The notes under the pieces are model-generated. The model was not told where the DNA came from and did not search any database. It was given only the letters and a program-made list of their open reading frames with translations. From positions 618,394 through 682,393 of the forward strand of contig JAIELV010000001.1 of the NCBI GenBank assembly GCA_019752595.1: 64,000 bases of DNA, in the 5' to 3' direction. How positions within the stretch are numbered: the stretch's first letter is position 1; every line of letters starts with the position of its first letter. The position numbers and the translations under genes were made by a program. Below, piece by piece: positions 1 to 64,000 of the stretch. This stretch comes from Patescibacteria group bacterium. GTDB lineage: Bacteria; Patescibacteriota; Minisyncoccia; Phycocordibacterales; Phycocordibacteraceae.

Positions 1-1026
1 CGCAATCATTTCGGTCACCAAGGGCGGATAGAGTTTCGGATATTTGTTGAACGTTGCCGACATCTGCCCGCCCTTCGTTACCTCTTCCTCTGCCTCACTC
101 AGTACTTTTTTATAAAATGCATTTTCTAGGACGTCCCGAGTAATCCCGATAGAGAGGACAACATCCACGCCCGCGGAGAGAAGCGACGCCAGTGTACGGG
201 TAGTGCGTGCGGCATTTGTTTCCATAATCAATCCGCTGATAATTGGAATGCGTAAGAAAATCCAATTTGAAACGAGCTTTCCCGTTGGTGTGTTCATCGC
301 CCACATAAACGCACCTACAAATGCCGCCATTAACGTGAGCGCTACGAAGGTATTGTTTGCAAGAAATTCTGAAGCAACAATTATTGCTTCTGTTGTCGGC
401 GGGAGTTCAGTGCCCAACTCTCTAAATGTCTGCGTCAGTGTGGGCACGACAAACATGAGCATCAAAATGCCGATGCCCACCATCGCAAAAAGAACGATGG
501 AAGGATATATGAGCGCGCCTTTCACTTTTTTCGTCAGATTTGATGCGCGTTCCATTTGCGTGCCCACCACACGAAGCGATTCCGCAAGTTTTCCTGATTC
601 TTCACCTGCGCGCGTCATTGAAATCATGAGCTGTGAAAATACTGCGGGGTATTTTGCGAATGCAGAGGAAAGCGTGGCTCCGCGCTTCACTTCAGCAATC
701 AGAGAGCCAATAACTGACTGGAAATAGGGGTTTTTACTCTGGCGTTCCATCACCGAAAGTGCGCGCGAGGTGGTGAGCCCCGCTTCAAGCATGGCAGCAA
801 GGTTTCTCGTCAAAACTACTTTGTCATCAAGCGCGATGGGATTCAAAAGCGAGGTAATAAAAGACGACGAGAAAAACTGCGACGTGGAGGTTTCTTCTTC
901 AATCTCCAGCACGCGCTCTCCACGTTCGCGTACGTCGCGATACACCGCAAAGCGGTCTACAGCTTCAATCACTTCTTGTGATTTTTCTCCATCCTTCCCC
1001 GCAACTGATACTTTAAATTTAGCCAT
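1..1026 (-). CDS. pilC: Type IV pilus / type II secretion platform protein PilC/GspF, 3'-truncated by window edge
   Basis: Manual translation of the minus strand from an ATG at 1026 gives MAKFKVSVAGKDGEKS... It continues through the conserved GspF motifs and polytopic TM segments and stays open to position 1. It lies directly downstream of pilB. The plus-strand ORFs 203..727 and 770..1108 are antisense artefacts. Confidence 0.8.
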   Translation of the reverse strand, partial: MAKFKVSVAGKDGEKSQEVIEAVDRFAVYRDVRERGERVLEIEEETSTSQFFSSSFITSLLNPIALDDKVVLTRNLAAMLEAGLTTSRALSVMERQSKNPYFQSVIGSLIAEVKRGATLSSAFAKYPAVFSQLMISMTRAGEESGKLAESLRVVGTQMERASNLTKKVKGALIYPSIVLFAMVGIGILMLMFVVPTLTQTFRELGTELPPTTEAIIVASEFLANNTFVALTLMAAFVGAFMWAMNTPTGKLVSNWIFLRIPIISGLIMETNAARTTRTLASLLSAGVDVVLSIGITRDVLENAFYKKVLSEAEEEVTKGGQMSATFNKYPKLYPPLVTEMIA

Positions 1027-1047
1027 GTTCCCTTTAAATTTTTTGTG

Positions 1048-2784
1048 TTACTCAGCGACAACGCGCAGTACTTCATCAATCGTAGTAATGCCGAGCGCAG
1101 CTTTATAGATACCGTCCTCGAGCATGGTCAGCATACCCTCCTTTTTTGCTTGTGTTTCAATTTCTTCTGCGGGTGCGCCTTTTAAAATCAGATTTCTGAC
1201 TTCGTGCGTGACAGGAAGTATTTCGTGAATACCAATACGCGCAGAAAAACCGTCAGGGCACATCCCGCCGACTTTCGGTTTATAAAACGGAACTTGTTTT
1301 AAGGTTGCTTTTGGTGGAATTTTTTTCTCTTCTTTCAAAACACTCAATACGTGGTCGACGTCAACCGCTTTTTCAAGTTGCTTTACCTCATCATCAGAAA
1401 GTAAATACTCTTCTCTATCGGCGCACAATTTTCTTACCAAGCGCTGACCAACAATAACGCGAAGTGTGGAAACCAAAAGAAACGGTTCTGCCCCCATGTC
1501 GACAAATCGAGGAATGGTTGCAGACGCAGAATTGGTGTGCAGAGTTGAAAGCACCAAGTGCCCTGTGAGCGATGCGTTAATCGCCAAGGACGCCGTTTCA
1601 GTATCGCGAATTTCGCCGACCATGATAACGTCGGGGTCTTGGCGCAACAGCGCGCGCAAGCCCTGCGCGAATGTAAACCCGATATCAGGCCGAACCTGCG
1701 TTTGATTCACACGTGCCATTTGATACTCAATCGGATCTTCAACGGTTGAAATGTTTACGTCAGGGGTGTTCACAATATCCAAAACAGTGTAGAGCGTGGT
1801 GGTTTTACCAGAGCCTGTAGGCCCTGTAACCAAAATCATGCCTGTCGATTGCTTTGTTGCACTGTGAATGTGCTCCAAGCCAGCGCCGTGGAATCCCAAG
1901 GATTCGAGTGTGTACCCGCCCCCGCCTTCACGCAGAAGTCGCATGACAATTTTTTCTCCGTAGTAGGTGGGCAATACCGACACACGGAAGCTGACACGCT
2001 CACCGTCTGCCTCGATTTTAAAACGACCGTCCTGGGGAAGTCTTTTTTCGTCCAATTTCAAACGCGACAGCACTTTGATGCGTGCAGTGATTCCTGAAGC
2101 AGTGTTCTTTGGCAATTCCATGGCGTCATGCAAAATGCCGTCGATGCGGTAACGAATGAGTAGTTGTTCTTCCAGAGGTTCTATATGAATGTCGGATGCT
2201 CCTTGAATAACTGCGTGACGTAAGAGCGTGTCTACAATTTTGACGACGGGGACATCTTCTGCCAATTTTTGCAATCCGCGCTCATCGAGGTTCACGGATT
2301 CGTTCATCGTCAGCGATGCATGCTTGATGATGTCGCCGAATTCATCTTTCAAAGACTTCTGATAGATCAAAAGCGCGCTTTTGAGTGAAGCTGAGTCTGT
2401 GAGGCGTGGCAAAATTTTGAGCCCGACTTTCTTTTTTATGAAATCGATAGCTGAGAGATCGTTCGTATCGAGCATGGCGACCTCCAAAGAATCTGCATTC
2501 TTCTTATAGGCAACCACATTGTGCGTACGCGCAATCGGTTCAGGTATTAAGGAGAGGACTGCAAAATCTATTTTCGTGCCTGAAAGTGAAACAAACGGAA
2601 TACCTAATATATGAGCCTGCATTCGGCGCAAATCATCTTCGCCAAGCGCCCCCAAAGACACCAAGGCATGCGCCAAAGACTGGCCTTTATCCTTCGCGGA
2701 GCGCTCTGCCTGTTCAACGTCTTTTCGGGCAACAAGGCCAGAATCGAGTACGAACGCCTTTAATTGAGCATCTGTCGTCTGCAC
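1048..2784 (-). CDS. pilB: Type IV pilus assembly ATPase PilB / GspE family
   Basis: 578 aa with a GspE N-domain, Walker A GPTGSGKTTT, Asp/His boxes and a C-terminal cysteine tetrad. Confidence 0.9.
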   Translation of the reverse strand: MQTTDAQLKAFVLDSGLVARKDVEQAERSAKDKGQSLAHALVSLGALGEDDLRRMQAHILGIPFVSLSGTKIDFAVLSLIPEPIARTHNVVAYKKNADSLEVAMLDTNDLSAIDFIKKKVGLKILPRLTDSASLKSALLIYQKSLKDEFGDIIKHASLTMNESVNLDERGLQKLAEDVPVVKIVDTLLRHAVIQGASDIHIEPLEEQLLIRYRIDGILHDAMELPKNTASGITARIKVLSRLKLDEKRLPQDGRFKIEADGERVSFRVSVLPTYYGEKIVMRLLREGGGGYTLESLGFHGAGLEHIHSATKQSTGMILVTGPTGSGKTTTLYTVLDIVNTPDVNISTVEDPIEYQMARVNQTQVRPDIGFTFAQGLRALLRQDPDVIMVGEIRDTETASLAINASLTGHLVLSTLHTNSASATIPRFVDMGAEPFLLVSTLRVIVGQRLVRKLCADREEYLLSDDEVKQLEKAVDVDHVLSVLKEEKKIPPKATLKQVPFYKPKVGGMCPDGFSARIGIHEILPVTHEVRNLILKGAPAEEIETQAKKEGMLTMLEDGIYKAALGITTIDEVLRVVAE

Positions 2785-2857
2785 ATATATAAGAGTAACA
2801 CCGAAAAACGGCTAGATTAGTGGGTTTCAGAGAATTTTGTGTACTCAAAAACAAAAA

Positions 2858-2886
2858 TTGACACCCGAAGCGGTTTGCGGTAAACT
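2858..2886 (+). promoter_or_regulatory. Sigma70-like promoter upstream of nusA (TTGACA-N17-TAAACT)
   Basis: TTGACA at 2858-2863, a 17-nt spacer, and TAAACT at 2881-2886. Confidence 0.45.
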
Positions 2887-3027
2887 ACGTGGGTTGAGTT
2901 TCCCTCCTTCGGGTCCGCGCGTGCGGGCTCTTTTTTTTAGAAAAATAAGGAGGGACACCGACTGTATTTTTCTTATCCAACTTTGGGTTAGAAAAATAAG
3001 GAGGAGTACCAACATAAAAATCTAATC

Positions 3028-4305
3028 ATGTTTGATCTCAAAACAATAAACCTCGTGATGGAACAGCTCGCGGAAGAACGCGGCATCCCGAAAGAAAAAA
3101 TGCTTGAAGCGATTGAAGGCGCTCTTGCAACTGCATACAACCGAGAATACGGAAAGCGCGGACGCGTGGTGCGTGCTCACTTTGATATGTCGACAGGCAG
3201 TGTGGACTTCTACCAGATAAAAACTGTTGTTGACCCGAACGAAGTGTACATGGACGAGCCTGAAGAAGTTGGAAAGAAGAAATATGACGCCCCAGGAGAT
3301 GTGGAAGACGAGAAAGTGCACTACAACGAGGAAAAACATTTATTCGTTGAAGACGCGAAGCGTATTAAACGCGATGCAAAAATTGGAGATGAAATAGTCT
3401 TCCCTCTTGAAAAGAAAACCGATTTCGGAAGAATTGCTGCACAAACTGCAAAGCAGGTCATTATGCAGAAAATCCGCGAAGCAGAACGCGCATCAGTGGT
3501 GCAAGAGTTCGGCGGTAAAGAAGGCGACATCGTACACGGAGTCGTGCAACGCATTGAACGCGGGAACTTGTACATCGACCTTGGGCGCGCAACAGGCATC
3601 ATGCCGTACCACGAGCAGATTCCTGGTGAGCGTTACCGCCCAGGAGAGCGCATTCGTGCGTACCTCTTCTCAGTAGAAGAAGGCATGCGCGGCGTTTTCC
3701 TTCGCCTTTCACGTTCGCACCCGAAGTTTTTGGAAAAACTTTTTGAACTTGAAGTGCCCGAGCTCGCAAGCGGTTCAGTGCTTATCAAAGCAGTTGCGCG
3801 TGAAGCTGGGGGAAGATCGAAAATTGCCGTACAAGCAACTGATGAACGTATTGACCCTGTGGGCGCTTTGGTAGGTCAGCGCGGCGTTCGTGTTTCAACT
3901 GTCATGAGTGAGCTTGGAGGAGAGAGGATCGACATTATTGAATGGTCTGAAAACACTGTGCAGTTTATTGAAGACGCACTCTCCCCTGCAAACGTTCTTT
4001 CAGTTACTCTGAACGAAGAAGACCGTCGTGCGAAAGTTGAAGTCTCTGAAGACCAGCAGTCGTTGGCGATTGGTCGTGGAGGTCAGAACGTGCGCTTGGC
4101 AGCAAAACTCACTGGGTGGTCTATCGACATTCAGGCAGTTGGCGGTAAAGCACCTGAAGAGAGTGTGACTGCAGACGCGGAAACCGCAACGCCAGTTGTT
4201 GTTGATGAAAACGAGGGCGACGCTATTGGACTCCCCGAAGAAGCAGTGGAGGAACAAAAATCTGATATCGTGGAAGAAGGAGAAAATTCTGAAGTTAAAA
4301 ACTAG
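3028..4305 (+). CDS. nusA: Transcription termination/antitermination factor NusA
   Basis: 425 aa with NusA N-domain, S1 and tandem KH domains, and an acidic C-terminus. An AAGGAGG Shine-Dalgarno sits 8 nt upstream. Confidence 0.93.
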   Translation: MFDLKTINLVMEQLAEERGIPKEKMLEAIEGALATAYNREYGKRGRVVRAHFDMSTGSVDFYQIKTVVDPNEVYMDEPEEVGKKKYDAPGDVEDEKVHYNEEKHLFVEDAKRIKRDAKIGDEIVFPLEKKTDFGRIAAQTAKQVIMQKIREAERASVVQEFGGKEGDIVHGVVQRIERGNLYIDLGRATGIMPYHEQIPGERYRPGERIRAYLFSVEEGMRGVFLRLSRSHPKFLEKLFELEVPELASGSVLIKAVAREAGGRSKIAVQATDERIDPVGALVGQRGVRVSTVMSELGGERIDIIEWSENTVQFIEDALSPANVLSVTLNEEDRRAKVEVSEDQQSLAIGRGGQNVRLAAKLTGWSIDIQAVGGKAPEESVTADAETATPVVVDENEGDAIGLPEEAVEEQKSDIVEEGENSEVKN

Positions 4306-4324
4306 CATCTAAAACCTGACACAT

Positions 4325-4855
4325 ATGAACTTGTGGCATGACATTGAACCAGGCGAGGCTGACGCGATGAACGTCATCATCGAAACTCCAAAAGGTTCTC
4401 ACAACAAATACGAAATTGATAAAAAAACAGGACTCATTAAATTGGATCGTGCGAATTATAATTCCGCTCCGTATCCTTTTGACTACGGTTTTGTACCGCA
4501 AACGTACTGGGAAGACGGCGATGCTTTGGACGTGATGGTGCTTTCCACGTTCCCCTTGTTTCCTGGCGCATTGGTATCTGTTCGCCCTGTAGCTCTCATG
4601 GAAATGACCGACGATGGTGATTCTGACAACAAAATTGTTGGCGTTCCTGTTGACGACAGACGCTGGGACGATGTTAAAGACGTGACCGACCTCAATGCGC
4701 ATGGACTCAAGGAATACAAAAACTTCTTTGAAACATTGAAGATGCTCAAATCGAAGCCCGCGGTAGTCACGGTGCATGGGTTTAAACCTGCTTCGGATGC
4801 AAAAGCTGCCTTTGCTCATTCTTTGGATCTCTACAAAAAAGAGTTTAAGAAATAA
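4325..4855 (+). CDS. ppa: Inorganic pyrophosphatase
   Basis: 176 aa, family I PPase. Conserved motifs include DGDALDV and YGFVPQT. Confidence 0.9.
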   Translation: MNLWHDIEPGEADAMNVIIETPKGSHNKYEIDKKTGLIKLDRANYNSAPYPFDYGFVPQTYWEDGDALDVMVLSTFPLFPGALVSVRPVALMEMTDDGDSDNKIVGVPVDDRRWDDVKDVTDLNAHGLKEYKNFFETLKMLKSKPAVVTVHGFKPASDAKAAFAHSLDLYKKEFKK

Positions 4856-4868
4856 CCGATCCCCAAAA

Positions 4869-4895
4869 CCCCCCTCCAAAAGAGGGGGGTTTTTG
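4869..4895 (+). terminator. Rho-independent terminator after ppa
   Basis: The stem cccccctc pairs with gagggggg around a caaaa loop, followed by a tttttg tail. Confidence 0.75.
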
Positions 4896-4996
4896 AAAGT
4901 TTCCCCACTGTATTCCGTCTTCAGAAATAGGCTTCGGGGGTATACTGACCGAAGACGAGCTCTTCTACTATTATTTATTTTTAATACACAGACTCT

Positions 4997-5710
4997 ATGA
5001 CAGCATCCTATAAAGTGACCGTGGTTTCTCTTCTTTCAGTGCTTATGTTATTTGCCTTTGCATCATTTGCATACGCTGAAGATACGGCAACAACCGCAGG
5101 AACCGCCGAAACGGGCACAACAAATACAGGTACGCCTCCACCGCCCCGCCCGCCGAAACCTTTGCCTGGCGCAATGCAAGAGCGAAAAGAAAATATGCAG
5201 GAGCGCGCAGCAACTATTAAAGAGAACATGCTTGAGCGCGCCTCGACAACTAAAGGCAATATCCAGGAACGCAAAGAAAACAGAATTGAGAATCGTGATG
5301 AGCGCGTAAAGATGGCAACAAAAAGACTTGGCTCCTTGGTGATGGCGCACATCGAGAGAATTGGAAAGATGATTGACCGCATACAGTCACGTGCAGACAA
5401 ACTACAGGCTAGTGGCGCAGATACGGCATCGGCTGAAGCAGACCTCGCCTCTGCAAAGGCAAAACTTGCCGAAGCAAAAACAAAATTGAGCGCACTTTCT
5501 GCAACGGCAATATTTATCTTGAACGCAAATTCCCTCGCAGCAGCATCCGAAAGTATCACCACATCAAAAGCGGCGTTTGAAGAGGTTCGTGGACTCATCA
5601 AAGAAGCGCACGACCTCATGCGGAGCGCAGTTGAAAAACTGAAATCTGCGGCGCAAGCAGCAGGGCTTGGTACAAACGAAGCCGTACAAAATTCAGAACC
5701 TCAGCAATAA
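4997..5710 (+). CDS. Secreted repeat-containing coiled-coil protein (hypothetical)
   Basis: 237 aa with signal peptide MTASYKVTVVSLLSVLMLFAFASFAYA. It carries reiterated ENMQER / ENIQER / ENRIENRDER heptad-like motifs and an Ala-rich helical C-terminus. The antisense ORF 5008..5619 is rejected. Confidence 0.6.
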   Translation: MTASYKVTVVSLLSVLMLFAFASFAYAEDTATTAGTAETGTTNTGTPPPPRPPKPLPGAMQERKENMQERAATIKENMLERASTTKGNIQERKENRIENRDERVKMATKRLGSLVMAHIERIGKMIDRIQSRADKLQASGADTASAEADLASAKAKLAEAKTKLSALSATAIFILNANSLAAASESITTSKAAFEEVRGLIKEAHDLMRSAVEKLKSAAQAAGLGTNEAVQNSEPQQ

Positions 5711-5734
5711 TTTAATAACTAAACTCGAAATTGT

Positions 5735-6061
5735 ATGACTATGGACCAAATGACCCCCGCCCCAGCACCTGCCCCCGAAATGCCGAAGAAAGAGGGCGGA
5801 ACGGGAGGTGTGATCGCGATAATTGTCATCGTAGTGCTTCTCGCACTTGGTGGTATCTATTACCTCATGACTTCAGGCAGCGCAATGCTCCCTGTGGACG
5901 AGGCTATGCCAACAATGCAGGAAGTGCAAAATTCAAACGACCCTGATGTGCAAGCAACAATGCAACAGGGCTCGTCTGACGCACTTGCGGACATAGAGGC
6001 TGATATGGGCTCAACTGACTTCACTAGTCTTGATGCCGAAATCAACAATCTCGGTCAATGA
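5735..6061 (+). CDS. Small single-pass membrane protein (hypothetical)
   Basis: 108 aa with a Pro-Ala N-terminus, one strongly hydrophobic helix and an acidic C-terminus. A strong terminator follows. Confidence 0.5.
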   Translation: MTMDQMTPAPAPAPEMPKKEGGTGGVIAIIVIVVLLALGGIYYLMTSGSAMLPVDEAMPTMQEVQNSNDPDVQATMQQGSSDALADIEADMGSTDFTSLDAEINNLGQ

Positions 6062-6074
6062 TTTGAACGAAAAA

Positions 6075-6108
6075 CGCCCAGCCCTCTTAGCGAGGGCTGG
6101 GCGTTTTT
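6075..6108 (+). terminator. Rho-independent terminator
   Basis: 12-bp stem cgcccagccctc / gagggctgggcg followed by ttttt. Confidence 0.85.
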
Positions 6109-6139
6109 AATTTTGAGCGAAACACGGTAGTATTGCCCG

Positions 6140-7201
6140 ATGCAAACGAAAAAAGACATAAAGAAAAATGCCGAGGTTTCGATAACAGGCGCTTTGCCGA
6201 AAGATACAGTTGCGGCTCACGTAGAAAAAACACTCTCAAAAATACAGAAAGATATTGCGATGCCAGGCTTTCGCAAAGGGAAAGTCCCTCTGGCAAAAGT
6301 GCGTGAATCTGTGGGAGAAAAAGCCCTTTGGAGGGAAGCTGCTGAAAGCGCGCTGAACCAGGAGCTGGAATCAATACTCAAAGAGCATGATGTGATGCCG
6401 ATTATGCCCGTGGGCGCAGCACTCAAACCAAGTGATGTTGATGCTGATGTAGAGTTTGAAATTATTGCTGTTGTTGCCCCCACGTGCTCGATTGATGACT
6501 ATAAATCAGTTGCGGAAAAGGCGATTTCGAAAATGCCGAAGTTAGACGAAGAAAAAGAGATAGAAACAGCAAAGACAGCACTTCGCGCACAGGCTCGTGC
6601 CATGACGAAATCAACTGGCGATGGCCCGTTAACTGATGAAGAAGCAAAGATTCTTGGATTTGAAAATGCGACCGCTTTTGAATTCTTTTTGACAGGAGAA
6701 GCCGAACATGCAGTCAAAGACCGTGAAATTCAAAAGAAACGCGGGGCTATCGCTGAGGCGCTTATTGAAAAGGGGGCATGCAGTATTCCGAACGTCCTCA
6801 TCGGCGAAGAAGCTATGCGTCTACTGGATGCCACAAAAAAGGACATTGCTTCGCAGGGACTTCCTTTTAATGACTACCTCAAGCAAACTGGAAAAACCGA
6901 AGAGCAGATTCGTGATGAACTGAGGACGCCAGCAGAAAAACGCGTTGCGCTCGACGTTATATTCGCCCAAATTGCGAAGAAAGAAGAAGTGAAGCTTGAT
7001 GCTGCAGAAGAAGACCGCCTTGCACACGCACTTCAGAGTCAGGGCGTTGACCATGAAACCGCTCACCGCTACATCCGTTCCGTCACGATGCGCGAAAGAG
7101 TGTGGGAAATCCTCGGTGTGAAAGCACTCTCTCGTGAATCCACTGAAAAACCAGCAGAATCCGAAGCTGAAGTTACTGAAGAAACAAAAACCCCCGCATA
7201 A
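6140..7201 (+). CDS. tig: Trigger factor, short form probably lacking the PPIase domain
   Basis: 353 aa. The ribosome-binding signature GFRKGKVP is present and the C-terminal chaperone arm is recognisable. It is about 80 aa shorter than canonical trigger factor. Confidence 0.75.
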   Translation: MQTKKDIKKNAEVSITGALPKDTVAAHVEKTLSKIQKDIAMPGFRKGKVPLAKVRESVGEKALWREAAESALNQELESILKEHDVMPIMPVGAALKPSDVDADVEFEIIAVVAPTCSIDDYKSVAEKAISKMPKLDEEKEIETAKTALRAQARAMTKSTGDGPLTDEEAKILGFENATAFEFFLTGEAEHAVKDREIQKKRGAIAEALIEKGACSIPNVLIGEEAMRLLDATKKDIASQGLPFNDYLKQTGKTEEQIRDELRTPAEKRVALDVIFAQIAKKEEVKLDAAEEDRLAHALQSQGVDHETAHRYIRSVTMRERVWEILGVKALSRESTEKPAESEAEVTEETKTPA

Positions 7202-7212
7202 GCGGGGGTTTT
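7191..7212 (+). terminator. Rho-independent terminator overlapping the tig stop codon
   Basis: cccccgc-ataa-gcggggg followed by tttt. Confidence 0.8.
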
Positions 7213-7225
7213 AAGATCACCGAAA

Positions 7226-7480
7226 TTAACAATCTCGGCGAACTATATTGAATCGTCTCGATGCGTCGTCAGGGAAATTAGTCGACTCAGGTAAGTCGTC
7301 TAAGTATCCGTTTCTATCAAGACCGCAAATTGCTTCTGCAAAGCCTTCCCGCTTCGCCTCAACAAGTGCACTTTCCTGAGCTGCTGCATGCCTTCGAGCG
7401 AGCTCTGTACCTATTCCAATACCTGCGGTAGAAGCAACCCCTAACATAGCGAGTGTGAGAAACTCTTTTCTTTTTAGCAT
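7226..7480 (-). CDS. Small secreted/lipo-type protein (hypothetical)
   Basis: 84 aa with an N-terminal hydrophobic signal-like segment. It sits between two terminators. Confidence 0.4.
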   Translation of the reverse strand: MLKRKEFLTLAMLGVASTAGIGIGTELARRHAAAQESALVEAKREGFAEAICGLDRNGYLDDLPESTNFPDDASRRFNIVRRDC

Positions 7481-7636
7481 AGGTTTTATTTATCTTTTAA
7501 TAAAGTCGACCTTACCTAGGTATTGAAGATAGTAGCACGCGATTTCAATATTGTCAAGATTAATTACCAAAATATTTCTTAAATGAGCTTATTTATCAAC
7601 GTTTTTTCTATATAGTAAATATTTTGTTATAAACTA

Positions 7637-7665
7637 TTGACACAAATATACGTTTGATATACAGT
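7637..7665 (+). promoter_or_regulatory. Promoter of TrmB paralog 1 (TTGACA-N17-TACAGT), near-leaderless
   Basis: TTGACA at 7637-7642, and the ATG lies only 8 nt after the -10 box. TrmB paralog 2 at 11583 has the same architecture. Confidence 0.5.
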
Positions 7666-7673
7666 GGATTCTG

Positions 7674-8447
7674 ATGAAAAAAACAGAAAATAAACTTAAA
7701 GAATCACTGATTTCTTTGGGTCTTTCCGACAAAGAAGCATCTGTATACTTGGCGCTTTTGGAGCTTGGCCGCTCAACAGTTTCAAAAATTTCCCGTAAAG
7801 CAGACGTGAATCGTGCAACGGGGTACGTTATCTTGGATTCTTTGGTAAACATGGGTCTTGCGCATATATCTGGCAAAGAACCGAAGCAGGAATACACAGC
7901 TGAATCCCCCGATAACCTCGTGCGTCTGTTACGCGAAAGGAAAACAAAAGCGGAAACGGCTTTGGTGACCGCGGAAGCGCTCGCACTGGAATTGAAATCT
8001 ATACAGAAAAAAGAAGACCGTCCTCAGGTTAAGTTCTATGAGGGTATTGAAGGAATGAAACAGGTGTATGAAGATACCCTCACTTCATCTGAAACGATAC
8101 GCGCCTACGCTGCGGTTGAAGATGTGCACAGCTTATTCGGAAATTATTTTCCTACGTATTACAAGCGCCGCGCCGGAAAAGGCATCAGTATCCGTGCAAT
8201 ATTCCCAGACACCCCCGCATCAATTGAGCGCGCAAAGCTAGACTCGGAGGAAGCGCGAGAGAGTGTGCTTGTGCCGAAAGAAAAATATGAATTCCATCCC
8301 GAAATCAACATCTATGACAACAAAATAATGATTGCCTCATGGCGCGAAAAGCTCGGCATTATTATTGAGAGTAAAGAAATTGCCGAAGCAATGAAAACTG
8401 TTTTTGAACTTTCTTGGATCGGAGCGAAGCACGTTGCGCGCAAATAA
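7674..8447 (+). CDS. TrmB-family transcriptional regulator (paralog 1)
   Basis: 257 aa with an N-terminal winged HTH (LGLSDKEASVYLALLELGRSTVSKISRKADVNRATGYVILDSL) and a C-terminal TrmB-type domain. It shares long identical blocks with paralog 2, including QVKFYEGIEGMKQVYEDTLT and WREKLGIIIESKEIA. Confidence 0.8.
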   Translation: MKKTENKLKESLISLGLSDKEASVYLALLELGRSTVSKISRKADVNRATGYVILDSLVNMGLAHISGKEPKQEYTAESPDNLVRLLRERKTKAETALVTAEALALELKSIQKKEDRPQVKFYEGIEGMKQVYEDTLTSSETIRAYAAVEDVHSLFGNYFPTYYKRRAGKGISIRAIFPDTPASIERAKLDSEEARESVLVPKEKYEFHPEINIYDNKIMIASWREKLGIIIESKEIAEAMKTVFELSWIGAKHVARK

Positions 8448-8478
8448 ATACTACCTGCAGTCTTGTAGCATGTCATCA

Positions 8479-8494
8479 TGTTACCATGGTAACA
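8479..8494. promoter_or_regulatory. 16-bp perfect palindrome TGTTACCATGGTAACA (copy a)
   Basis: Lies in the convergent intergenic space between TrmB-1 and the ABC ATPase. A related copy sits at 19667-19682 in the YerC/sigma promoter region. Confidence 0.4.
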
Positions 8495-8532
8495 CGGTGG
8501 CACCTCACAGGTATGCAGTAGGTTGTCTACTA

Positions 8533-9333
8533 CTATCGAGCAATCATTTCCTCTTCGAAGTCAGCAACTTTTGCCTCTAACTTCTCTACAACCCCTGCAA
8601 TAGTCAATTTCTTTTTTCCCTCACCTGACGCTTCAAACACCACCCGCCCTCGTTCAAGCATTATCAGCCTGTCGCCGTACTTAATTGCGTGATGGATGTT
8701 GTGAGTAATCATGAGTGTCGTTATGTTGTGTTTCCGCACCTCATTGTCAGTCATCCGTAATATTTGTTCAGAAACCCGCGGATCAAGTGCGGCGGTATGC
8801 TCGTCAAGCAATAACAGTTTTGGTTTAATCATGGTCGCCATCAGAAGCGCGACTGACTGCTTTTGCCCTCCTGAAAACAGACTCATCTCGGTTTCAAGTC
8901 TTTTTTCAAGCCCAATTCCGAGAGGCTTCAAAAGTGCCTCAAATTCTGGCCGCCATTCTTTCCGCACTCCTTTCCCTAAGCCTGCTCCGACAACGCGCGC
9001 CTTAGCCATTGCAAGATTTTCCGCAAGCGTCATTGAGGGAACAGTGCTCTCATTCGGATTCTGACGTACGCGAGACACATATGCAGCACGGACGTGCTCG
9101 TCTAAATGGTCAATGCGTGCACCATCAAGAATTATTTTCCCCGAAGTAAGTTCAAGGGAGCCCGCAATCGCATTAAATAGTGACGATTTTCCTGCGGCAT
9201 TTGAGCCGACAATAGTGACGAATTCCCCGCGCTTCAAAGAAAGCGACATATGGTCGAGTGCAGTCACCTCCCCCGCAGTAGCAGGGTTGTATATCTTATA
9301 TAAATTATCGAGTATTAAATATTCGTTTTCCAT
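8533..9333 (-). CDS. ABC transporter ATP-binding protein (COG1101-like)
   Basis: 266 aa with Walker A GSNAAGKSS, an ABC signature LFSGGQKQ and Walker B LLLLDEHTAALD. Confidence 0.88.
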   Translation of the reverse strand: MENEYLILDNLYKIYNPATAGEVTALDHMSLSLKRGEFVTIVGSNAAGKSSLFNAIAGSLELTSGKIILDGARIDHLDEHVRAAYVSRVRQNPNESTVPSMTLAENLAMAKARVVGAGLGKGVRKEWRPEFEALLKPLGIGLEKRLETEMSLFSGGQKQSVALLMATMIKPKLLLLDEHTAALDPRVSEQILRMTDNEVRKHNITTLMITHNIHHAIKYGDRLIMLERGRVVFEASGEGKKKLTIAGVVEKLEAKVADFEEEMIAR

Positions 9334-10189
9334 ATGTTATGTACCGCTCTCCGTCTTTCGCCATTATTGCGAAAATAACAATGAGCGCGGTAATTAGCTT
9401 CAAATCGGTTCCAGCAAGCCCCAACCGAAGCGCGATATTTACTATGAACTGATAGAGTACGGAACCGACAATTATCGCGAGCGTTACGGTGGCAATTTTT
9501 CGGGACGAAAGTATTGCTTCGCCGAGCATCAAGGCCGCGAGCCCGAGAATAATGTTACCAATACCCATGTTCACATCCGCAAAGCCCATGTATTGAGCAA
9601 ACAGCGCGCCCGCAAGCCCCATCAAGCCGTTACTTATAACAACACCTGCAAATTTCGTAACATTCGGATTGATGCCGAACGAACGCGCCGTTGCCTCATT
9701 GTCACCAGTTGCGCGCACCTGTAGTCCAAAACCTGTCGAGAGAAACCAATCAATAAAAAATTTTGCAAAGACAACAATAGCAAATAGGACTGCAATGAGT
9801 GCGACATGATTGAACGGCGCCTGCATAACGCCCATAACCGTTTCCTGATTTAGTAGCGAAAGATTGGGGCCATCCATCAGTCGAAGATTTATAGTATAGA
9901 GAATGCCGAGCGCAAGGATGCCCGAAAGAATCTTCTCTATACCCAAGACTGTGTGCAGAAATGCCGTCAGAACGCCCGCGCAAAGCCCTGCCACAAGCCC
10001 GACAAGAAGCGCCGTTTCACCGGGCACTCCGCTCTGTATCGCGAGAGCCGCGGCGGCGGCTCCGGTTACGAAACTTCCATCTACAGAAAGATCGGGGTAA
10101 TTGAGAACTCGAAACGTGAGAAAAACCCCAAGCACAATGAGCCCAGTTAAAAGCCCGAGCTCAAGGGAGATGAAAACTAAATCAACCAT
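9305..10189 (-). CDS. ABC transporter permease (COG4120-like)
   Basis: 294 aa and polytopic. It overlaps the downstream ATPase gene in the usual operonic way. Confidence 0.8.
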   Translation of the reverse strand: MVDLVFISLELGLLTGLIVLGVFLTFRVLNYPDLSVDGSFVTGAAAAALAIQSGVPGETALLVGLVAGLCAGVLTAFLHTVLGIEKILSGILALGILYTINLRLMDGPNLSLLNQETVMGVMQAPFNHVALIAVLFAIVVFAKFFIDWFLSTGFGLQVRATGDNEATARSFGINPNVTKFAGVVISNGLMGLAGALFAQYMGFADVNMGIGNIILGLAALMLGEAILSSRKIATVTLAIIVGSVLYQFIVNIALRLGLAGTDLKLITALIVIFAIMAKDGERYITYGKRIFNTR

Positions 10190-10207
10190 TACCCTTCAGG
10201 ATACAAC

Positions 10208-11191
10208 CTACTCGTAGACTTTTTTCGCACTTGCCAGGACGTCTCCGGGAATGGTAACCCCAAGCATTTTTGCGGTTGTTGTGTTCAGGAAGACATCGGC
10301 GTCGGTAACACCAAGGACAGGGATGCCTGCGGGAGCCTCACCATTAAGAACGCGGATTGCGATTTCTGCCGTACGAACACCTACATATTTGTAATTCGTG
10401 CCGAGCGTTGCAAGTGCGCCTTTTTCAACACCCGATTCATCAAGAGAAATCAGAGGTTTCTTACCGTCAAGCGCAACCTTAATTAACGATTCTTGAGCAG
10501 CAACAACGGTATTGTCGGGGAGCATGTAGAAAGCATCAATTTTTGAAACAAGAGAACGTGCCGCCTGGTTTACTTCCGTCCCAGTATTTGCGGGTGCCGT
10601 TATAATTTCAAATCCGAACTCTTTTGCATACTTTTGAGCTTGCTCGAGTGCGAAGCGCGCATTCGCCTCACCTGGGTTATAGACAATGCCGATTTTCTTT
10701 GCAGTTGGAACCAGTTTTTTCAAGAGCTCCAGATGTTCTCTGTAAAGTGTGATGTCTGAAGTCCCAGTAACATTTGCGCCTGGGGCTTCGTTTGAGACAA
10801 CTAACCCTGCAGTTACCGGGTCAGTAACGGCACCAAAAACAATCGGCGAATCTTTAATCAAATTCACCACCGCCTGGCTTGCCGGAGTTCCTAAAGGCAT
10901 GAAAATGTCGTAACCTGAGGATGCAAACTTCTGCGCTATTGCCGCATTTGCACTGTTATCACCCTGCGCGTTTTGAATGTCGTAGGTAATTGTCTCGCCC
11001 TCAACGTACCCAGCGTTTGCAAATCCTTCTTTAATGCCTGAGATCACCATGTCAAAAACAGGGTGCGAGGTAATTTGTGAAATACCAACAGTTATCGGCG
11101 CGGACGGGCCCGTATCTTTTTTTGATGTCGCAAACCAGGCAAGGCCACCAAGGACCACAACGGCAACGAGAACCCAAATAATGTTTTTCAT
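10208..11191 (-). CDS. ABC transporter substrate-binding protein (COG2984-like)
   Basis: 327 aa with an N-terminal signal/anchor and a periplasmic-binding-protein fold. It is the first gene of the three-gene operon. Confidence 0.8.
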   Translation of the reverse strand: MKNIIWVLVAVVVLGGLAWFATSKKDTGPSAPITVGISQITSHPVFDMVISGIKEGFANAGYVEGETITYDIQNAQGDNSANAAIAQKFASSGYDIFMPLGTPASQAVVNLIKDSPIVFGAVTDPVTAGLVVSNEAPGANVTGTSDITLYREHLELLKKLVPTAKKIGIVYNPGEANARFALEQAQKYAKEFGFEIITAPANTGTEVNQAARSLVSKIDAFYMLPDNTVVAAQESLIKVALDGKKPLISLDESGVEKGALATLGTNYKYVGVRTAEIAIRVLNGEAPAGIPVLGVTDADVFLNTTTAKMLGVTIPGDVLASAKKVYE

Positions 11192-11267
11192 AAATTGAAT
11201 TAATCTTTAATTAGCTCGATACCTTATATATACATATTACTCCAGGGCTTCGGCGGATAAAGTCCGA

Positions 11268-11504
11268 TTAAATTCCACGCCCTTTTGGCCACATGCGTCG
11301 CTCTGGAAGAGAAGCGACGGCTTCCTCTCCAAAACGAGCAACAAGTTGTTCCTTCAATTGAACACTGAGGGCATCTACGCTGATTGGCTTAACGATTGGG
11401 GCGCCTTCCCTAGCCTCGGCGGCGTGAGCACTTTTTTTCATAAAGTTTTTACTTAAGTAACTAAAGTCTATGCCGAATATATCATTCCAATAATAACTTG
11501 TCAA
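11268..11504 (-). CDS. Possible small leader ORF upstream of the ABC operon (or non-coding leader)
   Basis: A 78-aa ORF lies inside a ~250-nt 5' leader. The leader is transcribed from a TTGACA-N17-TATATT promoter at about 11485-11513 on the minus strand. Confidence 0.2.
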   Translation of the reverse strand: MTSYYWNDIFGIDFSYLSKNFMKKSAHAAEAREGAPIVKPISVDALSVQLKEQLVARFGEEAVASLPERRMWPKGRGI

Positions 11505-11582
11505 TATTTTTCGTCAATTTTTCCTTTATTTGTATTTAGTTGAATAGAAATCTTGTATTTTTAATATTTTTGTGGAATTAAA

Positions 11583-11611
11583 TTGACACAATCTCATGGC
11601 TCTAGTACACT
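11583..11611 (+). promoter_or_regulatory. Promoter of TrmB paralog 2 (TTGACA-N17-TACACT), near-leaderless
   Basis: TTGACA at 11583-11588 and TACACT at 11606-11611, with the ATG at 11619. Confidence 0.5.
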
Positions 11612-11618
11612 CTCAATC

Positions 11619-12407
11619 ATGGGTAAACGAGAGGAACAATCCTTAGACACATTGCTTTCTTTCGGGCTCTCGAAGAAAGAAGCCGGAGTGTACATTGCGC
11701 TCCTCGGACACGGGCGCGGAACGGTATCCCAAATCTCACGAAAAGCCGGAATCAACAGAACGACGGGGTACGACATCCTCGCTTCTTTAGCACGGGCGGG
11801 TCTTGTGCGTGTTTCCGGGAAAGAACCGAAACAAGAATATGTAGCTGAATCTCCGGATAATTTGTTGAAACTTCTGAATCGCCGCCTCAGAGAGACTGAA
11901 GAAAGTATACACAAAGCGAAAGATTTTATTCCTGAATTAAAATCACTCCATAAAATTGACGACAGACCGCAAGTAAAATTTTACGAAGGGATTGAAGGGA
12001 TGAAACAAGTATACGAAGATACGCTCACCGCAACGGAGACGATACATGCGTACGCAAATTACGATGATATGCATGCGACCTTGGGCGACTATTTTCCTTC
12101 GTACTACAAACGACGCGCGGCAAAGGGTGTATACGCAATCGGAATCGTACCTGCAACTCCACTCGCGAAAGAGCGCGCTGCAAAAAACACTGAAGAAAAT
12201 CGTGAACTAACGCTTACCCCGCTGGAAAAATTCAACATCTCGCCTGAGATAGATATATATGACAACAAAACGGTTTTTGTTTCGTGGCGGGAAAAACTCG
12301 GCATTATTATTGAGAGCAAAGAAATAGCAGACGCAATGAAAAACATTTTTACACTTGCACAAGGAGAAGCGAAGCGTTTAGAGAAAGAAGCGGGGCTTAA
12401 TCTCTAG
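11619..12407 (+). CDS. TrmB-family transcriptional regulator (paralog 2)
   Basis: The ORF-track start at 11583 is the TTG of the -35 box. The ATG at 11619 (MGKREEQSLDTLLSFGLSKKEAGVYIALL) aligns with the paralog-1 start. Confidence 0.8.
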   Translation: MGKREEQSLDTLLSFGLSKKEAGVYIALLGHGRGTVSQISRKAGINRTTGYDILASLARAGLVRVSGKEPKQEYVAESPDNLLKLLNRRLRETEESIHKAKDFIPELKSLHKIDDRPQVKFYEGIEGMKQVYEDTLTATETIHAYANYDDMHATLGDYFPSYYKRRAAKGVYAIGIVPATPLAKERAAKNTEENRELTLTPLEKFNISPEIDIYDNKTVFVSWREKLGIIIESKEIADAMKNIFTLAQGEAKRLEKEAGLNL

Positions 12408-12672
12408 ACCCGCGAGCAATAGTTTTTATGTCTTTTTCGTAGTATCGAACCTCAAAAAGTTCAGCAAGGAGCGCCCGATTTACGTAATCAAACAAACGAC
12501 TGTAGAGAAGCGAGTCATCCGAGGTTTGAATTCCATCCTGACGACGTATCCGTTTCAGCTTACGAACGCCTGCATTTATGACTGCGTCGCACTGTTTATC
12601 AATCTCATTTGTTTCCATGACCTTCAAGGCACTCACAAAATTCTCCATGTCAAAGCTGCGTAGCGAAACCAA
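12397..12672 (-). CDS. Hypothetical protein
   Basis: 91-aa ORF between TrmB-2 and clpP, with charged composition and no recognised domain. Confidence 0.3.
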   Translation of the reverse strand: MVSLRSFDMENFVSALKVMETNEIDKQCDAVINAGVRKLKRIRRQDGIQTSDDSLLYSRLFDYVNRALLAELFEVRYYEKDIKTIARGSRD

Positions 12673-12698
12673 AGCAACTGGAGTATAGTTATTGAACT

Positions 12699-13301
12699 AT
12701 GGCACACAACATCACCAATCAGCTTGTTCCGATGGTCATTGAGAAGACCACGATGGGCGAGCGCGCATACGACATTTATTCACGCCTCTTGAAGGAGCGT
12801 ATTATTTTCCTTGGCGGACCGATTGACGACCACCTCGCTAACCTCATCATCGCCCAACTCCTCTTTTTGGAATCTGAAGACCCGAAGAAAGATGTCTACC
12901 TCTATATAAACTCCCCTGGTGGTTCTGTATCTGCAGGTATGGCAATTCTCGACACCATGAACTACGTGAAGCCCGACATCGCGACCGTGTGCGTCGGTAT
13001 TGCAGCGTCAGCGGCGGCGGTTATTCTCTCAGCTGGCAAGAAAGGCAAGCGCTACACCCTCCCGAACTCGGAAGTCATGATTCATCAGGTGATGGGTGGG
13101 GCCGAAGGTCAGGCAACGGACATCGCTATTGCGGCAAAACACATTCTTCGCACCAAGGACAACCTGAACAAGATTCTTGCCAAGAACACTGGTAAAACGG
13201 CTGCTGAAGTAGAGAAAGACGCAGAACGCGACTATTGGATGACAGCGGATGAAGCTAAAAAGTACGGGATTATAGACGAGATATACAAAACCCGCTCCTA
13301 A
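12699..13301 (+). CDS. clpP: ATP-dependent Clp protease proteolytic subunit
   Basis: 200 aa. The catalytic Ser motif GxSxG is present in [11 protein letters not shown], and His and Asp are conserved. Confidence 0.93.
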
Positions 13302-13596
13302 CTACGCTGAGTGCGACACTGGATGACAGTCAACCGAGCGAGTGATGCTTATAAGACCAGCAAAGCTGGGCTCACACAACAAGGAGCTAGGCACTTGACC
13401 TGATTGCACCGTCACGGTCTTGGGGGTATTATTCAAAAGTACCCTTTAATTTTGAAATTTGGAACAAGCTGACCTATGACTTCCGAACTAAAAGCGCGAG
13501 AAAACCTAACTCTACGACCCGTAGCGGCCTTCGGTATTGTTTTCATCCACTAATTTCGGCAACCTTTCATAGTGCAGCGCGTTCCTACAAACGCGT

Positions 13597-15126
13597 ATGT
13601 CGACATTAACAGTAGTTCTTCTTCTCGCAGCGGCGGTTGTCGTCGGTATTGCTGCGGGATATTTTCTCCGCTGGCTAGTAGCCCTTGGACAGAAAGGCTC
13701 GGCCGAGATTCAAGTCAAACAGAAACTTTTAGAAGCTCGTGAGCAGGCAAAAAACATTCTTGCTGAAGGCGAGAAACAAGCGGGACAGCTTGAGATTGCG
13801 CTTCGCGAAGAATTCCGCGTCAAAGAAGAAGCGCTTGTTGCGAAAGAAAAGCGCGTGGGCGAGAAAGAATCATACCTAGATAAACGCCAGCTTGACCTCG
13901 ACCGCGAGGCTGACCGTGTGAAAGGCCAGATTGAAGAAATAAAAAAGATAAAGGAGCGTGCTGATGCTTTGATTGTTGAGCGTGAAAAAGCGCTTGAAGC
14001 AGTTGCGCATCTTACGGAGGAAGAAGCAAAGGAGAAATTAGTGGACGCTGTTCGCCAGGAACACGAAGAAGACATTATGGTCCGTATCCAGAAGATGGAA
14101 CTTGAAGGCAAAGAACGCCTCGAGACGAAAGCCCGCGATATTCTAACAACCGCAATCCACCGCTTGGGTAATTCCGTACATGCGGACGTTCTGACTTCAA
14201 ACATCCCTCTACCGTCTGAAGAAATGAAAGGAAAGATTATCGGTCGTGAAGGAAGAAACATTCGTACATTCGAACGTGTAACTGGTGTTGACGTTCTTGT
14301 TGATGAAACCCCAGGCATGATTACGCTTTCCTGCTTCGATCCTGTGCGCAGGCAAATTGCAAGAATTGCTCTTGAGAACTTGATTATCGATCAGCGTATT
14401 CAGCCAGCGAAAATTGAAGACGCGGTCATCAAGGCACGCGACGAAATTGCGAAGGTTATGAAGGAAAAAGCAGATCAAGCAGCTTACGAAGTGGGCTTGC
14501 ACGGCTTCGACCCTCGCCTCATGGGAATTTTGGGCCGTCTCTATTTCCGCACCTCGTACGGTCAGAACGTACTTCAGCACTCAACTGAAATGGCGCACAT
14601 TGCAGGCATGATTGCAGCTGAATTAGGTGCTGATGTGAAAGTTGCAAAAGCGGGAGCGCTGTTCCATGACATTGGTAAAGCAGTCGATCATGCTGTACAA
14701 GGTACGCACGTTGAAATCGGACGCAGAATTTTGGAGAAGTTTGGTGCCGACAAACGCATCATTCAGGCAATGCAGGCTCACCATGAGGAATACCCGTACG
14801 AAACGATTGAGTCTTACATCGTGCAGGTTGCCGACGCTATTTCGGGTGGGCGCCCTGGTGCACGTCGTGATTCAGTAGAGAATTACATCAAGCGCCTAAC
14901 CGAGCTTGAGAACATTGCAACGTCATTTGCAGGTGTTGAAAAAGCATACGCCATTCAGGCAGGTCGCGAAGTTCGAATCTTCGTGAAGCCCGAAGAAATT
15001 TCAGACATGGCAGCGCGTGAATTGGCACGAAACATAGCTATGCGCGTTGAAAACGAAATGAAATACCCTGGCGAAGTGAAAATCAACGTCATCAGGGAAA
15101 GCAGGGCCGTGGAATTCGCCCGATAA
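13597..15126 (+). CDS. rny: Ribonuclease Y
   Basis: 509 aa with an N-terminal TM helix, a coiled coil, a KH domain and an HD domain (LFHDIGKAVDH). Confidence 0.93.
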   Translation: MSTLTVVLLLAAAVVVGIAAGYFLRWLVALGQKGSAEIQVKQKLLEAREQAKNILAEGEKQAGQLEIALREEFRVKEEALVAKEKRVGEKESYLDKRQLDLDREADRVKGQIEEIKKIKERADALIVEREKALEAVAHLTEEEAKEKLVDAVRQEHEEDIMVRIQKMELEGKERLETKARDILTTAIHRLGNSVHADVLTSNIPLPSEEMKGKIIGREGRNIRTFERVTGVDVLVDETPGMITLSCFDPVRRQIARIALENLIIDQRIQPAKIEDAVIKARDEIAKVMKEKADQAAYEVGLHGFDPRLMGILGRLYFRTSYGQNVLQHSTEMAHIAGMIAAELGADVKVAKAGALFHDIGKAVDHAVQGTHVEIGRRILEKFGADKRIIQAMQAHHEEYPYETIESYIVQVADAISGGRPGARRDSVENYIKRLTELENIATSFAGVEKAYAIQAGREVRIFVKPEEISDMAARELARNIAMRVENEMKYPGEVKINVIRESRAVEFAR

Positions 15127-15130
15127 TTTA

Positions 15131-15155
15131 AAACCCCCACAATTGCGGGGGTTTT
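15131..15155. terminator. Bidirectional intrinsic terminator
   Basis: aaaccccc-acaattgc-gggggtttt, with A and T runs on both sides. Confidence 0.7.
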
Positions 15156-15165
15156 ATGTGGAAGA

Positions 15166-15612
15166 TTATCCTTCTGCCCTAGCATGTGCTGGGTGTTTCC
15201 AAACATTTTGGGAAGTTCGGAAGCCTTCTCCGCATGGTCCGTACCCTACGTCCATATCTGGCCAGACAAACTCTTCCGTTTCAATCTTTTTGCCTTTATC
15301 GCCACCCTGACTGTGTCTGCGGTAAACGATTTGACCGTCTTTTCCAATACCGCGGTATGTAGCGTCGATGAGTTCCGCGGGCTCAGTCAAACAGTGAGAC
15401 CATGCGACCGCTATCTTATCTAGAATAACGCGATCCCCCCTGCTGATGCCGAGGGCCCCCATCAGAGCTCTCATCTCCTCAGGTCGTGGCCATGCTCTTT
15501 TATAGTCTGGATGTGCTGGGTGGCTCTTCTCTACTGCCATAAAATGATTATTTGATAGTAGTAGATACTCCTTTTTTGTCAAATTTTGACCCAAAAATGC
15601 ACTATTGCGCAA
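15166..15612 (-). CDS. Hypothetical protein
   Basis: 148-aa ORF, probably starting at the internal MAVEKSHPAH. No recognised family. Confidence 0.4.
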   Translation of the reverse strand: MRNSAFLGQNLTKKEYLLLSNNHFMAVEKSHPAHPDYKRAWPRPEEMRALMGALGISRGDRVILDKIAVAWSHCLTEPAELIDATYRGIGKDGQIVYRRHSQGGDKGKKIETEEFVWPDMDVGYGPCGEGFRTSQNVWKHPAHARAEG

Positions 15613-15678
15613 AAAACGGCTCTATATATACTGTTTCATACGGCATTACTTTAGCCATTATAAATAAAAAATATACAT

Positions 15679-15951
15679 ATGAACAAAGCAGACCTCTCCG
15701 ACAAAGTGCACTCGCTCCTCGGCGGCACAAAAACACAGGCTGAATCTGTGGTCGAAATGCTTATCGACACCATCACTGGTGCTTTGAAGAAAGGCGACGA
15801 AGTTTCTATCGCAGGATTGGGCATTTTCTCAACCAAAATGCGCCCAGCACGCACAGGTCGTAACCCAAGAACGGGTGAGTCTATCAAAGTTCCTTCTATG
15901 CGCGTTCCTAAGTTCCGCGCTGCAAAGGCCCTGAAGGACGCGGTAAAGTAA
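15679..15951 (+). CDS. hup: DNA-binding protein HU
   Basis: 90 aa with the HU/IHF fold signature GLGIFSTKMRPARTGRNPRTGESIKVP. Confidence 0.93.
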   Translation: MNKADLSDKVHSLLGGTKTQAESVVEMLIDTITGALKKGDEVSIAGLGIFSTKMRPARTGRNPRTGESIKVPSMRVPKFRAAKALKDAVK

Positions 15952-15980
15952 AAGCATTCCGCCTAATAGGGAAGCCTAAA

Positions 15981-16008
15981 ACCCGCTCACATCATGAGCG
16001 GGTTTTGC
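15981..16008 (+). terminator. Rho-independent terminator after hup
   Basis: cccgctca-catca-tgagcggg followed by tttt. Confidence 0.8.
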
Positions 16009-16110
16009 GTTTCCGCGAAGGCGAAAGCTTTTTCAGCTCTCCTCGGCTCGGGAATGAAAACTACAGGCTCTCATTCCCCTCGCCCTACGTCGGCTGTAGC
16101 CCATGTCTTC

Positions 16111-16143
16111 AAAAACACCCGCCTCAGGCGGGTGTTTTTTATT
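16111..16143. terminator. Bidirectional intrinsic terminator
   Basis: acacccgcc-tcag-ggcgggtgt, flanked by AAAAA and TTTTTT. Confidence 0.75.
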
Positions 16144-16144
16144 G

Positions 16145-16228
16145 GGAATCGGTCCTTACAGGACCAGTACGGGTTTCGCATTCACGTCGCTTTCGCTCGT
16201 TCATATGCTCAACCGCCTTCGATTCCCT
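16145..16228 (-). ncRNA. Conserved structured RNA-like element, copy A, embedded in a tRNA-Gly-derived pseudo-T-arm
   Basis: Outer stem GGGAATCG / CGATTCCC. Inner hairpin GGTCC-TTACA-GGACC. It shares a 62-nt core with copy B at 26525-26624 with only 5 substitutions, two of them compensatory. Strand is not established. Confidence 0.45.
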
Positions 16229-16273
16229 TACGCGAATGAAGCAGTTCATTCGCTATCCCGCGTACCAATATAT

Positions 16274-16306
16274 AAAAACAACCCACACGGAGTGGGTCAT
16301 TTTTAT
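16274..16306. terminator. Bidirectional intrinsic terminator between tRNA-Gly(UCC) and element A
   Basis: acccac-acgga-gtgggt, flanked by an A run and a T run. Confidence 0.55.
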
Positions 16307-16365
16307 ATATGTGCGACTTTGTTTTGTTGTCGGTACTCCGACTTAGAAAACAAGAAGTACTCGTG

Positions 16366-16439
16366 TGGTGCGGGATAAGGGAATCGAACCCTTGCCATCA
16401 GTTTGGAAAACTGATGTTCTACCATTAAACTAATCCCGC
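16366..16439 (-). tRNA. tRNA-Gly (anticodon UCC), CCA encoded
   Basis: Manual cloverleaf of 74 nt. Acceptor GCGGGAT / ATCCCGC, anticodon loop TTTCCAA, T-arm AAGGG-TTCGATT-CCCTT, and a 3' CCA. Confidence 0.85.
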
Positions 16440-16560
16440 CTTCGCCTCACTTCTGCTCGGCTTCGGCGGGCAGGCCCGCTTTGAGCAACAGAAGGTTCTG
16501 TGAACTTTAGCAAATGAAGCGTACTTTTGAAAGAAGTGCGGAGGCGGTATTCTGAAGCCT

Positions 16561-17727
16561 ATGCTCGCCTTGCTCCAAACCATCACTGTCGGAATTTTCG
16601 GATTCCTTGTCGCAGTCTTCAGTGTTTTTGGCTTGCATACTGAACAAGCAACGGCCCCGTCCGACAGAATGCCTGCGGTCATACAAGAGATACCAGAAGC
16701 GCCCGTCGAAACTACCGTCACAACCCCCGCCCCCGAAAAAGAAACACCTGTTGCAGAAAACCCAAAAACGGAGGCACCAAAACCTACGGTACCCTCGACA
16801 CCGAATTCCGAAACTGCTGTAGGCTCGACACTCATTCCGCAAACACCTACGGCCCCTCTTCCTGTGGCGCCGACGAATGCTCCTTCTGCAGTGAACGAAG
16901 CGGTTAGAAAAACGGTGGTGAATATTTTTTGTACGTCCATTTTTGGTGGACCGTTTGATGCAATTTCAGCGAGTGGTGTGATGATTGACCCTCGCGGAAT
17001 TATTCTCACGAACGCACACGTAGCGCAGTATTTCTTGCTCCGCGATTACCCAACACCAAACACCATGAGTTGCGTGATACGCACGGGCGCTCCTGCGATA
17101 CCGCAGTACACTGCAGAATTGATGTTCCTCCCGCCGAGTTGGATACAAAAAAATGCGCAAAAAATAAAAGACGAAAACCCCTTGGGCACGGGTGAGCATG
17201 ATTACGCATTGGTGCGCATTACAGGAACAATCAACAAACAAAACGCATTGCCGTCAGTGTTCCCCTACTCGCCCATTTCAACAGCGCTACCAAAGCTCGA
17301 CGACGACGTTCTGATTGTCGGGTACCCAGCAGGGTTTTTAGGCGGGATCGCGCTTCAACGTGATTTGTATCAGTCATCTGCATTTACTAAAGTGCGCGAA
17401 CTTTTAACATTTGTTGAAAGCACGTTGGATGTCTTTTCAATCGGCGGTTCCGTGGTTGCCCAATCAGGGTCTTCGGGTGGCTCCGCTTCTAACTTAGCAG
17501 GGGAACTCATTGGTCTCATTGTGACAACAACTGCAGGCGCAGACACTTCGTCGCGTGATTTACGCGCTATTACTACATCGTATATTTTAAGAGATTTTCA
17601 AAACGAAGCGGGGGTTGCGCTTGGTGTGTATCTTTCAGGAGATCCCGCGGAACGCGTTTCACTGTTCAGACAAACAAAAGAAGTTGACCTTATTAGAAGG
17701 TTAACTGACGCTATAGAGGCAGACTAA
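16561..17727 (+). CDS. Membrane-anchored trypsin-like (S1/S1C) serine peptidase
   Basis: 388 aa with an N-terminal TM helix and a Pro/Thr-rich linker. The catalytic triad context is His in TNAHV, Asp in DYALV and Ser in GSSGGS. Confidence 0.65.
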   Translation: MLALLQTITVGIFGFLVAVFSVFGLHTEQATAPSDRMPAVIQEIPEAPVETTVTTPAPEKETPVAENPKTEAPKPTVPSTPNSETAVGSTLIPQTPTAPLPVAPTNAPSAVNEAVRKTVVNIFCTSIFGGPFDAISASGVMIDPRGIILTNAHVAQYFLLRDYPTPNTMSCVIRTGAPAIPQYTAELMFLPPSWIQKNAQKIKDENPLGTGEHDYALVRITGTINKQNALPSVFPYSPISTALPKLDDDVLIVGYPAGFLGGIALQRDLYQSSAFTKVRELLTFVESTLDVFSIGGSVVAQSGSSGGSASNLAGELIGLIVTTTAGADTSSRDLRAITTSYILRDFQNEAGVALGVYLSGDPAERVSLFRQTKEVDLIRRLTDAIEAD

Positions 17728-17743
17728 TTTCAATTTTTTCAGG

Positions 17744-19021
17744 TTATTCGGAATCAGTATCCGCATCTTTTTCTTGTTGCACCCTTTCAGGAGGTGCAAG
17801 TTCACCAAGTTCCGATACAGGTTCCTGTATCTGCACAGGGATCGGTAACGTATTTTTAATAACAGCGTTCTCATTGAAGTCGCCACTAGCACCCTCGCGC
17901 GGTATGACTTTCAGTCGCGACTTCTGAAATGCCTTCAAAAAGACCGAGAGTTTCACGGAAATCGTAGCAGCTTTTCTGTATGAGGCGAGCGCAAGAGCAA
18001 AATCATTCTGAGACACTGCTTGATCGGCAGAAGACATAAGTGTTTTGATTTCAGAAAGTTCCCCATTCACGCGCATGCGTGCATCTTCATCAATTCTCTC
18101 TTCGAGGCGCTCAAACAGTCGCGATGCATTTTGAAATTCTTTTTTTGCAGAGCGTGCAAATCTTTGAACCACTTCTTCGCTCACGGTGGCTATTTGTACG
18201 GGAGGCGCTTCCTCAGCTACAGATGCTGCACGCGCTTTCATTGATGATCCTTCAGCCACCCCTGTGTCCATAGCGACAGACATCATCATGGTAGTAGCTT
18301 CAGGCGCTGGCTCGGAAAGTACAGCAACTGTGGCAGACGGTATGGGCACGCCACTCACCCGCTCAGTGACCCGCGCAAGACGGGCAATTTTTGTTCGTAC
18401 TTGATCTTTTAAGTTGCGAACTTTTTCAGGGTGCTCAACATCTGCGAGTACTACTTCGTGTGCCAAAAGTGTATTTTCAAAACGCGTGGCAACATCCGCA
18501 GCAATTGAAGCTTCTGAGGCTTCTAAGCGTTCCACATCAACTACAAAACGTTCAGCATGTTTTTCAAAACGATTTTCAAGCTCTTCCTTCGCTTCGTCGG
18601 TTAATGCATCATCCGAAGCAAGTTTTGCTGCTTCTTCCAAACGGCGCTCTGCCAATTCTGCGTTCCACAATGCTTTTGACTCGGACGAAACGGAAAGTAC
18701 TGCGACAACGGGTTCATTTACTTCTACCTTGATAGGGTAGAGCGCATCCCCTGGCAAAGCATTTTCCGCTGCAAAACTCACACCAGCACCCGAAAACAAA
18801 ATACCCGCCACCAGAAGGAGCGCAACTGATTTACGCGAAAACGCGTACAGTGACAAAAGCATGTACGAGATCGGCGCACGCCGATCCAAGGGCACGTTTC
18901 GAAGAGGCTTCATTGCGATATATTCAGAAAGCACACGTTTCATGCGCTCGCGCTCGATGTCTGAGAGAGACACATGCTCCCCGCTTTTTCGTATGTACTC
19001 TGTGAGGTTTATTTTTTTCAT
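17744..19021 (-). CDS. Putative anti-sigma factor, membrane protein with a DUF5667-like periplasmic domain
   Basis: 425 aa with one TM helix (VALLLVAGILFSGAGVSFA), a PGDALYPIK motif and long coiled-coil, acidic stretches. It overlaps the upstream ECF sigma gene by 4 nt (ATGA). Confidence 0.55.
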   Translation of the reverse strand: MKKINLTEYIRKSGEHVSLSDIERERMKRVLSEYIAMKPLRNVPLDRRAPISYMLLSLYAFSRKSVALLLVAGILFSGAGVSFAAENALPGDALYPIKVEVNEPVVAVLSVSSESKALWNAELAERRLEEAAKLASDDALTDEAKEELENRFEKHAERFVVDVERLEASEASIAADVATRFENTLLAHEVVLADVEHPEKVRNLKDQVRTKIARLARVTERVSGVPIPSATVAVLSEPAPEATTMMMSVAMDTGVAEGSSMKARAASVAEEAPPVQIATVSEEVVQRFARSAKKEFQNASRLFERLEERIDEDARMRVNGELSEIKTLMSSADQAVSQNDFALALASYRKAATISVKLSVFLKAFQKSRLKVIPREGASGDFNENAVIKNTLPIPVQIQEPVSELGELAPPERVQQEKDADTDSE

Positions 19022-19545
19022 GATGTTGCCAACTGGTCCTTAAGCTTTGCTACCCCCCGATGAATCCTGACTGAGACCGCGTTCTCTGTGGAGCCGGTCA
19101 TGCGAGCTATTTCTTTCGGGGAAAAGCCTTCCACGTACCTGAGAGTCACTACAGTTCTGTACTCCTCCGAAAGTTCCGTAATCGCATCTTTCACTTTATT
19201 CAGCAAATCTTTCTCATCCATACTTTCTTCAACTTCCAAAATACTGCCCTCTGCAAACATGGCTTCAGTGGCACTAGGATTATCTTCCAATTTTTTATCG
19301 AGAGATTCAGTCTTTGACCTTCGGTATTCGTCAATAATCAGGTTATTCAAAATTCTGAATAGGAATGATTTAGGACTTCTGACGTCCCCGCCACCACGCA
19401 CGTAGTCCCACGCTTTGATAAACGTGTCTTGCGTTAAGTCATAGGCTCTTTCGCGGTCAGGAAGACGGAAGAAAGCATGACGAAAAAGCGCATCTGCATG
19501 CGTGTTGTAAGCGGCCAGGAATTCCTCTTCCTTGTTCCCTTTCAT
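19018..19545 (-). CDS. ECF-type RNA polymerase sigma factor (sigma-70 family, regions 2 and 4)
   Basis: The ORF-track start at 19701 is unlikely. The start at MKGNKEEEFL (19545) gives a ~175-aa sigma-24-like protein with region 2 (DLTQDTFIKAWDY) and a region-4 HTH (PKEIARMTGSTENAVSVRIHRG). Confidence 0.75.
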   Translation of the reverse strand: MKGNKEEEFLAAYNTHADALFRHAFFRLPDRERAYDLTQDTFIKAWDYVRGGGDVRSPKSFLFRILNNLIIDEYRRSKTESLDKKLEDNPSATEAMFAEGSILEVEESMDEKDLLNKVKDAITELSEEYRTVVTLRYVEGFSPKEIARMTGSTENAVSVRIHRGVAKLKDQLATS

Positions 19546-19666
19546 AGGCCGTATATGTAGACGAGTATACCCCGCCTTTCTTTCTGTCTTCACACGAAAA
19601 AAATTCCTGCCCGCAAGACGGTGTAGCTGTACCCCCCCCGCAACACAAAAGAGTATCGTGGTATCG

Positions 19667-19682
19667 TGGTACCATGGTAACA
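19667..19682. promoter_or_regulatory. Palindrome TGGTACCATGGTAACA (copy b), abutting the -35 box of the yerC-like promoter
   Basis: Shares the ACCATGGTAACA core with copy a at 8479-8494. It is preceded by the tandem GTATCGTG GTATCGTG. Confidence 0.4.
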
Positions 19683-19684
19683 TG

Positions 19685-19713
19685 TTGACACGTAGAACCA
19701 TGTGCGATATAAT
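19685..19713 (+). promoter_or_regulatory. Consensus sigma70 promoter TTGACA-N17-TATAAT for the TrpR-like gene
   Basis: TTGACA at 19685-19690 and TATAAT at 19708-19713. Confidence 0.6.
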
Positions 19714-19719
19714 GAACGG

Positions 19720-20025
19720 GTGAAGAATAAAGTAAAAACCGACACCGAGCTGAACCGAAAGCGCATGGAGCGCCTGTATGATGCTCTGCTTTCACTTAAA
19801 ACCCGCGAAGAATCTGCTGCATTTTTGCGTGACTTGTGCACTGTCTCGGAACTTGAAGCACTTTCAGAGCGTTTGGCAATTGCTGAACGCGTGTCGAAAG
19901 ACGAATCGTATCTTTCTATTGCAAGCGATTTAGGAGCATCAACAACTACTGTTACTCGCGTAGCGCATTGGCTGAACCATGGAATGGGCGGCTACCGCGC
20001 GGTTTTAAATCGTTTGAAAAAATAA
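19720..20025 (+). CDS. TrpR-like protein, YerC/YecD family
   Basis: Aligns with Bacillus YerC across LYDALLSL...LRDLCTVSELEALSERLAIA...ASTTTVTRV. The GTG at 19720 lies 6 nt after the -10 box. Alternative starts are 19702 (ORF track) and the ATG at 19765. Confidence 0.7.
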   Translation: MKNKVKTDTELNRKRMERLYDALLSLKTREESAAFLRDLCTVSELEALSERLAIAERVSKDESYLSIASDLGASTTTVTRVAHWLNHGMGGYRAVLNRLKK

Positions 20026-20049
20026 TTTCAAAAGAACTCCGTTGCACCA

Positions 20050-20075
20050 GCCGCCCCGACTCGGGCGGTTTTTTA
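20050..20075 (+). terminator. Rho-independent terminator
   Basis: ccgccc-cgactc-gggcgg followed by tttttt. Confidence 0.7.
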
Positions 20076-20305
20076 GTATCAAAAATAATCAAAACATATG
20101 AGCGAAGCAAAAAGAATATTGGCAGCATCAAGAAAAGTTTTCATCGCGCGGCAAGAAGAGCGCGCGTTTAGCGATAGATCGGAAGACGTGCGCGCGTGTG
20201 AGCCAGAACCGACCTTAGAGATTGCTAAGTCATTTCGACCGAAAACGATACCCAGCATGTACGAAACAGCTCGAATAGCAATGGACGAGAGGGTGGGGGG
20301 CACTG

Positions 20306-21517
20306 TTGAAAAAATCTCCAAGTTCCGAACGTACGATTAATCACACTATGTCACTAGAACGATTCATATACCAGCAGAAACCAGTTCGTCCTGAGAACCT
20401 GACCGCGACACTTACCGCGGTGGGTGCACGAACTTCAAAAGAGGACACCGATTTTATAGCGGAAAGACAGAATCCATACCGTCAAAAACGAGGCGGGTTG
20501 AGTTTCGGCGCGTACGCTTCAATCCGCATCCCCGCTGGAAAGACGGAAATGACGAATATAAATGTCTACGGGGAGCAATCTCAACTTTCTTCGCTTTCGC
20601 TTTCCGTCACCGATCGTGAGAAAGGTACGTTTGAGCTGAGAGACGACTCGCTAGGAACACTGACAACGGGGCGCATATTAGAAAGCCCGAACTGGGCGAA
20701 AGAGCGCCTTACAAGCGGCCGCGGGGCAATGCAGGTCTTGCAACGTCACGGACCAGCAAACCTCGTCGGGGTGTTAGGTGAAGGACGTTGCTCGCTTTTC
20801 GACAAAGGTAACGCTTGTACATTCTGTACGATGAGCGGAGGTGCAGCGAACGCAGACCGAGAGGTGGAAGAGCTAGCAGAAGCACTCGAGGTCGCACGCA
20901 CAACAGACCGCCGAGCATACAACCTGACGGTCACTACTGGTCTTCAATCCTCTCTTGAAGGTGCGAACGGACTCATTGAAAAAACAAAAGCTCTGAAAAA
21001 GACTGTCGGAGATACAGATATTGCTCTTGTAGTAGCGCCGTTTCAGGAAAATTCACGCGATCGGCTCACTGCGCTTAAGGATGCGGGGGTAGGTACTTTG
21101 ATGATGCCTCTTGATATCGCAAGCGAGGCGGCGCAAAAGACATATGTCCCTGGCAAGGCACCGCTTCTTGGCGCAACCTACTGGCGAAACATGAAAGAAG
21201 CTGCACGCATATTCGGAAAGGGCGGAGTCGCGTCAAGTATTATCGTCGGGCTCGAACCCGTTTCGGAGACCGAAAGGGCAATAGAGCGCATGGTTGATTA
21301 CGGAATTGTCCCAGAACCGATACCCGTCAGATGGGATGATTCAATTTGTTCGAATGAACCCTTACCAGTCACAAACCCAGATGATTTAGTCGCTATGCGT
21401 GCGAAAGCGGCCGATGCGCTCGGAAGAAGGCGTGATGAATTCGGAAAAGTAAAAGCAGGCTGTTCTGCCTGTGGAGGATGCGGTGGGTTCAAAGCAAACG
21501 ACGTACTCTCGGGATAA
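20306..21517 (+). CDS. Putative Fe-S / radical-SAM-like enzyme with a non-canonical CX8CX2C motif
   Basis: 403 aa. The motif CSLFDKGNACTFC precedes TIM-barrel-like segments, and a second Cys cluster CSACGGCGG sits near the C-terminus. An overlapping upstream ORF at 20098..20340 is in another frame. Confidence 0.4.
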   Translation: MKKSPSSERTINHTMSLERFIYQQKPVRPENLTATLTAVGARTSKEDTDFIAERQNPYRQKRGGLSFGAYASIRIPAGKTEMTNINVYGEQSQLSSLSLSVTDREKGTFELRDDSLGTLTTGRILESPNWAKERLTSGRGAMQVLQRHGPANLVGVLGEGRCSLFDKGNACTFCTMSGGAANADREVEELAEALEVARTTDRRAYNLTVTTGLQSSLEGANGLIEKTKALKKTVGDTDIALVVAPFQENSRDRLTALKDAGVGTLMMPLDIASEAAQKTYVPGKAPLLGATYWRNMKEAARIFGKGGVASSIIVGLEPVSETERAIERMVDYGIVPEPIPVRWDDSICSNEPLPVTNPDDLVAMRAKAADALGRRRDEFGKVKAGCSACGGCGGFKANDVLSG

Positions 21518-21521
21518 AAAT

Positions 21522-23051
21522 CTACTCGTACTCAATTGTCGCAGGGGGTTTCTGGGTGATATCAAAAAAGACACGGTTCACTCCTTTCACTTCGTTCACG
21601 ATTCGGCTTGAAATCCTCTCCAGTAAATCGGTGGGGATTTTGTGCCAATCGGCCGTCATGCCGTCGACCGAATCAACAGCTCGAAGAGCAATTGCGTAAT
21701 CATACGTGCGGGCATCGCCCATCACGCCGACAGTCTTAATCGGAAGAAGTGCGGCGAACGCCTGCCAGATTTTTTCGTACTCCCCTGCTGATTTCAGCTC
21801 TTCCTGATAAATCGCATCGGCTTCGCGCAGAATTTTCAATCGGTCTTCGGTTACTTCGCCTACAATGCGAATACCAAGCCCTGGCCCTGGGAAAGGGTGG
21901 CGCCACACCATATCGTGCGGAATACCTAAACCTTCGCCCACGCGGCGCACTTCGTCTTTATACAAATCGCGGAGTGGCTCAATGACACCAAGCTTCATCT
22001 TTTCAGGCAACGTAAGGTTATGATGACTTTTTATTTTATCCGCATGTTTCCCTACTGCAGCCGATTCGATGCGGTCAGGATAAATTGTTCCTTGTGCAAG
22101 ATATTTCACAGGAAACTTTTGCAACTCCTCACCGAGGGCTTTCTCAAACACTTCCACAAACGCGTGCCCAATGATTTTGCGTTTCTCTTCGGGGTCAGTA
22201 ACGCCCTTGAGATTAGCGAGAAACATCTGCGAGGCGTCGATTACGTGAAGCCCTGTAAAGCCGCGCGACTTCAAAGACGCAGAAACGCTTTCTACTTCCC
22301 CTTTACGCAAAAGGCCGTGGTCCACGAACACCGCATGAAGCTGATCGCCAATTGCTTGATGGAGGAGCGTTGCGGCGACGAGTGAATCCACGCCTCCCGA
22401 AATACCAACCACCACATGGTCTGTACCGATTTTTTCTTTCAGGTCGGAAATTATGCCTGCCGAAACATCGCTCATGTTCCAGTTTTTCTCCGCTATTACG
22501 ATATCGAATACGAAGTTCGAAAGAATGTTTGTGCCGTGCACGGTATGTGTGACTTCAGGATGGAACTGAATCCCGTAGAAGCCTCGCTTCTCGTCAGCGA
22601 ATCCTGAAAGTTCACAGCTTTTTGACGAAGCGGTTTTTACAAATCCAGTCGGGAGTTTTGTTGCCTGATCGCCGTGCGAAAACCACACCACTTCTTTTGA
22701 TTCCAGCGTATTAAAAAGCGCATCTTTTTTGAGAATGTCTAGATTTTCTTTCCCGTACTCTTTTACGTAACCACCCTTCACTTCGCCCCCCAACATGTGC
22801 GCCATGAGCTGAAGGCCGTAGCAAATACCAAGAACGGGAACACCAAGTTCGAAAATACCTTTGTCAGGCAGCGGGCCGTTTTCAAGAACAGAGTGACCAG
22901 AACCTGAAAGAATAATTCCTTTCGGGTTCAATGCCTGTATTTCAGAAAGCGACGCATCACCATGCAAAATCTCGGCCTTTACGCCGAGGTCGCGCACTCT
23001 TCGTGCAATAAGGTGAGCAAATTGCCCGCCGAAGTTGAGAACTACAATCAT
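21522..23051 (-). CDS. guaA: GMP synthase (glutamine-hydrolysing)
   Basis: 509 aa with a class-I glutamine amidotransferase domain (catalytic Cys in GICYG), a PP-loop SGGVDS and a C-terminal dimerisation domain. Confidence 0.95.
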   Translation of the reverse strand: MIVVLNFGGQFAHLIARRVRDLGVKAEILHGDASLSEIQALNPKGIILSGSGHSVLENGPLPDKGIFELGVPVLGICYGLQLMAHMLGGEVKGGYVKEYGKENLDILKKDALFNTLESKEVVWFSHGDQATKLPTGFVKTASSKSCELSGFADEKRGFYGIQFHPEVTHTVHGTNILSNFVFDIVIAEKNWNMSDVSAGIISDLKEKIGTDHVVVGISGGVDSLVAATLLHQAIGDQLHAVFVDHGLLRKGEVESVSASLKSRGFTGLHVIDASQMFLANLKGVTDPEEKRKIIGHAFVEVFEKALGEELQKFPVKYLAQGTIYPDRIESAAVGKHADKIKSHHNLTLPEKMKLGVIEPLRDLYKDEVRRVGEGLGIPHDMVWRHPFPGPGLGIRIVGEVTEDRLKILREADAIYQEELKSAGEYEKIWQAFAALLPIKTVGVMGDARTYDYAIALRAVDSVDGMTADWHKIPTDLLERISSRIVNEVKGVNRVFFDITQKPPATIEYE

Positions 23052-23102
23052 GCTTGAGTATATCCTTGGAGCGGGAGTTTTACAAATTTACCCCTCGACG
23101 AA

Positions 23103-23339
23103 CTAGTGTGTTCTGGGATTTTGTTCTTGTATATCTTCACTATCATTTAGATCCGCTTCCCTTTTATATTTCAGGTAGTCCCGCTCCCATTGCGGTATTT
23201 CGTGGGGCATTCTTTTATATTCGTCGCCGTCATCCCAACCTCCTTCGGCGCGTACAAATGGAACTCTAGTTAGAGGCCGGCCAAAAGACTTTTCTACGTG
23301 AGTGTGGTCCATACCGACATCATACCAAAAACCCGCCAT
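23103..23339 (-). CDS. Hypothetical small protein
   Basis: 78 aa, charged, with no known domain. Confidence 0.3.
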   Translation of the reverse strand: MAGFWYDVGMDHTHVEKSFGRPLTRVPFVRAEGGWDDGDEYKRMPHEIPQWERDYLKYKREADLNDSEDIQEQNPRTH

Positions 23340-23354
23340 GAAGGCGAGTAAGTA

Positions 23355-23831
23355 TTACCGTTGCAATCTTTCTATTTCGCTTTTGTATCGCGCCATTTGC
23401 TCCTCTGAGAAAGGTAAGTCCGTATCCAAAGAATCCCTAAGTCCCACTGCCTCAATGACGGCATAACTCTGACTCATCCTTCCTGTTGCCATCCTAGCTG
23501 TGGCACGATGATTGAAACGCCAAAAGGCATCCGAATTTAAATCAAAAGTCAGCCCCGAACTTCTTGCTTTGTCAGCTCGCTTATAAGCAACCTGTCTCGC
23601 CTTGTCTGCAATGCGTGCCCATTTCTGAGTCTCACTGACAGCTTCAACTCCGCGCGCGACAACTCTCGTTACTCGGCTAGGCAAATGACCCCACGAAGTT
23701 TCGTCTTGTAAGGCAGCAGCGGCTTCCGCGAAGAACTGAGGGGTTCTTTTATCGTCATCAACGTGCAACCTTAAAGCAAGTTCATGTTTCAACATATAAC
23801 GCATTATAAACCTTAATTTAGGAAAAGTCAA
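23355..23831 (-). CDS. Hypothetical protein
   Basis: 158 aa with no recognised domain. Confidence 0.4.
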   Translation of the reverse strand: MTFPKLRFIMRYMLKHELALRLHVDDDKRTPQFFAEAAAALQDETSWGHLPSRVTRVVARGVEAVSETQKWARIADKARQVAYKRADKARSSGLTFDLNSDAFWRFNHRATARMATGRMSQSYAVIEAVGLRDSLDTDLPFSEEQMARYKSEIERLQR

Positions 23832-23891
23832 GCCCGCCGTCTCGCTCTACGAGATAGCTATATATTGAAAAACCCGCCATAGGGTGCGGGT

Positions 23892-24122
23892 TTAGTGGGA
23901 TTTCTTTTTCTCCTCTTTCTCCTTTCTTTTCCTCAGTTCTGCCTCGATTTCCCATTCTCTAAACTTTTCGGGCGGGATATATACACCTCGTGAAGCGCCT
24001 CTATCGTCGTGTTCAACCTGCACGGGAAGCCGAAGAAGTGGAGAATACTCATTCCGTCTGCGATCCCTTAAAGGACCATAATTGACTGGGTCGCCACCTT
24101 CAAAGTGTTGTTCGTGATTCAT
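23892..24122 (-). CDS. Hypothetical small basic protein
   Basis: 76 aa with a Lys/Glu-rich C-terminus. A minus-strand terminator at 23867-23893 follows. Confidence 0.3.
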   Translation of the reverse strand: MNHEQHFEGGDPVNYGPLRDRRRNEYSPLLRLPVQVEHDDRGASRGVYIPPEKFREWEIEAELRKRKEKEEKKKSH

Positions 24123-24129
24123 ATTTAAT

Positions 24130-25491
24130 TTAACTCCACCTTTTCACTATACGCTTAGTTTTTTCAGCGGCAACTCCTATGTAGGAAGCGGGGTTTTTGA
24201 GAATTCCTTTTTGCTTATCAGTCATTTTGTCCAAATACGGTTTCATTTCTGAATCGGCAAACGCAACGTCTTCGAGTGACTTCCCTTCTTTCTGCGCGCT
24301 GAGTGTGAGATTTCTAACTTTTTCGTGCGCATCGGGGTGCCCCATCGAGGCAAGCATGATGTACAAAGGCTCGGCCGCAATCATGCCTTTCTGCATCGCC
24401 ATATTTGCTTCAAGCCTCGGCTTGTCGACAGAAAGTTTCGCCATTGTTTTCGAAAGCCTATTTGCCATCGAAACGGTGTAGGCGATTGTCTCTCCATAGG
24501 TTCTGCCAGATGCAGAATTGGTCAAATCGCGCTGGTGTTCAGAGATCTGGTCCATGAATACTGTCACCATTCTCGGCACAATAATTTTCCAAAGGCTTTT
24601 TGCGTTCTCAAAGTTAATTGGATTTCGTTTCTGCGGCATCGTAGACGAGCCAACTTGTGACTTTTCAAACTCCTCCCCTACTTCTCCGATTTCTGTTCGC
24701 TGTAACTGACGCATGTCGTCTGAAAGTTGCGCCATTATTCCTGCCGCAATCGTTGTCTCCGCCAAAAGTCGAACCATTGGTTCAGCCTGCGTGACCTGTG
24801 TTGCATGCTCCACGGGCTCGAGATTCATTTCTGCCAAAACGTCTTTTTCGAAAGCTTCAGGGTCATCAAAGAAAAGCGATGATGCGTTGTATGCGCCAAC
24901 AGCGCCTGAAAACTTCCCTTTCATCTCTCCCGCAAGAGCTTCAAGTGCCACGATCGACTGCCCAAGGCGGCTGACATAGCCTGCAACAACGTAGCCGAAT
25001 GTAAGCGGGACCGCGTGCTGGCCATGCGTGCGCCCGACCTGCACCGTTTCTGCTTCCCTTTCCGCAATTCCTACAAGAATCTTCAAGAGTGATTTCAAAG
25101 ACGGCACGAGTGCTTTCAGTGTTGCGTCTTTAAATCGAGCCGCGTTTGCGGTATCAGAGATGTCGTAGCTGGTTGCGGTCATGTGGACGTAGGGCTTTGC
25201 TGCGTCCGAAACTTTCAAACGAATGACGTTTACCATTGCGCGGATATCGTGTTTCACCTTGTCTTCTTCTTCGTAGACTTCTGCGGGAGTAATCGTCTGT
25301 ACGGCGGATTCAATTTCTTTCAAAACGTCTGCTGAACAAATTTTTCTCTTATGAAGTGCTTTTACGAGCGCAAGTTCAACGCTGAGCTTGTATTTGAGGT
25401 ACGCATTATCTGAGAGGTACTTCGCAACCTCTTCATCCCAGTACCGATAATCAACAGGAGCGATACTATCAAACGCATTTGAAGGTCTCAT
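24130..25491 (-). CDS. purB: Adenylosuccinate lyase
   Basis: 453 aa with the fumarate-lyase signature GSSTMPQKRN. Confidence 0.93.
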   Translation of the reverse strand: MRPSNAFDSIAPVDYRYWDEEVAKYLSDNAYLKYKLSVELALVKALHKRKICSADVLKEIESAVQTITPAEVYEEEDKVKHDIRAMVNVIRLKVSDAAKPYVHMTATSYDISDTANAARFKDATLKALVPSLKSLLKILVGIAEREAETVQVGRTHGQHAVPLTFGYVVAGYVSRLGQSIVALEALAGEMKGKFSGAVGAYNASSLFFDDPEAFEKDVLAEMNLEPVEHATQVTQAEPMVRLLAETTIAAGIMAQLSDDMRQLQRTEIGEVGEEFEKSQVGSSTMPQKRNPINFENAKSLWKIIVPRMVTVFMDQISEHQRDLTNSASGRTYGETIAYTVSMANRLSKTMAKLSVDKPRLEANMAMQKGMIAAEPLYIMLASMGHPDAHEKVRNLTLSAQKEGKSLEDVAFADSEMKPYLDKMTDKQKGILKNPASYIGVAAEKTKRIVKRWS

Positions 25492-25519
25492 TACTAGTAT
25501 TTTATCACATCTACAGAAA

Positions 25520-25542
25520 TGTGCTATACTTAGTATAGCACA
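25520..25542. promoter_or_regulatory. 23-bp perfect palindrome TGTGCTATACTTAGTATAGCACA (copy 1), two face-to-face extended -10 boxes
   Basis: TGCTATACT is a TGn-TATACT element on both strands. Divergent purB and tRNA-Pro flank it. Confidence 0.5.
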
Positions 25543-25593
25543 TATTGTACTTTAGGTGAGAGCCGTGTAGGCATGCTATTCTCCTTCTTGTCG

Positions 25594-25664
25594 CGGGGTG
25601 TCGTATACCGGTAGTACGCTTGCTTTGGGAGCAAGATGACCGAGTTCGATTCTCGGCACCCCGA
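25594..25664 (+). tRNA. tRNA-Pro (anticodon UGG), no encoded CCA
   Basis: Manual fold of 71 nt with C1:G72, as in E. coli tRNA-Pro. Anticodon loop TTTGGGA, T-arm CCGAG-TTCGATT-CTCGG, discriminator A. Confidence 0.8.
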
Positions 25665-26051
25665 CTAGGACCCGAGAACGACGTTCTCCAAAAACCGCAC
25701 TTTTGCGGTTTTTGTTTTTTCGTCGAGATAGACAGCAATAACATCAAATTGCCAATCCCCGACGACATTCCTTTCCAATATGTAGCTTTCTATAGTCCTC
25801 AAAAGCCTTTTTATTTTTTGAGGGTGTACGTTTTCTTCGGGGCGATGCCTTTCTGAAACAGCACTCTCCCCCGTTTCCCATGAAACGGATTTAACTTCTA
25901 CAAAATGCACACACTCATCTTTTCGAGAGACTAAATCGATCTCACCGTAGGGTTTTCGGTAGTTTCTGGATAGGATTGTATGTCCTTTTGATACTAAGTA
26001 CTCTTCGGCGACCTTTTCACCAATACGACCTATTTCATTATGTTTAGCCAT
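25665..26051 (-). CDS. YraN-family (UPF0102) endonuclease-like protein
   Basis: 128 aa with the characteristic GEIDLV...FVEVK core. Confidence 0.7.
   Translation of the reverse strand: MAKHNEIGRIGEKVAEEYLVSKGHTILSRNYRKPYGEIDLVSRKDECVHFVEVKSVSWETGESAVSERHRPEENVHPQKIKRLLRTIESYILERNVVGDWQFDVIAVYLDEKTKTAKVRFLENVVLGS
25691..25716. terminator. Bidirectional terminator (tRNA-Pro / yraN-like gene)
   Basis: accgca-cttt-tgcggt followed by tttttg; the complement has its own T run. Confidence 0.7.
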
Positions 26052-26238
26052 ATTTTACTGTTTCACGTGAAACGTGTCTGAAAGCAAAAGTATGATAATA
26101 GCATTATTTAAAGCCATATTTTTAAGAAATTGCCTGTTTTTTGTGCCCTATATAAGTTGTCTTTTATACACATACACACAGGTTTGTCCACAGTTTTAGA
26201 CAATTTCACGTGAAACGCGTTTCTTATGAAACATGAGG

Positions 26239-26397
26239 CTATTTTTTATCTTCCCTGTTCTTTTTAGGCGTTTCAGCGTTGCACATGGAACAGTGTATCC
26301 AGACAGGAGGAACCCCGTATCCAGCATCTACAAAAAAGCCCCGATTACCTTTGCAGGCGGGGCAGTGATTTTTACCTTCTTTTGAGAGGAAGGACAT
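26239..26397 (-). CDS. Small C4 zinc-ribbon protein
   Basis: Manual translation gives MSFLSKEGKNHCPACKGNRGFFVDAGYGVPPVWIHCSMCNAETPKKNREDKK (52 aa). Two CxxC pairs are present. It is below the ORF-track size cutoff. Confidence 0.4.
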   Translation of the reverse strand: MSFLSKEGKNHCPACKGNRGFFVDAGYGVPPVWIHCSMCNAETPKKNREDKK

Positions 26398-26401
26398 TGT
26401 G

Positions 26402-26472
26402 TGCGGCTACCGGGAATCGAACCCGAATCTCGTCCTTGGCAAGGACGCATTCTACCACTAAACCATAGCCGC
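26402..26472 (-). tRNA. tRNA-Gly (anticodon GCC), no encoded CCA
   Basis: Manual fold of 71 nt. Acceptor GCGGCTA / TAGCCGC, anticodon loop TTGCCAA, T-arm TCGGG-TTCGATT-CCCGG. Confidence 0.8.
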
Positions 26473-26524
26473 AATTCCGTATTTATATCATGAACTACAT
26501 GTTTTCTGCCAGTTTTAGGGGTTG

Positions 26525-26624
26525 TTTGTGCTCCCGGAGGGATTCGCTCCTTACAGGAGCAGTACAGGTTTCGTATTCACGTCGCTTACGCTCGTTCATA
26601 TACTCAACCTTTTCGAATCCCTCC
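26525..26624 (-). ncRNA. Conserved structured RNA-like element, copy B, embedded in a duplicated tRNA-Arg 3' end / T-arm
   Basis: Positions 26525-26543 exactly repeat the 3'-terminal 19 nt of the adjacent tRNA-Arg (26655-26673 in reverse-complement sense). Outer stem GGAGGGATTCG / CGAATCCCTCC. Inner hairpin CTCC-TTACA-GGAG. The core matches copy A. Confidence 0.45.
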
Positions 26625-26625
26625 G

Positions 26626-26650
26626 CAACAAAACAGACCTTCGGTCTGAC
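26626..26650 (-). terminator. Intrinsic terminator between tRNA-Arg and element B
   Basis: Minus strand reads CAGACC-GAAG-GGTCTG followed by TTTTGTT. Confidence 0.65.
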
Positions 26651-26654
26651 TTTG

Positions 26655-26726
26655 TGCTCCCGGAGGGATTCGAACCCCCAACGACTGCTTCGAAGGCAGT
26701 TATGATATCCATTTCACCACAGGAGC
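26655..26726 (-). tRNA. tRNA-Arg (anticodon UCG), no encoded CCA
   Basis: Manual fold of 72 nt. Acceptor GCTCCTG / CGGGAGC with one G·U pair, anticodon loop CTTCGAA, T-arm GGGGG-TTCGAAT-CCCTC. Confidence 0.75.
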
Positions 26727-26764
26727 GGTATTTGTAATCCTACGCCACGAACCGATAACGTACA

Positions 26765-28237
26765 ATGCAGATAATGAAATTTGTTTTACCTGACTCGGTG
26801 CAGAAAGTAGCAGAGGCTCTAGAAACCGCTGGTTACGAGGCCTACGTCATCGGAGGGTGCGTACGGGACATTCTGTTGGGGGAGACTCCAAAAGACTGGG
26901 ATTTAACAACAAACGCAACGCCTCAAGAAATACAAGCAGTTTTTCCTGATTCTTTCTACGAAAATGATTTTGGAACGGTCGGAGTAAAAACACGTGACGA
27001 AGATGAAACACTTGCAGTCATCGAAGTAACGCCGTACCGAAAAGAAGGGAACTACTCCGACGCTAGACGGCCCGACACTGTTGAATTCGGTGTTTCGCTT
27101 GATGAGGATTTAAAACGTCGCGACTTCACCGTAAACGCAATCGCATACCGCCCGAAAACAGGGGAGTTTGTCGACCAACATGGTGGACAAGAAGACCTCA
27201 AAAAACGGCTTATTAGAGCCGTGGGAGAGCCGAAACGAAGATTTGAGGAGGATGCCTTGCGCATGATGCGGGCAATACGTCTCTCAGCAGAATTGGACTT
27301 TGCGATTGAAAGTGAAACGGCCGTTGCGATGCATGCAACCGCGGAAAACTTGGGCAAGATTTCGAAAGAAAGAATTCGAGACGAACTGATGCGCATTTTG
27401 GCGACCAAGGAACCGATGGCGGCGCTTTCAATAGCGCTCAAACTTGGACTTTTAAAATACATCGTCCCTGACTTGGAGCGGGGAATAGGAATCGACCAAA
27501 ATCAGGCACATTCCTACGACGTCTTCGAACACAACGTGCGCGCCATGCAGCACGCAGCAGACAAAGGCTGGTCAGTGGACCTTCGTCTTGCGGCGCTTTT
27601 TCATGACATCGCAAAACCTGAATCACGTCGATGGTCTGAGGAGAAAAAAGATTGGACTTTCCATGGGCACGAAGTCGTAGGATCGAGAGTGGCGAAAAAA
27701 GCCTTAGAGGAGCTTCGCTTCCCAAAAGAAACCGTGGAGAAAGTGGCCAAGCTGGTCCGCTGGCATATGTTCTTTTCAGACCCCGACCAGATAACGCTCT
27801 CTGCGGTGCGGAGAATAATAGTGAATGTCGGGGTGGAAAATATTCAGGAACTTTTGAACTTAAGAATCTGTGACCGCATAGGAACAGGGCGACCAAAAGA
27901 ACAGCCGTTTCGGCTCAGAAAATACATGGCGATGGTGGATGAGGCTATGCGCGACCCAATAAACGTTGGCATGCTCAAGGTCAATGGGAACGACCTGATG
28001 ACGGAAGTGGGGGAGAAGCCAGGACCACGGGTTGGATGGATTTTGCATGCCTTACTTGAAGAAGTCCTTGAAGACCCTCAGAAAAATACTCGTGAATATT
28101 TGCTCGAAAAATCACGCATTTTGTCCTCTATGGAAACCGCAGCGCTCAAAGACATGGGTGAGGCAGGGAAGGGTGCTCAGGAGGAGGCAGAAGAAGCGGA
28201 GCTATCGAAAATAAAGGCTAAACACAAGGTTGATTAA
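26765..28237 (+). CDS. cca: CCA-adding tRNA nucleotidyltransferase with HD domain
   Basis: 490 aa with the polymerase-beta head motif GGCVRD, a tRNA-NT body and a C-terminal HD domain. Confidence 0.88.
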   Translation: MQIMKFVLPDSVQKVAEALETAGYEAYVIGGCVRDILLGETPKDWDLTTNATPQEIQAVFPDSFYENDFGTVGVKTRDEDETLAVIEVTPYRKEGNYSDARRPDTVEFGVSLDEDLKRRDFTVNAIAYRPKTGEFVDQHGGQEDLKKRLIRAVGEPKRRFEEDALRMMRAIRLSAELDFAIESETAVAMHATAENLGKISKERIRDELMRILATKEPMAALSIALKLGLLKYIVPDLERGIGIDQNQAHSYDVFEHNVRAMQHAADKGWSVDLRLAALFHDIAKPESRRWSEEKKDWTFHGHEVVGSRVAKKALEELRFPKETVEKVAKLVRWHMFFSDPDQITLSAVRRIIVNVGVENIQELLNLRICDRIGTGRPKEQPFRLRKYMAMVDEAMRDPINVGMLKVNGNDLMTEVGEKPGPRVGWILHALLEEVLEDPQKNTREYLLEKSRILSSMETAALKDMGEAGKGAQEEAEEAELSKIKAKHKVD

Positions 28238-28438
28238 CCTGTCCTTTAGATAAATGAAAAAGCCCGTTTTAGGGAAATCCCCTAAAACGAGCTCTTTGCC
28301 GGCAGGTTCTTGTTATAACGCCGTCTTATCAATTTGAAAGTTTCGAAAACGCGTATAACTTGGCGAACGGTCTGCCAGAAGGAACTGTCCTCAATAAGAA
28401 TACATTACTAAAGGACACTCGGAATAATCGGTTGTGGA

Positions 28439-28618
28439 TTAATGTCCTTTAGAAATTTTATCTTCGACTTCAAAAATGATTCTCGACACTTTATCTAGAA
28501 CAGCTCGTGGTAGTTTGATGTGCGACTTCACCTCAAATGGTCCAGACTTGGTCAGAATGATGTATCTTCTAGCACCTTTATACGCATGCTCTATCAGCTC
28601 ACTATTTATTCGCCCCAT
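28439..28618 (-). CDS. Possible small protein (59 aa), candidate RHH-like
   Basis: Manual translation gives MGRINSELIEHAYKGARRYIILTKSGPFEVKSHIKLPRAVLDKVSRIIFEVEDKISKGH. This is weak; the region may be non-coding. Confidence 0.2.
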   Translation of the reverse strand: MGRINSELIEHAYKGARRYIILTKSGPFEVKSHIKLPRAVLDKVSRIIFEVEDKISKGH

Positions 28619-28650
28619 AGATGCTCACCTTACTCTTGGCGAGAGAAAAT

Positions 28651-29463
28651 TCAACCCTGAATTTCCAATGTCACAGGGCAATGGTCTGAACCCATAACAG
28701 AAGGGAGTATTTCTGCCTTTTGTAATTTCTTTTTTAGTTGTTGCGACGCAAAGAAATAGTCAATCCTCCAGCCAACGTTTCGTGCCCTGGAATTAGCGAA
28801 ATTTGACCACCACGAATAGTGCCCATTTCCCGTAGGGGTGAAGTGGCGGAAGGTGTCTATATAGCCCGCGGCAACCACTTTATCCAAGCCTGCCCGTTCC
28901 TCCTTCGTAAACCCATGTTCCCCCTCGTTTGCCTTAGGGTTCGCCAAATCTTGCTCCTGGTGTGCCACGTTCAAATCCCCGCAGAAAATGACTGGTTTCT
29001 TTGTTTCCAGACGTTTCACATGCTCGAGAAACGCTGGGTCCCATTTCTGATCACGAAGGGGGAGCCGACTGAGGTCGGGCTTTGAGTTCGGGGTATAGAC
29101 GTTCACCAAATAAAAGTCTGAGAATTCTGCTGTGAGCACGCGTCCTTCTGAGTTGGGGTCTCCGTATGAATCGGCAAGACCGCCGAACTTTGAAACGATG
29201 TCGTCGGGGATATCTAAAATAACCGACTTTGGTTTTTCTTTGGTAAAAATCGCCGTGCCCGAATAGCCTTTCTTCGTTGAAGAAGAATTCCAGTATTCCT
29301 CATATTGAGGGAGATCTATTACTGCCTGCCCTCGTTCAGCCTTGGTTTCCTGGAGGCATAAAATATCGGGGTCATATTCTTTCACGAAAGGGAGGAAGAG
29401 GTTTTTGTTGTTCACTGCACGGATTCCGTTGACATTCCAAGAGATTATTTTCATATTTGACAA
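28651..29463 (-). CDS. xth: Exodeoxyribonuclease III (AP endonuclease)
   Basis: 270 aa with motifs WNVNG, LCLQETK and GSDHCPV. Confidence 0.92.
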   Translation of the reverse strand: MSNMKIISWNVNGIRAVNNKNLFLPFVKEYDPDILCLQETKAERGQAVIDLPQYEEYWNSSSTKKGYSGTAIFTKEKPKSVILDIPDDIVSKFGGLADSYGDPNSEGRVLTAEFSDFYLVNVYTPNSKPDLSRLPLRDQKWDPAFLEHVKRLETKKPVIFCGDLNVAHQEQDLANPKANEGEHGFTKEERAGLDKVVAAGYIDTFRHFTPTGNGHYSWWSNFANSRARNVGWRIDYFFASQQLKKKLQKAEILPSVMGSDHCPVTLEIQG

Positions 29464-29495
29464 AGTTCTATATAGAGGTTATAATGATTGTATCA

Positions 29496-29767
29496 TGAGT
29501 GAACATAGATTTTTCTGGGCAGATGCTCAAAGACTTGGCGCGGAAGCGGATGCTCGAGAGAGCGTACGTCGTGACGGGCGAGCTGTGTGGACGGGGATGG
29601 GGATAGGTGCTCTCGCAGGAGCGTTTGTTGACACTATTGCCGCAGCAACTGGACGTGATACGTACCCAATAGGAATTACCCTCGGCGCTACAGCGGGGGC
29701 ACTGACTCCTGGAGCGTACTCTCGCGTTAAAACTTTCGTCCGCGGACGCTCTTCCAGAGCCGACTAG
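29496..29767 (+). CDS. Small glycine-zipper membrane protein (hypothetical)
   Basis: About 90 aa from the ATG at 29496, with GxxxG-rich helices. Confidence 0.3.
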
Positions 29768-30480
29768 TCTCTCCAGAGAAGCTCAAAAATTGAGCGCATC
29801 ATCTGACTGAGTTCTTTATTTTCTATAACGACAACTGAAACATCGTCGCCAAGGGTAACCATGGCGATTTTTTGTTTCCAAATATACATGAGGGGCGAGA
29901 ACGGGAGAGGAGGCTCCACAAGCTTGCTTTGACGCAAATCTTCTGCGTCCCGAATTTGCCTTTCGCGAGCCTTCGGGGAATCACGAAAAATCCCCCTCAG
30001 AAAAATTCCTTTTTCTTTGCGTTTCTTTGTGAAGCGCGGGAAAAACTCTGGGAGATCTTTGAACAATTCTTCTGGAGAACCGATGGCAAACAACTCGTCT
30101 GCTTCTTCCAAAATATCGCCAGACACCCGAGCAAAACCGTCTTTGCCTTTGTGCATCTCTACTTTGGTCGAGCCGTCGCCTTTTTCGTAAAGCGCAAGGA
30201 GTGACGGCAAGACTCGTTCAATTGCATTTTTTCTTTCGAGAGCTAGCTCACGTAATACAGTGGGGTCATTTACTGAAAAATGCTTCCGCCCGCGTTTCTT
30301 ATATATATTTACGAGTCCTTTCTGAGACAGGCCTCGCAAGGCATCGTAGGCGGTTGATTTCGGAAGTCCTGATTTTTCTCCAACTTCTACACCGGAGGCA
30401 GACTTTAACTTTAAAAGCGCCACGAATACTGCAGATTCGTTTTGCGTAAGGCCAAATGTTTTCAATGCTTGAACTTGCAT
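29764..30480 (-). CDS. TrmB-family transcriptional regulator (paralog 3)
   Basis: 238 aa with an N-terminal wHTH and a C-terminal TrmB-like domain. It is diverged from paralogs 1 and 2. Confidence 0.7.
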   Translation of the reverse strand: MQVQALKTFGLTQNESAVFVALLKLKSASGVEVGEKSGLPKSTAYDALRGLSQKGLVNIYKKRGRKHFSVNDPTVLRELALERKNAIERVLPSLLALYEKGDGSTKVEMHKGKDGFARVSGDILEEADELFAIGSPEELFKDLPEFFPRFTKKRKEKGIFLRGIFRDSPKARERQIRDAEDLRQSKLVEPPLPFSPLMYIWKQKIAMVTLGDDVSVVVIENKELSQMMRSIFELLWRD

Positions 30481-30591
30481 TTTTGACGGCGAATCCGTCG
30501 CCTTTGAATAGGATAAATATACTTTATTTAAGCCAAATAATCAATATTCAATATAATAATGACGGAAATTGTGTACTTTCTATAGTTTTGG

Positions 30592-31449
30592 TTGCAGAAT
30601 ACGACGCGTATGACTAGGATAGAAAAAGGTGTCCGCGGGAAATGGTCGCGATTGCGTAGCGGTTTAAGTCGCGAGGGGTGGAAAAAGAGGGTATTGAGAA
30701 GTATCGCAGAAAAAACCGTCAACACCGCTACGTATGAAAGCATCCCCTTGTGTGACCTCGTGGGCCAAAAACCTCTAGATGAGTACAACTTCATGCGACG
30801 CCTGAAAGAGGCGGGGTACCGCGACGCTGACCTAGCAAGCCCCTCAGACTGCGAGCAGGTATTCAACGCGGATAATCATTACAGAAGCGCGGAACTGCAG
30901 TTGCAGTTTTACGACGGCCGACGCCACCTATTCGTGAATACAAATCGTGGGGCAGGGAAACACGCAATGATTCATTCTGATGTGGACGGGATTTACCGAG
31001 GGGATATCCCGTATAAAAATCTAGGTAAGCATGTAACCAGAAGAGACCGATTGGTCATTCGTCCCCATGTGCGACGCGTAACACCGGAAGCAATCCGCAC
31101 ACTGCGAGAAACCATGCAAGGAAAAGTCCATAGAGGGGATGGCACGTACGACATGGAGACAAAAAGAATCAATTTGTTTAACAGTATTGCCAGCTACGTA
31201 CGACCTCTTATTGATGAATTTTCTACTGAAAACTGGACGAAGCATGAGCAAGCTTTGAGTGCGCTCATCGTGGGGCCCGAGGGCGAAAATATAAAAAAAT
31301 GGCAGGAACTTTTTAATGGCCTCTTAGTTGCTCGCACGGACGATGAATTAAATGTCATTTCAGAAACATTCAAAGCGATGCAACCTGAACTCAAAATGAT
31401 TGGCCAAAAAAGGAGAGAGTGGGATTCGGCGACGTACGAAGGAGACTAA
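30592..31449 (+). CDS. Hypothetical protein
   Basis: 285 aa with no recognised domain. It is convergent with the xerC-like gene and overlaps its 3' end by 4 nt. Confidence 0.45.
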   Translation: MQNTTRMTRIEKGVRGKWSRLRSGLSREGWKKRVLRSIAEKTVNTATYESIPLCDLVGQKPLDEYNFMRRLKEAGYRDADLASPSDCEQVFNADNHYRSAELQLQFYDGRRHLFVNTNRGAGKHAMIHSDVDGIYRGDIPYKNLGKHVTRRDRLVIRPHVRRVTPEAIRTLRETMQGKVHRGDGTYDMETKRINLFNSIASYVRPLIDEFSTENWTKHEQALSALIVGPEGENIKKWQELFNGLLVARTDDELNVISETFKAMQPELKMIGQKRREWDSATYEGD

Positions 31450-32408
31450 GTACGACGACGTTTGCCGTGGAACGTGTGATGAATGTCACGCAAATGTTTG
31501 TCGGTAACGTGTGTATAGATTTGTGTCGTTTGAATATTTGCATGGCCAAGGAGCGCCTGAACGGAGCGTAAATCAGCTCCGTTTTCTAATAGGTCAGTTG
31601 CAAACACGTGTCGCAACACGTGCGGCGTGACCTTTGAAGTAATACCCGCGCGCGCGGCGTAGGCTTTGAGCTTCAATTGCACGTCGCGCGGGCCGATGCG
31701 ATGTAGTTTTTTTGCAGAACGACCTTCAACAAACAACGCCTCTTCCATATCGTTCCGCGCTTTCAAATATTCCCGCACAGCCTTCTTTGCCCGCTCGGAA
31801 AGGAAAACCACGCGTACCTTTTCCCCCTTACCTCTTACGGAAAGCTCATCGCGTGTAAGGTCGATGTCGCTATTTAATGCGCACAGCTCGGAAACGCGCA
31901 GACCCGTTGAGAAAAGGAGTTCCAGCATCGCCCTGTCACGGAGTAGTTTCCGCTGTTTGTCGGGGTCAGATTCTTTTTTCAACGCTTCGCTCGGCGCACT
32001 CATTAGACGTTCAAGCTCAGCAACCGTAATAAGGTCGAGCGAGCGCTCGGCGACCTTCGCAAGTTCTATCTTTTCAGGTTGCAGCGTCTTGATGTCGCGT
32101 TTCGCCATGTATTTAAGGAACGCGCGCAGAGCGATGAGGTAAAAATTCTGCGTTTTCCTCTTCAGAGTGCCGTTGCCAGCGGGCCCGCCTGCCGGACGGG
32201 CAGGTTGACGATTGAGCCACAGACGAAATTCGCGAATGAGGGCGTCAGTAATGCCTGCGGGGGAGTCCGTTTTTGCAAATTGAAGAAATCGGGTAAGGTA
32301 GTGGTCGTAATTTTCGACCGTTTTTATGCTCCGACCCTTCGTTATTTCTATATATTCTAGAAATTCACGCTTCAGTTCAGCCAAAGATGCCATCCAGCCA
32401 GTATACAT
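31446..32408 (-). CDS. xerC: Tyrosine site-specific recombinase XerC/XerD
   Basis: 320 aa with an N-terminal SAM-like core-binding domain. The catalytic R...HxxR...Y context is HVLRHVFATDLL...IYTHV. Confidence 0.88.
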   Translation of the reverse strand: MYTGWMASLAELKREFLEYIEITKGRSIKTVENYDHYLTRFLQFAKTDSPAGITDALIREFRLWLNRQPARPAGGPAGNGTLKRKTQNFYLIALRAFLKYMAKRDIKTLQPEKIELAKVAERSLDLITVAELERLMSAPSEALKKESDPDKQRKLLRDRAMLELLFSTGLRVSELCALNSDIDLTRDELSVRGKGEKVRVVFLSERAKKAVREYLKARNDMEEALFVEGRSAKKLHRIGPRDVQLKLKAYAARAGITSKVTPHVLRHVFATDLLENGADLRSVQALLGHANIQTTQIYTHVTDKHLRDIHHTFHGKRRRT

Positions 32409-32439
32409 CTACTTCGCACAATAATTCCTGCCTAGAAAA

Positions 32440-32462
32440 TGTGCTATACTAAGTATTGAACA
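32440..32462. promoter_or_regulatory. Palindrome copy 2 (TGTGCTATACTAAGTATTGAACA), one degenerate half-site
   Basis: Lies 32 nt upstream of the xerC ATG on the minus strand. rpsO is divergent. Confidence 0.4.
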
Positions 32463-32488
32463 TAGTACGCTGCAGAGACTGGAAAGTG

Positions 32489-32516
32489 TTGCAAATAAAG
32501 GTTTTTCTGATATAGT
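32489..32516 (+). promoter_or_regulatory. rpsO promoter TTGCAA-N16-TATAGT
   Basis: The -10 box ends 6 nt before the ATG. Confidence 0.5.
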
Positions 32517-32522
32517 GAGCAA

Positions 32523-32789
32523 ATGCTTACTAAAACGCAGAAAACACGGACGATGAAGGCCGTACAGAAGCACGACTCAGATACGGGCTCGGCATCAGTA
32601 CAAGTAGCCCTTTTGACGAAGCAAATTGGCGAATTGACCACCCATTTGAGAAAGCACACCAAGGATAAACACTCCCGCCGTGGCCTTTTGCAGATGGTTG
32701 CAAACCGCCGTTCACATTTGAAATATCTCGAAAAGTCCGACAAGAAGGAATACAACAAGGTCATCAAGTCTTTGGGCCTCAAAAAATAG
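32523..32789 (+). CDS. rpsO: 30S ribosomal protein S15
   Basis: 88 aa with the conserved S15 helices and LLQMVANRRSHLKYL. Confidence 0.93.
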   Translation: MLTKTQKTRTMKAVQKHDSDTGSASVQVALLTKQIGELTTHLRKHTKDKHSRRGLLQMVANRRSHLKYLEKSDKKEYNKVIKSLGLKK

Positions 32790-33343
32790 GGAGTTCCTTT
32801 CTGTTTGTCTTTATTTAAGACTGTGGTCCAGCCTCCTTTCTGCTATTGCTAACTGCATACCCGTTCCACATACTGTGAGTAGTTATACATAACCCTTCAC
32901 ACTTCATGTCTCGACGCGAAGACTTGAGAAGAGATGTTCAGGTTGTTTCAGTTCTGACCGGAGCAACTTTAGAAAATGTTGAGGCTATGCATTGGCGCAC
33001 TGTTGACGCAGTCTTGGCTCGGACAGTTGGGCAAAAAACCGACGGGGCGTCGTGGGGTGCACGACACCCAGGCTCGCAACCTGTTACTTCCTTTACAGAG
33101 CAAGCGAGGCCCGTAAGCACGCGGAAGATAAAGCGTGAAAACGAAGAAGAAGCTGAAGCTGCCCTCGCGCGCTTGAGTGCTCGTGAACCAGGATCTCGTG
33201 ATTGGGCACGCAGTGTTGGGGCGCCTTTCCAAGGCGAGGCAGGGATTGCTCGGTCTGAAGATTAATCGCGCAAAAAGCGAACAGGCGGTCGGGGTATACT
33301 GGAAACAGTTCTTTTAATAGTGGATTGAAATTTTTAATACAGT

Positions 33344-33979
33344 TTGCCGTCTTTATATAGGCGAGCGGACAAAAAATATTTTATGGCAGTAGTAAAACAC
33401 AGCGCCCAGCGTGTGGCGGTATTCATCGACACGCAAAATTTATATCACAGCGCTAAAAACCTGTACCGTGCGCGCGTTAATTTTGCAGGCGTTTTGAAGG
33501 AATCGGTTGCAGGCAGAATCCTCATTCGTGCGATGGCGTACGTTGTCACTACGGAATCAGGAGATGAGAAAGCATTTTTTGATGCACTGACGAAGATCGG
33601 CATTGAAACAAAAACAAAAGACCTCCAGATTTTCTATGGTGGCGCAAAGAAAGCCGACTGGGACGTTGGTATGGCGGTTGATGCGGTAAAGCTTGCACCA
33701 CGCTTGGATGCAGTCATTCTTGCGACAGGTGACGGCGATTTCGTTCCTTTGGTTGAATACCTCAAAAACAGCCACGGCATTCAGGTTGAAGTCATTGCCT
33801 TCGGAAAATCCGCATCGCAAAAACTGAAAGAAGTTGCCGATGATTTTATTGATATGTCGATTGATCCAAAGAAATTCCTTATTGGTAAGAACTTCTTTTC
33901 AGCTGCTGCTGAAGCAATAGGCGGAGAAAAGGATGAGCCTGAGATTGAAGGCGAGCCGAAAGTGGTCGGAGCGGACTAG
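33344..33979 (+). CDS. NYN-domain (LabA-like, PIN-fold) protein
   Basis: Core VAVFIDTQNLY...DWDVGMAVDAV...ILATGDGDFVPLV. The probable start is MAVVKH at 33383. Confidence 0.7.
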   Translation: MPSLYRRADKKYFMAVVKHSAQRVAVFIDTQNLYHSAKNLYRARVNFAGVLKESVAGRILIRAMAYVVTTESGDEKAFFDALTKIGIETKTKDLQIFYGGAKKADWDVGMAVDAVKLAPRLDAVILATGDGDFVPLVEYLKNSHGIQVEVIAFGKSASQKLKEVADDFIDMSIDPKKFLIGKNFFSAAAEAIGGEKDEPEIEGEPKVVGAD

Positions 33980-34740
33980 GGAGAAATAGATTGTTTCCAA
34001 AGGTACTCAAAAATACTTCGCTGTGTAGTGGTGATTGTGTCGCTTTCCAAAATTGAAACGAATATATTTTCACCAAGCACAAATTGATACAGCCGATTAC
34101 CTGCAATTGCCTGGTCGGCGTTGGTAACGATGAGACCTGCGGGCAAGAAGCGCGCTTCTGTTGAGGTAATTTTCTTTTCGGAAAGGGAAGCGATGTACTT
34201 TTCTCCCGCATTATTTTTTTGAATAAGTTCACGCGCAACGGGACGATTCAACGAGTGTATCGCTTGTACGTACTCCATAAGCACTTTTGGAAACTCACGC
34301 TCAACTGATTCGATATCCGACATCCAGAGCACTTCTTTTTTATCGCGCACTGCTTCTAGTATCTCGTCGTACGTTCGCTTCACACCCTCGATACCTTCAT
34401 ACAGCTGCGCGCGCGGTTTCTTTGTCTGCCCGTAATGCAGAGCAATCAGTTCAGGCATCAACTCTTCTACCTGACTCCTATTAAGCTCGGCAACTTGTAG
34501 CACTCTCCGCGGATGTACAGCCGTATATGCCTTTCTTTTTCCTTTTGATACCTCGGAAAGAAAGCCGCGAAGTACTAACCCCTGAGTCAAATTGTGCGTA
34601 ATGGTCCATTTCAGCCTAGCCTCACGGTTTATGTCGCTAAGAGTGCTTTCGCCCAAGCGAAGCGCTGCAAGATAAATCGCCGCCTCCTTCTGAGAGAGCC
34701 CGATTGCCCTAAGTGCGAGAGGGAGTCGTTCCTCTTTCAT
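33976..34740 (-). CDS. TrmB-family transcriptional regulator (paralog 4)
   Basis: 254 aa with an N-terminal wHTH (LGESTLSDINREARLKWTITHNLTQGLVLRGFL) and a TrmB-type C-domain. Confidence 0.7.
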   Translation of the reverse strand: MKEERLPLALRAIGLSQKEAAIYLAALRLGESTLSDINREARLKWTITHNLTQGLVLRGFLSEVSKGKRKAYTAVHPRRVLQVAELNRSQVEELMPELIALHYGQTKKPRAQLYEGIEGVKRTYDEILEAVRDKKEVLWMSDIESVEREFPKVLMEYVQAIHSLNRPVARELIQKNNAGEKYIASLSEKKITSTEARFLPAGLIVTNADQAIAGNRLYQFVLGENIFVSILESDTITTTQRSIFEYLWKQSISP

Positions 34741-34890
34741 GCCTATAATTTATCATAAAAAATGATACTTATGGGCAAAGATTCAAAATGTGTTTATAAA
34801 TATAGGTTTTCTGAAGTAAAAAATATCCTTTTGTGTGAAAATATTTGACTTACGCGTACAATTACTGCATAGAAGATAACAAAAATAACT

Positions 34891-35043
34891 ATGTCTAAAT
34901 CAAAAGAGGGAGCGAAAGTGACACCAAGAGAGCAAAAGCCGAAGAAAGTCTCAGAACCAGTCGTATATAGGGACTCAATGATGTACGACACCCCATGGAA
35001 AAGAAACTTTCATGGCGAAGTAGTTGGATTTTGGCGAGATTAG
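34891..35043 (+). CDS. Candidate small ORF (50 aa)
   Basis: MSKSKEGAKVTPREQKPKKVSEPVVYRDSMMYDTPWKRNFHGEVVGFWRD. No clear Shine-Dalgarno. Confidence 0.2.
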   Translation: MSKSKEGAKVTPREQKPKKVSEPVVYRDSMMYDTPWKRNFHGEVVGFWRD

Positions 35044-35069
35044 TAATTAACACATAAACAAAAAACACT

Positions 35070-35237
35070 ATGTCAGAAAAAATCAACGCGAGCGGCTGGC
35101 CAAAACCAACATGGAAACGCGAATACACCCTTCCGATTCGAGACGGAATACAAACCACCGTAATAATCCTCAACAATGCGAGTCGAGACGCGAAGGCTAA
35201 AATTCTTAAGCGAGTACGCTCCGAAACCAGAAAGTGA
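35070..35237 (+). CDS. Candidate small ORF (55 aa), immediately followed by a strong terminator
   Basis: MSEKINASGWPKPTWKREYTLPIRDGIQTTVIILNNASRDAKAKILKRVRSETRK. The terminator starts 7 nt after its stop. Confidence 0.3.
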   Translation: MSEKINASGWPKPTWKREYTLPIRDGIQTTVIILNNASRDAKAKILKRVRSETRK

Positions 35238-35243
35238 CGAACC

Positions 35244-35275
35244 AAAACCGCGCCTTTAAAAAAGGCGCGGTTTTG
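35244..35275. terminator. Bidirectional intrinsic terminator
   Basis: ccgcgcc-tttaaaaaa-ggcgcgg followed by tttt. Confidence 0.8.
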
Positions 35276-35376
35276 CTATAGTGGCTCTATTAGTAAACGC
35301 GAGGTTAGCAGATACAGAGGAGGGAAGATCCCGCCCTGAATTCTGAGAATCTCGCATTAATAGAGAGAGATTCATA

Positions 35377-37587
35377 ATGAAACAGAAATCATTCTCCGCG
35401 CAAATTGGCGGAAGGACACTGACCGCTGAATTTACTGACCTTGCGGAGCAGGCAAGTGGTTCCGTTATTGTTCGCTACGGCGACACGGCGATTCTCGTCA
35501 CCGCGGTGATGGGATCAAAAGATAAAGAGATGGATTATTTCCCGCTCACCGTTGAATTCGAAGAAAGATTTTACGCAGCAGGAAGAATTCTTGGTTCACG
35601 ATTCGTACGACGTGAGGGAAGACCGGCAGACAGCGCGATTCTTTCGGGACGCATCGTCGACCGCACTATCCGTCCACTGTTTAACAACAAAATGCGAAAG
35701 GATGTGCAAGTTATTGCAACAGTACTTTCGATTGCAGAAGACGACCCCGATGTCTTGGGTGTTATTGGTGCGTCGCTCGCTTTGGGCACTTCACACATTC
35801 CATGGAAAGGCCCCGTGTCCGCAGTTCGTATTGGAAAGAAAAAAGGCTCAGACACTTTCCAAATTAATCCCACCTACGCAGAAAGAAATTCTCCTGACGC
35901 GGAATTGGACTTACTGGTCTGCGGAAGGGACGGCACGATCACAATGATTGAAGTCGGCGCGAAAGAAGTGACCGAAGCTGTCATGGAATCGGCGTTTGCT
36001 GAAGCAATGAAACAGCTTGATGAAGTACAGGCGTTCCAGAAAAAAGTTATTGCGGAAATTGGGAAACAAAAAAAAGAATTTACTCCCGTTGAGATGAATG
36101 CTTCAATTCCAGAAGGATTTGCAGAGTTTGAGGCAGGATTTGAATCTGCAATTTTCTCTGGCACTTCAGGAAAAGAATCGATTTATGCCTTGAAGGAAAA
36201 ATTCCTTGCCAAAATAAAACTGGCGACACCTGAGTTGGTGAAAATGGCGGATGATTATTTTGAAGACCGCGTGGAAGCACTTATGGACAAGCGCGCCATT
36301 GAAGACAAGAAGCGCGTTGACGGGAGAAAACTTGATGAAATTCGCCCGCTGTATGCAAAGGCAGGTGGTATGTCGCCGATTCTTCACGGCTCAGGCATTT
36401 TCTACCGAGGGGAGACGCACGTATTTTCCGCACTCACCTTGGGCGGACCCGAAGATTCGCAGATTGTTGACTCAATAGAGGAGCGCGAAGAAAAGAAACG
36501 CTTCATGCACCACTACAATTTCCCGCCATTTTCGGTCGGAGAAACAGGACGTGTGGGTGGTTTGAACCGTCGCATGATTGGACACGGAGCGCTTGCTGAA
36601 AAAGCACTCTCTGCTGTCATTCCTGAAAAAGAAGTGTTCCCGTACACCATTCGTTTGGTTTCGGAAGCATTCTCTTCAAATGGTTCTACCTCTATGGCAT
36701 CGGTCTGTGCATCGACATTGGCGATGATGGATGGAGGGGTGCCAATAAAAGCTCCTGTCGCGGGTATCGCAATGGGAGTCATTTACGAAACACCTGAACG
36801 CTATGCAATTCTCACAGACATTCAAGGACCTGAGGACCACTATGGGGACATGGATTTTAAAGTTGCGGGAACAAAAGACGGTATTACCGCAATACAGCTC
36901 GACGTCAAAGTTGAAGGTGTGCCGATGAAAATTCTCGCAGAGGCGTTACACCAGGCAAAAACCGCCCGAATGCAAATTCTTGACGTCATAACAAAAGAAA
37001 TCGCAACGCCTCGTGCCGACCTTTCTCCTCGCGCACCAAAAATAGTAACGTTGACCGTTCCTGTCGACATGATCGGTATGGTCATCGGCCCTGGCGGAAA
37101 GAACATTAAGAAAATACAAGAAGAAACAGGTGTGACTGGCATTACGATTGAAGACGACGGTTCGATATTTGTCACAGGAACAGCAGATTCACCTGAAAAA
37201 GCTGCTGAAATAATTCGTCAAATGACAAAAGTGTGGAAGGCGGGTGAAGTAGCAGAAGGCCCTGTAACGCGCCTTATGAACTTTGGTGCATTCGTAAATA
37301 TTGGCGGTAAAACTGAAGGATTGGTACATGTGTCTGAAATCGCACCCTTCCGAATTGCAACCGTTGATGAAGCACTCAAAGTCGGCGACATCGTGAAAGT
37401 GGTGGTGAAAGAAATTGATGATCAAGGCCGTGTGAATCTCTCAATAAAAATGATTGACCCTGAGTTTGCAACACGCAAAGGGCTGAAACCCAGTGAAGGA
37501 ATGCCACCTTCAGCCGACCGCGGGGGTTACAATGACAGAAATGGCGGAAGACGAAATCAAGATTCCGGAGGCGGACACCGTTGGTGA
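35377..37587 (+). CDS. pnp: Polyribonucleotide nucleotidyltransferase (PNPase)
   Basis: 736 aa with two RNase PH domains, KH and S1 domains, and a Gly/Arg-rich C-terminal tail. Confidence 0.95.
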   Translation: MKQKSFSAQIGGRTLTAEFTDLAEQASGSVIVRYGDTAILVTAVMGSKDKEMDYFPLTVEFEERFYAAGRILGSRFVRREGRPADSAILSGRIVDRTIRPLFNNKMRKDVQVIATVLSIAEDDPDVLGVIGASLALGTSHIPWKGPVSAVRIGKKKGSDTFQINPTYAERNSPDAELDLLVCGRDGTITMIEVGAKEVTEAVMESAFAEAMKQLDEVQAFQKKVIAEIGKQKKEFTPVEMNASIPEGFAEFEAGFESAIFSGTSGKESIYALKEKFLAKIKLATPELVKMADDYFEDRVEALMDKRAIEDKKRVDGRKLDEIRPLYAKAGGMSPILHGSGIFYRGETHVFSALTLGGPEDSQIVDSIEEREEKKRFMHHYNFPPFSVGETGRVGGLNRRMIGHGALAEKALSAVIPEKEVFPYTIRLVSEAFSSNGSTSMASVCASTLAMMDGGVPIKAPVAGIAMGVIYETPERYAILTDIQGPEDHYGDMDFKVAGTKDGITAIQLDVKVEGVPMKILAEALHQAKTARMQILDVITKEIATPRADLSPRAPKIVTLTVPVDMIGMVIGPGGKNIKKIQEETGVTGITIEDDGSIFVTGTADSPEKAAEIIRQMTKVWKAGEVAEGPVTRLMNFGAFVNIGGKTEGLVHVSEIAPFRIATVDEALKVGDIVKVVVKEIDDQGRVNLSIKMIDPEFATRKGLKPSEGMPPSADRGGYNDRNGGRRNQDSGGGHRW

Positions 37588-39079
37588 ACGCGTGACGGGT
37601 AAAGCCCCGTCACCTGCACCCAATTTGTCTGTGCAAAATAATCTGACGTGGGATACACCTGCGCCTTCGCCTGCACCAACGATACCTCCAACTCCTGCGC
37701 CAGTGACGCCTATTGTTGCCCAAGCAAATTCCACATCTGCAGCGATTCCTCCTGCTTCTCAAACAACTACACCGCCCCCTGCCACCACTCCGCCTCCTGC
37801 GGTGGTTTCTTCTGCCACACCTACACCAACAATGAACGCCGGCGCAAACGAGCAATCTCCATTTTTTGGGAAAATTGTTCCGCAAAAACCTTCTGTTTCT
37901 TTGAATACTCCTACCTCACCTGTAGCGGTGCCTCCTGCCAAAACGGCTCCTTCAACGAGTATCCCAACACCACCTGCCATTGCTGTTTCACCTCAATGGA
38001 GCGCACCAAAAACTACCACCCTCCCTGAAAAAGATTTGCGTGCGGAAGACAAACTCCATAGCGGAAACATACTCTCTCTGCTTGAGGAACAGGCGCAAAG
38101 ACAAAACCCACCTTCACAACCGATATCGGGAATGAAATATGGGCAAACGCCTGCGCAAAGAAGTATCAGAGAAATCGGACTTCAACCGCGCACCCCAGCT
38201 GAAACTCTCTCCGCAAAAGAAGTGGTAGCCCCCCTACAGAAATCTGACGGGCTTCCACGCATTCGCACCTATGCGGCAGACATGAGCGAAGAAATTAGAA
38301 AACGTGGAGAAACGCTCGCCACCATTATTAGTGCGGAGCGCACAAAAATGGGACGTGGCCCCGTGGGCGATGAAACACAAACAAAAACTGAAATTACTGC
38401 GCAGGAAAAAACACGAAACACATTTCTTTCGTTCGGTGCTTTGTTTCTTGTATTCATTGCAGTGATTGGGCTGGTGTTTGCGTTCTTCCTCACGCGCCCG
38501 AAGCCCACGATGCCAGAGCGAGTGTCACTCATCCCTGTCAATTACGCAGAACTCGTTACTCCAGGAACAACGGAAAAAACAATCACCACGCTTTCTGAAT
38601 TACGTCTCGACACCGATTTGCGTCTTGGCGAAATGAAAGAATTTATTGTGACCGATAGCGGCACGCCACTGTCCCCCGAAGAAACTCTTTTGCGGTTTGG
38701 CGCGCCTGCAACTTTGGCAAGAAACGCGAACTCGGTCATGATCGGCATTCATGCCTTTGATAGAAATCAGCCGTTTATTCTTGTCTCTATCGCTGCCTAC
38801 GACCGTGCGTTTGAGGGCATGCTGGCGTGGGAAGACACTATCGGGCAGACCCTCGGTTCGTTTTTTGCCCCTAACAAGAGTGCCAACGCCCTTGTTTCAG
38901 GAAGTGCCCCCGCACTACAATTCAAAGATCGCGTGTATCAAAACATTGATATCCGCGAGAGCAACCCTGAGTGGAAAATTTTGTATGCATTCCCAAGACG
39001 CGATTTACTCCTCATAACTACAAACGAAAGCACCTTGCGAGAAGTGGTCACTAGGCTCACCCTGCAATCGGGCAACTAG
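37541..39079 (+). CDS. Pro-rich membrane protein (hypothetical)
   Basis: A Pro/Thr/Ala-rich N-terminal half, one central TM helix (LSFGALFLVFIAVIGLVFAFFLT) and a C-terminal globular region. The start is uncertain; the ORF overlaps the pnp 3' end. Confidence 0.5.
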   Translation: MAEDEIKIPEADTVGERVTGKAPSPAPNLSVQNNLTWDTPAPSPAPTIPPTPAPVTPIVAQANSTSAAIPPASQTTTPPPATTPPPAVVSSATPTPTMNAGANEQSPFFGKIVPQKPSVSLNTPTSPVAVPPAKTAPSTSIPTPPAIAVSPQWSAPKTTTLPEKDLRAEDKLHSGNILSLLEEQAQRQNPPSQPISGMKYGQTPAQRSIREIGLQPRTPAETLSAKEVVAPLQKSDGLPRIRTYAADMSEEIRKRGETLATIISAERTKMGRGPVGDETQTKTEITAQEKTRNTFLSFGALFLVFIAVIGLVFAFFLTRPKPTMPERVSLIPVNYAELVTPGTTEKTITTLSELRLDTDLRLGEMKEFIVTDSGTPLSPEETLLRFGAPATLARNANSVMIGIHAFDRNQPFILVSIAAYDRAFEGMLAWEDTIGQTLGSFFAPNKSANALVSGSAPALQFKDRVYQNIDIRESNPEWKILYAFPRRDLLLITTNESTLREVVTRLTLQSGN

Positions 39080-39120
39080 CCAGGCTAGATTCGGAGTAGT
39101 GCCCGTGCTACCATTCCCCG

Positions 39121-39495
39121 ATGATTTCAGAAACAAAAGTAGCGGAATATAAGAAAATCCTTGAGGCTGAGAAAGCGCTTCTTGAAGCAGAATTGCAGAA
39201 AATAGGTGTGCGCGACCCTTCGAATCCTTCTGATTGGGTTGCCGCAAAAGCAACGGACGATTCATTTGGCGCTGACAGAAACGACAACGCAGACATTTTT
39301 GAAGAAATGCAGGACGCGAACGCAACGATTTCAAAACTTGAAGTTCGTTTTCAAGAAGTATCGGACGCCCTCGCAAAGATAGACGCAGGGACCTATGGTG
39401 TCTGCGAAATCTCAGGAACAGAGATAGAAGCAGACCGCCTTGAAGCAAACCCAGCCGCAAGAACGTGCAAGGCGCACATGAATCAGCCCCGCTAG
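39121..39495 (+). CDS. DksA/TraR-family protein with a degenerate zinc finger
   Basis: 124 aa with a coiled-coil N-terminus. The C-terminal finger reads GVCEIS...TCKAH, with Ser and His in place of two of the four Cys. Confidence 0.6.
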   Translation: MISETKVAEYKKILEAEKALLEAELQKIGVRDPSNPSDWVAAKATDDSFGADRNDNADIFEEMQDANATISKLEVRFQEVSDALAKIDAGTYGVCEISGTEIEADRLEANPAARTCKAHMNQPR

Positions 39496-39504
39496 AAAAC
39501 CTTT

Positions 39505-40998
39505 GTGTTTGCGAAAGTCTTCAGCATCCAGCCCGGCTTTCCTCACTCAGAACCAATTACCGTTGAAGCAGACCTCTCGCGAGGTCTGTATTCGTTTTCA
39601 GTTGTCGGTTTGCCGTCAAAGGCAGTCGAAGAAGCGCGTGACAGAATTTCTTCCGCAATAAAACATTCGGGATACCCATCACCAAAATCAAAAAATCACA
39701 AAGTGGTTATTTCGCTTGCGCCAGCCGATGTAAAGAAAGAGGGCGCGGCGTTTGATTTACCAATGGCACTCGCGTACCTCTTGTCTGCTGAAGAAATTTC
39801 ATTCAAAACAGCTGGTGTTGCGTTCTTGGGAGAGCTTGCGCTCGACGGAACTCTCCGCCCTATACGCGGGGCGCTCCCCGCAGCAATTGCAGCACGCAAA
39901 CTTGGCTACACGCAGCTGGTGGTGCCCCAAGAAAATGCCCCCGAAGCAGCGCTCGTGGAAGGAGTACATGTGTTTGGTGTCTCGTCTTTGAAAGAAGCTG
40001 TCGCGCATGCAACAGGGAAAAAGAAACTTACTCCATACAAAAGTGATATCAAGACACACCCGCGCGAACATGCAGTTGATTTTGCCGACATAAAAGGACA
40101 AGAAACTGCAAAGCGGGGGTTGGAAATTGCCGCCGCGGGGCGCCACAACGTGGCGTTCATGGGCCCGCCTGGAACAGGGAAGACGATGCTTTCATCGGCG
40201 CTTTCTGGAATTTTACCGCCACTTTCTTTTGATGATGCCGTTGAAGTAACAGCGATTCATTCAATTGCAGGAACTTTAAAACAACCCTTGGTCACCCATG
40301 CGCCCGTACGCGCACCTCATCACACCTCCTCATACGTAGCACTCGTTGGTGGCGGGAATGCGCTTCGAGCAGGGGAAGTAACACTCGCCCATAACGGAGT
40401 TTTATTTTTGGATGAATTCCCTGAATTTGATCGTCGTGCAATTGAAGCCTTACGCGAACCCCTCGAGAATCGTTCCATTACCGTATCTCGCGCCGCTGGC
40501 TCAATAACATTTCCCGCAAACATCATGTTAGTTGCTGCGATGAACCCACCTCCACGTGGTGCAGATTATCGTGAGGAAGATCGATTCAGAAAAAAATTAT
40601 CTGGGGCAATTGTCGACCGCATCGATGTGTGGATTGAGATGCCACATATTCCGCACGAAAAACTTGCAGGAAAAAGTTCGGGGGAAAAATCGGAAATGAT
40701 ACAGGAACGTGTTCTTTCTGCGCGAGCAACACAGAGTGCGCGATTGCAAAAATTTGGGCTCGCGGGGAAAACAAATAGTGAACTGCCTTCAAAATTGCTA
40801 CATGCGGAGATTGGTATTCCTGATTCAGTACAGCACACACTCGCGCAAGCAGCGAAAAGGTTGAATCTCTCTCCTCGCTCCTACCATCGAGTATTGCGGC
40901 TTGCGCGTACGATTGCCGACCTCGCGCACGAAGAGCTTGTATCTGACGCTCACGTCCTTGAAGCGCTTCAATACCGCCCGCGTTTTATTGAGAAGTAA
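39505..40998 (+). CDS. YifB/ComM-family Mg-chelatase-like AAA+ ATPase
   Basis: 497 aa with a Lon-like N-domain, Walker A GPPGTGKT, Walker B LFLDEF and a ChlI C-domain. Confidence 0.9.
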   Translation: MFAKVFSIQPGFPHSEPITVEADLSRGLYSFSVVGLPSKAVEEARDRISSAIKHSGYPSPKSKNHKVVISLAPADVKKEGAAFDLPMALAYLLSAEEISFKTAGVAFLGELALDGTLRPIRGALPAAIAARKLGYTQLVVPQENAPEAALVEGVHVFGVSSLKEAVAHATGKKKLTPYKSDIKTHPREHAVDFADIKGQETAKRGLEIAAAGRHNVAFMGPPGTGKTMLSSALSGILPPLSFDDAVEVTAIHSIAGTLKQPLVTHAPVRAPHHTSSYVALVGGGNALRAGEVTLAHNGVLFLDEFPEFDRRAIEALREPLENRSITVSRAAGSITFPANIMLVAAMNPPPRGADYREEDRFRKKLSGAIVDRIDVWIEMPHIPHEKLAGKSSGEKSEMIQERVLSARATQSARLQKFGLAGKTNSELPSKLLHAEIGIPDSVQHTLAQAAKRLNLSPRSYHRVLRLARTIADLAHEELVSDAHVLEALQYRPRFIEK

Positions 40999-41100
40999 TA
41001 AAAAACGGATTAGCCCGTCATAGGATGTATGGGTGAAATAGTTTCAGCAATGTTCCTTTTCCTGGTTCTCATGGCTTTAAAGTGAGAGATTGCTTTTCGC

Positions 41101-41418
41101 GTGCTCAGGGTGTACAACCACCGTATGAAGTGGGGTAGGAGAGGACCACATAAAGCCCGTGCGGACGATGCAACTGCTATATCTCAAGATGTTTTTGAGG
41201 TCATAAAAAAGATTCCTGGCGGGGCTGTACAGCGAAAAATTAGAGAGCTTGGGGAAGAGCGTGTTCGCGACTATTGGATGAGGATGCGTCTTTATAAAAC
41301 AGGAGACCCGCGATACCCGCTCCCGCCAAAGAGCGAAAGACGGCATTTTTGGAGACCGAGAATTCAAAACCAAAACACGGTTATGGGATTTGAGGGAGCT
41401 GAAAGAGAAACTGCCTAG
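41101..41418 (+). CDS. Hypothetical basic protein
   Basis: ORF of up to 105 aa, Arg/Trp-rich. Strand assignment is uncertain, since an antisense ORF at 41077..41373 also exists. Confidence 0.25.
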   Translation: MLRVYNHRMKWGRRGPHKARADDATAISQDVFEVIKKIPGGAVQRKIRELGEERVRDYWMRMRLYKTGDPRYPLPPKSERRHFWRPRIQNQNTVMGFEGAERETA

Positions 41419-42419
41419 AACGGATTCGTAGCCCCGCGAACTTCGAAGTGTAAATGCGCACCTGTTGAGCGTCCTGTATTTCCTGATGCGCCGACTGCTT
41501 GACCTTGCGTCACAGTTTGACCAGTTGAAACAAACACTTGTGAGAGGTGTCCATAGACCGTTTGTGTGCCATTCGGATGCTGGATCACTATGTACTGACC
41601 ATACCCGCCGTTCCAGCCTGAGCCGCGCGCGATAATAACAGTGCCTGATGCTGAAGCCATCACCGTCGTTCCGACTGGAACACCAATATCGATACCGTTA
41701 TAGCCGTGAATGCCTTGTGTTTTTATACCTCCTGCAATCGGACGCATGAAGTAGCCTGCAATCACTGGCCCGCCCGCGCTTCTTACCGTCTTTGTGCCCG
41801 AGGAGGTGACTGTTGTCGATACTTCAACACCATGCGGAATCACAATCGTGTCGCCAACTGCTAGCTTTGCGTTGTCAGGTAAATTATTGAAATCAAGCAC
41901 CTCTTCAAGATTGCCTTTATATTTCTTGACTATAGACGCAATCGTTTCACCCTTTGCCACTGTGTGCTGAACTCCTGAGACGGGGAGAATAACAAGCGTG
42001 TCACCTGGATGAATATCTTTACTGCCATTCAGGTCGTTCGCCCACAGAATAGTGTTTGCAGATACATTAAAAAGTTTCGCGATACCAGAAAGCGTATCGC
42101 CGTTTCGTACGACATAGATTGAAATCTGATTTGAAGAAGCTGACTGATCTTCGATGTCCAAAAGAGTTCCTTCGGGGCCTGTTTCAGGTAAAAGTGCGAC
42201 ACCGCCAACAATGGTTATATCGCCACCCCCGCGCCGTGTGGGGTCTATATTTTTAGCTGCCTGAAGGGCAGGAGTGTGAACGCTTGGAACCGCGCGACGG
42301 GTAACCTCTGCAGCTTTCGCAACAGAATCGTCCTCATGAGAGAAGGGAAGATACAGGGCAAGGGCGGGGAGGGCGATGTTAAACGCCAAAAGAAAAGCCC
42401 CCGCGATAACCGCTTTCAA
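41415..42419 (-). CDS. LysM-domain peptidase M23 (cell-wall endopeptidase)
   Basis: 334 aa with a signal/anchor, two LysM repeats (YVVRNGDTLSGIAKLF and HTVAKGETIASIVKKY) and an M23 domain with HxH in GAHLHFE. Confidence 0.88.
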   Translation of the reverse strand: MKAVIAGAFLLAFNIALPALALYLPFSHEDDSVAKAAEVTRRAVPSVHTPALQAAKNIDPTRRGGGDITIVGGVALLPETGPEGTLLDIEDQSASSNQISIYVVRNGDTLSGIAKLFNVSANTILWANDLNGSKDIHPGDTLVILPVSGVQHTVAKGETIASIVKKYKGNLEEVLDFNNLPDNAKLAVGDTIVIPHGVEVSTTVTSSGTKTVRSAGGPVIAGYFMRPIAGGIKTQGIHGYNGIDIGVPVGTTVMASASGTVIIARGSGWNGGYGQYIVIQHPNGTQTVYGHLSQVFVSTGQTVTQGQAVGASGNTGRSTGAHLHFEVRGATNPF

Positions 42420-42659
42420 CCATTTTTTTGTTGCCGGGCGCAGAGTATGTGTCGTGCCGCCTGGTGCTGTGGAATCCTTTTTTATAACGTTTTCTCCTCG
42501 AGTGCTGTGCAGATTTTCAGTAAAAATGGCTCTACTGAGCCAATTTATGGCGCTTTTCGCTTAGGTATATATCCACTATACCCGAGGGAGGGGGGTAGTC
42601 AACCAGTAAAAACATGCCGAAGTGGAGACAGAAAAGTCATATTTTAAGCCACCAATCTC

Positions 42660-42682
42660 TGTGCTATACTAAGTATAGCACA
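42660..42682. promoter_or_regulatory. Palindrome copy 3, TGTGCTATACTAAGTATAGCACA (perfect)
   Basis: Lies 37 nt upstream of the uvrD/pcrA ATG. A second TATAGT sits at 42703-42708. Confidence 0.5.
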
Positions 42683-42719
42683 TTATGGGCAAAATTTTCA
42701 TAGGGTATAGTACTGAGGA

Positions 42720-44648
42720 ATGCTGCCTGAAAACTCATTGAACGACGCTCAAAAAAAGGCAGTTCTCCATAAAAAAGGGGCACTCCTTATTCTCGCGGGG
42801 GCGGGAGCAGGCAAAACGAGAGTTATCACCCACAGAATTGCGGAATTAATCCGAAGCGGGATAAACCCTGGGGCAATTCTTGCGGTTACTTTTACTAACA
42901 AAGCGGCGAGCGAGATGCGCTCTAGGGTTTTGAAGCTAATTTCCGAAGATTTATCCCTTTCGCCCTACGACACCCCAAAAACACTCCCCTATATAGGTAC
43001 GTTCCATGCGGTTTCTCTGGAAATTATTAAGACATTCCACGAAAAGGCAGGACTCCCGCGCCGATTCTCAATATTCGACCGCTCCGACTCTGTACGTGCA
43101 TTGAAAGAAGCGATCTCTGAAGCTGGTTTTGATCCGAAACAACTTGAGCCCCGAAGGGTACTTTCAATTATGGGGCGCCACAAAGGTAACGCGGTTGACC
43201 TTGATGCATTCCGTGAGCGCTACGTGCGTTCATACATAGATGAAGCGGTTGCAGAAGTGTGGGAGAGGTATGAAAAAATTCTTGCAAAAGAAAAAGCGCT
43301 TGATTTTGATGACATTCTTTTGCGTGCATACCACTTAGTGGCGCGAAATCCTGAAGTACGAGAGTATTTTGAGCGCGCGTGGCAGTACGTACATGTGGAC
43401 GAGTACCAAGACACAAACCGTGTGCAGTACGAACTCGTGCGCCTCTTGTCGAAAAAAAGCGGGAACATTGCAGCGGTGGGAGACATTGACCAAAATATTT
43501 ACAGCTGGCGAGGTGCTTCGATTGAATTCATTATGAATTTTGAACAGGATTTCCCCGACGCGGAAATTGTGGTCTTGGCAGAAAACTATCGCTCAACAAA
43601 AACAATACTCGCAGCGGCAAATGATGCCATCGAAAAAAATATTCAACGTAAAGAAAAAGAGTTGTACACAAAAAACGCTGATGGGGAGAAAATAACGGTT
43701 GCAGGTTTTTATGACGAAACAGAAGAAGCGCGCTATGTTGCAAAAGAAGCAAAGTATTTATCGAACTACGGAGTGAAGCATGAAAACATCGCGGTCTTGT
43801 ATCGTGCAAACTTTCAATCACGCATTTTGGAAGAGGCGTTCCTCAAAGAAAATGTTCCCTATCAAGTATTGGGCACACGATTTTTTGAACGCAAAGAAGT
43901 AAAAGACGCTGTTTCGTATATTAAGCTTGCACTAAATCCTGACTCGAGTGCGGATTTTGCGCGCGCCATCGGCACACCTTCTCGAGGCATAGGAAAAGTG
44001 ACACTCGTCAAAGTGGTAAACGGAAAAGAAGAAGAACTACCCGCATCAGCGCGCAAAAAAATTCAGGATTTCCGCACGCTTCTTGCTCGCATACAAAATA
44101 AAATTGAGACCGCACAAACTTCTGAAGCAATTAAATTTGCGCTCCATGAAAGCGGACTATGGAATTTATACGCCCATGGTACAAGCGAAGACACGGAACG
44201 TTTGGAAAACTTAAAGGAGCTCGTTACGGTTGCCACAAAATATGACCACCTCGCGGCTCCAGAAGGAATTGAAAAATTAATTGAAGAAGCAGCGCTCCAA
44301 TCAGACCAAGACGAGCTCAAAGAAAAAAAGGTGGGTGTGAAATTGATGACTATTCACGCAGCAAAGGGGCTTGAATTTGAACGTGTGTTCATTACGGGGC
44401 TTGAAGAAGGGCTGTTCCCGCATGAGCGCGACGAAGCCGAAGGTGTGGATCATGAAGAAGAGCGTAGATTGTTTTATGTCGCACTCACGCGTGCGGAGAA
44501 AAAAGTATATTTAACGCATGCGGCAACGCGCAGAATTTTTGGTACTCGTTCAATCAATACGCCGTCAGAGTTTGTAGTCGAGCTTGATCCTGCGTTGGTA
44601 GAAGTCGTACCATTTGTAGGAAACTACCATGAAGAAACAATTGACTAG
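42720..44648 (+). CDS. uvrD: ATP-dependent DNA helicase PcrA/UvrD
   Basis: 642 aa with the SF1 motifs GAGAGKT, DEYQDTN and the others. Confidence 0.93.
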   Translation: MLPENSLNDAQKKAVLHKKGALLILAGAGAGKTRVITHRIAELIRSGINPGAILAVTFTNKAASEMRSRVLKLISEDLSLSPYDTPKTLPYIGTFHAVSLEIIKTFHEKAGLPRRFSIFDRSDSVRALKEAISEAGFDPKQLEPRRVLSIMGRHKGNAVDLDAFRERYVRSYIDEAVAEVWERYEKILAKEKALDFDDILLRAYHLVARNPEVREYFERAWQYVHVDEYQDTNRVQYELVRLLSKKSGNIAAVGDIDQNIYSWRGASIEFIMNFEQDFPDAEIVVLAENYRSTKTILAAANDAIEKNIQRKEKELYTKNADGEKITVAGFYDETEEARYVAKEAKYLSNYGVKHENIAVLYRANFQSRILEEAFLKENVPYQVLGTRFFERKEVKDAVSYIKLALNPDSSADFARAIGTPSRGIGKVTLVKVVNGKEEELPASARKKIQDFRTLLARIQNKIETAQTSEAIKFALHESGLWNLYAHGTSEDTERLENLKELVTVATKYDHLAAPEGIEKLIEEAALQSDQDELKEKKVGVKLMTIHAAKGLEFERVFITGLEEGLFPHERDEAEGVDHEEERRLFYVALTRAEKKVYLTHAATRRIFGTRSINTPSEFVVELDPALVEVVPFVGNYHEETID

Positions 44649-45429
44649 AAAGCGTGGGGCAAAGTTGGGGCAGCACTTCCTCACGAATGCGGGGATTGCT
44701 CGCATCGTTGCCGAAAGTTCTGGCGCAGGGGTAGGGGTTCGCGTCTATGAAATCGGCCCTGGGAAAGGGATGCTGACGAAAGAGCTCTTAGCGCTCGGTG
44801 CAGTAGTGACCGCCGTGGAGAAAGACCCCGAGATGGCTGAAATCCTTTGTGCAGAGTTTGTAGACGAGATACGAAAGAAAAAACTCATTGTTATAGAAGG
44901 TGACGCGCGCGACTACACTCCCGATACGGTATTCCCAAAAGGTGAGTACATTATTGCTGCAAACATTCCGTACTACATTACGGGGGAATTAATCAGAACA
45001 GCGCTCACCTCAAAAAACCAACCGAAAAGTATGGCTCTTTTGATTCAGAAAGAAGTCGCTGAAAGAATTGCTCGTTCAAAAAAAGAATCCCTGCTCTCGC
45101 TTTCCGTAAAAGCGTATGGCACTCCGAAATACGTAAAGACAGTATCTGCGGGGAGTTTTAATCCGCCTCCTGCAGTTGATTCAGCAGTGCTTTCAATTGG
45201 AAATATTTCTCGCGCACATTTTGCTACTGTTTCTGAAGACGTTTTCTTTCGTGTTATCAAAGCGGGTTTTGCACAGAAACGAAAAACACTTGGTGGTAAT
45301 TTGAAAAAAACATTCGGCGTAAAGGCGCTCGAGGCACTTGCGTATGCAGGAATCCCCGAAAAAGAGCGCGCAGAAAATGTGCCGCTCGCTTTGTGGTTAC
45401 GCGTGGCTGAAAAAATGCGCCAAACTTAG
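44629..45429 (+). CDS. rsmA: 16S rRNA (adenine1518/1519-N6)-dimethyltransferase
   Basis: 266 aa with the KsgA SAM-binding motif VYEIGPGKG and NIPY. Confidence 0.9.
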   Translation: MKKQLTRKRGAKLGQHFLTNAGIARIVAESSGAGVGVRVYEIGPGKGMLTKELLALGAVVTAVEKDPEMAEILCAEFVDEIRKKKLIVIEGDARDYTPDTVFPKGEYIIAANIPYYITGELIRTALTSKNQPKSMALLIQKEVAERIARSKKESLLSLSVKAYGTPKYVKTVSAGSFNPPPAVDSAVLSIGNISRAHFATVSEDVFFRVIKAGFAQKRKTLGGNLKKTFGVKALEALAYAGIPEKERAENVPLALWLRVAEKMRQT

Positions 45430-46067
45430 CGTACTAAGTTGCGAATCAAAACTCCTCCAGTAACATCTGCGTTGTCTTGAATGATGAGTTGTGTGGGTGA
45501 ACCAAAGTTCGACCCACCGAAATTTGAACCCCCGAATGGAGAACCGCCACCACCTGTAGGAAAGCCTGGCTGAGAAATAGGGAAGTTATACGGGGATGTA
45601 ATTCCTGGAAGAGTATTTACAGGATACAGGCGCTGTATGTCTGCGGGGCGAATAGCTGAGCCCCCGCCAGTACTCCCGCCGAGAAGCTGCTCTGCGCCTT
45701 GGCGCACCGCCTGCGCTGCGCGCTGAGCGCCCGATACGCTGTAGTAGCGCGCCACTCGTTCTTCACGTGTTGTTCCGTTACTCTTTGTGCACGTCGCTTT
45801 CCCCCCAAGGAGAACAAAAACGGTCTGCCCGTCTGCAGGCGCCACCCAGCGTGGCATGACGCGTGTTTTGCCTGTTTCAAAAATAAACGGGATTCCTTCC
45901 GACGTCGGCGATTTATAGATTGCCATTAGTTTACCGTTTATGTTTACACAATCTCCTTGATCGGTGACTGTCCCGCGGAAAATGCCACCCAACAGCCCCG
46001 CTGCCTCTGCGCTACTAGGAGCGAGTAGAACTACCACAAGAAAGAAAACCGCAACTATAGTCCTCAT
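45426..46067 (-). CDS. Secreted Gly-rich protein (hypothetical)
   Basis: 213 aa with a signal peptide and a Gly-rich C-terminal tail (GGSNFGGSNFG). Confidence 0.5.
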   Translation of the reverse strand: MRTIVAVFFLVVVLLAPSSAEAAGLLGGIFRGTVTDQGDCVNINGKLMAIYKSPTSEGIPFIFETGKTRVMPRWVAPADGQTVFVLLGGKATCTKSNGTTREERVARYYSVSGAQRAAQAVRQGAEQLLGGSTGGGSAIRPADIQRLYPVNTLPGITSPYNFPISQPGFPTGGGGSPFGGSNFGGSNFGSPTQLIIQDNADVTGGVLIRNLVR

Positions 46068-46456
46068 ATGCCCCCTATGCCTGGTAAAGAAGTGCCCGCA
46101 AATTGTATGGTTCCATCTTTAATATATATCGAGTAACACGTAGGGTATGCAATCATCCAGCAGTACGCTGGAGTCGCGTCTACTTTACCCAAGTGCTGAA
46201 CCGTGGGGATAATGTGGGTTCTATACGTATACTGCTTTGCCATCTGGGTCGGCATGTTTACCAAATATATCTTTGGCATAAAATTGTCTGAGAGGCCAAA
46301 AACCATAAAATCCCCGTATGAACAGGTGCATGGGAAAAAAGATTTTACATGGAACCCATAATCTTGGCTTAATCCAAGAAAAGCGTTTGTGCTTAAAGGA
46401 ACAAAGAAGGTAAGTAGAACGAGAATGCTGACGCCAAAAAACTTTCGGTAGTTCAT
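46064..46456 (-). CDS. Secreted Cys-containing protein (hypothetical)
   Basis: 130 aa with a signal peptide. Confidence 0.45.
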   Translation of the reverse strand: MNYRKFFGVSILVLLTFFVPLSTNAFLGLSQDYGFHVKSFFPCTCSYGDFMVFGLSDNFMPKIYLVNMPTQMAKQYTYRTHIIPTVQHLGKVDATPAYCWMIAYPTCYSIYIKDGTIQFAGTSLPGIGGI

Positions 46457-46547
46457 GTAAACAGTATGTCACATCCAAGGAATACTTTTTCACTTTTTAA
46501 ACTATATGTGCCTTTACGCATACATAAGGGCGGTATACTGAAAAGCA

Positions 46548-47414
46548 ATGGAAATCCGCAAAGGATGGGAGGTTGTTATTGGTGCGGCAGTGTTTGCTGT
46601 TCTTGCAATCGGCATAGCACTTGGCACATACTTCTTTGAAGGTAGCAAGACTATTGCAGGGGTAGAAGCTGGCGGACCCAATGATGCGGACCGCGATGGA
46701 CTCACGACTGCTGAAGAGCTTGCCTGGGGAACTGACCCAAATAATCCAGACACTGACGGCGACGGCATCGCGGATGGGGCAGAGGTAGATCTTCTCGCAA
46801 GCCCTACAATTGCAGGCTCAAGCATTAACCCTTTCGAGCGGGCGACAGACGAGCGAGTAGCAACGAGTGAGATTGTAGCGTATGGAATAGCGCAAGCTGC
46901 AATCGAGGCCGAAGCGGGCGAAGAACAAAACGCAAGTTCAATAGTTAGTAACCTTGCGAGAAGTATAGACCTGCCTATACTTGCGAAAAACATTACCGCC
47001 AAAGATCTGCGCGTCACTGAAGGTATGTCGATGAAGCTGTACGCGGAAATTGTGTACGAAATACTTAGGGAATCAGCAACCATACGCGAATCAGAACTTT
47101 CACTTTTCAGAAAAGCTGTCGATACAGGAAATTATTCAGGAACCCTAGCTCTCAAGGACGCCGCGCGCACCTATAAAGAAATGGAAGCGGCGCTCATTGG
47201 TATGCAGGTGCCACCGTCAGTGGTGAATGAACATATTGAGCTCGTGAATTCTATCGGGACGCTTGCAAACATTGTAAGTTCAATGGCTTCGTGGAGCGGG
47301 GATTCTTTTGCGGGGATTTTGTATACAGAAGCATTTTTCGCAACCGAACCCCGTATTGAAGCGGCAATCGAAGCTTTGGGTGAGAAAGTTTCATTAACAG
47401 TAACAACACCATGA
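46548..47414 (+). CDS. Membrane-anchored protein with thrombospondin-type-3-like Ca-binding repeats
   Basis: 288 aa with an N-terminal TM helix and DxDxDG-type repeats ([19 protein letters not shown]). It is the first gene of the T4SS-like cluster. Confidence 0.55.
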
Positions 47415-49339
47415 TTAAAAAAACCCTTGCAACGCTCCTCTGTGTGATTCTGCTTGTCCCCGCAGGTGTATTTGCAGACACTCACACTTCGACGGCAACG
47501 AAAGAGACCGTCTCGGGAACTAAAGAGCGAGTAACAGCAGCTGGGATTGCAGGGAAAGTAAATTGTGGAACCAGAAGAGGTGGGGCATTCCAGCGAGCAC
47601 TTTCTGAATACGGCGACCGCTTGGGGGACGCTGCCCTTAGTGGGATTGCTGACGGCGTTTCAGGACGAGGCGCGGTAGGCGATGCGCTGGGAGATATTCT
47701 TCGTGGCGGGGCTATCGGCGACATCGCTCGTGGGCTTGGGGATGATGCTAGTGATTTTTTGGGTGACTACGCGGGCGGTTTCGTAAGTGATCAAATAAGT
47801 GGCGCGTGCGGAGATTCTTCTCTCGGTCAGCGTATTTGCGGAAGAATTGGAAGCGCTGTTGGCGACTTCGTTGGGGATCAAGTAGAAAGAATCGGAGGGC
47901 AACTGATTTCCCAGGGGCTCGAACAGTTAGGCATTTCCCAGCTTGGCGGTCTCATGGGCGGGTTTGGAGGATTGCTGGGCGGAGGAGAGATAAAAACAAA
48001 AGAAGATGCCCTTCGGAGAACTACGAAAGATACATTGAAGGAGACGTCGCTCGACAGGAGAAATAGTGACACCCAAATTGCTAAAGTCTGTGATGCAGAC
48101 CCTCTGACGCGCAGTCTCGCTGAAGGACAAGCTAAAGCTGCGCAGGCAAAAGTTGTCGAGGTGGCTGCAGAGCAACTTGAAGATCCTGCCGTCGCACGAG
48201 AAACAGCCAGAACATCGGCTAAAGAGGCATATATTGAGAGTATTGCCGACCCTGAAGAGAAGCGCCTTGCGACACGCCTTGCAACGCAGCAAGGAAGTCA
48301 GGGCACACGGGCAAGTTGTGGAACGGGAGTCTTTGAACAGTTATTCAATGATGCAAACTGCAATGTAAAAGCCGCGCAAGTATTTAGTAACATTGGAAAA
48401 GCGGCGGCACAGGGGGAGACATCATACGGCCAATTGAAGGAAGCAACGTACAGCCCACAGGGTATCTGCACTGACGGACCAAATAAAGGCACCCGCAACC
48501 AACCAGAACTTTGCCCGACTCCAGGTCACTATAGGATTACCCTTCCTGGGGATGACGTAAAAAATCTTTCGCAAAAAGCCCAGCAACGCATCTTTGATAT
48601 TGATGCCGATGCTATAGGTGAAGCGGCGGACGATTTAGTTGCGGATTTAATTGATGAAATATTCACCGTTGCCGAAGATGAACTCGAAAGCGGATTACAA
48701 AGACTGGTGTCCAGGCGAGTGTCAGGTTCAGAGGGGCGTTCTGACGGAAGTTACGCTGACCGTCTTGCAGGAGTACGATCATCAGTGGCAACCACAGACG
48801 AGGGAAGAGAATATCTGAGTTCAAATCTTGCAAATTCAATCGCGATTGAAAGCACGTTCCAATCATTTTCTAACGAAGCGATTACAGATGTTTCCGTAAT
48901 AATTGGTGTCTTTGAACAAATAAAATCCTGCTATGCAAATCTTGCGCTCACTTCAAATCCAAACATTACCCCAGAAGAGGCACGCATACGTTCAGAAAAT
49001 GCTTCGTCTACAGTGAACAGCATTCTTCGTCCTCAGCTAGTGTCATTCCAAGAAAATTTTGAAGCATCGCAAGGCGTCGTCAGTGATTTAGGCATTCTTC
49101 TTGATGAAGCACAAACTGCAACAAACGCCACGGAGCTAAACGCGACCGCTGAAAGCTATGATGGTCTGGTGGCAGTAGGGCTTTTACGTTCTGACTCCGA
49201 CTTACAATTCTTTGTCGATGACGTACGGCAGTACTTAGCATCACTTGACCTTGCTCGCGAAGATGCAAATGCGCAATTAGCACAGTGCCAGCAGTACAGC
49301 GCTCCACCTTTCCCGATACCGATACCTCCTACGAACTAA
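47411..49339 (+). CDS. Large secreted Gly/Asp-rich protein (hypothetical)
   Basis: 642 aa with a signal peptide and reiterated GDxxGD / GxxGD motifs. Confidence 0.55.
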
Positions 49340-49486
49340 TTCTTGATGGGGATAACACGCAAAAACAGCTTCGTTAGGGGCTGTTTTTGCGCACAGTGTT
49401 TTCCACTGAACATGCGTGGGGCCGTTGACAACTACTCGTAAAAGGGATACGGTGATATTGACAGAGGGATTCATAAGTTTTCTTAT

Positions 49487-49987
49487 TTGCACTCTATGGC
49501 AAACGTAACACACCACGAGGGATACCATGATGAACGCCCTCACGGGCACCCAATCCGAAATACAGTCCTGGGAGGAATGGGTTTTTTGGCGGCACTCACT
49601 GGGGGAATGCAAGCGGGTAGTTATATTGAAAGAAACGGAGGAGACGTGCCCACAGCGACCCGCAACTTTTTGGCGGGCGTTAATGACAGAGCCCGTGGCA
49701 ATGCGCGAGTAACAGTTGCCCCAACAGATGAAGCTGCACTACTAACCCCAGAGCCTTTACAAGTGGCCCGTAGAGATCCTCCTTCTGGTATACAAAGTGC
49801 TGGTCAACACAGAGGAGAACCTGCATACAGGATTACACGCACGGACGAACGTGGGAGAACAGTTGTTCTTGAGTTTACACGTAGTACCGACCCTGGATAT
49901 CAGCAAGGTGCTGACGAGCGCAGATTTAATCTGCCTGCAGACGCCGATATTTACTACTGGTACTATCCTCCGCGACAATCCGAATAA
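49487..49987 (+). CDS. Hypothetical protein
   Basis: 166 aa with one predicted TM region. A terminator follows at 49997-50024. Confidence 0.4.
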   Translation: MHSMANVTHHEGYHDERPHGHPIRNTVLGGMGFLAALTGGMQAGSYIERNGGDVPTATRNFLAGVNDRARGNARVTVAPTDEAALLTPEPLQVARRDPPSGIQSAGQHRGEPAYRITRTDERGRTVVLEFTRSTDPGYQQGADERRFNLPADADIYYWYYPPRQSE

Positions 49988-49996
49988 AACTTTTTT

Positions 49997-50024
49997 AACC
50001 CCGCACACAGTGACGGGGTTTTTC
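49997..50024 (+). terminator. Rho-independent terminator
   Basis: aaccccg-cacacagtga-cggggtt followed by ttt. Confidence 0.7.
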
Positions 50025-50114
50025 AATACTGGAACGTCGTGCATATCTAAAGAGTTATTCTCAAAAAAAACAAAAAACCTGCTCGACGGGTAACAACGGG
50101 GATATAATGCTCAC

Positions 50115-53100
50115 ATGGCAATGCCTGCTACTTCGTGGCGAAATTTTTTCGTTTTCCTTCTTAATGGGATTATCGGGCTTTCAATCGTTTTCTCGATAGC
50201 AATACCTTTCGCTGAAGCAGCTCCTGTAGCTGACACGTCACGTGCCCGTCCCGCGTTTGAGAGCATGAGCGGGATAAGCGTTTTAAACCCGGCGTATACA
50301 CTCCTTCGTGGTATCCCCGATGGTTGGCGTTGCGGTCAGTTCTCCCAAAGTGAATCAGGGTGTTACGACACTACCAACCCAACAGGTTCTTGGGTCTATT
50401 TAACTTGTAGAAGTGAAACTGTTACGCCGCGGGCGGATATGCCTGATATTTCATACACGACATCCGAGTGCAGCATGTGGCGCGGAAGCGGTTCACAAAG
50501 TATCGATCGGGAGACTCTTACACAATTAGATTCGCCAGGCTCAATGTCTTGGGAAGTGCCAACAATTAACAGTGATGGGACTGTAGAGGTGGAGGAAGGG
50601 AGGGCTGGCGCTGCTGATATTGTCGCGTCGATTTTTGCAGGGGCAGGGAACTGGATTAGCGGAATTTTGATTGAGGCGGTCGCGTTGATTATCTGGTTCT
50701 TCAGCGAGATTTTAGTGTGGATGTTAAACGGTCTTCTCGCACTTGTCGCTTTGTTTTTCGACTACGTCGTCAGTGAGTTTGTTATAGAAATGGGTAAATA
50801 CATCACCGCTGATTCTTCGGGGGCGGTGCGCGACGCGTGGATCATTATTCGCGACCTTGCAAACATCGGCATTATTGCAGGCATGGTGGCAACCGCAATC
50901 GGCACCATTGTGGGGGTCGGGAACTACAGCATCAGTAAAACGCTGGCGCGCCTTATTCTTGCCGCACTACTAGTTAACTTCAGCTATTTTTTCGCTGGAG
51001 CAATTATCGACTTCTCAAACTTCACTGCAAAAGCCGCGTACGAAGCGGTGATTAAAAAAGCGGGGTGCGAAACGGACAGTTCCTGTGGGATTGCAAGCAG
51101 GACTGGCAAATTAATCAATTTCACAGGAATAAATGAAAGGGTGCAGGAAATTGCCGTGGGGGACGACGAAATGACGGCGCAAGGCGCTGAGCGAAGCGGT
51201 GAAACACGAGTCGGGAGGGAAACCTACACAACCGACAACGCCTTCATTCCTTCCCGTCAAGCAACATTCAATGTGATGTTGATTATCTTCATTCTCGTCA
51301 CCATGTTTGTGTTCTTGTCGGCAATCAGCCTCTTGATTGCACGTTTTGTTGCGCTCATATTCCTCCTCATTACGTCACCTATAGGTATTGCTGGATGGTC
51401 GGTCCCTCTTTTGAAAAGCTATTCGGACGAGTGGTGGAAAGCCTTGTCGAGCCAAGCAATGTTCGCGCCAGTCTATTTCCTTCTTGCAGGAATTTCTTTG
51501 AACATGTTGGATGCGTTTGCGGGACAGCTGAACTCAGACCCCGTTGGTCTCTCCTTGACGAGCTTTGCTTTGACTCGTTCGCTTGAGGGGATGATCCCCA
51601 TCATTGCGGTGTTTACTGTTGCAATCGGTTTCATGTGGGCCGCGCTTTCAACCGCAAAGAAAATGGCAGCAGCGAGCGAGCGATTCAAAGAGCTGTACGA
51701 TGGCGTACAAAAATACCTCACCAAGCCTGGCACTTACTTAGGTGGTATGGTCCTTCGTGACACAGTTGGTCGCGCAGCGGACTACGCTCGACTAAAACTC
51801 CCCGGTTTCACTAACCGAGTTTCAGAATGGAGCAAAGGAAAAGGAATGACACAATCCATCGGCAGAGCTGTAGGAAAATACACCGGCCTTGGTGGGTTTG
51901 TAAAAATGGGAGGACGGGCACTCGACCGTGCAGCCCAAAAGGGGTTTGAGAAAATTGCTGACCAAAAATTCTTCGGGGCTGAAGGTTATAAAAAGCTATA
52001 CGACGAAAAAGAAAAACGTAAAATCGACTTGGTGGCAAAAAAAGAGGCGCTGGAAAACGAGGATGATTTCGACGGACGAAAGGCGAAAAGAGAGTTGTTG
52101 GAAAAAGAGCGCAAGTTGAAAGAGGAGCAAAAGAGAACGTCCGCTGCTATTGCAGAGCTTGAAAAAGTCAGCGGTCGCACACCCGCACAAGACGCAAGCC
52201 TTGCTTCGTTGAGGGAGAAAAGGGAAAAGGAGAGAGCGGAACTTGCTGAAATAAATAAATTTAAAGAGAACCGCAAACGACACCCAAAGGATGGTGTTAC
52301 AAAAGAACATGGCGAACTGGTTGAAAGCTCGAGGCTGAATCAGCTGCACGCAGATAGACAAAATGTTATTGGTCAGGGCAAACTTTCCCCCGAAGAGGTC
52401 AAGCGACTTGAGGAGAAGGAAAAAAACAAAACGCTAACCGCGGCGGAAGGCAATCGTCTCCGTCTACACAGAGAGCATGGGGGTGATACCGCTAAACTTG
52501 ACGCTGAAATCGCGGAGGAGGAAGAATTTGAACAACAAAAAGATAAATACGGATGGGGCGGCGCTCAGGGGAGAATCCGTCGCGGAAAGGCAAAACAAGA
52601 TCGCGCGGTAGCGGCAGGAGAACGCATAGAAAATTTCAACGAGAGGGCGCACGCATCGGGGCTGGAAAAAATTGCTGCTGCTGCTGCGAAAGCGGCATTT
52701 AGTGAGCCTGATTTCAGTGCATGGCAAGCTTTGGAGCGGCAAGCGGCAGCAAACCCAGGCGCTTTCAGCGAGACTGACCCTGGTAAAAAGGGGGCTTTGC
52801 AGGTACGCCTTGAAAAATTCCGAGAACAAGCGGAAAACGCGTCCCGCATGAGCCCCGGGGATGAGAAGTCTTACCTGGAAGCGCTACAAACCCCCCCGTC
52901 TGAACGCACTCCCGATCAGGTTGCACTCGTTACCGACCCCAACAGAAAGCTAACAAGTGCGGAAGCCAAAGCCTCGGCCTATTATCGTGAACAAAAAACC
53001 GCAATCACGGAGGATACGAACACAAAATTGGATGCGGACATTAGGAGGCGAACGGCTGGAACGCTTACGGATAAAAAGAGGCTCGCCGAGATGGAAGTTC

Positions 53101-54797
53101 TTGAAAACCGCAGACGAGTCGCAGGTGTTGTTTCAAATGATGGTAAAACCATTATAAAAAAGGGGGACGGCTTCAGCGAGGGTGCAGTAGAAAATTTTCA
53201 TGCATTTAGAATCAGACAAGAATCGCGTAATTCGGCGGTGCAAAGAAAGTTGCAAGAAAAATTTAACGATGAAACTGGCCAGGTTGAATTCGAACTTGAA
53301 GATGATTACGGATACAAATACAGACTCGAGACGGGTGATGCGACACTGCAATTGCGTAACGCAATGGGCGATGCACGCACACTCGTCGGAAAGCTGGGTG
53401 TCGACTACATCAAGGGAGAATACCGTAAAGACCCGAAGAGTATTCTCAAGTACGCAACGGCCCTGAACGACGAAGACTGGGCAAAAATAGCCTCAGACCA
53501 TAGCATTAACGAAGAGATACGGAATGAAATGCAAGTAACCAGAATAAGACGATTCACCGACGGTTTTATTAAGCTCCAACAGGACATTGTTGACGGTAAA
53601 GTTGCGTGGGGCAGCGATGAATTTAATCGCCGCAAAAACGACCTGTTTAACCAGCAGACCAAATACATCCCGAATAGCGAGATGCTCGCAGCGCTCCAAA
53701 CAAACGCGGTCATCGGCGAACTTCATAATAAAAAGACCGGTGCTACGATGCATGTTCGTATTAAAGATCTGAACACAGACACTGGAGAAGAGGGGGTCGG
53801 GAACTTGCGCAGGCTATTCTGGCACAGTACATCTTCAACGATGTTTGCGGACGCGAAGAAAACAAACGTCTTCGGACGTGAACTCAGCGCTGAAATGGCT
53901 CGCGATAAACGCGGCGGAGAGGACGGCACTGACCGAATGCGAGACATTGATCATATGATGTACGACATGATGGGTCTCAGTGACGACAAAAACTACATGC
54001 AACAGACCGCCGGCAAGGTTCAAATGTATGCTAAGGCTCGCGCCGACAAAGCAACAAAAAACATACTCGTAGAAGCCGAGAATAAAATTAACGCGTACAA
54101 TGATGGAGAAAGTACGCAAACCACAAACGACTACATTGCAACGCAGCGCGCACGGCGCCTAGCGCAACTGAATGTGGATGCACAAGCAGGCAGGGGGATA
54201 TTCCAAGACGTGCTACAAACTGCGGTAGCCACTAACAATTTAAAAAGCGTCAGAGCTTCGATCGCACAGAAGTTAAACATCCCCGCCGCCGACATCCCAG
54301 AGCAAGATGTAATCTCTTACGCAAAACTTGAAGCTGTTCGTAAGGTGAAAGCGGAAGTGATGAGTGATCCGCGTTCCGACGAGCAAATAATATCGGAAAT
54401 GGGGCTAGACGAAGGGCAGAAATTAGTTGACCAGAGACTCTTCTTTGAGATGCAAGAGGAGAACAAAATTAATGCGAGAAACCGAGCAAAAGGATGGACT
54501 GAAGATGAAGCAGCAGGAGCGTGGAATGAGAGAAGCATGCACTCGCCCATCATCGCTGAAACCATTCAGCAATCCCAAATTCCTGCACTGCTGTCTGGTA
54601 AAGACCCTGTGGATGCCGAGAGGTTTTGGGAGAGTTACTATTTGACGAGAGGCTCTGAAGAAATTACCGCGGCTCGCAATAGCCAGGCGATACAATCCGT
54701 GATCGTATACCCTACAAAATCGCAATTGCGTGCTATTAACATCAGACGTCTTGCTAATAATCAAGACATTTTGGTCGGCCTCCCCACCAGTGATTAA
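50115..54797 (+). CDS. Giant VirB6/TrbL-like polytopic membrane protein with a ~1000-aa charged coiled-coil extension
   Basis: 1560 aa. The N-terminal ~550 aa has a signal/TM helix plus at least 6 hydrophobic helices in a VirB6/TrbL-like arrangement. The rest is a Glu/Lys/Arg-rich predicted coiled coil and low-complexity sequence. Confidence 0.55.
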   Translation: MAMPATSWRNFFVFLLNGIIGLSIVFSIAIPFAEAAPVADTSRARPAFESMSGISVLNPAYTLLRGIPDGWRCGQFSQSESGCYDTTNPTGSWVYLTCRSETVTPRADMPDISYTTSECSMWRGSGSQSIDRETLTQLDSPGSMSWEVPTINSDGTVEVEEGRAGAADIVASIFAGAGNWISGILIEAVALIIWFFSEILVWMLNGLLALVALFFDYVVSEFVIEMGKYITADSSGAVRDAWIIIRDLANIGIIAGMVATAIGTIVGVGNYSISKTLARLILAALLVNFSYFFAGAIIDFSNFTAKAAYEAVIKKAGCETDSSCGIASRTGKLINFTGINERVQEIAVGDDEMTAQGAERSGETRVGRETYTTDNAFIPSRQATFNVMLIIFILVTMFVFLSAISLLIARFVALIFLLITSPIGIAGWSVPLLKSYSDEWWKALSSQAMFAPVYFLLAGISLNMLDAFAGQLNSDPVGLSLTSFALTRSLEGMIPIIAVFTVAIGFMWAALSTAKKMAAASERFKELYDGVQKYLTKPGTYLGGMVLRDTVGRAADYARLKLPGFTNRVSEWSKGKGMTQSIGRAVGKYTGLGGFVKMGGRALDRAAQKGFEKIADQKFFGAEGYKKLYDEKEKRKIDLVAKKEALENEDDFDGRKAKRELLEKERKLKEEQKRTSAAIAELEKVSGRTPAQDASLASLREKREKERAELAEINKFKENRKRHPKDGVTKEHGELVESSRLNQLHADRQNVIGQGKLSPEEVKRLEEKEKNKTLTAAEGNRLRLHREHGGDTAKLDAEIAEEEEFEQQKDKYGWGGAQGRIRRGKAKQDRAVAAGERIENFNERAHASGLEKIAAAAAKAAFSEPDFSAWQALERQAAANPGAFSETDPGKKGALQVRLEKFREQAENASRMSPGDEKSYLEALQTPPSERTPDQVALVTDPNRKLTSAEAKASAYYREQKTAITEDTNTKLDADIRRRTAGTLTDKKRLAEMEVLENRRRVAGVVSNDGKTIIKKGDGFSEGAVENFHAFRIRQESRNSAVQRKLQEKFNDETGQVEFELEDDYGYKYRLETGDATLQLRNAMGDARTLVGKLGVDYIKGEYRKDPKSILKYATALNDEDWAKIASDHSINEEIRNEMQVTRIRRFTDGFIKLQQDIVDGKVAWGSDEFNRRKNDLFNQQTKYIPNSEMLAALQTNAVIGELHNKKTGATMHVRIKDLNTDTGEEGVGNLRRLFWHSTSSTMFADAKKTNVFGRELSAEMARDKRGGEDGTDRMRDIDHMMYDMMGLSDDKNYMQQTAGKVQMYAKARADKATKNILVEAENKINAYNDGESTQTTNDYIATQRARRLAQLNVDAQAGRGIFQDVLQTAVATNNLKSVRASIAQKLNIPAADIPEQDVISYAKLEAVRKVKAEVMSDPRSDEQIISEMGLDEGQKLVDQRLFFEMQEENKINARNRAKGWTEDEAAGAWNERSMHSPIIAETIQQSQIPALLSGKDPVDAERFWESYYLTRGSEEITAARNSQAIQSVIVYPTKSQLRAINIRRLANNQDILVGLPTSD

Positions 54798-54814
54798 CCC
54801 CCTGAAACTAAGGC

Positions 54815-55804
54815 ATGAAAACCCCCACCAAAGAAGAGCAGTACGGAGCGCTTATAAAGGCCCCAAAACCTTTGAGGGATTTTATAGTGTCACCAACACT
54901 TCTACAGATTTACGGTGGAATAGAGAGGAAGCATAAATTTACACCTGCACAAATGCTTACTGTCTCTCAATTAGCAAATCTTACTCTTCTGGGATTTGAA
55001 AGCGAGACCGCTCTCGAAACAAACATCCACCAAATATTACCCGATTTGTCTCACACTACAACGGTTGAACTCGTTGCTGATATACATACTCGTGTTTTCA
55101 AAGAGGCGCAACGGCGGGTTGAAGAAAGTATCTTAGAACCGAGTGCCTACAGCAAAGCACTCGAGGAATCCGCAGCCCCAGCTGACCCTGAGTATACGAG
55201 AATAAACAACCTTGACGAAGATACCCCTGAATGGAGGGAGATGATAGGCAAGAAAATCGAAGAACAAAAGGCCGAACGAATGGCATTCCAAAAACAATAC
55301 GAAGAAAAAGTGCGAGAGCAAGCATCCGCGAGCGAAAACGCGGATGTCGAAGGGGTGGACATTGCTGATCTTGACGAAGATAATTGGCTTAAATCAAGGT
55401 ATGAACTAGAGTTAGAAGCGATTGAATCAGCGTTTCAAGAAAAAGTTGCTGTCCTTGAAAATGGAGAGGGGGCCCCGGCCGCAAGAACCATCTCTGCAGT
55501 TCAAGGGGGGCGGGATGGCGCTTACGAAAAGCCTGATAAATTGACTTTAAATGTTGTACAAATAACCCAGCCCGTCCCTGCCGAAGCCCCTGCGTCCTCA
55601 GTGTCTATTGCGCAACAAAAACTCAGCGTTCCGACAGCAGAGCAGAGCTCAACATCACAAGTTGAATCTGTCCTTGGACAACCAGGTATTTCCTCAGTCG
55701 AATTGCCAGTACCGTTGGACTCCACGACACAGAAAGCGAATGTAACTCCAATTCAGAAAAGACCCGAAAAAAGCAACGACCCGTACCGGGAATCCGTCGA
55801 CTAG
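54815..55804 (+). CDS. Acidic hypothetical protein, paralogous N-domain with the next gene
   Basis: 329 aa. Its N-terminal ~100 aa aligns with ORF 55823..56164. Confidence 0.45.
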   Translation: MKTPTKEEQYGALIKAPKPLRDFIVSPTLLQIYGGIERKHKFTPAQMLTVSQLANLTLLGFESETALETNIHQILPDLSHTTTVELVADIHTRVFKEAQRRVEESILEPSAYSKALEESAAPADPEYTRINNLDEDTPEWREMIGKKIEEQKAERMAFQKQYEEKVREQASASENADVEGVDIADLDEDNWLKSRYELELEAIESAFQEKVAVLENGEGAPAARTISAVQGGRDGAYEKPDKLTLNVVQITQPVPAEAPASSVSIAQQKLSVPTAEQSSTSQVESVLGQPGISSVELPVPLDSTTQKANVTPIQKRPEKSNDPYRESVD

Positions 55805-55822
55805 ACGGGGTAAAATACATAT

Positions 55823-56164
55823 ATGTTTTCATTTACACCCGAAGAAATAGCGGGCGCGAAATCAAGCGCCCCGAAAGTAATCACTGATTTTCTAGCATCG
55901 GCTGATTTCAAAAAAGAAATCTTCGCAATCAGTAAACAGCACACACTGAATTTACAGGGGATTGCAGAACTAAGCGACATTGTCACTTATATGCTCCTTG
56001 GGCTCATCCCGCAACATGAATTTGCAGGATACATACATTCTTCCCATATGCACCTCAGTCCTGAGGGCCAACGCATGCTTTTAAGCGAAGTTGATGCGAA
56101 GATTTTTAGCGAAATAAAAAGAAGACTCCAATCAGATACCACACCGAGAACTGAACAAGAGTAG
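55823..56164 (+). CDS. Hypothetical protein, paralogous to the N-domain of the preceding gene
   Basis: 113 aa. Confidence 0.45.
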   Translation: MFSFTPEEIAGAKSSAPKVITDFLASADFKKEIFAISKQHTLNLQGIAELSDIVTYMLLGLIPQHEFAGYIHSSHMHLSPEGQRMLLSEVDAKIFSEIKRRLQSDTTPRTEQE

Positions 56165-56229
56165 TGCTGGGCTTTTGCATCTCATACACCCTCGCCTACC
56201 GCAGTGAATTTTTAGTTTACAATTACAGT

Positions 56230-56661
56230 ATGCAATTTCAGGTTCCTCAGTTTATTGAGGTTGAAGATAAAATATTCGGCCCATTAACGGCAACCCAGTT
56301 TATTTACCTCGTTGGTGGAGGGGGGTTTGCCGTTGCAATGTGGCTCTTGTTACCACTATGGGCTGCGGTACTTATTGGAGGGCCCGTAGCAGGGCTCGGG
56401 GTGGCTCTTGCGTTTTACAAGGTAAACGACCGCCCGTTCATTCAAGTTATCGAAGCGGCGTTTCAGTATATTTTGAAGTCAAAGCTCTATATTTGGGAAC
56501 ATAAAAATGCCGAACCCTCGCCAGAGCAGGCGGCGGAACGCGACAACGACCCAGCAAAATTTGTGCCCGCAGCAACGGGTGACCGACTGAAAGATTTGGC
56601 ATGGAGTTTGGATGTGCAGGAAAAAACTCAGCGAGAAGGAATAGAACTCCCAAGAATATAA
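56230..56661 (+). CDS. PrgI/VirB3-like small membrane protein
   Basis: From MQFQVPQFIEVEDKIFGPLTATQFIYLVGGGG... there are two TM helices and a PrgI-type LT..Q motif. It lies immediately upstream of VirB4. Confidence 0.55.
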   Translation: MQFQVPQFIEVEDKIFGPLTATQFIYLVGGGGFAVAMWLLLPLWAAVLIGGPVAGLGVALAFYKVNDRPFIQVIEAAFQYILKSKLYIWEHKNAEPSPEQAAERDNDPAKFVPAATGDRLKDLAWSLDVQEKTQREGIELPRI

Positions 56662-56717
56662 GGGGCACGGAACCGAGAATTCACTCTGTGAAGTAAAACA
56701 TACCGTACACTACATAT

Positions 56718-57383
56718 ATGCCCCCCCAGCAAAAAAAGAAGAGCGCTGCCGCACAAGAATTTGTACCCGTAAAAGAGGTGCGTGGTGGCGTCATGATAAT
56801 GAAAGACGGCACACTCGTTGGGGCGCTACTGGCGTCTTCGGTTAACTTTGCCCTCAAATCAGAAGACGAACAGACAGCAATCATTGCACAGTTTCAAAAC
56901 TTCCTTAACTCCCTCGATTTTTCAGTTCAGCTTTTCATGCAGTCGCGAAAGCTCGACATACGCCCATACGTAGCCCTTCTTGATGAGCGCCTGAAAGCAC
57001 AAACAGAGGAGCTCATGAAAATACAAGTCCGAGAATACATAGAATTCGTGAAAACGTTTGTCGAGCAGGCAACCATCATGTCGAAGCGTTTTTTTGTAAT
57101 TGTTCCTTATTCGCCACCAGCACTAAACATACAGAAGGAGCTCCAGAGTAGGGTTTTTGGAAGCCCCGATGTTGAAATCGGAGCTAAGAAGGGGAGTTTT
57201 GAGGAACACCGCACACAACTTGAGCAACGTATGTCCATCGTCGCAGGGGGGCTTGCAGGGTGCGGGGTGCGCACCGCGCAACTAGGCACCGAAGAAATAA
57301 TTGAACTTCTCTACAAGGAATTTAACCCAGGGGAACTTGAAAAACCAATAACCCTGCAACAAAACGCGATACCGCAAAAATAA
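56718..57383 (+). CDS. VirB4-like ATPase, N-terminal domain as a separate ORF
   Basis: 221 aa. The segment VPVKEVRGGVMIMKDGTLVGALLASSVNFALKSEDEQTAIIAQFQNFLNSLDFSVQLF matches the conserved N-terminal region of Gram-positive VirB4 (PrgJ/TcpF). Its stop is 2 nt before the next ATG. Confidence 0.6.
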   Translation: MPPQQKKKSAAAQEFVPVKEVRGGVMIMKDGTLVGALLASSVNFALKSEDEQTAIIAQFQNFLNSLDFSVQLFMQSRKLDIRPYVALLDERLKAQTEELMKIQVREYIEFVKTFVEQATIMSKRFFVIVPYSPPALNIQKELQSRVFGSPDVEIGAKKGSFEEHRTQLEQRMSIVAGGLAGCGVRTAQLGTEEIIELLYKEFNPGELEKPITLQQNAIPQK

Positions 57384-57385
57384 CT

Positions 57386-59197
57386 ATGGATTTATTTGAC
57401 TTAATTTCAGGGAAAAAGCCAGAAGAGAAGCAGAAACTCACTCCGTTTTTGCCGAAAGACATTTACGAATCTGCGAAACTTGATTTCGCAGACATCATTG
57501 CGCCTTCAGCGCTCCAAATTACCCCGCGTGAAATGAACTTGGGAGACAAACTCGTGCGCACGTTCTACGTTATTTCGTATCCACGCTATCTTGCAGGAAG
57601 TTGGTTTTCGCCAATTATCAATCTCGACAAAGTGTTCGACATATCAGTATTTATTCACCCGATAGATACTGCCCAAATGCTGAGGCAATTCCAAAAGAGA
57701 GTTGCGGAGGTACAAAGTCAGATTATGAGCCGACAGGAGAAAGGCTTGGTGCGTGATCCAGTGTTGGATACCGCATACCAAGACATTGAAGGGCTGCGCG
57801 ACCAACTACAGCAAGCGCAGGAGCGCATTTTCGACGTGGGGCTTTACATTTCTATATATGGCGATAACCAGGAAGACTTAAACAAAACTGAATCAGAGGT
57901 TCGCTCGATGCTTGACTCAAAGCTCGTGTACGTAAAGCCAGCTCTTTTTCAACAAGAACAGGCATTTATGAGCATTGCACCTTTGGGGAAAGACGTGCTT
58001 TCGATTAACTCGAAGATGAATTCTTCTCCTCTCTCTTCTATTTTCCCATTCGTGTCTTTCGACCTCACCTCTGATAGGGGGATTCTCTACGGCATCAACC
58101 GCCACAATTCCTCTCTTATTTTGTTTGACCGATTTTCTCTTGAAAACTACAACTCCGTGGTATTCGCAAAGTCGGGCTCGGGTAAGTCATACGCAACCAA
58201 ACTCGAAATACTACGAACGCTAATGTTCGACACAGAAGTTATTGTTATCGACCCTGAAAGCGAATACGAATATCTGGCGAACGCCGTCGGCGGGAGATTT
58301 TTCAATATCTCACTCTCATCAGACAACCACATCAATCCGTTTGACCTCCCAACCCCACGTGAAGACGAGTCTCCATCTGACGTCTTGCGTTCAAACATCA
58401 TTAACCTTGTCGGGCTCTTCCGCATCATGCTCGGGAGCCTCACTCCTGAGGAAGACGCGATCGTAGACCGCGCGATTACTGAAACGTACGCCCTCAAAGA
58501 CATCACGGGCGAAACTGATTTCAAAAGCATGGAACCGCCGCTACTTTCTGACTTTGAGCTTGTGCTCGCGGGCATGGAGGGGTCGGAATCACTGGTTCAA
58601 CGCCTGAGTAAATACACCAAAGGTACGTGGGCGGGGTTTATTAACCGACCCACAAACGTCGACATCAACAAGAAGTTCGTTGCGTTCTCAGTTCGAAACA
58701 TGGAAGACGAGTTGAAGCCCGTGGCGATGTACATTGTGACGCACTTCATTTGGAATGCCGTCCGAAAAGAGCTCAAAAAGCGTCTGCTGGTTATTGACGA
58801 GGCGTGGTGGATGATGAAATCCGAAGATACTGCGTCATTCTTATATTCAATGGCAAAACGAGGTCGTAAATACTACCTGGGGCTTGCAACTATTACCCAA
58901 GACGTCGAGGACTTCTTGAAGAGCCCCTACGGTGGGCCGATGCTCACCAACTCATCAATTCAGATACTTTTAAAGCAGTCGCCGACCTCAATTGATGCCG
59001 TGCAAAAGACATTCAACCTAACTGACGAAGAAAAATATCTTCTACTAGAATCTGACGTCGGGGAGGGGATTTTCTTTGCAGGATTGAAGCACGTTTCCAT
59101 AAAAATTATCGCCTCATACACTGAAGACCAGATTATTACTTCGGACCCCTCGCAACTGTTGGCAATCGCGCGCGAACGAAAAGCGGCCCAAGAATAA
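57386..59197 (+). CDS. VirB4/TrbE/CagE-like conjugative ATPase, C-terminal NTPase domain
   Basis: 603 aa with Walker A FAKSGSGKSY, Walker B LLVIDEAWW and ATITQDVEDF. Confidence 0.8.
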   Translation: MDLFDLISGKKPEEKQKLTPFLPKDIYESAKLDFADIIAPSALQITPREMNLGDKLVRTFYVISYPRYLAGSWFSPIINLDKVFDISVFIHPIDTAQMLRQFQKRVAEVQSQIMSRQEKGLVRDPVLDTAYQDIEGLRDQLQQAQERIFDVGLYISIYGDNQEDLNKTESEVRSMLDSKLVYVKPALFQQEQAFMSIAPLGKDVLSINSKMNSSPLSSIFPFVSFDLTSDRGILYGINRHNSSLILFDRFSLENYNSVVFAKSGSGKSYATKLEILRTLMFDTEVIVIDPESEYEYLANAVGGRFFNISLSSDNHINPFDLPTPREDESPSDVLRSNIINLVGLFRIMLGSLTPEEDAIVDRAITETYALKDITGETDFKSMEPPLLSDFELVLAGMEGSESLVQRLSKYTKGTWAGFINRPTNVDINKKFVAFSVRNMEDELKPVAMYIVTHFIWNAVRKELKKRLLVIDEAWWMMKSEDTASFLYSMAKRGRKYYLGLATITQDVEDFLKSPYGGPMLTNSSIQILLKQSPTSIDAVQKTFNLTDEEKYLLLESDVGEGIFFAGLKHVSIKIIASYTEDQIITSDPSQLLAIARERKAAQE

Positions 59198-59266
59198 CGG
59201 CAGGCTTGCTTGCTGGATAAAAGTGCAGGTGTCCGCACGTGGGCTATATACTGTACAGAGAGCTCT

Positions 59267-60229
59267 ATGGCGAAAATTTTCGCATTACTTCTACTTTGCA
59301 TCGTGCCCGCTTCAGCGTTTGGTGCGGTGGTGCCTACAATTTCTTTGCGCCCCGTGATTAGCGCAAACCCAAGTTACCAAACTCCAAACGCTTCAGTGGT
59401 CCTTACTGCAATTGCCAAGGTCCCAAAAGGTGAAGTGACGTACACGTGGACCGTGGACGACGTGGAAATTGCCCGAGGTATCGATATAGACAAAATTACT
59501 CTCACTGCGGGGGCAGGGGGCAGTACAAAAGTAGTGCGTGTATTTTTGGTAGACGCGCAGGGGGCTGAGGGTGAAGCGCTGTACCTCATTCGCCCAGGCA
59601 GTGTGGATTTGGTGTGGGAAGGGAACACGTATATACCACCCTTGTACGCTGGGAAGGCCCTCCCCACGGGAGATTCGATGATACAAGTCCAAGCGCTCCC
59701 GCATATAGAAATAGGAAGTGGTCGCGTACCAAAAAATTCTCTTGTGTACACGTGGGAAGTTGAGGGACAGAAGCTTGAGGCGGCATCGGGCTTTGGGAAA
59801 TCCGTACTTCGCATTAAACCAACAAAACTTAAATACCAGACACGAGTTAGTGTTACTGCCTCAACTCCCGATGGCACTATAGGCGCGCGGGCATCGGCAA
59901 CCATACCACTCTATAATCCTGTCGTAGTGATTTATGAAGAAAAGCCCCTTTCGGGAACGTGGTACACACAAGCAACGCCAGCTATGACGACACTCTCTGC
60001 GGACGAAGTAGCATTTCGAGCGATCCCGTATTTTGTTCTTGACCCGAAGAGTGTTTCTTTCGTCTGGACTCTTTCAGGAGAACCGTTTGAAATTGATACC
60101 CCTGACCGTTCAATCGCAGTGTTCAGAAAAACGGGCGAGGGGGCAGGTGAATACCCTGTCGGTGTTACGATAGAAAAGCGCGACAGCCTCTTTGAGCGTG
60201 CTTCTTCAAGATTTGTTCTTTCATTCTAA
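59267..60229 (+). CDS. Secreted beta-rich (Ig-like repeat) protein (hypothetical)
   Basis: The signal peptide is MAKIFALLLLCIVPASAFG, and the internal halves are similar. Confidence 0.5.
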   Translation: MAKIFALLLLCIVPASAFGAVVPTISLRPVISANPSYQTPNASVVLTAIAKVPKGEVTYTWTVDDVEIARGIDIDKITLTAGAGGSTKVVRVFLVDAQGAEGEALYLIRPGSVDLVWEGNTYIPPLYAGKALPTGDSMIQVQALPHIEIGSGRVPKNSLVYTWEVEGQKLEAASGFGKSVLRIKPTKLKYQTRVSVTASTPDGTIGARASATIPLYNPVVVIYEEKPLSGTWYTQATPAMTTLSADEVAFRAIPYFVLDPKSVSFVWTLSGEPFEIDTPDRSIAVFRKTGEGAGEYPVGVTIEKRDSLFERASSRFVLSF

Positions 60230-60244
60230 TCTTTTTTCTTTCTC

Positions 60245-61132
60245 ATGAAAAAATTTAAAGCTCTCTGTGTCATCTCCTTGGTTGTTCTTACCTTTGTAAC
60301 TTCATTTGCTTTTGTTGAGGCATCACAATTTCAACCTATCGTCCCCATTCCTGGCGTAACTTCAGAGCAAGGAATTACGTTGACCTTCGCACAGTACGTA
60401 AATCAGATATTCAAGCTGGTGATTTCACTAAGCGCAATACTTGCGGTACTCGTAATTATTTACGGAGGATTTGAGTACATGACTTCCTCCGCAGGCATCA
60501 GCAAGAAAAACGGTATGGAGCGTATCCAGGGCGCAGTGACGGGGCTTTTCCTTCTTTTGTCTGTCACACTCATCTTGCAAATCATCAACCCGTGTATTTT
60601 GGAAATAACGGTTCTTTCGGGGACAACGTCCGAGCAATGCTCGCGCCAAGTGGCCGCAACCCAGGCGACAGGACAAGGTGTGGGCCAGGGGACGGGCCAA
60701 GGCACGGGACAGGGAACAGGACAAGGAGCGGGTCAGACTACTACGGAGCGCCCTTGTCAGGTTTCGGCCAGAGCGAGTACCTGCCCAAGTGGGGCCCCCA
60801 CCGTCGCAAGATGCGCGGCGGGCACTGTATACACTGATGTCCCTGCAACGGGGGGCTGTGTGGCCCCTGCAACAGGAATCGTGCATATCTGTGAAAATGC
60901 TTCTTGTGTGAGAGCCCCTGACCGAGACGGGGCGTGGCGTGTGGTAGCTTCTGAGACAACGCAGTGCCAGTCGAGTGGGGACCCAATACTCCCTGTGGCG
61001 CACTGTTGCACTATTCAGAACCCAACGTGGGCTCAATTTCTTGAAGAAACCTGCTCGGTGCGCACAGGAACCACCCAGTGTAGTGGGACCAAACCAAACA
61101 CGGTGTATATCTGTGGGGGACAATCAAGATAA
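60245..61132 (+). CDS. Candidate VirB2/TrbC-like pilin with a Cys-rich C-terminal domain
   Basis: 295 aa with a signal peptide and two hydrophobic helices (IFKLVISLSAILAVLVIIYGG and GAVTGLFLLLSVTLILQII). A (GQGT)n tandem repeat at 60665-60730 precedes a domain with at least 10 Cys. Confidence 0.45.
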   Translation: MKKFKALCVISLVVLTFVTSFAFVEASQFQPIVPIPGVTSEQGITLTFAQYVNQIFKLVISLSAILAVLVIIYGGFEYMTSSAGISKKNGMERIQGAVTGLFLLLSVTLILQIINPCILEITVLSGTTSEQCSRQVAATQATGQGVGQGTGQGTGQGTGQGAGQTTTERPCQVSARASTCPSGAPTVARCAAGTVYTDVPATGGCVAPATGIVHICENASCVRAPDRDGAWRVVASETTQCQSSGDPILPVAHCCTIQNPTWAQFLEETCSVRTGTTQCSGTKPNTVYICGGQSR

Positions 61133-61134
61133 GT

Positions 61135-62319
61135 ATGAAAATAAACAGAGGGGCAATCATCTTTATCGTCGTTCTCGGGGGCATCGCGCTCATTATTGTG
61201 GGGGTCATTGCGTTTTCTAATTTACTGAAACAGCCTTCGACAGGAACGGGGGGCGGGGTAGCTGATCTTTTCTCCTCACTGTTTCCGTTTGGTCAATCTG
61301 CTTCGCGCCCAAGTGAAAATGGAGCAGAGACAAACACCCCTGAAGATCTGGGTCCTGTGCCAACACTCAGAGAAGTGAGCCGCGGACCAGTAGCAGGATT
61401 TCGAGTATCAAATGCTGGGATACTGTACGTTGAGCAAAACACGGGTCATATTTTTCAAACACCGACTGAAAGTCTGGCTGTAACACGCCGAGCAAATACC
61501 ACATTCCCTGGCCTAGAGCGCGCGGTGTGGCTTTCAGACTCCGCGGTAATTTTCCAAAATATAGACACGGAAAAAACTGAAAATTTTCTTGTTTCTTTTG
61601 CAACCACTTCGGTGGACCAGCAAGTGAGTAGCAGACCACTCTCGAGTTTTAATTCGGTTGTGGCAGAGCCAAATCTTCAACTCATGGTGCTAACGCAGAG
61701 GGCGGGAGGTACCAGGATTTCAGTTTCAAGCTACGACGAAACACGTAAAGACACTGTATTTACTTCCCCGATGCTTTCGTGGCGCGCATTCCCTGCAGGA
61801 GATGACGTACTCGTTGAAACTACACCATCTGATGGTCTTGGTTTTTTGTACAGAATTCTTGGGGGCGGGGAGCTTGAGAAAATCGTGGGAAGTGTGCCAG
61901 GGCTCATGGCCGTCCCGCGTGCTGACGGGGCATATATTGCGGTCAGTTCGGTAAGCGGCACATCGGCTCGGCTCTCTTTTATAGACAAGGACGGAATCTT
62001 TGCGGGGGCATCGCCCATAGCCACATTTGCTGAGAAATGCGGGTGGTTCCCTGGAAACGAGCCTGCAGTTGCGTGCGGGGTACCAGAATCTGTAGCAGGC
62101 GCTTCCATAGATTCTTGGTATATGGGACTCCAAACATTTAGTGACACCGTGTGGATAATCCGCCCATCTAGTGAGACAGGTACGTTTATAAAAAATCTAG
62201 AGACGGAAGCGGGACGCCCGATTGATGTTATTGACCCGCACGTGAGCCCCGACGGGCGGTACTTCATTTTCAAAAACAAAAACGACCTTTCGTTGTGGTC
62301 GTTGGATTTAACTCGATAG
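61135..62319 (+). CDS. Membrane-anchored extracellular protein (hypothetical)
   Basis: 394 aa with an N-terminal TM helix; the remainder is probably beta-rich. Confidence 0.5.
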   Translation: MKINRGAIIFIVVLGGIALIIVGVIAFSNLLKQPSTGTGGGVADLFSSLFPFGQSASRPSENGAETNTPEDLGPVPTLREVSRGPVAGFRVSNAGILYVEQNTGHIFQTPTESLAVTRRANTTFPGLERAVWLSDSAVIFQNIDTEKTENFLVSFATTSVDQQVSSRPLSSFNSVVAEPNLQLMVLTQRAGGTRISVSSYDETRKDTVFTSPMLSWRAFPAGDDVLVETTPSDGLGFLYRILGGGELEKIVGSVPGLMAVPRADGAYIAVSSVSGTSARLSFIDKDGIFAGASPIATFAEKCGWFPGNEPAVACGVPESVAGASIDSWYMGLQTFSDTVWIIRPSSETGTFIKNLETEAGRPIDVIDPHVSPDGRYFIFKNKNDLSLWSLDLTR

Positions 62320-62335
62320 CAAAACGTGTAGAGCG

Positions 62336-62830
62336 CTACGTGGTTTCAGTGGGGGCGGGCTTGGGAGCGCCTGTTTCGGAGTAGCGAACGACAATGTGAC
62401 GCATAGCGCCCTCACCAACTGATTCGGTGTACACATTCGGCGACCCTTGAAGTGCTGCGTGAATAATCATGCGGTCATACCCACTCATCGGGCTCATTTC
62501 AATATCATACTTAAATGTACGTGCACGTTCCGCAAGCATATGGGCTTGGTTCTCAAGCGCCTTTATGTGCCTCATGTGGTAACCATTTACATCAACAACA
62601 AATCGGAATGTGTCGTCGGTACCCTTCGTTTCATCTTCATACACTTTTTTCATGAGCATATTCAGCGCCGAGAGCGTGTCCCCGCGGGCACCGATAAGGG
62701 CGCCTGAATCTTTGGTTTGGATGGTGAAAATCGTGTGACCTGCAATGTCTGTCGTTTCTATGTCGTCAACAGAAACCCCCATTTTTTGGGTTATTTCTTT
62801 AAGCGTTTGTGTTATCTGATCTTTTTTCAT
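62336..62830 (-). CDS. jag: Jag/KhpB-like R3H-domain RNA-binding protein
   Basis: KH and R3H domains with RMIIHAAL. The start MKKDQITQ is used. It is downstream of yidC. Confidence 0.8.
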   Translation of the reverse strand: MKKDQITQTLKEITQKMGVSVDDIETTDIAGHTIFTIQTKDSGALIGARGDTLSALNMLMKKVYEDETKGTDDTFRFVVDVNGYHMRHIKALENQAHMLAERARTFKYDIEMSPMSGYDRMIIHAALQGSPNVYTESVGEGAMRHIVVRYSETGAPKPAPTETT

Positions 62831-63548
62831 TGTGCATTTTGCGGACAAACAGCTCCTGGCCGATTGAGAAAGTATTGCTCACCACGAAGTAAAGTGCAAT
62901 AGAGGCCGAGGTAGCGTAGGCAACAATACCCAGAAGAACGGGGAAAACATACTGCATTTGCAAACTCATACTTCTCTGCAAATCTTCGGAAAAAGACGGC
63001 TCAGAACCTGCCTTTTTTTCAGCTACGGGGGGCATCATGAGCTTCGCAAAGACAAACTGTGTGACTGCGACAATGAGCGCAAGGAGGATGCTCTTTTCTG
63101 AAAGATCCAAAAGCCCAAGGAAGATGAGGGTGGTTTCTGTTGGTACAGATATGAACGAGTAGAGGATAGCGGGGTCAAACGATACAACCTTGCTTTCATT
63201 CTGAAGAACCAAGTAAAGCCCGATAATAACGGGGAGTTGAATAAGGATTAGAAAAAAGCTCGCAAAAGGATTAATTTTGTGTTCTTTAAAGAGCGCCATC
63301 ATTTTTTTAGCGAGCTCTTCTTTGTTTTCTTTATACTTTTCCCTCATCTCCTTTAAGAGAGGGTCGATTTTTCGCATGGTCATCTGCGTTTTTATTGCAG
63401 TCCATGAAATAGGGAAGAGGGCGAGGCGCACCAAAATAGTTACCCCGACTATTGCAAGGCCTATGTCTCCACCAGGAATGAGATTAACGAAAAAAGCGAG
63501 CGCGTTGTAAATCGGCTCGTACACCACTACGTTGAACAAATCTGCCAT
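62799..63548 (-). CDS. yidC: Membrane protein insertase YidC (short form)
   Basis: 249 aa with the conserved YidC/Oxa1 TM core. Confidence 0.9.
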   Translation of the reverse strand: MADLFNVVVYEPIYNALAFFVNLIPGGDIGLAIVGVTILVRLALFPISWTAIKTQMTMRKIDPLLKEMREKYKENKEELAKKMMALFKEHKINPFASFFLILIQLPVIIGLYLVLQNESKVVSFDPAILYSFISVPTETTLIFLGLLDLSEKSILLALIVAVTQFVFAKLMMPPVAEKKAGSEPSFSEDLQRSMSLQMQYVFPVLLGIVAYATSASIALYFVVSNTFSIGQELFVRKMHNEKRSDNTNA

Positions 63549-63668
63549 CGGGGCATTGTACCCCGTCAGTAGAACTTGGCGTACTGTTTTTTATAGCAAT
63601 TATGGCGTAATGTATTCTTTTTGTGGGGAGAATTACTCATACCAATACAGATGGACGTAACGGGGACT

Positions 63669-63995
63669 CTAGTATTCGCCAGGAGTTTTTTTTGAAAACT
63701 TTTTTATAAAATCTTCTTTTATGCTCGTGACGCTTATTTTTAAGATTTCACGATTTGGGTAAAAGACATACAACGCACCAGGCACAAGCTCTTTTAGTGT
63801 TTTGAGAGCTTCATACCCCTTTCTTTTTCCTTTATGTCGAAATACCGCACTCTGTATGGTTTTTTTTGAAATCACGACCGTCGCGCGAAATACGGGAGAG
63901 GGGTGTGCACGCAATGTCCCAAAAGAAAAGACGTGGGATGCCCCGCGTCCTTTAGGAAACTGCGCCCGAGATACACGCTCTCGGCGAGGAAGCAT
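63669..63995 (-). CDS. rnpA: Ribonuclease P protein component
   Basis: 108 aa with the RnpA basic N-terminus and the RNR-like motif. The classic rnpA-yidC-jag order places this near the origin. Confidence 0.85.
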   Translation of the reverse strand: MLPRRERVSRAQFPKGRGASHVFSFGTLRAHPSPVFRATVVISKKTIQSAVFRHKGKRKGYEALKTLKELVPGALYVFYPNREILKISVTSIKEDFIKKFSKKTPGEY

Positions 63996-64000
63996 ACGTT

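Follow-up and report, generated by a model that had tools for sequence, protein, structure and literature searches.

Diverged TrmBL2-like regulators P1 and P2 in putative autoregulated modules with variable divergent cargo in Patescibacteria

Introduction

The sugar-sensing archaeal regulators TrmB, TrmBL1 (Tgr) and halobacterial TrmB carry a PF01978 winged helix whose recognition helix has a conserved Tyr and next residue (Y50-D51), and act at sequence-specific promoter sites. Archaeal TrmB, of ~340 aa with a C-terminal sugar-binding subdomain, recognizes the TGM TATCAC-N5-GTGATA and controls an ABC importer operon. Tgr has been proposed to be autoregulatory, VNG1451C binds the promoter of its own gene and D51 is listed among the DNA-binding residues of TrmB (PMC4158304). 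TrmBL2 (PF0496 / TK0471, Thermococcales), the most conserved TrmB paralogue in its own clade (PMC4158304), is an archaeal chromatin protein and global repressor (PMC3031468, PMC4158304). It combines a winged helix, a long helix and a PLD-like domain, lacks the sugar-binding subdomain, and binds coding as well as intergenic DNA.

TrpXYZ / TCDB 3.A.1.34-type importers (COG2984, COG4120, COG1101) have the gene order substrate-binding protein (SBP), permease, ATPase. Divergent autoregulated pairs with phased dual operators are represented by TetR-tetA and MarR-type pairs and by the GalR, AraC and DeoR loops. Here these systems are compared with a TrmB-family regulator, termed the core regulator, two copies of which (P1 and P2) were found in a window of 64,000 nucleotides, the whole stretch of Patescibacteria DNA analysed.

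Results and Discussion

TrmB-family genes in the window

Four ORFs in the window matched PF01978 (P1, P2, P3 and P4; Table 1), as an earlier note on this DNA had listed, and no fifth copy was found in the window by tblastn. P3 and P4 are indeed further diverged paralogues, with 21–32 % identity to P1, P2 and each other; P3 has a promoter of another type (TTGATT, N17, TATATT, ~30-nt leader) and P4 lacks the core 8-mer/TTGACACAA architecture. The density of the family, which had been called striking, is unexceptional in this lineage: the 1.35 Mb flanking orthologues in other genomes held 30 non-core TrmB paralogues (2.2 per 100 kb), compared with two non-core copies in the 64 kb of the window.

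Table 1. Positions of the P1 and P2 modules, their elements and the diverged paralogues in the window
Feature	Positions	Strand	Details
sORF84, divergent partner of P1, 84 aa	7226-7480	-	ORF call; N-terminal hydrophobic segment
P1-module divergent promoter	7529-7557	-	TTGACA (7557..7552), N17, TACTAT (7534..7529); TG precedes -10
O-(P1)	7563-7570	-	8-mer TTGGTAAT; 5 bp upstream of divergent -35
O+(P1)	7624-7631	+	8-mer TTGTTATA; 5 bp upstream of P1 -35
P1 promoter	7637-7665	+	TTGACA(CAA) 7637-7642, N17, TACAGT 7660-7665; -10 end to ATG 7674 = 8 nt
P1, core TrmBL2-like regulator, 257 aa	7674-8447	+	Pfam TrmB E=6e-16; recognition helix NRATGYVILDSL (V52)
Variable cassette vs closest relative L084 (ABC operon, sORF57, P2, orf91)	8426-12658	.	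blastn and gene content
ABC ATPase, COG1101-type	8533-9333	-	PF00005 E=3e-27
ABC permease, BPD_transp_2, COG4120-type	9305-10189	-	PF02653 E=6e-26
ABC SBP, ABC_sub_bind, TrpX-like	10208-11191	-	PF04392 E=7e-81
sORF57, conserved small protein	11268-11441	-	Between divergent promoter and ABC operon; C-terminus ERRMWPKGRGI
P2-module divergent promoter	11476-11504	-	TTGACA (11504..11499), N17, TATATT (11481..11476); extended -10 TG, 11/12 match
O-(P2)	11510-11517	-	8-mer TTGACGAA; 5 bp upstream of divergent -35
O+(P2)	11570-11577	+	8-mer TTGTGGAA; 5 bp upstream of P2 -35
P2 promoter	11583-11611	+	TTGACA(CAA) 11583-11588, N17, TACACT 11606-11611; -10 end to ATG 11619 = 7 nt
P2, core TrmBL2-like regulator, 262 aa	11619-12407	+	Pfam TrmB E=3e-16; recognition helix NRTTGYDILASL (D52)
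orf91, unannotated ORF	12397-12672	-	ORF call; between P2 and clpP, near cassette right edge
P3, diverged TrmB paralogue, 238 aa	29764-30480	-	Keeps 36/94 conserved columns
P4, diverged TrmB paralogue, 254 aa	33976-34740	-	Keeps 32/94 conserved columns

Divergence of P1 and P2

Alignment places P1 and P2 as anciently diverged members of one orthologue group, the outcome of an old duplication. The proteins align without gaps and are identical at 152 of 257 residues (59 %), the genes share 62 % nucleotide identity (41 % at third codon positions) and synonymous sites are saturated. These values contradict the view that the copies are near-identical, and the duplication cannot be recent, as had been suggested, given also that separate orthologues of the two copies occur in other genomes: those of P1 in L003 and L083–L085 (81–88 % identity), and those of P2 in L047 (72 %) and L030 (68 %), both directly before clpP. 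The reported long identical blocks, for example RPQVKFYEGIEGMKQVYEDTLT, exist at the protein level only and match family-wide invariant motifs, the longest identical DNA run being 20 nt. An assembly artefact, in which a collapsed or duplicated repeat made the second copy, was raised as a caveat with no other support and has next to no probability: the worry is inapplicable at this nucleotide identity and the 20-nt run likewise refutes it, family-invariant residues are retained in both copies (of the 94 columns at least 90 % conserved in the orthologue group, P1 keeps 93 and P2 87), and the same P1 protein was recovered on independent Logan contigs.

More than 2,500 homologues of the core regulator were found, and those named were Patescibacteria, Parcubacteria or ‘bacterium’. 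With 80 species-representative orthologue loci at 57–83 % identity, the group as delimited by sequence spans the Patescibacteria (Paceibacterota) at ~60 % identity.

Predicted fold and relationship to TrmBL2

The AF2 model of P1 (pLDDT 92) predicts a fold resembling archaeal TrmBL2: winged helix, long dimerisation helix and non-catalytic PLD-like domain. The top Foldseek matches of the model were the TrmBL2 structures 5BQT, 5BPD and 5BOX (E=2e-13, full-length), and its C-terminal domain matched the PLD3/4 and F13 folds. Like TrmBL2 in architecture and length (257–262 vs 264 aa), the core regulator also lacks the sugar-binding subdomain; with the archaeal TrmB regulators it shares the winged helix and the Tyr plus next residue of the recognition helix. 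Archaeal TrmB-type equivalog models scored only 20–53 bits against cutoffs of 500–650. Sequence identity to TrmBL2 is only 16–18 % and the NCBIfam TrmBL2 model scored 18 bits, far under its cutoff of 530; unlike TrmBL2, the core regulator is set in a bacterial host with sigma-70-type promoters and predicted leaderless mRNA.

The structural match, the length and the missing subdomain would all fit a role of P1 and P2 as nucleoid or chromatin proteins coating DNA non-specifically, the conserved DNA upstream of their genes being a strong promoter for an abundant protein and not an operator. Conservation of the regulator as high as that of housekeeping genes, and promoters that are both near-consensus, point the same way, whereas the TrmBL2 model score does not, and the organization of the control regions (below) makes this explanation unlikely.

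Conserved, helically phased control regions

P1 and P2 had been credited with the same near-leaderless promoter. Both promoters exist and their type is conserved clade-wide, and both mRNAs are predicted to be leaderless, but the 8-mer upstream differs (TTGTTATA vs TTGTGGAA), tracking V versus D at residue 52 of the protein. The series 8-mer, N5, TTGACA, N16-18, TAnnnT, with the -35 extended to TTGACA(CAA), precedes the gene in 82/83 orthologues, and the -10 ends 6–9 nt before the ATG in 63/83; other promoter-like sites lie within 10 nt or less of a start in 23/162 cases. Among 73 aligned sites the TGT at -12..-10 is invariant and the spacers carry approximately zero information. A PWM scan of 1.37 Mb found the motif at core regulator genes and two paralogue promoters only, and within the window the control architecture occurs in intergenic DNA only as the four P1/P2 promoters.

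The divergent promoter further upstream (TGTCAA in 69/73) has a second 8-mer. The earlier note had suggested looking for shared operator motifs upstream of the ABC operon and the paralogues; these 8-mers are candidate operators at both the P1 and P2 control regions, on both strands. The two divergent -35 boxes are 64–66, 76–77 or 84–89 bp apart in all but two cases (classes of ~65, 76 and 85 bp), with a best-fitting period of 10.25–10.5 bp (R=0.84; p ~0.001 from unique values alone). In the P1 module, the divergent promoter has a homologous promoter at the same position in orthologue loci; upstream of sORF57 and the ABC operon, no promoter other than the divergent one of the P2 module is recognisable, and 11192-11270 contains neither a terminator-like nor a promoter-like site. 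The partner half-site of each 8-mer may be read in two ways: the palindrome TTGTG-N12-CACAA holds for plus-side sites of the D type alone, and a 13-bp direct-repeat reading, TTGnnG-N7-TTGACA, fits the plus and minus sides. The putative core operator, with an 8-mer placed 5 bp before the -35 of each of two phased divergent promoters, differs from the TGM of archaeal TrmB.

Covariation of residue 52 with the 8-mers

Residue 52 of the core regulator aligns with TrmB D51 in the recognition helix and is V in P1 and D in P2. The plus-side 8-mer of D/E-type orthologues contains TGTGG in 53/57 (D-type form TGTGGAA) and TGTCG in 4/57, whereas TGTGG was found in 0/25 non-D/E orthologues, which have V (9), H (12), N (2) or S/T (2). 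All nine orthologues with V after the conserved G-Y have TGTTATA, or TGTTGTA/TGTTAAT; the corresponding forms are TGTTGAT or TGTTCxx for H, TGTTGAA or TGTGAAT for N and TGTCTAT for S/T. The minus-side 8-mers shift in parallel (TGACGAA, TG(G/A)TAAT, TGAT(T/C)AT, TGACTA(T/A)): V-type orthologues have TTGGTAAT, TTGGTACT or TGATAAT, and TGACGA is typical of D-type orthologues of the ~85-bp spacing class. Two-copy loci always differ at residue 52 (V/D in the window, D/V in L042, H/N in L061). There are ~10 separate non-D lineages on an NJ tree that is rough at ~60 % identity, with the S/T pair L024 and L073 placed apart, and the covariation is partly confounded by phylogeny.

These patterns bear directly on the chromatin explanation. 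Neither the invariant TGT nor the 8-mer falls within the -35 or -10, and both include G/C, which UP elements do not. A single recognition-helix residue varies together with both 8-mers, and the promoter spacing is helically phased. These features imply a specific operator, likening the core regulator to archaeal TrmB regulators with their promoter sites rather than to TrmBL2; a regulator with such an autoregulatory site could also bind DNA non-specifically.

It is also distinctly improbable that the 8-mers are read by RNA polymerase (as an extended or tandem -35), an alternative sigma factor or some other transcription factor, with the covariation as a clade marker. The TTGACG in O-(P2) is itself a good -35, scoring as an alternative box in a called TTGACG-N16-TATTAT promoter, 8-mer-N5-TTGACA can be read as -35-like boxes in a 13-bp direct repeat, and the covariation includes phylogenetic non-independence. 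However, TGTTATA, TGTCTAT and TGGTAAT make poor -35 boxes, the 8-mers track residue 52 on both sides at once in the ~10 lineages (including L024/L073), and the motif is restricted to TrmB genes in the 1.37 Mb scanned.

Proposed mechanism

The explanation that we favour, with a probability of roughly 0.6, is that P1 and P2 are TrmBL2-like regulators in portable, insulated, autoregulated modules that also control variable divergent cargo. In each module, a bidirectional control region would separate a cargo gene (-) from a TrmB gene (+); this region comprises two divergent sigma-70-type promoters, and an 8-bp element stands exactly 5 bp before the -35 of each. The recognition helix would bind both 8-mers, with residue 52 reading the variable bases, and the integral number of helical turns between the two sites suggests that binding is probably cooperative, by a loop or an oligomer. 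The regulator would autoregulate its own gene and co-regulate the divergent cargo, each copy probably acting on its own gene and on the neighbouring one, in this window a putative amino-acid importer. The window would thus contain tandem modules, sORF84 with P1 (V-type, TTGTTATA/TTGGTAAT) and the ABC operon with P2 (D-type, TTGTGGAA/TTGACGAA), sORF57 being presumably co-transcribed with the ABC genes. Differences in specificity residue and operators probably keep the two circuits insulated.

The 8-mer is centred near -44.5, where activators bind as commonly as repressors, so regulation could be of either sign. The binder could be another TrmB paralogue and not the adjacent one, and co-regulation may be incidental to a compact genome, since the divergent cargo genes are highly variable (44/68 singletons). 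The arrangement resembles TetR-tetA and MarR-type pairs in having a regulator divergent from its target and operators in the shared intergenic region, and the GalR, AraC and DeoR loops in an integral helical-turn spacing that suggests cooperative binding or looping. It differs from them in protein family, in operators located between two -35 boxes and not over the -10/TSS, and in cargo that differs between genomes.

The ABC operon and the variable cassette

The minus-strand COG2984/COG4120/COG1101 ABC operon described earlier between P1 and P2 was confirmed by PF04392, PF02653 and PF00005 matches, and its gene order is that of TrpXYZ. The SBP is TrpX-like by PF04392 and scored 263 bits with the NCBIfam TrpX equivalog, under the cutoff of 390; its homologues on other contigs share 50–77 % identity. 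The orthologous operon in L088 and L089 adjoins class-I Trp/Tyr-type tRNA synthetase genes. Unlike TrpXYZ, the operon in the window is preceded by the conserved 57-aa ORF, homologues of which are P0243 (55 % identity, C-terminus shared) and L030 sORF62, and by a TrmB-type control region, and its leader contains neither a T-box nor any other Rfam element.

The location of P2 beside an ABC operon recalls TrmB, and the regulatory control of transport hinted at in the earlier note is only locally plausible: the operon's only recognisable promoter lies in the P2 control region, and core TrmB genes are repeatedly divergent from ABC substrate-binding genes (L011, L042, L071, L030). None of the 80+ loci with a core regulator orthologue contains the SBP or permease of the window, and no TrmB gene occurs within 7 kb of the same operon in four other genomes; on this synteny the operon is not a conserved partner of the regulator. 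P1 and the operon, moreover, are convergent, and P1 is paired with a divergent gene of its own (sORF84) and differs from P2 in specificity residue and operator. A recent tandem duplication as the source of two near-identical regulators with joint control of the ABC (Trp/Tyr-type) importer between them is consequently very doubtful, although P1 and P2 flank it in direct orientation with a common promoter type; the extent of their divergence and their separate orthologues also argue against it.

Comparative genomics of the locus revealed a control region shared clade-wide and an operon/P2 region that is replaced in the closest relative, L084. By blastn the window is collinear with L084 over 3106-8425 (77.6 %) and 12659-13277 (84.9 %), with nothing between; the equivalent slot of L084 holds 2.6 kb with a radical SAM gene (-) and a different TrmB paralogue (+). 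As judged from blastn and the gene content of L083–L085 and L030, the P2 module occupies a 4.2-kb cassette slot between P1 and clpP that relatives fill with other cargo-plus-TrmB pairs. Neither orf91 nor sORF84 had a Pfam match; a 46 %-identical homologue of sORF84 is present at the same position in L084.

TrmB-family genes of the window

The four TrmB ORFs named in an earlier note on this DNA (P1 to P4) were all present and all exceeded the Pfam gathering cutoff for PF01978 (25.6 bits), with scores of 58.5, 59.3, 59.8 and 32.1 bits, respectively. No second Pfam domain was found in these proteins, and tblastn detected no fifth copy in the 64-kb window. P1 was identical to NCBI K2P56_03760, which is located on an 831-kb contig. 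The P1 and P2 proteins could be aligned without gaps, 152 of 257 residues (59 %) being the same, and the blocks of identity between them were the invariant motifs of the family. The two genes had been described as near-identical and recently duplicated; alignment of the DNA instead gave 62 % nucleotide identity for this pair, only 41 % at third codon positions, and a longest identical run of 20 nt. At this level of identity, and with third positions saturated, neither a recent duplication nor an assembly artefact can be the source of the second copy, and the sequences indicate that the duplication is old. Of the 94 positions with 90 % or higher conservation in 47 database orthologues, P1 retained 93 and P2 retained 87 (36 in P3, 32 in P4), which indicates that purifying selection acts on both P1 and P2.

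The density of TrmB genes, which had been considered striking, proved to be ordinary for the clade. An HMM built from the family identified 30 non-core paralogues in 1.35 Mb of flanking DNA around orthologues of P1/P2 (the core TrmB) in relatives, i.e. 2.2 per 100 kb to set against the 64-kb window, and four copies in the window are therefore typical. Two or more TrmB genes within approximately 20 kb were present at 25 of 84 loci, with four at some. P4 converges with an NYN-domain gene, and the two genes share 4 nt at their 3' ends.

Family, fold and distribution

More than 2,500 homologues of P1 were recovered, very many of them at 60–66 % identity, and the organism names given were Patescibacteria, Parcubacteria or 'bacterium'. 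A scan of GTDB species representatives yielded 80 loci with 57–83 % identity, whose titles included Uhr-, Doudna-, Kerfeld-, Jackson-, Zambryski-, Giovannoni-, Taylor-, Nomura- and Yonath-bacteria and 'Paceibacterota'.

The AF2 model (pLDDT 92) predicted a winged helix with the recognition helix at residues 47–59, a helix of 30 residues and a C-terminal domain of the alpha/beta type. The best full-length Foldseek matches in the PDB were to TrmBL2 (5BQT, 5BPD and 5BOX; 261–273 columns, E=2e-13, 16–18 % identity), whilst the C-terminal domain also matched PLD3/4 and F13. The modelled protein thus has the architecture of TrmBL2, comprising a winged helix, a coiled-coil helix and a PLD-like domain without a sugar-binding subdomain in about 264 aa. 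Scores against the TrmBL2 equivalog NF041141 were far below the cutoff of 530 bits (18.3 bits for P2, no match for P1). The sugar-sensing TrmB/TrmBL1 models NF040851, NF047390 and NF047392, which represent proteins of about 340 aa with a sugar-binding subdomain, gave only 18–53 bits against cutoffs of 500–650, with only the N-terminal ~130 residues aligning and the proteins being 238–262 aa long. Since the fold is TrmBL2-like and all NCBIfam equivalogs lie far below cutoff, P1 and P2 share the architecture of TrmBL2 but are not its orthologues.

TrmBL2 is the nearest known system in architecture. The sugar-sensing TrmB/TrmBL1 proteins are nearest in family and recognition residues, and also in that they involve autoregulation and the control of ABC importers; for the proposed mechanism, the nearest systems are the classic divergent repressor–target pairs with phased operators. 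A phmmer alignment to 3QPH placed Y51-V52 of P1 opposite Y50-D51 of TrmB, both of which are listed as DNA-binding residues (TrmB review, PMC4158304). Y51 was at least 90 % conserved among the orthologues, giving the pattern of a conserved Tyr next to a specificity position.

Control region and predicted leaderless promoter

Upstream DNA was taken for 83 orthologues (the 80 loci and the window, some loci having two copies). An arrangement of an 8-mer, N5, TTGACA, N16–18 and TAnnnT was present in 82 of these, with the consensus aATtTTGTgGAAaa.taTTGACACAAat. Among 73 aligned sites, TGT at -12 to -10 from the -35 box and A at +7 were invariant and C at +6 occurred in 66, whilst N5 and the -35/-10 spacer carried almost no information. 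The promoter pair claimed previously was confirmed: TTGACA-N17-TACAGT is separated from the ATG of P1 by 8 nt and TTGACA-N17-TACACT from that of P2 by 7 nt, a layout that leaves no room for a Shine–Dalgarno sequence. The distance from the end of the -10 box to the ATG was 6–9 nt in 63 of the 83 orthologues (exactly 6 nt in 36), compared with 23 of 162 other promoter-like sites of the same loci that lay within 10 nt of a start. Judged by promoter position, leaderless expression is thus predicted to be a conserved trait of the core TrmB gene.

About 10 apparent exceptions retained the canonical operator and promoter, with 60–770 nt of extra DNA between the -10 box and the ATG; no known RNA family was found in these inserted leaders. 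At three loci (L021, L031 and L046) from two different specificity clades, an element of about 70 nt with the long closing stem cccgttagaaaat...attttctaacggg lies between the canonical -10 box and the ATG, the stem running up to the start codon. Rfam gave no match for this element, which may have arrived as a mobile insertion or may serve as a structured 5' leader in place of the leaderless start. GC-rich ccctcc/ggaggg hairpin repeats separate the operator/promoter from the TrmB ORF at L013, L022, L032 and L053, as does a GIY-YIG-type ORF at L010. The RNA-family scan also picked up a group I intron at L056 (RF00028, 62.7 bits).

In the intergenic DNA of the window, the 8-mer-N5-TTGACA arrangement with a -10 box occurred only four times, at the promoters of P1 and P2 and at both promoters divergent from them. 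The same control layout was rejected for P3 and P4, where it is absent. A PWM scan of 1.37 Mb, covering the ±10 kb flanks of the loci, found the motif to be essentially confined to the orthologue genes and two paralogue promoters (L045 and L053, both likewise predicted to be leaderless). The remaining sites were three promoters split from their gene by insertions and seven lower-scoring sites (14.6–19.3), several of them at divergent promoters beside orthologues; no further sites pointing to a wider regulon were found in this DNA.

Divergent promoter and helical phasing

A divergent promoter of the extended -10 type (TTGACA-N14-TGnTATAnT, minus strand) was located upstream of 69 of 73 orthologues. 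This promoter, too, carries an 8-mer 5 bp ahead of the -35 box. The spacing of the two -35 boxes was quantised: 64–66 bp in 15 loci, 76–77 bp in six, 84–89 bp in 46 (exactly 85 bp in 30) and 95 bp in one. The best-fitting period was 10.25–10.5 bp, with R=0.84 over the full set of values and 0.70 when each value was counted once (p ~0.001). Between the -35 boxes the paired 8-mers are arranged face to face; the distance separating them, about 40, 51 or 61 bp, corresponds to roughly four, five or six helical turns. A simple palindrome, TTGTG-N12-CACAA, fits the plus-side sites of D-type proteins (those with Asp at residue 52) but fails for the minus-side sites and the specificity bases.

Positions of the features in the window and in loci of other genomes (O+ and O-, 8-mers 5 bp upstream of the -35 box of the TrmB gene and of the divergent promoter)
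Feature	Locus	Position	Strand	Remark
P1	window	7674-8447	+	core TrmB
P2	window	11619-12407	+	core TrmB
P3	window	29764-30480	-	
P4	window	33976-34740	-	
NYN-domain gene	window	33344-33979	+	overlap with P4 at 33976-33979
O-(P1) TTGGTAAT	window	7570..7563	-	8-mer of divergent promoter
O+(P1) TTGTTATA	window	7624-7631	+	61 bp centre to centre from O-(P1)
O-(P2) TTGACGAA	window	11517..11510	-	8-mer of divergent promoter
O+(P2) TTGTGGAA	window	11570-11577	+	60 bp centre to centre from O-(P2)
Promoter for sORF57/ABC operon	window	11504..11476		
TCGACCTTACCTAGGTA	window	7503-7519	+	
sORF57	window	11268-11441	-	
sORF57 homologue (sORF62)	L030	9635-9823	-	
sORF57 homologue (P0243)	L090	73-249	+	
Radical-SAM gene	L084	5423-7042	-	cargo in cassette
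Paralogue control region	L084	7130-7215		
Paralogue control region	L085	10215-10300		
Pair of core TrmB copies	L042	2-3273		
GIY-YIG-type ORF	L010	2273-3086		
Group I intron	L056	14828-15124		
~70-nt element	L021	~790-860		
~70-nt element	L031, L046	~9930-10000		
Genes adjoining ABC operon orthologue	L088	1981-3141 and 13786-14253		
Genes adjoining ABC operon orthologue	L089	1180-2370		

Within the 5' UTR of the transcript of sORF84, the ORF divergent from P1, lies TCGACCTTACCTAGGTA, which includes the 10-bp palindrome TACCTAGGTA; this element is conserved in L083 and L084, and not in L003 or L085.

Covariation of residue 52 with the operators

Residue 52, which follows the conserved G-Y pair in the recognition helix, varied together with the operator. 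Proteins with D or E (57) had TGTGG(A/G)A in 53 cases and TGTCG in four; V (nine) was accompanied by TGTTATA, TGTTGTA or TGTTAAT, H (12) by TGTTGAT, TGTTCxx or TGTTAAA, S/T (two) by TGTCTAT in both, and N (two) by TGTTGAA and TGTGAAT. TGTGG did not occur with any of the 25 non-D/E proteins. The minus-side 8-mer shifted in parallel, being TGACGA(A/T) for D, TG(G/A)TAAT for V, TGAT(T/C)AT and similar for H, and TGACTA(T/A) for S/T. On the NJ tree the non-D states fell into approximately 10 separate lineages, with the S/T pair (L024 and L073) apart from each other.

P1 is V-type and P2 D-type, and the other two-copy loci likewise mix residues (D and V in L042, H and N in L061). The operator thus appears to have co-evolved with the DNA-reading residue of its regulator, as in an autoregulated divergent pair. 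From the covariation on both sides we infer that a protein of the P1/P2 type binds both 8-mers of its own control region; the core TrmB would autoregulate and co-regulate the divergent promoter, and co-resident core copies would be insulated from each other. The covarying 8-mers also argue, indirectly, for at least one sequence-specific binding mode beside any non-specific DNA coating of the kind ascribed to TrmBL2 as an abundant chromatin protein. L042 holds a second, independent pair of core copies in direct orientation around a minus-strand Peripla_BP_6 gene (397 aa), their D-type and V-type members being in reversed order relative to the window.

Variable cargo and the tig-clpP interval

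The first ORF on the divergent side was a singleton in 44 of 68 cases. Radical-SAM/SPASM enzymes were the most frequent recurrent partner (10 of 48 longer ORFs); these were found at L007, L008, L015, L034, L044, L045, L050, L066, L067 and L081, and five of them possess a SPASM domain. Zinc-ribbon proteins also recurred, as did Peripla_BP_6 substrate-binding proteins (L011, L042 and L071) and two clusters of three membrane proteins each; one of these clusters gave an NMN_transporter (PnuC-type) match that fell below the cutoff.

In the closest relative found (L084; TF 91 % and ClpP 98 % identical), collinearity with the window extended over 3106-8425 and from 12659 onward. The intervening 4.2 kb, comprising the ABC operon, the 57-aa ORF that precedes it (sORF57), P2 and orf91 (between P2 and clpP), had no counterpart in L084, where 2.6 kb with a radical-SAM gene and a different plus-strand TrmB paralogue (32 % identical to P1) was present instead. 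L085 had the same layout as L084, the tig-clpP interval of L083 contained just one P1-type gene, and L030 and L047 had a P2-type gene directly before clpP, that of L030 being divergent from a homologue of sORF57 and a Liv-type ABC operon. Set against these relatives, the TrmB pair around the ABC operon amounts to two tandem modules, sORF84 (-) with P1 (+) and the ABC operon plus sORF57 (-) with P2 (+), the second of which fills a cassette slot between P1 and clpP.

The non-core paralogue that replaces P2 in L084 and L085 has a different control layout, with two back-to-back -35 boxes forming a perfect palindrome, TTGAC-TTTT-GTCAA, and TTGTTGAT-N5-TCGACAA downstream of the -10 box, just before the ATG.

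The ABC operon

The identity of the minus-strand operon between P1 and P2 was confirmed as a substrate-binding protein (SBP; PF04392, 272 bits), a BPD_transp_2 permease and an ABC ATPase, and the same gene order was found in four other genomes (L086–L089). Against the TrpX equivalog NF041285 the SBP scored 263.2 bits, below the cutoff of 390. Neither a Trp T-box nor any other RNA leader was detected in 11100-11700 by Rfam scans at the gathering threshold and at E<=1, and the predicted fold of the leader was not significant (z=-1.48), so an RNA leader or riboswitch before the operon was rejected. Orthologues of the operon in L088 and L089 adjoin genes for a class-I Trp/Tyr-type tRNA synthetase (PF00579) and YbaK-like tRNA_edit proteins, a neighbourhood that fits the annotation of the family as a putative Trp/Tyr transporter.

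Regulatory control of transport, as suggested in the earlier note, probably does apply within the window. A single promoter could be recognised for sORF57 and the ABC operon, with O-(P2) 5 bp away from it, and no promoter-like or terminator-like site was found between sORF57 and the SBP gene; on these grounds both would be controlled by P2. A conserved regulon of TrmB and COG2984-type ABC operons was rejected, however: tblastn found neither the SBP nor the permease beside the 80+ orthologues, and the operons of L086–L089 (SBP 56–74 % identical) had no TrmB gene within 7 kb. The link between P2 and the ABC operon is particular to the genome of the window.

Significance of the proposed regulatory system

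Much of bacterial diversity belongs to the Patescibacteria (CPR), of which hardly any have been cultured and in which few regulators can be recognised. A regulator about 60 % identical across classes, with its conserved, predicted leaderless promoter, its pair of helically phased operators and a specificity pattern of one residue to three bases, offers a concrete, testable handle on their gene regulation. The proteins can be made recombinantly and assayed on synthetic operators without culture. A tentative wider reading, to which we give a probability of roughly 0.3, is that the Paceibacterota possess a clade-wide, archaeal-type (TrmBL2-like) regulator whose leaderless gene and phased two-operator bidirectional promoter would act as a portable 'expression socket'. 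Cargo (ABC importers, PnuC-like transporters, radical-SAM/SPASM enzymes and small peptides such as sORF57) would plug into the divergent side, modules would be swapped at hotspots such as tig-clpP, and one recognition-helix residue would re-programme operator specificity, allowing several insulated modules in a tiny genome. If this were true, the TrmB family would be the main dedicated system regulating the variable, host-interaction part of the genome, with a readable residue-to-base code. The present results also account for the clustered look of TrmB genes in these genomes, which reflects tandem cargo–regulator modules, and they flag the tig-clpP interval as a site of cassette exchange. The original claim, now reduced to an old duplication and a transporter link specific to one genome, is ordinary and partly wrong; the underlying system lends itself to direct tests in vitro.

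All characterised TrmB regulators returned by the literature search were archaeal. The full-text search, whose scope leaves many subscription journals outside, found nothing tying TrmB to Patescibacteria/CPR and nothing relevant on leaderless genes in this group.

The small protein sORF57

sORF57 is a conserved small protein and more than a leader. Among 85 loci a homologue was found only in L030 (sORF62), which ends in LRWPPRGRGI and precedes the Liv-type ABC operon. A full-library HMMER scan added P0243 (58 aa), which is 55 % identical to sORF57 and has the same C-terminus, ERRMWPKGRGI. sORF57 could be a regulatory (arrest/leader) peptide or the precursor of a modified peptide. P0243 is encoded on a contig with 59 % GC, directly before a B12-binding radical-SAM gene and a BPD_transp_2 permease.

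Follow-up and report, generated by a model that had tools for sequence, protein, structure and literature searches.

Two short palindromes in this stretch of DNA raise the question of what a pair of nearly identical sequences in such dissimilar places could be for. One lies immediately upstream of a gene for a small TrpR-like protein of the YerC type, and the other lies between the ends of two converging genes. We consider it likely that both serve as operator arrays of the repressor encoded at 19720-20025, a TrpR-like, HisR-type member of the YerC/YecD family, that array b is autoregulatory, and that array a is a recent second site. The argument depends on the sequence of the two sites, on their counterparts in other genomes and on their neighbours within the window (the whole 64-kb stretch that was analysed). 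The genes concerned are listed here in window coordinates:

7674-8447, plus strand: TrmB-family regulator gene, widely conserved in Patescibacteria; its stop codon lies 29 bp before the copy a box
8533-11191, minus strand: TrpX-like ABC importer operon; 36 bp separate its stop codon from the copy a box
8533-9333, minus strand: ABC ATPase gene of that operon
9305-10189, minus strand: permease gene of that operon
10208-11191, minus strand: binding protein gene of that operon (PF04392, 272 bits)
17744-19021, minus strand: DUF5667 gene, next after the ECF sigma gene
19018-19548, minus strand: ECF sigma factor gene, divergent from yerC
19720-20025, plus strand: yerC/hisR-like gene (101 amino acids, GTG start, PF01371)
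20049-20070, plus strand: terminator-like hairpin and T-run after yerC

Copy a, TGTTACCATGGTAACA, occupies 8479-8494 and is a perfect 16-bp palindrome. Copy b, TGGTACCATGGTAACA, occupies 19667-19682, forms seven of the eight palindromic pairs and differs from copy a at one base. These are the positions that an earlier note on this DNA had given for the two 16-mers. The 12-bp core that it described as common to both is exact in copy a only (TTACCATGGTAA); copy b reads GTACCATGGTAA, and the sequence truly common to the two is the 13-mer TACCATGGTAACA. The likeness nevertheless exceeds what had been described: when the minus strand of copy a is set against the plus strand of copy b, 24 of 26 positions are identical (CGTG[T/G]TACCATGGTAACATG[A/T]TGACA). 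Outside this 26-bp match the regions around the two copies are unrelated, and the similarity ends directly after a -35-like hexamer.

Chance can be ruled out as the origin of this resemblance, because TACCATGGTA occurs twice in the window against approximately 0.0 expected occurrences, because both sites score highly against a weight matrix built only from relatives, and because the unit arrays described below are absent from shuffled sequence. Perfect 12-bp palindromes are at chance level (17 observed, 17.5 expected); the signal is the specific shared sequence and its 8-bp phasing, and palindromy by itself carries none. Avoidance or enrichment of restriction sites was considered as an explanation and rejected, since CATG, CCATGG and GGTACC all occur at the expected frequency.

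Paired palindromes are also present near 26 kb in the window, where the cumulative GC skew reaches a minimum and a DnaA-box-like sequence, TTGTCCACA, is present. This may be a replication origin; dnaA is not among the genes neighbouring the minimum.

The predicted recognition element is a 20-bp palindrome, C(A/G)TGTTA-N6-TAACA(T/C)G, and both sites read C(A/G)TG(T/G)TA-CCATGG-TAACA(T/C)G. An equivalent reading is a tandem series of self-complementary 8-bp units, TGnTAnCA, in which a C-R-Y-G tetramer recurs each 8 bp. Read in this manner, each copy belongs to a longer array:

8463-8494: array a, 32 bp, four units (TTGTAGCA/TGTCATCA/TGTTACCA/TGGTAACA), with tetramers phased as CATG tcat CATG ttac CATG gtaa CACG
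8477-8496: copy a as a 20-bp YerC/HisR-type box, CATGTTACCATGGTAACACG, the top-scoring box of the window
19659-19690: array b, 32 bp, four units (TGGTATCG/TGGTACCA/TGGTAACA/TGTTGACA), the last of which holds a -35 hexamer, with tetramers phased as CGTG gtat CGTG gtac CATG gtaa CATG ttga CACG
19665-19684: copy b as a 20-bp box, CGTGGTACCATGGTAACATG

When the 64-kb window is scanned for two or more successive 8-bp units, each matching TGnTAnCA at five or more of six positions, only arrays a and b are returned, each with four units; 200 shuffles yield no run longer than two units. The boxes that precede yerC at five related Patescibacteria loci supplied the weight matrix, with the window's own two sites excluded. 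Against this matrix copy a scores 33.9 bits and copy b 32.1, while the next unrelated match in the 64 kb scores 5.8 and the best score in 100 shuffles is 13.9. Boxes offset by 8 bp are also matched, at 8469-8488 in array a (24.1 bits) and at 19657-19676 (23.2 bits) and 19673-19692 (23.1 bits) in array b, offset matches for which the internal periodicity of the motif partly accounts; the box at 19673-19692 spans the -35 hexamer. The tandem GTATCGTG GTATCGTG that had been reported before copy b is present at 19653-19668. Through this 8-bp duplication array b has gained one unit; L104, the closest relative, has a single copy. From the periodicity we infer that two or more YerC dimers could bind each 32-bp array in an 8-bp register, like E. 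coli TrpR.

The gene beside array b encodes a clear member of the YerC/YecD family. Its product passes the TIGR02531 yecD_yerC model (79.6 bits, cutoff 42.2) and PF01371 (76.1 bits, cutoff 27), and falls below the cutoff of the TrpR equivalog model TIGR01321 (26.7 bits, cutoff 67.25). The nearest solved structures are the HisR-type entries PDB 3FRW, 3G1C and 3KOR, with E values from 1e-18 to 2e-17 (5e-18 for 3G1C); 3G1C is an Eubacterium eligens protein that has been treated as HisR (PMC9413887).

The consensus promoter described as adjoining copy b is indeed there on the plus strand, with TTGACA at 19685-19690, a 17-nucleotide spacer and TATAAT at 19708-19713, and it is the sole 12/12 match in 14 kb. 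Its -10 element ends 6 nucleotides 5' of the GTG start codon. Because of this spacing, because the N-terminus (MKN...) is kept in homologues, and because the ATG of L104 lies at an equal distance, the yerC mRNA is probably leaderless. The terminator-like hairpin 3' of the gene suggests that yerC is probably monocistronic as well. The main box of array b is centred approximately 45 bp 5' of the yerC start, and the final unit of the array contains the -35 hexamer. A repressor lying across the array would thus exclude RNA polymerase from the -35 element, as expected of an autoregulatory operator. Copy b also lies between yerC and the ECF sigma gene on the opposite strand. That gene has its own invariant upstream block at approximately 19556-19584, about 80 bp from array b, and is therefore unlikely to be under array b control.

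If the box serves autoregulation, it should accompany yerC in other genomes, as the earlier note also proposed. The sample comprised 80 yerC loci from species-representative genomes together with several contigs of close relatives. In 619 kb of fetched loci, matrix matches of at least 13 bits are found at 50 loci, all of them 5' of yerC or, in L084/L085, 5' of the open reading frame that precedes yerC. These loci include both syntenic Patescibacteria and about 45 actinobacterial loci, and the frame CATGTTA-N6-TAACATG is common to the two groups. In the syntenic relatives, genes for a trypsin, the DUF5667 protein and the ECF sigma factor are followed by the divergent yerC and then by guaA and purB, and the box lies directly 5' of yerC; seven close Patescibacteria loci carry it. 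This conservation, along with the HisR/YerC architecture of the box, supports the proposal that the motif is an autoregulatory operator for the TrpR-like protein.

The position of the box relative to the promoter varies among these relatives. In L081 and L083, a TTGACA-N17-TATCAT promoter is followed at the very next base by a box of the form C(A/G)TGTTAxCATGxTAxCAxG, and in L081 the yerC start codon lies approximately 12 nucleotides 3' of this box. Alignments and raw sequence reveal the same promoter-then-box layout in L082, L001 and L084/L085. A box placed right after the -10 element is in the classical position for the operator of an autorepressor. L104, whose YerC is 94% identical to that of the window, instead has a box, then TTGACA-N17-TATAGT, then a leaderless ATG, as in the window, and both arrangements are present in L001 and L083. 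In all, this genome and three relatives have a leaderless promoter whose -35 element the box abuts and overlaps, and in four relatives the box lies (or also lies) 3' of an upstream promoter's -10 element. That upstream promoter has been lost in this genome, where a C8 run and unrelated sequence stand in its place.

Approximately 45 of the 50 loci with a box belong to Thermoleophilia/Gaiellales, in which the sequence CATGTTA(G/A)CGTGCTAACATG lies 5' of yerC. At 49 actinobacterial loci, yerC and a gene of the PF00977 His_biosynth family upstream of it diverge from each other; the 32 bp that separate the two genes in L027 are taken up by the box. Patescibacteria and Gaiellales proteins with this box have one and the same recognition helix, GASTTTVTRVAHWL, which differs from the Firmicutes helix, GASTATISRVNRSL. 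The correspondence between helix and box is not strict, since in other classes of Patescibacteria a different palindrome, GTATCACTGTAGTACTACAGTGATAC, is found 5' of yerC genes whose products have the same helix.

These distributions bear on whether another protein in the neighbourhood might be the one that binds. A TrmB-family protein or the ECF sigma system could be suspected, given that copy a lies so close behind a TrmB-family gene, that the window contains two further TrmB paralogues, and that copy b occupies a spacer shared with the ECF sigma gene. However, the box travels with yerC across phyla without an adjacent TrmB or ECF sigma gene, the neighbour in Gaiellales being a His_biosynth-family gene. 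Furthermore, L086, L087 and L088 retain TrmB1 (and L087 the ECF sigma gene too) but have no yerC in the fetched stretch and no box, and the ECF sigma gene has its own invariant block about 80 bp from the array. Recognition by either of these regulators is thus hardly credible, and YerC is the far better candidate.

The closest precedent for such a system is found in the histidine regulon of other phyla. YerC of Bacillus subtilis has been renamed HisR, a TrpR-family histidine repressor (Ashniev et al. 2022, BMC Genomics, PMC9413887). In Firmicutes, Actinobacteria and Synergistetes the consensus of its 20-bp box is cacTTTA-N6-TAAAgtg, and the regulon is known from these three groups and from Proteobacteria, with lineage variants of the box in other phyla (PMC9413887). 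Its members are the his operon, the transporters hisXYZ* or yuiF and, often, also hisR; for about half of the genomes studied, hisR is predicted to be autoregulated, and histidine-dependent binding of the 20-bp box has been demonstrated in vitro for the HisR of Ruminococcus gnavus (PMC9413887).

The system described here resembles this regulon in its protein family (PF01371/TIGR02531), in the 20-bp frame xxxxTTA-N6-TAAxxxx and in the placement of a site 5' of the repressor's own gene. The actinobacterial form of the box, CATGTTAGCGTGCTAACATG, also shares its central TTAGCGTGCTA with published Coriobacteriia sites such as cactttagcgtgctactgta (PMC9413887), and in the actinobacterial orthologues a histidine-biosynthesis-family gene adjoins the box. 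There are differences too. The outer arms are CATG/CGTG rather than CAC(T)/(A)GTG, and a central C-R-T-G is conserved; the recognition helix reads TTTVTRVAHWL, whereas that of Firmicutes reads TATISRVNRSL; the sites are extended to four-unit, 8-bp-phased arrays; and the second site lies between converging gene ends instead of 5' of a his or transporter operon. The host, a member of the Patescibacteria represented by a metagenome-assembled genome, belongs to a phylum outside the published survey (PMC9413887), and a literature search combining HisR with Patescibacteria found no paper on both. By sequence, both boxes are best regarded as a lineage variant of the published HisR/YerC box.

The effector of this repressor is likely to be an amino acid. 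Histidine is suggested by the analogy to HisR and by the gene context in Actinobacteria. In the window no histidine genes were seen beside either box, and none of the boxes in the 64 kb, two in all, lies 5' of a gene for histidine biosynthesis or uptake.

The motif had also been likened to the trp operator of E. coli, and here the architecture is shared but the sequence is not. Both systems have a 20-bp palindrome with a 4-bp palindromic tetramer every 8 bp, but the tetramer is CTAG in E. coli and CRTG here. TrpR dimers bind in tandem at 8-bp offsets, and operators of varied length (trpEDCBA, aroH and trpR) could hold varied numbers of dimers. Both TrpR and YerC are small, all-helical, dimeric repressors from one Pfam family, and trpR is autoregulated. 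The E. coli operator consensus is TGTAcTnGTnnACnAgTACA, as quoted in PMC9413887. Neither GNACT half-sites nor CTAG tetramers are present at sites a and b, whose tetramers read CATG, CGTG or CACG and whose arms have TGTTA in place of GTACT. The protein differs too, as a YerC/YecD-family member and not a TrpR equivalog, and tandem occupancy is in this case predicted from periodicity in the DNA only.

Array a poses a more difficult problem. It lies in an 85-bp spacer between the converging stop codons of the TrmB-family gene (plus strand) and the ABC ATPase gene (minus strand). The earlier description of copy a as lying at the 3' end of the ABC operon is thus accurate, and the TrmB gene ends at this spacer just as the operon does. 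On neither strand does copy a have a gene downstream of it. One further element was identified within the spacer:

8448-8476, minus strand: promoter-like element by array a, with ATGACA at 8476-8471, a 17-nucleotide spacer and TAGTAT at 8453-8448

The register between box and hexamer is the same here as at the yerC promoter. The element is a 9/12 match to the consensus, and such matches are no commoner than in shuffled sequence (17 found, 16 expected). If active, this putative promoter would start an RNA at approximately 8441 that enters the TrmB-family gene from its 3' end in antisense orientation. Our best guess is that array a controls this element; it may also be that the array acts as a protein roadblock between the converging transcription units. 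That array a is a genuine YerC binding site is predicted from its sequence with high confidence, and a regulatory output via the antisense promoter or a roadblock is proposed with modest confidence.

L099 (TrmB 89.7% and ATPase 77% identical), the nearest relative in which the TrmB and ABC genes are laid out as here, has no box at the equivalent locus, where the best score is -10.5. Its spacer is 292 bp long and contains a 97-amino-acid open reading frame, compared to the 85 bp and box of the window. This reading frame was considered as a degenerate yerC paralogue and rejected (hhalign probability 0.03, no Pfam hit). The locus varies further among relatives: in L084, L086 and L088 a radical-SAM gene stands where the window has the ABC operon, and L087 lacks both. 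Since L099 lacks the box and the locus is so variable, array a is young and lineage-specific.

A young site at a rearranging locus need not have any function. Copy a might bind YerC without regulatory output, as a recent neutral copy or the remnant of a YerC-controlled promoter, left behind when rearrangement gave this spacer its present form, or at most as a titration site. Along with the variability of the locus and the altered spacer of L099, this would account for the absence of a downstream gene on either strand and for the manner in which the similarity between the two copies stops right after the -35-like hexamer. However, all four units of array a are intact, the array includes a perfect 16-bp palindrome, and its score exceeds that of the autoregulatory site itself, while a decaying relic should show mismatches. 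At free positions copy a is also no closer to copy b than to the boxes of relatives, and is hence no obvious fresh duplicate of b. A neutral origin of this kind is a possibility to be taken seriously, if a doubtful one.

It might also be asked whether the palindrome acts in RNA. The spacer transcript is predicted to fold into a long, imperfect hairpin with the palindrome at its centre and with folding energies of -30.8 kcal/mol on the plus strand and -29.6 kcal/mol on the minus strand (z approximately -2), and the minus-strand hairpin is followed by U-rich AUUUAUUUG. No other terminator-like site is found in the spacer. Copy a could then be the stem of a bidirectional terminator or of an RNA-stabilising hairpin, its likeness to copy b being coincidental. 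However, the terminator scan, by its own criteria, does not report the copy a site, and the z-scores are modest, with 5-6 of 200 shuffles folding equally well. Moreover, a terminator stem would leave unexplained both the 33.9-bit match to a matrix of yerC operators from other genomes and the 8-bp phasing of units beyond the stem core. Coincidence of this sort is very unlikely. A terminator and a YerC site are not mutually exclusive, though, and the spacer DNA might also contribute to termination.

The importer operon beside copy a was the basis for the proposal that YerC is linked to a putative aromatic amino acid transporter. The operon has the same three-gene order and the same families as the TrpXYZ-type importers (TC 3.A.1.34). 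Its binding protein matches the TrpX model and has PDB 6HNI, 3LKV and 3LFT as structural relatives. These are proteins of Clostridioides difficile (CD0873), Vibrio cholerae and Streptococcus pneumoniae that have aromatic amino acids as ligands. With the TrpX equivalog NF041285, however, the binding protein scores 263.2 bits, below the cutoff of 390.

The regulatory part of this proposal is not borne out in the form given. Copy a lies 3' of the operon, the operon's promoter region (11192-11620) has no box (best score -8.5), and the corresponding operon in L099 also has none. Known amino-acid repressors of TrpXYZ-type importers act at the promoter, whereas this box lies behind the last gene. A second palindrome in the operon leader, TTACTTAAGTAA at 11449-11460, was considered as a weak YerC box and rejected: only its TTAC/GTAA arms are shared, it has no conserved CRTG positions, it scores far below threshold, and it is absent 5' of the binding protein gene in L089 and L100. 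The wider comparison points the same way. Searches (tblastn) of 85 yerC loci with the binding protein, permease and ATPase found no homologue of the binding protein within 3 kb of any yerC. None of ten metagenome loci of the binding protein has a box, including L089, the one close homologue (68% identity), and there is none at the loci of the ATPase relatives L099-L103. As a hypothesis, a link between YerC and the ABC importer may still be entertained by analogy to histidine auxotrophs, in which the HisR regulon has shrunk to hisR and an ABC importer (PMC9413887); in an auxotroph, a minimal regulon would be expected to consist of a HisR-type repressor and an amino-acid importer.

In its most elaborate form, the proposal would be that of a rewired YerC/HisR-type repressor in an amino-acid-auxotrophic ultrasmall bacterium. 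The protein would repress its own gene, and array a would act as an effector-dependent roadblock, as a gate on an antisense promoter or as both, coupling amino-acid status to the expression of the TrmB-family regulator or of the TrpX-like importer. We offer this fuller scheme tentatively and think it unlikely as a whole. To our knowledge, control from the 3' end has not been described for TrpR-family proteins, and array a, if it is functional, would be an unusual control point of this type. Apart from array a, the system would be that of an ordinary autoregulated repressor.

Both the orphan array a and the shift of the box from a position after the -10 element in some relatives to one on the -35 element here may serve as examples of operator and promoter turnover. 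For the YerC/HisR family, the boxes described here would extend the regulon concept to Patescibacteria and Thermoleophilia, and the identical helix in two phyla that share a box points to a clear recognition code for these proteins. Very few transcription factor and operator pairs have been assigned in the Patescibacteria (CPR), which are mostly uncultured and dependent on imported metabolites, and YerC and its arrays would add one predicted pair, well supported by comparison among genomes, to that small number.

The promoter TTGACA-N17-TA(C/T)nnT is common to three regulator genes in the window, two of the TrmB family and yerC, which encodes a TrpR-like YerC/HisR-family repressor:

7637-7676, promoter region of a TrmB-family gene, ATG at 7674
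11583-11621, promoter region of the second TrmB-family gene, ATG at 11619
19685-19722, promoter region of yerC, GTG at 19720

Because the -10 element ends just 6-8 nt from the start codon in all three, these promoters suggest that regulator genes of this organism commonly give leaderless mRNAs. The yerC gene of a Patescibacteria relative (L104) has the same short arrangement, with an ATG start.

The two TrmB-family genes flank a slot (8533-11582) in which gene content is variable. It is filled by a TrpX-like ABC importer operon in the window and in one relative (L099), by a radical-SAM gene of 539-556 aa in three others (L084, L086 and L088), and by neither in L087. Since slot content differs among these genomes, gene replacement at this locus is suggested, possibly by horizontal transfer. 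A perfect palindrome, TTACTTAAGTAA, is present in the leader of the ABC operon at 11449-11460, between two features:

11504 (-35) and 11476 (end of the -10), minus strand, best promoter of the ABC operon
11441-11268, 57-aa ORF preceding the binding-protein gene

The palindrome has only its TTAC/GTAA arms in common with the YerC box, C(A/G)TGTTA-N6-TAACA(T/C)G, and is absent upstream of the binding-protein gene in two loci encoding relatives of the operon's proteins (L089 and L100). It may represent a different operator or a chance occurrence.

GTAC is strongly over-represented across the whole window (206 observed, versus 120 +/- 12 expected from dinucleotide content); CATG, CCATGG and GGTACC occur at expected frequencies. 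The palindrome (G)TTTCACGTGAAAC(G) occurs twice, 143 bp apart (26060-26073 and 26203-26223), within the AT-rich 350-bp intergenic region that separates a UPF0102 gene from a tRNA cluster. The second of these palindromes is overlapped by GAAACGCGTTTC, and TTGTCCACA, which resembles a DnaA box, lies at about 26185. The minimum of the window's cumulative GC skew falls near these palindromes; dnaA is not among the neighbouring genes.

Upstream of the minus-strand ECF sigma gene that diverges from yerC, the window and five relatives (L081, L082, L001, L083 and L104) share an almost unchanged block at 19556-19584 of the window, TGTAGACGAGTATACC..GCC.TTCTTTC. Its minus-strand sequence, GAAAGAA...CGTCTACA, looks like an ECF-type promoter of the sigma factor's own gene. 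A C8 homopolymer, a type of run prone to slippage, occupies 19632-19639 in place of the upstream yerC promoter found in relatives. Downstream, the purine genes guaA and purB (21522-25491) are conserved neighbours of yerC in this clade (window, L081, L082 and L084), and no YerC box was found near them in these four loci. In L084 (9551-9982) and L085 (3268-3699), a 143-aa ORF lacking a Pfam match lies between the box-bearing promoter and yerC, and a weaker second box, CGTGTTAACATAGGAACATG, overlaps the yerC start codon.

In other Patescibacteria classes, Paceibacteria and relatives (L002, L005, L006, L009, L010 and similar loci), the perfect palindrome located just upstream of yerC, between the -10 element and the start codon, is a different one, GTATCACTGTAGTACTACAGTGATAC. 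Despite this different palindrome, the recognition helix in these classes is almost identical. Repeats of the GTGTTAATACGTTAAAACA type are present at the yerC loci of Gracilibacteria and Peregrinibacteria. As judged from these sequences, the predicted operators of the YerC family diverge quickly.

Follow-up and report, generated by a model that had tools for sequence, protein, structure and literature searches.

What is the short conserved sequence that lies beside two different tRNA genes in this DNA? The original prediction was that a structured element of about 62 nt is present twice in the window (the whole stretch of 64,000 nt that was analyzed), once next to tRNA-Gly(UCC) (copy A) and once next to tRNA-Arg (copy B), and that it is a functional RNA or a structured recombination site rather than neutral junk. 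We found that copies A and B belong to a large Patescibacteria-wide family that we call tRNA-3'-end palindromic elements. The core (62-64 nt) is the branched tip of a hairpin of ~100-160 nt, and the arms of the hairpin are from the 3' end of the upstream tRNA. The view that this is a conserved, covarying structure and not junk was upheld by the fold, by covariation, and by the finding of 138 copies. Functional RNA and structured recombination site are both still the live options.

Structure of the two copies in the window

All of the pieces that had been described are present on the minus strand, including a second core beside tRNA-Arg(UCG). This is the strand of the two tRNA genes and it is the strand that carries the structure. 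The features at copy A are as follows (R1 and R2 are models described in the next section).

16366-16439, minus: tRNA-Gly(UCC), with CCA encoded (ARAGORN; Rfam tRNA, 77 bits)
16366-16388, minus: TTCGATTCCCTTATCCCGCACCA, the 3' part of tRNA-Gly(UCC) and the source of the arm sequence of copy A
16268-16365, minus: spacer, ending in a palindrome of A-run, hairpin, and T-run (sequence)
16255-16267, minus: outer 5' arm, TGGTACGCGGGAT (read from the sequence)
16231-16254, minus: hairpin H0, a 9-bp stem with loop CUGC (MFE fold)
16218-16230, minus: inner 5' arm, TAAGGGAATCGAA (sequence and fold; aligns with positions 1-10 of R2)
16220-16227, minus: 5' strand of P1, GGGAATCG
16151-16214, minus: core, a three-way junction (fold; R1, 97 bits; R2, 51.1 bits)
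16144-16151, minus: 3' arm, CGATTCCC, which is the 3' strand of P1
16111-16140, minus: hairpin resembling an intrinsic terminator, 3' of copy A (terminator scan; comparison with loci L001 and L171)

The arms of copy A match tRNA-Gly(UCC) over 13 + 7 nt antisense and 8 nt sense. Apart from 2 extra nt, the outer 5' arm is antisense to ATCCCGC-ACCA, which comprises the acceptor 3' strand, the discriminator, and CCA; the inner 5' arm is the reverse complement of TTCGATTCCCTTA in the same tRNA. H0 interrupts the 5' arm where its acceptor part meets its T-stem part. The 3' arm is a sense copy of the T-loop and the T-stem 3' strand; it is truncated, that is, the acceptor part is absent, and the same truncation is found in L171. 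Copy A is bracketed by terminators, based on the terminator scan and the sequence. The palindrome at 16268-16310 in the spacer looks like a two-way intrinsic terminator. The scan reported a terminator-like site (16281-16297) on the plus strand only, and the minus-strand reading was made by eye.

The features at copy B are as follows.

26654-26726, minus: tRNA-Arg(UCG), the partner of copy B (ARAGORN; Rfam)
26627-26650, minus: spacer, with a terminator-like hairpin (CAGACC GAAG GTCTG) followed by TTTTGTT (terminator scan)
26612-26626, minus: 5' arm, GCGGAGGGATTCGAA (sequence)
26546-26609, minus: core (fold; R1; R2, 59.2 bits)
26525-26545, minus: 3' arm, GAATCCCTCCGGGAGCACAAA (sequence; location of the exact repeat)

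The T-run of the copy B spacer directly adjoins the 5' arm, which is the reverse complement of TTCGAATCCCTCCG(G) in tRNA-Arg. The 3' arm (21 nt) is identical to 26651-26671, which covers the tRNA-Arg 3' end and 4 nt of its trailer. The match of these arms to tRNA-Arg(UCG) is 14 nt antisense and 21 nt sense. We found no sigma-70-like promoter in front of copy A or copy B.

Copies A and B fold far better than shuffled sequences (z = -4.3 to -6.7; 0 of 200 shuffles reached the same stability), and a 35-nt degenerate pattern matched these two copies alone in the window, with 0 matches expected by chance (100 shuffles). In copy A, P2 consists of GGUU/AACC, a tandem GA, GCAU/AUGC, an AUGA/GA loop, ACG/CGU, and GC-GAAA-GC; J2/3 is CGUACU, and P3 is GGUCC(U)-GUA-(A)GGACC. 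We compared the two 64-nt cores and found that they differ at six positions, one more than the five substitutions first counted. Two of the six are a G-C to C-G swap in P3 (5-6 bp), the compensatory pair that had been recognized in this hairpin. Two others are a C-G to U-A swap in P2b, and these account for the further purine/pyrimidine pair that had been seen to covary. The fifth difference is in a loop that is GAAA in copy A and GUAA in copy B (GNRA in both), and the sixth is at the base of P2a, where there is a C.C in copy A and an A-U pair in copy B. The loop of the P3 hairpin had been given as TTACA. This is right as a spelling of the plus strand, but on the strand that folds the loop is UGUAA. 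The flanking stem covaries as well (A-U vs U-A), following the T-loop of each neighboring tRNA.

The arms had been interpreted differently. The sequence GCGGGAT, within the outer 5' arm of copy A (16255-16267), had been taken for the 5' strand of the tRNA acceptor stem. It is better read as the reverse complement of the 3' acceptor strand, because the nucleotides before it are TGGT(AC), antisense to ACCA, and the true leader of the tRNA reads ...CGAAG instead. In addition, the core had been described as inserted in a tRNA-derived pseudo-T-arm. We found that the stem around the core duplicates the T-loop, the T-stem 3' strand, and the acceptor 3' strand of the tRNA in inverted form, with the antisense copy first and the sense copy second. 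Ordinary insertion in a T-loop was rejected, as the 5' arm is antisense and is not the 5' strand of a T-stem. Since the 3' arm exactly repeats the tRNA 3' end in many loci, the unit looks like a target-matched palindromic element and not like a degenerate tRNA.

A family of elements at tRNA 3' ends in Patescibacteria

Four degenerate patterns for the exact core had no match in species genomes, JGI metagenomes, or viral contigs, and a three-copy model (R1) found the three known copies and no further ones. Thus, this core sequence is a local variant that is confined to close relatives. The family was detected via the arms alone, and then via the motif formed by J2/3 and P3. The arms-only pattern identified 61 metagenome loci. 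The pattern for the core type of copies A and B (type i) identified at least 120 stretches in species genomes, nearly all from Patescibacteria among the matches listed. From 27 copies, with those in the window excluded, we built a covariance model (R2) of P1, P2a, P2b, and P3. On the minus strand of the window R2 recognized copy A (E about 1e-12) and copy B (E about 5e-15, over 26539-26621); on the plus strand it gave E about 1-3. Among the matches listed, R2 found 138 copies (A, B, and 136 others) in 100 short loci. The search for more copies adjacent to tRNA genes, proposed along with the original prediction, was therefore productive, and the copies in the loci examined covary strongly.

We found no match to a known family. 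An Rfam E-value scan of the window from 15000 to 28000 reported four tRNAs only, and no non-tRNA family matched copy A or copy B. The best other overlap with copy A was rsmX (25 bits vs a threshold of 56). On 20 further loci (types i, ii, and iii), Rfam reported tRNAs and sub-threshold noise, with no family at E = 1-5, and the Rfam models for tRNA, tmRNA, and mascRNA gave no score on the element. We found no description of the element in the literature searched. The prediction that the core matches no known family holds for the entire class; the 62-nt sequence itself is one local variant within a phylum-wide family.

Most of the elements follow a tRNA gene. Among the matches listed, 85 of 123 elements (~70%) had a tRNA on the same strand ending no more than 150 nt upstream, with a median gap of 66 nt and 25 anticodon types represented. 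A terminator-like hairpin was present between the tRNA and the element in 45 of these 85 cases, and no recognizable one was found in the other 40. The unit has a constant order on one strand: tRNA, short spacer (often an intrinsic terminator), 5' arm, three-way-junction core, and 3' arm. Units are about 100-230 nt and most carry no gene; the inserts of copies A and B and of the loci examined are 98-230 nt and have no ORF.

The arms follow the upstream tRNA. The 5' arm is antisense to the T-loop and the 3' strand of the T-stem; in ~40% of copies it is also antisense to the acceptor 3' strand. An anti-acceptor segment was found upstream of P1 in 46 of 116 elements, compared to 12 in the shuffled control (among the matches listed). 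The 5' arms of copy A, L011, and L025 include sequence antisense to CCA, the discriminator, or the trailer, and the 5' arm of L038 has a C opposite G69, where the 5' strand of tRNA-Tyr has a U. On the basis of these sequences, the 5' arm is antisense to the tRNA 3' end and was not copied from the tRNA 5' strand. P1 is a long stem of 8-13 bp or more, perfectly paired. The 3' arm is tRNA sequence from the T-loop to position 73/74, and in copy B, L001, and many other loci it is an exact repeat of the tRNA 3' end up to that position. Among the matches listed, identity of the 3' arm to the upstream tRNA from CGAWT onward peaked at 19-21 nt, and in 31 of 80 cases it stopped 0 to +2 nt past the end of the tRNA. 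Hairpins equivalent to H0, with covarying stems, are in the same place in L011, L018, L032, L048, and L171.

The family core has a long P2 arm, an invariant J2/3 (GUACU), and a 6-bp P3 with a GUA triloop. The strongly conserved single-stranded motifs are GAA, GUACU, and the GUA triloop, and the core contains a k-turn-like UGA/GA motif. Other core types have the loops UUCG and CUUG.

The structure has been kept by compensatory change. In the R2 copies among the matches listed, 93.2% of cells paired, compared to 67.7% in shuffles, and 738 cells had changed on both sides, compared to 219 in shuffles. Compensatory change was found at 24 of 26 pairs. The observed value was reached by 0 of 500 shuffles. 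The structure is retained at about 50% sequence identity, in nearly every old, diverged copy. The pairing is biased toward the sense strand: among the matches listed, there were 107 G.T pairs and 62 A.C pairs, the sense fold was more stable than the antisense fold in 88 of 105 copies, and a recurrent G.U in P2a was found 21 times, compared to one A.C. G.U pairs made up 3.1% of cells in these copies, and P3 was nearly free of them (3 of 525). Core identity was 0.53 within a locus and 0.51 between loci among the matches listed. That is, the cores did not cluster by genome, and there is no sign of recent bursts.

We compared related genomes for gain and loss of elements. Copy A of the window has an ortholog in L171, which differs from it at 2 of 64 nt; the genomes are about 83% identical. 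Copy A is absent from the syntenic relative L001, which is equally distant. L001 also lacks the copy A spacer, and its tRNA-Gly abuts the same terminator that follows copy A in the window. In L001, tRNA-Arg and the spacer that comes after this tRNA in the window are separated by an additional inserted copy. In the near-relative contigs L006-L008 the sequence ends no more than 94 nt upstream of the gene for the CCA enzyme, short of the element. Elements are also found in tandem arrays of 2-4 units. Identical tandem units are present in L032 (173 nt, twice), L176, L020, L044, and L061. L038 has near-identical cores with different arms, and L001, L048, and L105 have unrelated core types, with the common arm design, in series.

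We looked for genes associated with the elements by clustering the ORFs around the 61 and at least 120 loci described above. No recombinase, transposase, or reverse transcriptase was consistently nearby. The recurrent neighbors are housekeeping families kept by synteny (ComF-like, PilM, TadA, CCA enzyme, BipA, RbfA, and ClpB), and near the window loci there is a single tyrosine recombinase, a Xer-like gene also conserved in relatives without elements. In viral contigs the family pattern had two matches and no true copy; the two matches are attributed to chance because they are within coding sequence and their P3 cannot pair. A phage or plasmid origin was rejected, as there was no real viral copy. 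Defense islands are present at some of these tRNAs, with Shedu (L105), a reverse transcriptase (L122), PDC-S23/RhuM-Fic (L009), and a methylase (L022). We found no integrase in the cargo-bearing cases. In L081 and L122 the genes between the tRNA and the hairpin carry their own separate partial tRNA repeat, so these islands were not counted as cargo of the hairpin element and may be unrelated to it. A reading of the units as cargo cassettes was dropped on the same grounds.

Comparison with known elements

Integron attC sites have R'' and R' boxes (RYYYAAC/GTTRRRY) at the base of a hairpin, and are accompanied by an integrase and attI or, in the CALIN type, are found as arrays of an ORF and attC. 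attC as single-stranded DNA has been discussed (PMC5737381). The elements described here share several properties with attC and with the forked-hairpin attP of CTX phage: an imperfect palindrome of about 60-140 nt in which structure is more conserved than sequence, folding of one specific strand, a stem that restores the recombination site as a duplex, one arm with an extrahelical element, a tip that is variable or branched, and tandem arrays of a short segment plus a hairpin. Single-strand integration of the CTX type would leave the order antisense arm, loop, and sense arm fused to host target at one end of the insert. In contrast to attC, the base of the stem is GGGAWTCGAA / TTCGAWTCCC and has no R'' or R' box (GTTCGAA is unlike GTTRRRY, by inspection of A, B, and the consensus). 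There is no integron integrase, attI, or dif-like site nearby, and most units have no ORF. In addition, the stem is the 3' end of the neighboring tRNA and changes with that tRNA, and the tip is a three-way junction of conserved sequence rather than a loop that varies freely.

Short repeats of several families also offer comparisons: REP and REPIN with RAYT, ERIC, BOX, Correia, RPE, and the PATEs derived from IS200/IS605. REP and REPIN sequences are dispersed extragenic copies with a conserved GTAG head, and the RAYT gene, which encodes a Y1 HUH transposase, is single copy. Like these, the tRNA-associated elements are short, non-coding, multi-copy intergenic hairpin repeats kept by compensatory change. 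They are present or absent among relatives, are often near terminators, can persist vertically for a long time, and would presumably be moved in trans by a single-copy enzyme. However, the miniature families have fixed terminal sequences and no particular neighboring gene, whereas the arms described here are from the adjacent tRNA and the copies are tied to tRNA 3' ends instead of being dispersed. Copies within a genome are as diverged as copies from different genomes. MITEs have family-specific terminal inverted repeats and a short direct duplication of the target site. Here, the inverted repeats follow the neighboring tRNA (L038), and the flanking direct repeat is 19-21 nt of tRNA 3' end and not a 2-10-bp duplication.

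As in the att sites of islands and prophages that target tRNA genes, a direct repeat from the tRNA T-loop to the 3' end bounds the insert (21 nt for copy B), and the insert brings a replacement 3' end or terminator such that the tRNA stays functional. The elements differ in being 115-230 nt rather than several kb, in having no integrase gene in the insert, in the additional inverted copy of the target, in the folded core that covaries, and in their absence from viral contigs. The 5' arm is also like the primer binding site of retroviruses and LTR retrotransposons, which pairs with the same part of a tRNA: the arm is complementary to a specific tRNA over its final ~18-25 nt, T-loop to 3' end. 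In contrast to such a site, it is interrupted by H0 and is sequestered by a sense copy, and neither LTRs nor an associated reverse transcriptase were found. The only reverse transcriptase seen is that of L122, part of a separate island.

Several RNAs resemble or are built on tRNA, including the tRNA-like domain of tmRNA, YrlA, mascRNA, and the t-elements of plant mitochondria. Dicistrons of tRNA and snoRNA in plants have also been cited (PMC12045711). Like these RNAs, the element has an acceptor-like helix on a T-stem-like helix, is adjacent to a tRNA, and ends at tRNA processing positions. However, tRNA mimics keep the T-loop, and the element has a junction of 60 nt in its place; its NCCA region is often base-paired. 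TIGR-Tas systems have ~36-nt dual-spacer arrays or box C/D stem-loop units beside a Tas protein with a Nop domain (PMC12045711). As described there, they differ from the elements, which have units of about 100-230 nt, a three-way junction, and no Nop- or Tas-like gene among the annotated neighbors.

Four other candidates were dropped by inspection. A group II intron domain 5 lacks support from pairing of an AGC triad, which is absent. Against a retron msr/msd are the small size of the element and the lack of a reverse transcriptase next to it, and a split or permuted tRNA is inconsistent with the complete upstream tRNA. The hammerhead ribozyme has the catalytic core CUGANGA ... GAAA ... UH. 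With GAAR, GUACU, and no strand joining P3 to P1, the junction of the element does not fit this core, and no Rfam ribozyme model matched.

Possible functions of the elements

We tentatively favor, at somewhat less than an even chance, the notion that the A/B unit serves a non-autonomous element, one targeting tRNA 3' ends, as its folded, cis-acting module. A small site-specific element would insert at the 3' ends of tRNA genes, and the unit would fold as a single strand of tRNA-sense polarity (DNA or RNA), presenting a duplex copy of its own target. The three-way junction would cap this duplex and could be a handle for a putative trans-acting protein. The terminator in the spacer would keep expression of the tRNA gene correct. 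The elements would then have originated by mobility, perhaps through recombination of a single strand, and the logic of the module would resemble that of integron attC sites or the folded attP of CTX phage. In favor of this reading are the anatomy of the unit, the match of its arms to the tRNA, the size and tRNA linkage of the family, the covariation, the sense-strand bias, the terminator-like hairpins before many elements, and the lack of a sigma-70-like promoter before copies A and B. Signs of insertion and turnover also speak for it: copies gained or lost among relatives, identical tandem units, near-identical cores with different arms (L038), and unrelated core types in series that share one arm design.

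Some properties of the family argue against a mobile module. No recombinase, transposase, or reverse transcriptase is consistently nearby, viral contigs contain no true copy, and the cores give no sign of recent bursts. The genes between tRNA and hairpin in L081 and L122 come with a partial tRNA repeat of their own and may be unrelated islands. The structure is kept in old copies and the ortholog of copy A differs at only two positions, which argues for selection on each resident copy, unlike what is expected for a purely selfish relic. About half of the elements are without a recognizable terminator, making it plausible that they are co-transcribed with the tRNA. In addition, we know of no mechanism that would reset both arms to a new tRNA. 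As a separate observation that also runs counter to a mobile module, the loops are of types typical of RNA (GNRA in copies A and B, and UUCG and CUUG in the other core types).

As the main rival, it is possible, although we think it not especially probable, that the element is a cis-acting RNA in the 3' trailer of the tRNA primary transcript and controls maturation, quality control, or decay of that tRNA. After read-through, or where there is no terminator, the antisense arm would pair with either the 3' half of the tRNA or the downstream sense copy, and the choice would be set by the three-way junction, perhaps with a protein or ligand bound to it. Such a role would fit the location on the same strand shortly after the tRNA, the specificity of the arms for the adjacent tRNA, and the frequent lack of a recognizable terminator before the element. 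It would also fit the sense bias in G.U pairs and fold stability, the recurrent G.U in P2a, the GNRA loops and tandem G.A motifs typical of RNA, the retention of structure in each old copy, and the high conservation of the ortholog. However, about half of the elements do follow a canonical terminator, and the T-run can abut the arm, as in copy B. Arrays of 2-4 units and mixed core types in series are awkward for a regulator of a single tRNA, G.U pairs are rare (particularly in P3), and the element is missing in close relatives in which the tRNA has no visible change.

A more elaborate idea, which we consider unlikely, is that the unit is a programmable, target-matched module in which the junction recruits a putative protein and the arms are a re-settable double guide templated from the target. 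One arm would be complementary to each strand of the tRNA gene 3' end, or to a tRNA 3' fragment. If true, such a double guide would represent either a novel mode of insertion at tRNA genes, directed by guides, or a means of sensing or repairing cognate tRNA 3' ends. In both cases it would be confined to the Patescibacteria, which are reduced and host-dependent.

The Patescibacteria form a very large radiation of bacteria; their genomes are tiny, and few mobile elements are known from them. If the reading as a folded module of a tRNA-targeting element holds, a previously uncatalogued structured element would lie behind many of their tRNA genes. The stem is rewritten for each neighboring tRNA and the branched tip is conserved, making this a covariation-supported candidate for a new family of RNA or single-stranded DNA, suitable for curation in the style of Rfam. 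It also raises the mechanistic question of how an inverted copy of the target is made and kept. The answer could reveal a new way of recognizing tRNA genes or tRNA 3' ends by base pairing.

It is quite doubtful that the element is a stand-alone, trans-acting small RNA on a tRNA-like scaffold, with an acceptor-like helix, H0 replacing the body of the tRNA, and the junction replacing the loop of the T-stem. The ends of such an RNA would be made by tRNA-processing enzymes and the core would be the functional part, for example by binding a protein through the k-turn-like UGA/GA motif. The topology is indeed tRNA-like, in that H0 takes the position of the D and anticodon arms and the 3' arm stops at 73/74; terminators bracket copy A, and the GAA, GUACU, and GUA triloop motifs are conserved as single strands. 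Nonetheless, no promoter-like site was found before copy A or copy B. Pairing of the 5' arm extends to the discriminator and CCA in many copies and would block RNase P, the CCA-adding enzyme, and aminoacyl-tRNA synthetases. The acceptor-like helix is present in about 40% of copies only, and copy A is without the 3' acceptor strand. Moreover, this reading gives no reason for a scaffold to copy the neighboring tRNA.

We consider it very improbable that the elements are inert scars, that is, functionless attR remnants of integrase-driven islands once integrated in these tRNA genes. Direct repeats of a tRNA 3' end are the classic mark of integration in a tRNA gene, and defense islands are present at these tRNAs (L105, L122, L009, and L022). 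However, this reading is largely refuted by covariation (compensatory change at nearly all pairs, and structure kept at about half identity); to our knowledge, double-stranded protein-binding sites do not evolve through compensatory base-pair changes. There is also no integrase nearby and no viral copy, and the islands in L081 and L122 have separate partial tRNA repeats. Equally improbable is a riboswitch or self-cleaving ribozyme with a P1 built by chance from tRNA sequence: the compact three-way junction closed by P1 and the conserved junction nucleotides would suit one, but the window copies and 20 further loci matched no Rfam family at E = 1-5, the downstream genes are inconsistent and unrelated housekeeping genes, hammerhead core residues are missing by inspection, and P1 is long and perfect, unlike a switching helix.

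The elements matter for annotation and assembly as well. The repeats break contigs at tRNA genes and mimic partial tRNAs.

Two copies behind tRNA genes

We found that the structured element described beside tRNA-Gly(UCC) (copy A) and tRNA-Arg(UCG) (copy B) is present at both places. Its pieces in the window were located as follows.

Positions and strand of the two copies
16366-16439, minus strand: tRNA-Gly(UCC), partner of copy A
spacer of copy A, 98 nt, minus strand, ending in an A-run/hairpin/T-run palindrome at 16268-16310
16255-16267, minus strand: TGGTACGCGGGAT, after the spacer and before hairpin H0
16231-16254, minus strand: hairpin H0 of copy A, 9 bp
16218-16230, minus strand: TAAGGGAATCGAA of copy A
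16151-16214, minus strand: core of copy A, 64 nt
16144-16151, minus strand: CGATTCCC of copy A
16111-16140, minus strand: terminator after copy A
26546-26609, minus strand: core of copy B, behind tRNA-Arg(UCG)

A 35-nt degenerate pattern had exactly two sites, cores A and B, with none expected by chance. Both copies have the same three-way junction fold (z-scores -4.3 to -6.7). Between the cores, 6 of 64 positions differ, and not 5 as originally counted. Two of the differences lie in hairpin P3 and together make the compensatory swap already described (G-C to C-G); the loop of this hairpin, given before as TTACA, reads UGUAA on the folding strand. Two more make a C-G to U-A swap in core helix P2b, the further co-varying pair that had been noticed. 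One is in a loop (GAAA to GUAA, both GNRA) and one is at the base of helix P2a. In copy B, the T-run of a terminator-like hairpin abuts the arm. A scan of both window copies found no sigma-70-like promoter upstream of either.

The enclosing stem (P1) had been described as a tRNA-derived T-arm with an insertion. Its 5' strand is instead the exact reverse complement of the T-loop and T-stem 3' strand of the neighbouring tRNA (TTCGATTCCCTTA reverse-complemented is TAAGGGAATCGAA in copy A; TTCGAATCCCTCCGC reverse-complemented is GCGGAGGGATTCGAA in copy B), and its 3' strand repeats that segment in the sense orientation. The sense copy in copy B is 21 nt long and also takes in the acceptor strand, discriminator and 4 trailer nt (26525-26545 repeats 26651-26671). 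The GCGGGAT upstream of H0 in copy A, taken before for the acceptor 5' strand, follows TGGT(AC), the antisense of ACCA, whereas the true tRNA leader has another sequence; it is the antisense copy, extended into the acceptor strand. Since the arms carry antisense and sense copies of the tRNA 3' end, the unit is, judged from its sequence, an inverted duplication of that end around the core.

Between the terminator of copy A and an HU-like gene is a stem-loop (16050-16078; GGGAATGA ... CUGUAG ... TCATTCCC) that may be a decayed further copy. The family model R2 (see below) gave a weak, P1-only match there (E about 1.5). Plus-strand ORFs of 71-113 aa in a mechanical ORF list cross both elements (15994-16378 and 26490-26737). 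Because of the paired compensatory substitutions and the multi-locus repeat, these ORFs are almost certainly spurious, and they could mislead gene callers.

Gain, loss and rearrangement among relatives

Among the housekeeping genes in the window are those for RNase Y, GuaA, PurB and the CCA-adding enzyme; this last enzyme has a 100% identical counterpart in a Patescibacteria group bacterium, encoded on an 831-kb contig. Three relatives, each with about 83% nucleotide identity, were informative. In one, locus L001, copy A is missing and tRNA-Gly directly joins the terminator that trails copy A in the window; L171, as distant as L001, has copy A, its core differing at only 2 positions. A third core copy is inserted at tRNA-Arg in L001; it separates the tRNA from the spacer that trails this tRNA in the window. 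At the copy B site, L001 has a different insert of ~110 nt between the same arms. The third core copy added covariation in P3 (GUUCC/GGAAC) and P2a (GGGUU/AACCC) and, in P2c, a G.U for which only the minus strand allows pairing. In more distant relatives (L002, L003 and L005), tRNA-Arg is inverted and the element is absent.

The ~130-nt segment at 16000-16110 of the window is also missing in L001. Among close syntenic relatives, tRNA-Arg(UCG) and tRNA-Pro(UGG) are inverted in place, with flanking protein genes in the same order and orientation. The window and L001 have tRNA-Arg on the minus strand, and L002, L003 and L005 have it on the plus strand; the plus strand carries tRNA-Pro in the window and L003, and the minus strand carries it in L001 and L002. 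The two tRNA sites are at 26654-26726 and 25594-25665 (window), 8601-8672 and 9881-9953 (L001), 4335-4406 and 5447-5519 (L002), and 8697-8768 and 9916-9988 (L003). Three short-read contigs from near relatives (L006, L007 and L008) end 2-94 nt upstream of the CCA-enzyme gene; tRNA-Arg in the window is about 40-110 nt upstream of that gene. These ends are consistent with assemblies broken by repeated tRNA 3' ends and cores. If so, MAGs may under-represent these elements.

A family of elements at tRNA 3' ends

Core-sequence patterns and a three-copy covariance model gave no matches beyond the close relatives. A pattern for the arms only, from copy B (GGAGGGATTCGAA, 50-80 nt, GAATCCCTCC), found 61 metagenome loci, nearly all just downstream of a same-strand tRNA and repeating its 3' end. 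Their cores fall into three or more unrelated kinds: type i, with a J2/3 strand of GUACUG and a GUA-triloop P3 in common with the window copies; type ii, matching the different insert of L001; and type iii, on contigs of 1.5-2 Mb.

Searched against one genome per species, a type-i pattern found at least 120 stretches, among the matches listed almost all in Patescibacteria (Saccharibacteria and the Paceibacteria groups Kaiser-, Taylor-, Nomura-, Zambryski- and Lloydbacteria). Also among the matches listed, a same-strand tRNA ended within 150 nt upstream of 85 of 123 elements (within 600 nt for 94), with a median gap of 66 nt and 25 anticodon types. Of 85 cases, 45 had a terminator-like hairpin between tRNA and element. 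Counted from CGAWT onward, the stretch of 3' arm identical to the upstream tRNA peaked in length at 19-21 nt and ended 0 to +2 nt past the tRNA end in 31 of 80 cases; only 5 of 80 tRNA genes encode CCA. An anti-acceptor segment preceded P1 in 46 of 116 elements, compared to 12 in a shuffled control.

R2 was built from 27 copies, with the window copies left out. In this seed 92.2% of cells pair, compared to 73.6% in shuffles (0 of 500 as high). R2 detected both window copies, with 59.2 bits for B and 51.1 bits for A, exclusively on the minus strand; it found no third copy in the window. The prospect of more tRNA-adjacent copies was borne out: over 100 sources R2 found 138. In their alignment, which is fitted to R2 and hence leans towards structure, 93.2% of cells pair (67.7% in shuffles), 738 cells changed on both sides (219 in shuffles) and 24 of 26 pairs have compensatory change; sliding partners by one column lowers pairing to about 53%. 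Counts anchored on fixed motifs, which are free of model-fitting bias, agree. By these, 519 of 525 P3 cells hold Watson-Crick pairs, four pair types occur at the central positions of P3, and the first five pairs of P2a all covary, with a recurrent G.U at one position (21 G.U, 1 A.C).

G.T outnumbers A.C (107 to 62), and in 88 of 105 copies the sense strand gives the more stable fold. Therefore, it is the tRNA-sense strand that folds. G.U pairs make up only 3.1% of cells. GNA triloops, stable in DNA, occur alongside GNRA, UUCG and CUUG loops, typical of RNA. Sequence alone cannot separate ssDNA motifs from RNA motifs (Weinberg et al. 2017, PMC5737381).

Some copies occur in series. L032 has two identical 173-nt tandem units, L020, L044, L061 and L176 have tandem pairs, and L101 and L117 have up to four copies within 8 kb. 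L038 has two near-identical tandem cores with different arms, one set matching tRNA-Tyr (GAATCTTTCC) and the other reading GAATCCCTCC. Types i and ii are in series in L001, L048 and L105. Cores did not cluster by genome or tRNA type (mean identity 0.53 within a locus, 0.51 between loci). The family is therefore old and diversified, and structure is retained in nearly every copy.

Type ii (L001 9600-9745, minus strand, at the position taken by copy B in the window; L010, L014, L018, L028, L043, L052, L058; L105 3670-3790) has GCCGGA-hairpin-GAGGC, then GGGGUCGCG-hairpin-UGUGACC, between the same kind of arms. Apparently a structured family in its own right, type ii merits a model of its own. 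Type iii (L020 771-1023, L044, L046, L047, L061 and L064, metagenome contigs, some of 1.5-2 Mb) lies behind tRNA-Ser genes, often as tandem pairs, and reads GGAGGGAUUCGAACCCUCGGUGC-GAAGCG-CUUG-CGCGAAG..., with an antisense copy covering the whole T-arm. Because these are apparently larger genomes, the arm architecture may extend beyond Patescibacteria. The few matches recorded outside that group include L083 (Patiriisocius sp.), L129 (Ruminococcaceae) and L128 (6634-6720, in a MAG labelled Nostocoides sp.). The L128 copy is a very strong type i (94 bits), which points to a Patescibacteria contig binned wrongly and away from real occurrence in Actinomycetota.

Possible insertion at tRNA ends, or a possible trailer RNA

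The element is phylum-wide, strand-specific and supported by covariation. Its junction is conserved, its arms copy the adjacent tRNA, and it shows arrays as well as gain and loss. As originally supposed, its core fits no known family: Rfam has none matching any core type, and we found no published description in the literature searched. The window element is real, undescribed as far as can be established, and a local member of a large new family. It is best filed among structured palindromic repeats and folded recombination sites, with a moderate chance of being something new in kind. The nearest precedent we found is an attC-like motif with a branched structure (PMC5737381).

Our tentative preference is for a small non-autonomous element with insertion at tRNA 3' ends, of which the unit would be the folded module acting in cis. 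As in attC or CTX attP, the module would present a duplex copy of its own target, capped by a junction that is a candidate for protein recognition. This reading explains together the tRNA-end direct repeat, the terminator-bearing spacer, the arrays, the different cores with one design and the polymorphism between relatives. It is weakened by the long retention of structure in every copy, the conservation of orthologs and the absence of a linked enzyme. These same three points favour the main rival, somewhat less probable, in which the 3' trailer of the tRNA contains a cis-acting RNA with an antisense arm that would pair either with the tRNA 3' half or with the decoy copy. A stand-alone tRNA-like sRNA is unlikely; inert integration scars, and equally a riboswitch or ribozyme, are very improbable.

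Recurrent neighbours of the elements are housekeeping genes kept by synteny, with no enriched recombinase, transposase or RT among them. The family pattern had only two chance matches in viral contigs. We know of no mechanism for resetting both arms to a new tRNA; this resetting is the most interesting point raised by the family.

At a few loci, small defence or accessory islands at the 3' ends of Patescibacteria tRNA genes lie between the tRNA and a hairpin with arms matching that tRNA: L105 561-2778 (Shedu SduA and an ankyrin protein), L122 5132-6139 (a 335-aa reverse transcriptase), L009 1540-2520 (PDC-S23/RhuM-Fic), L022 3922-4980 (N6/N4 methylase) and L081 2794-3657 (DUF6671). No integrase was found within the visible stretch of these five islands. 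Because the L081 and L122 islands carry their own partial tRNA repeat, the islands and the hairpin elements probably use one integration hot spot independently.
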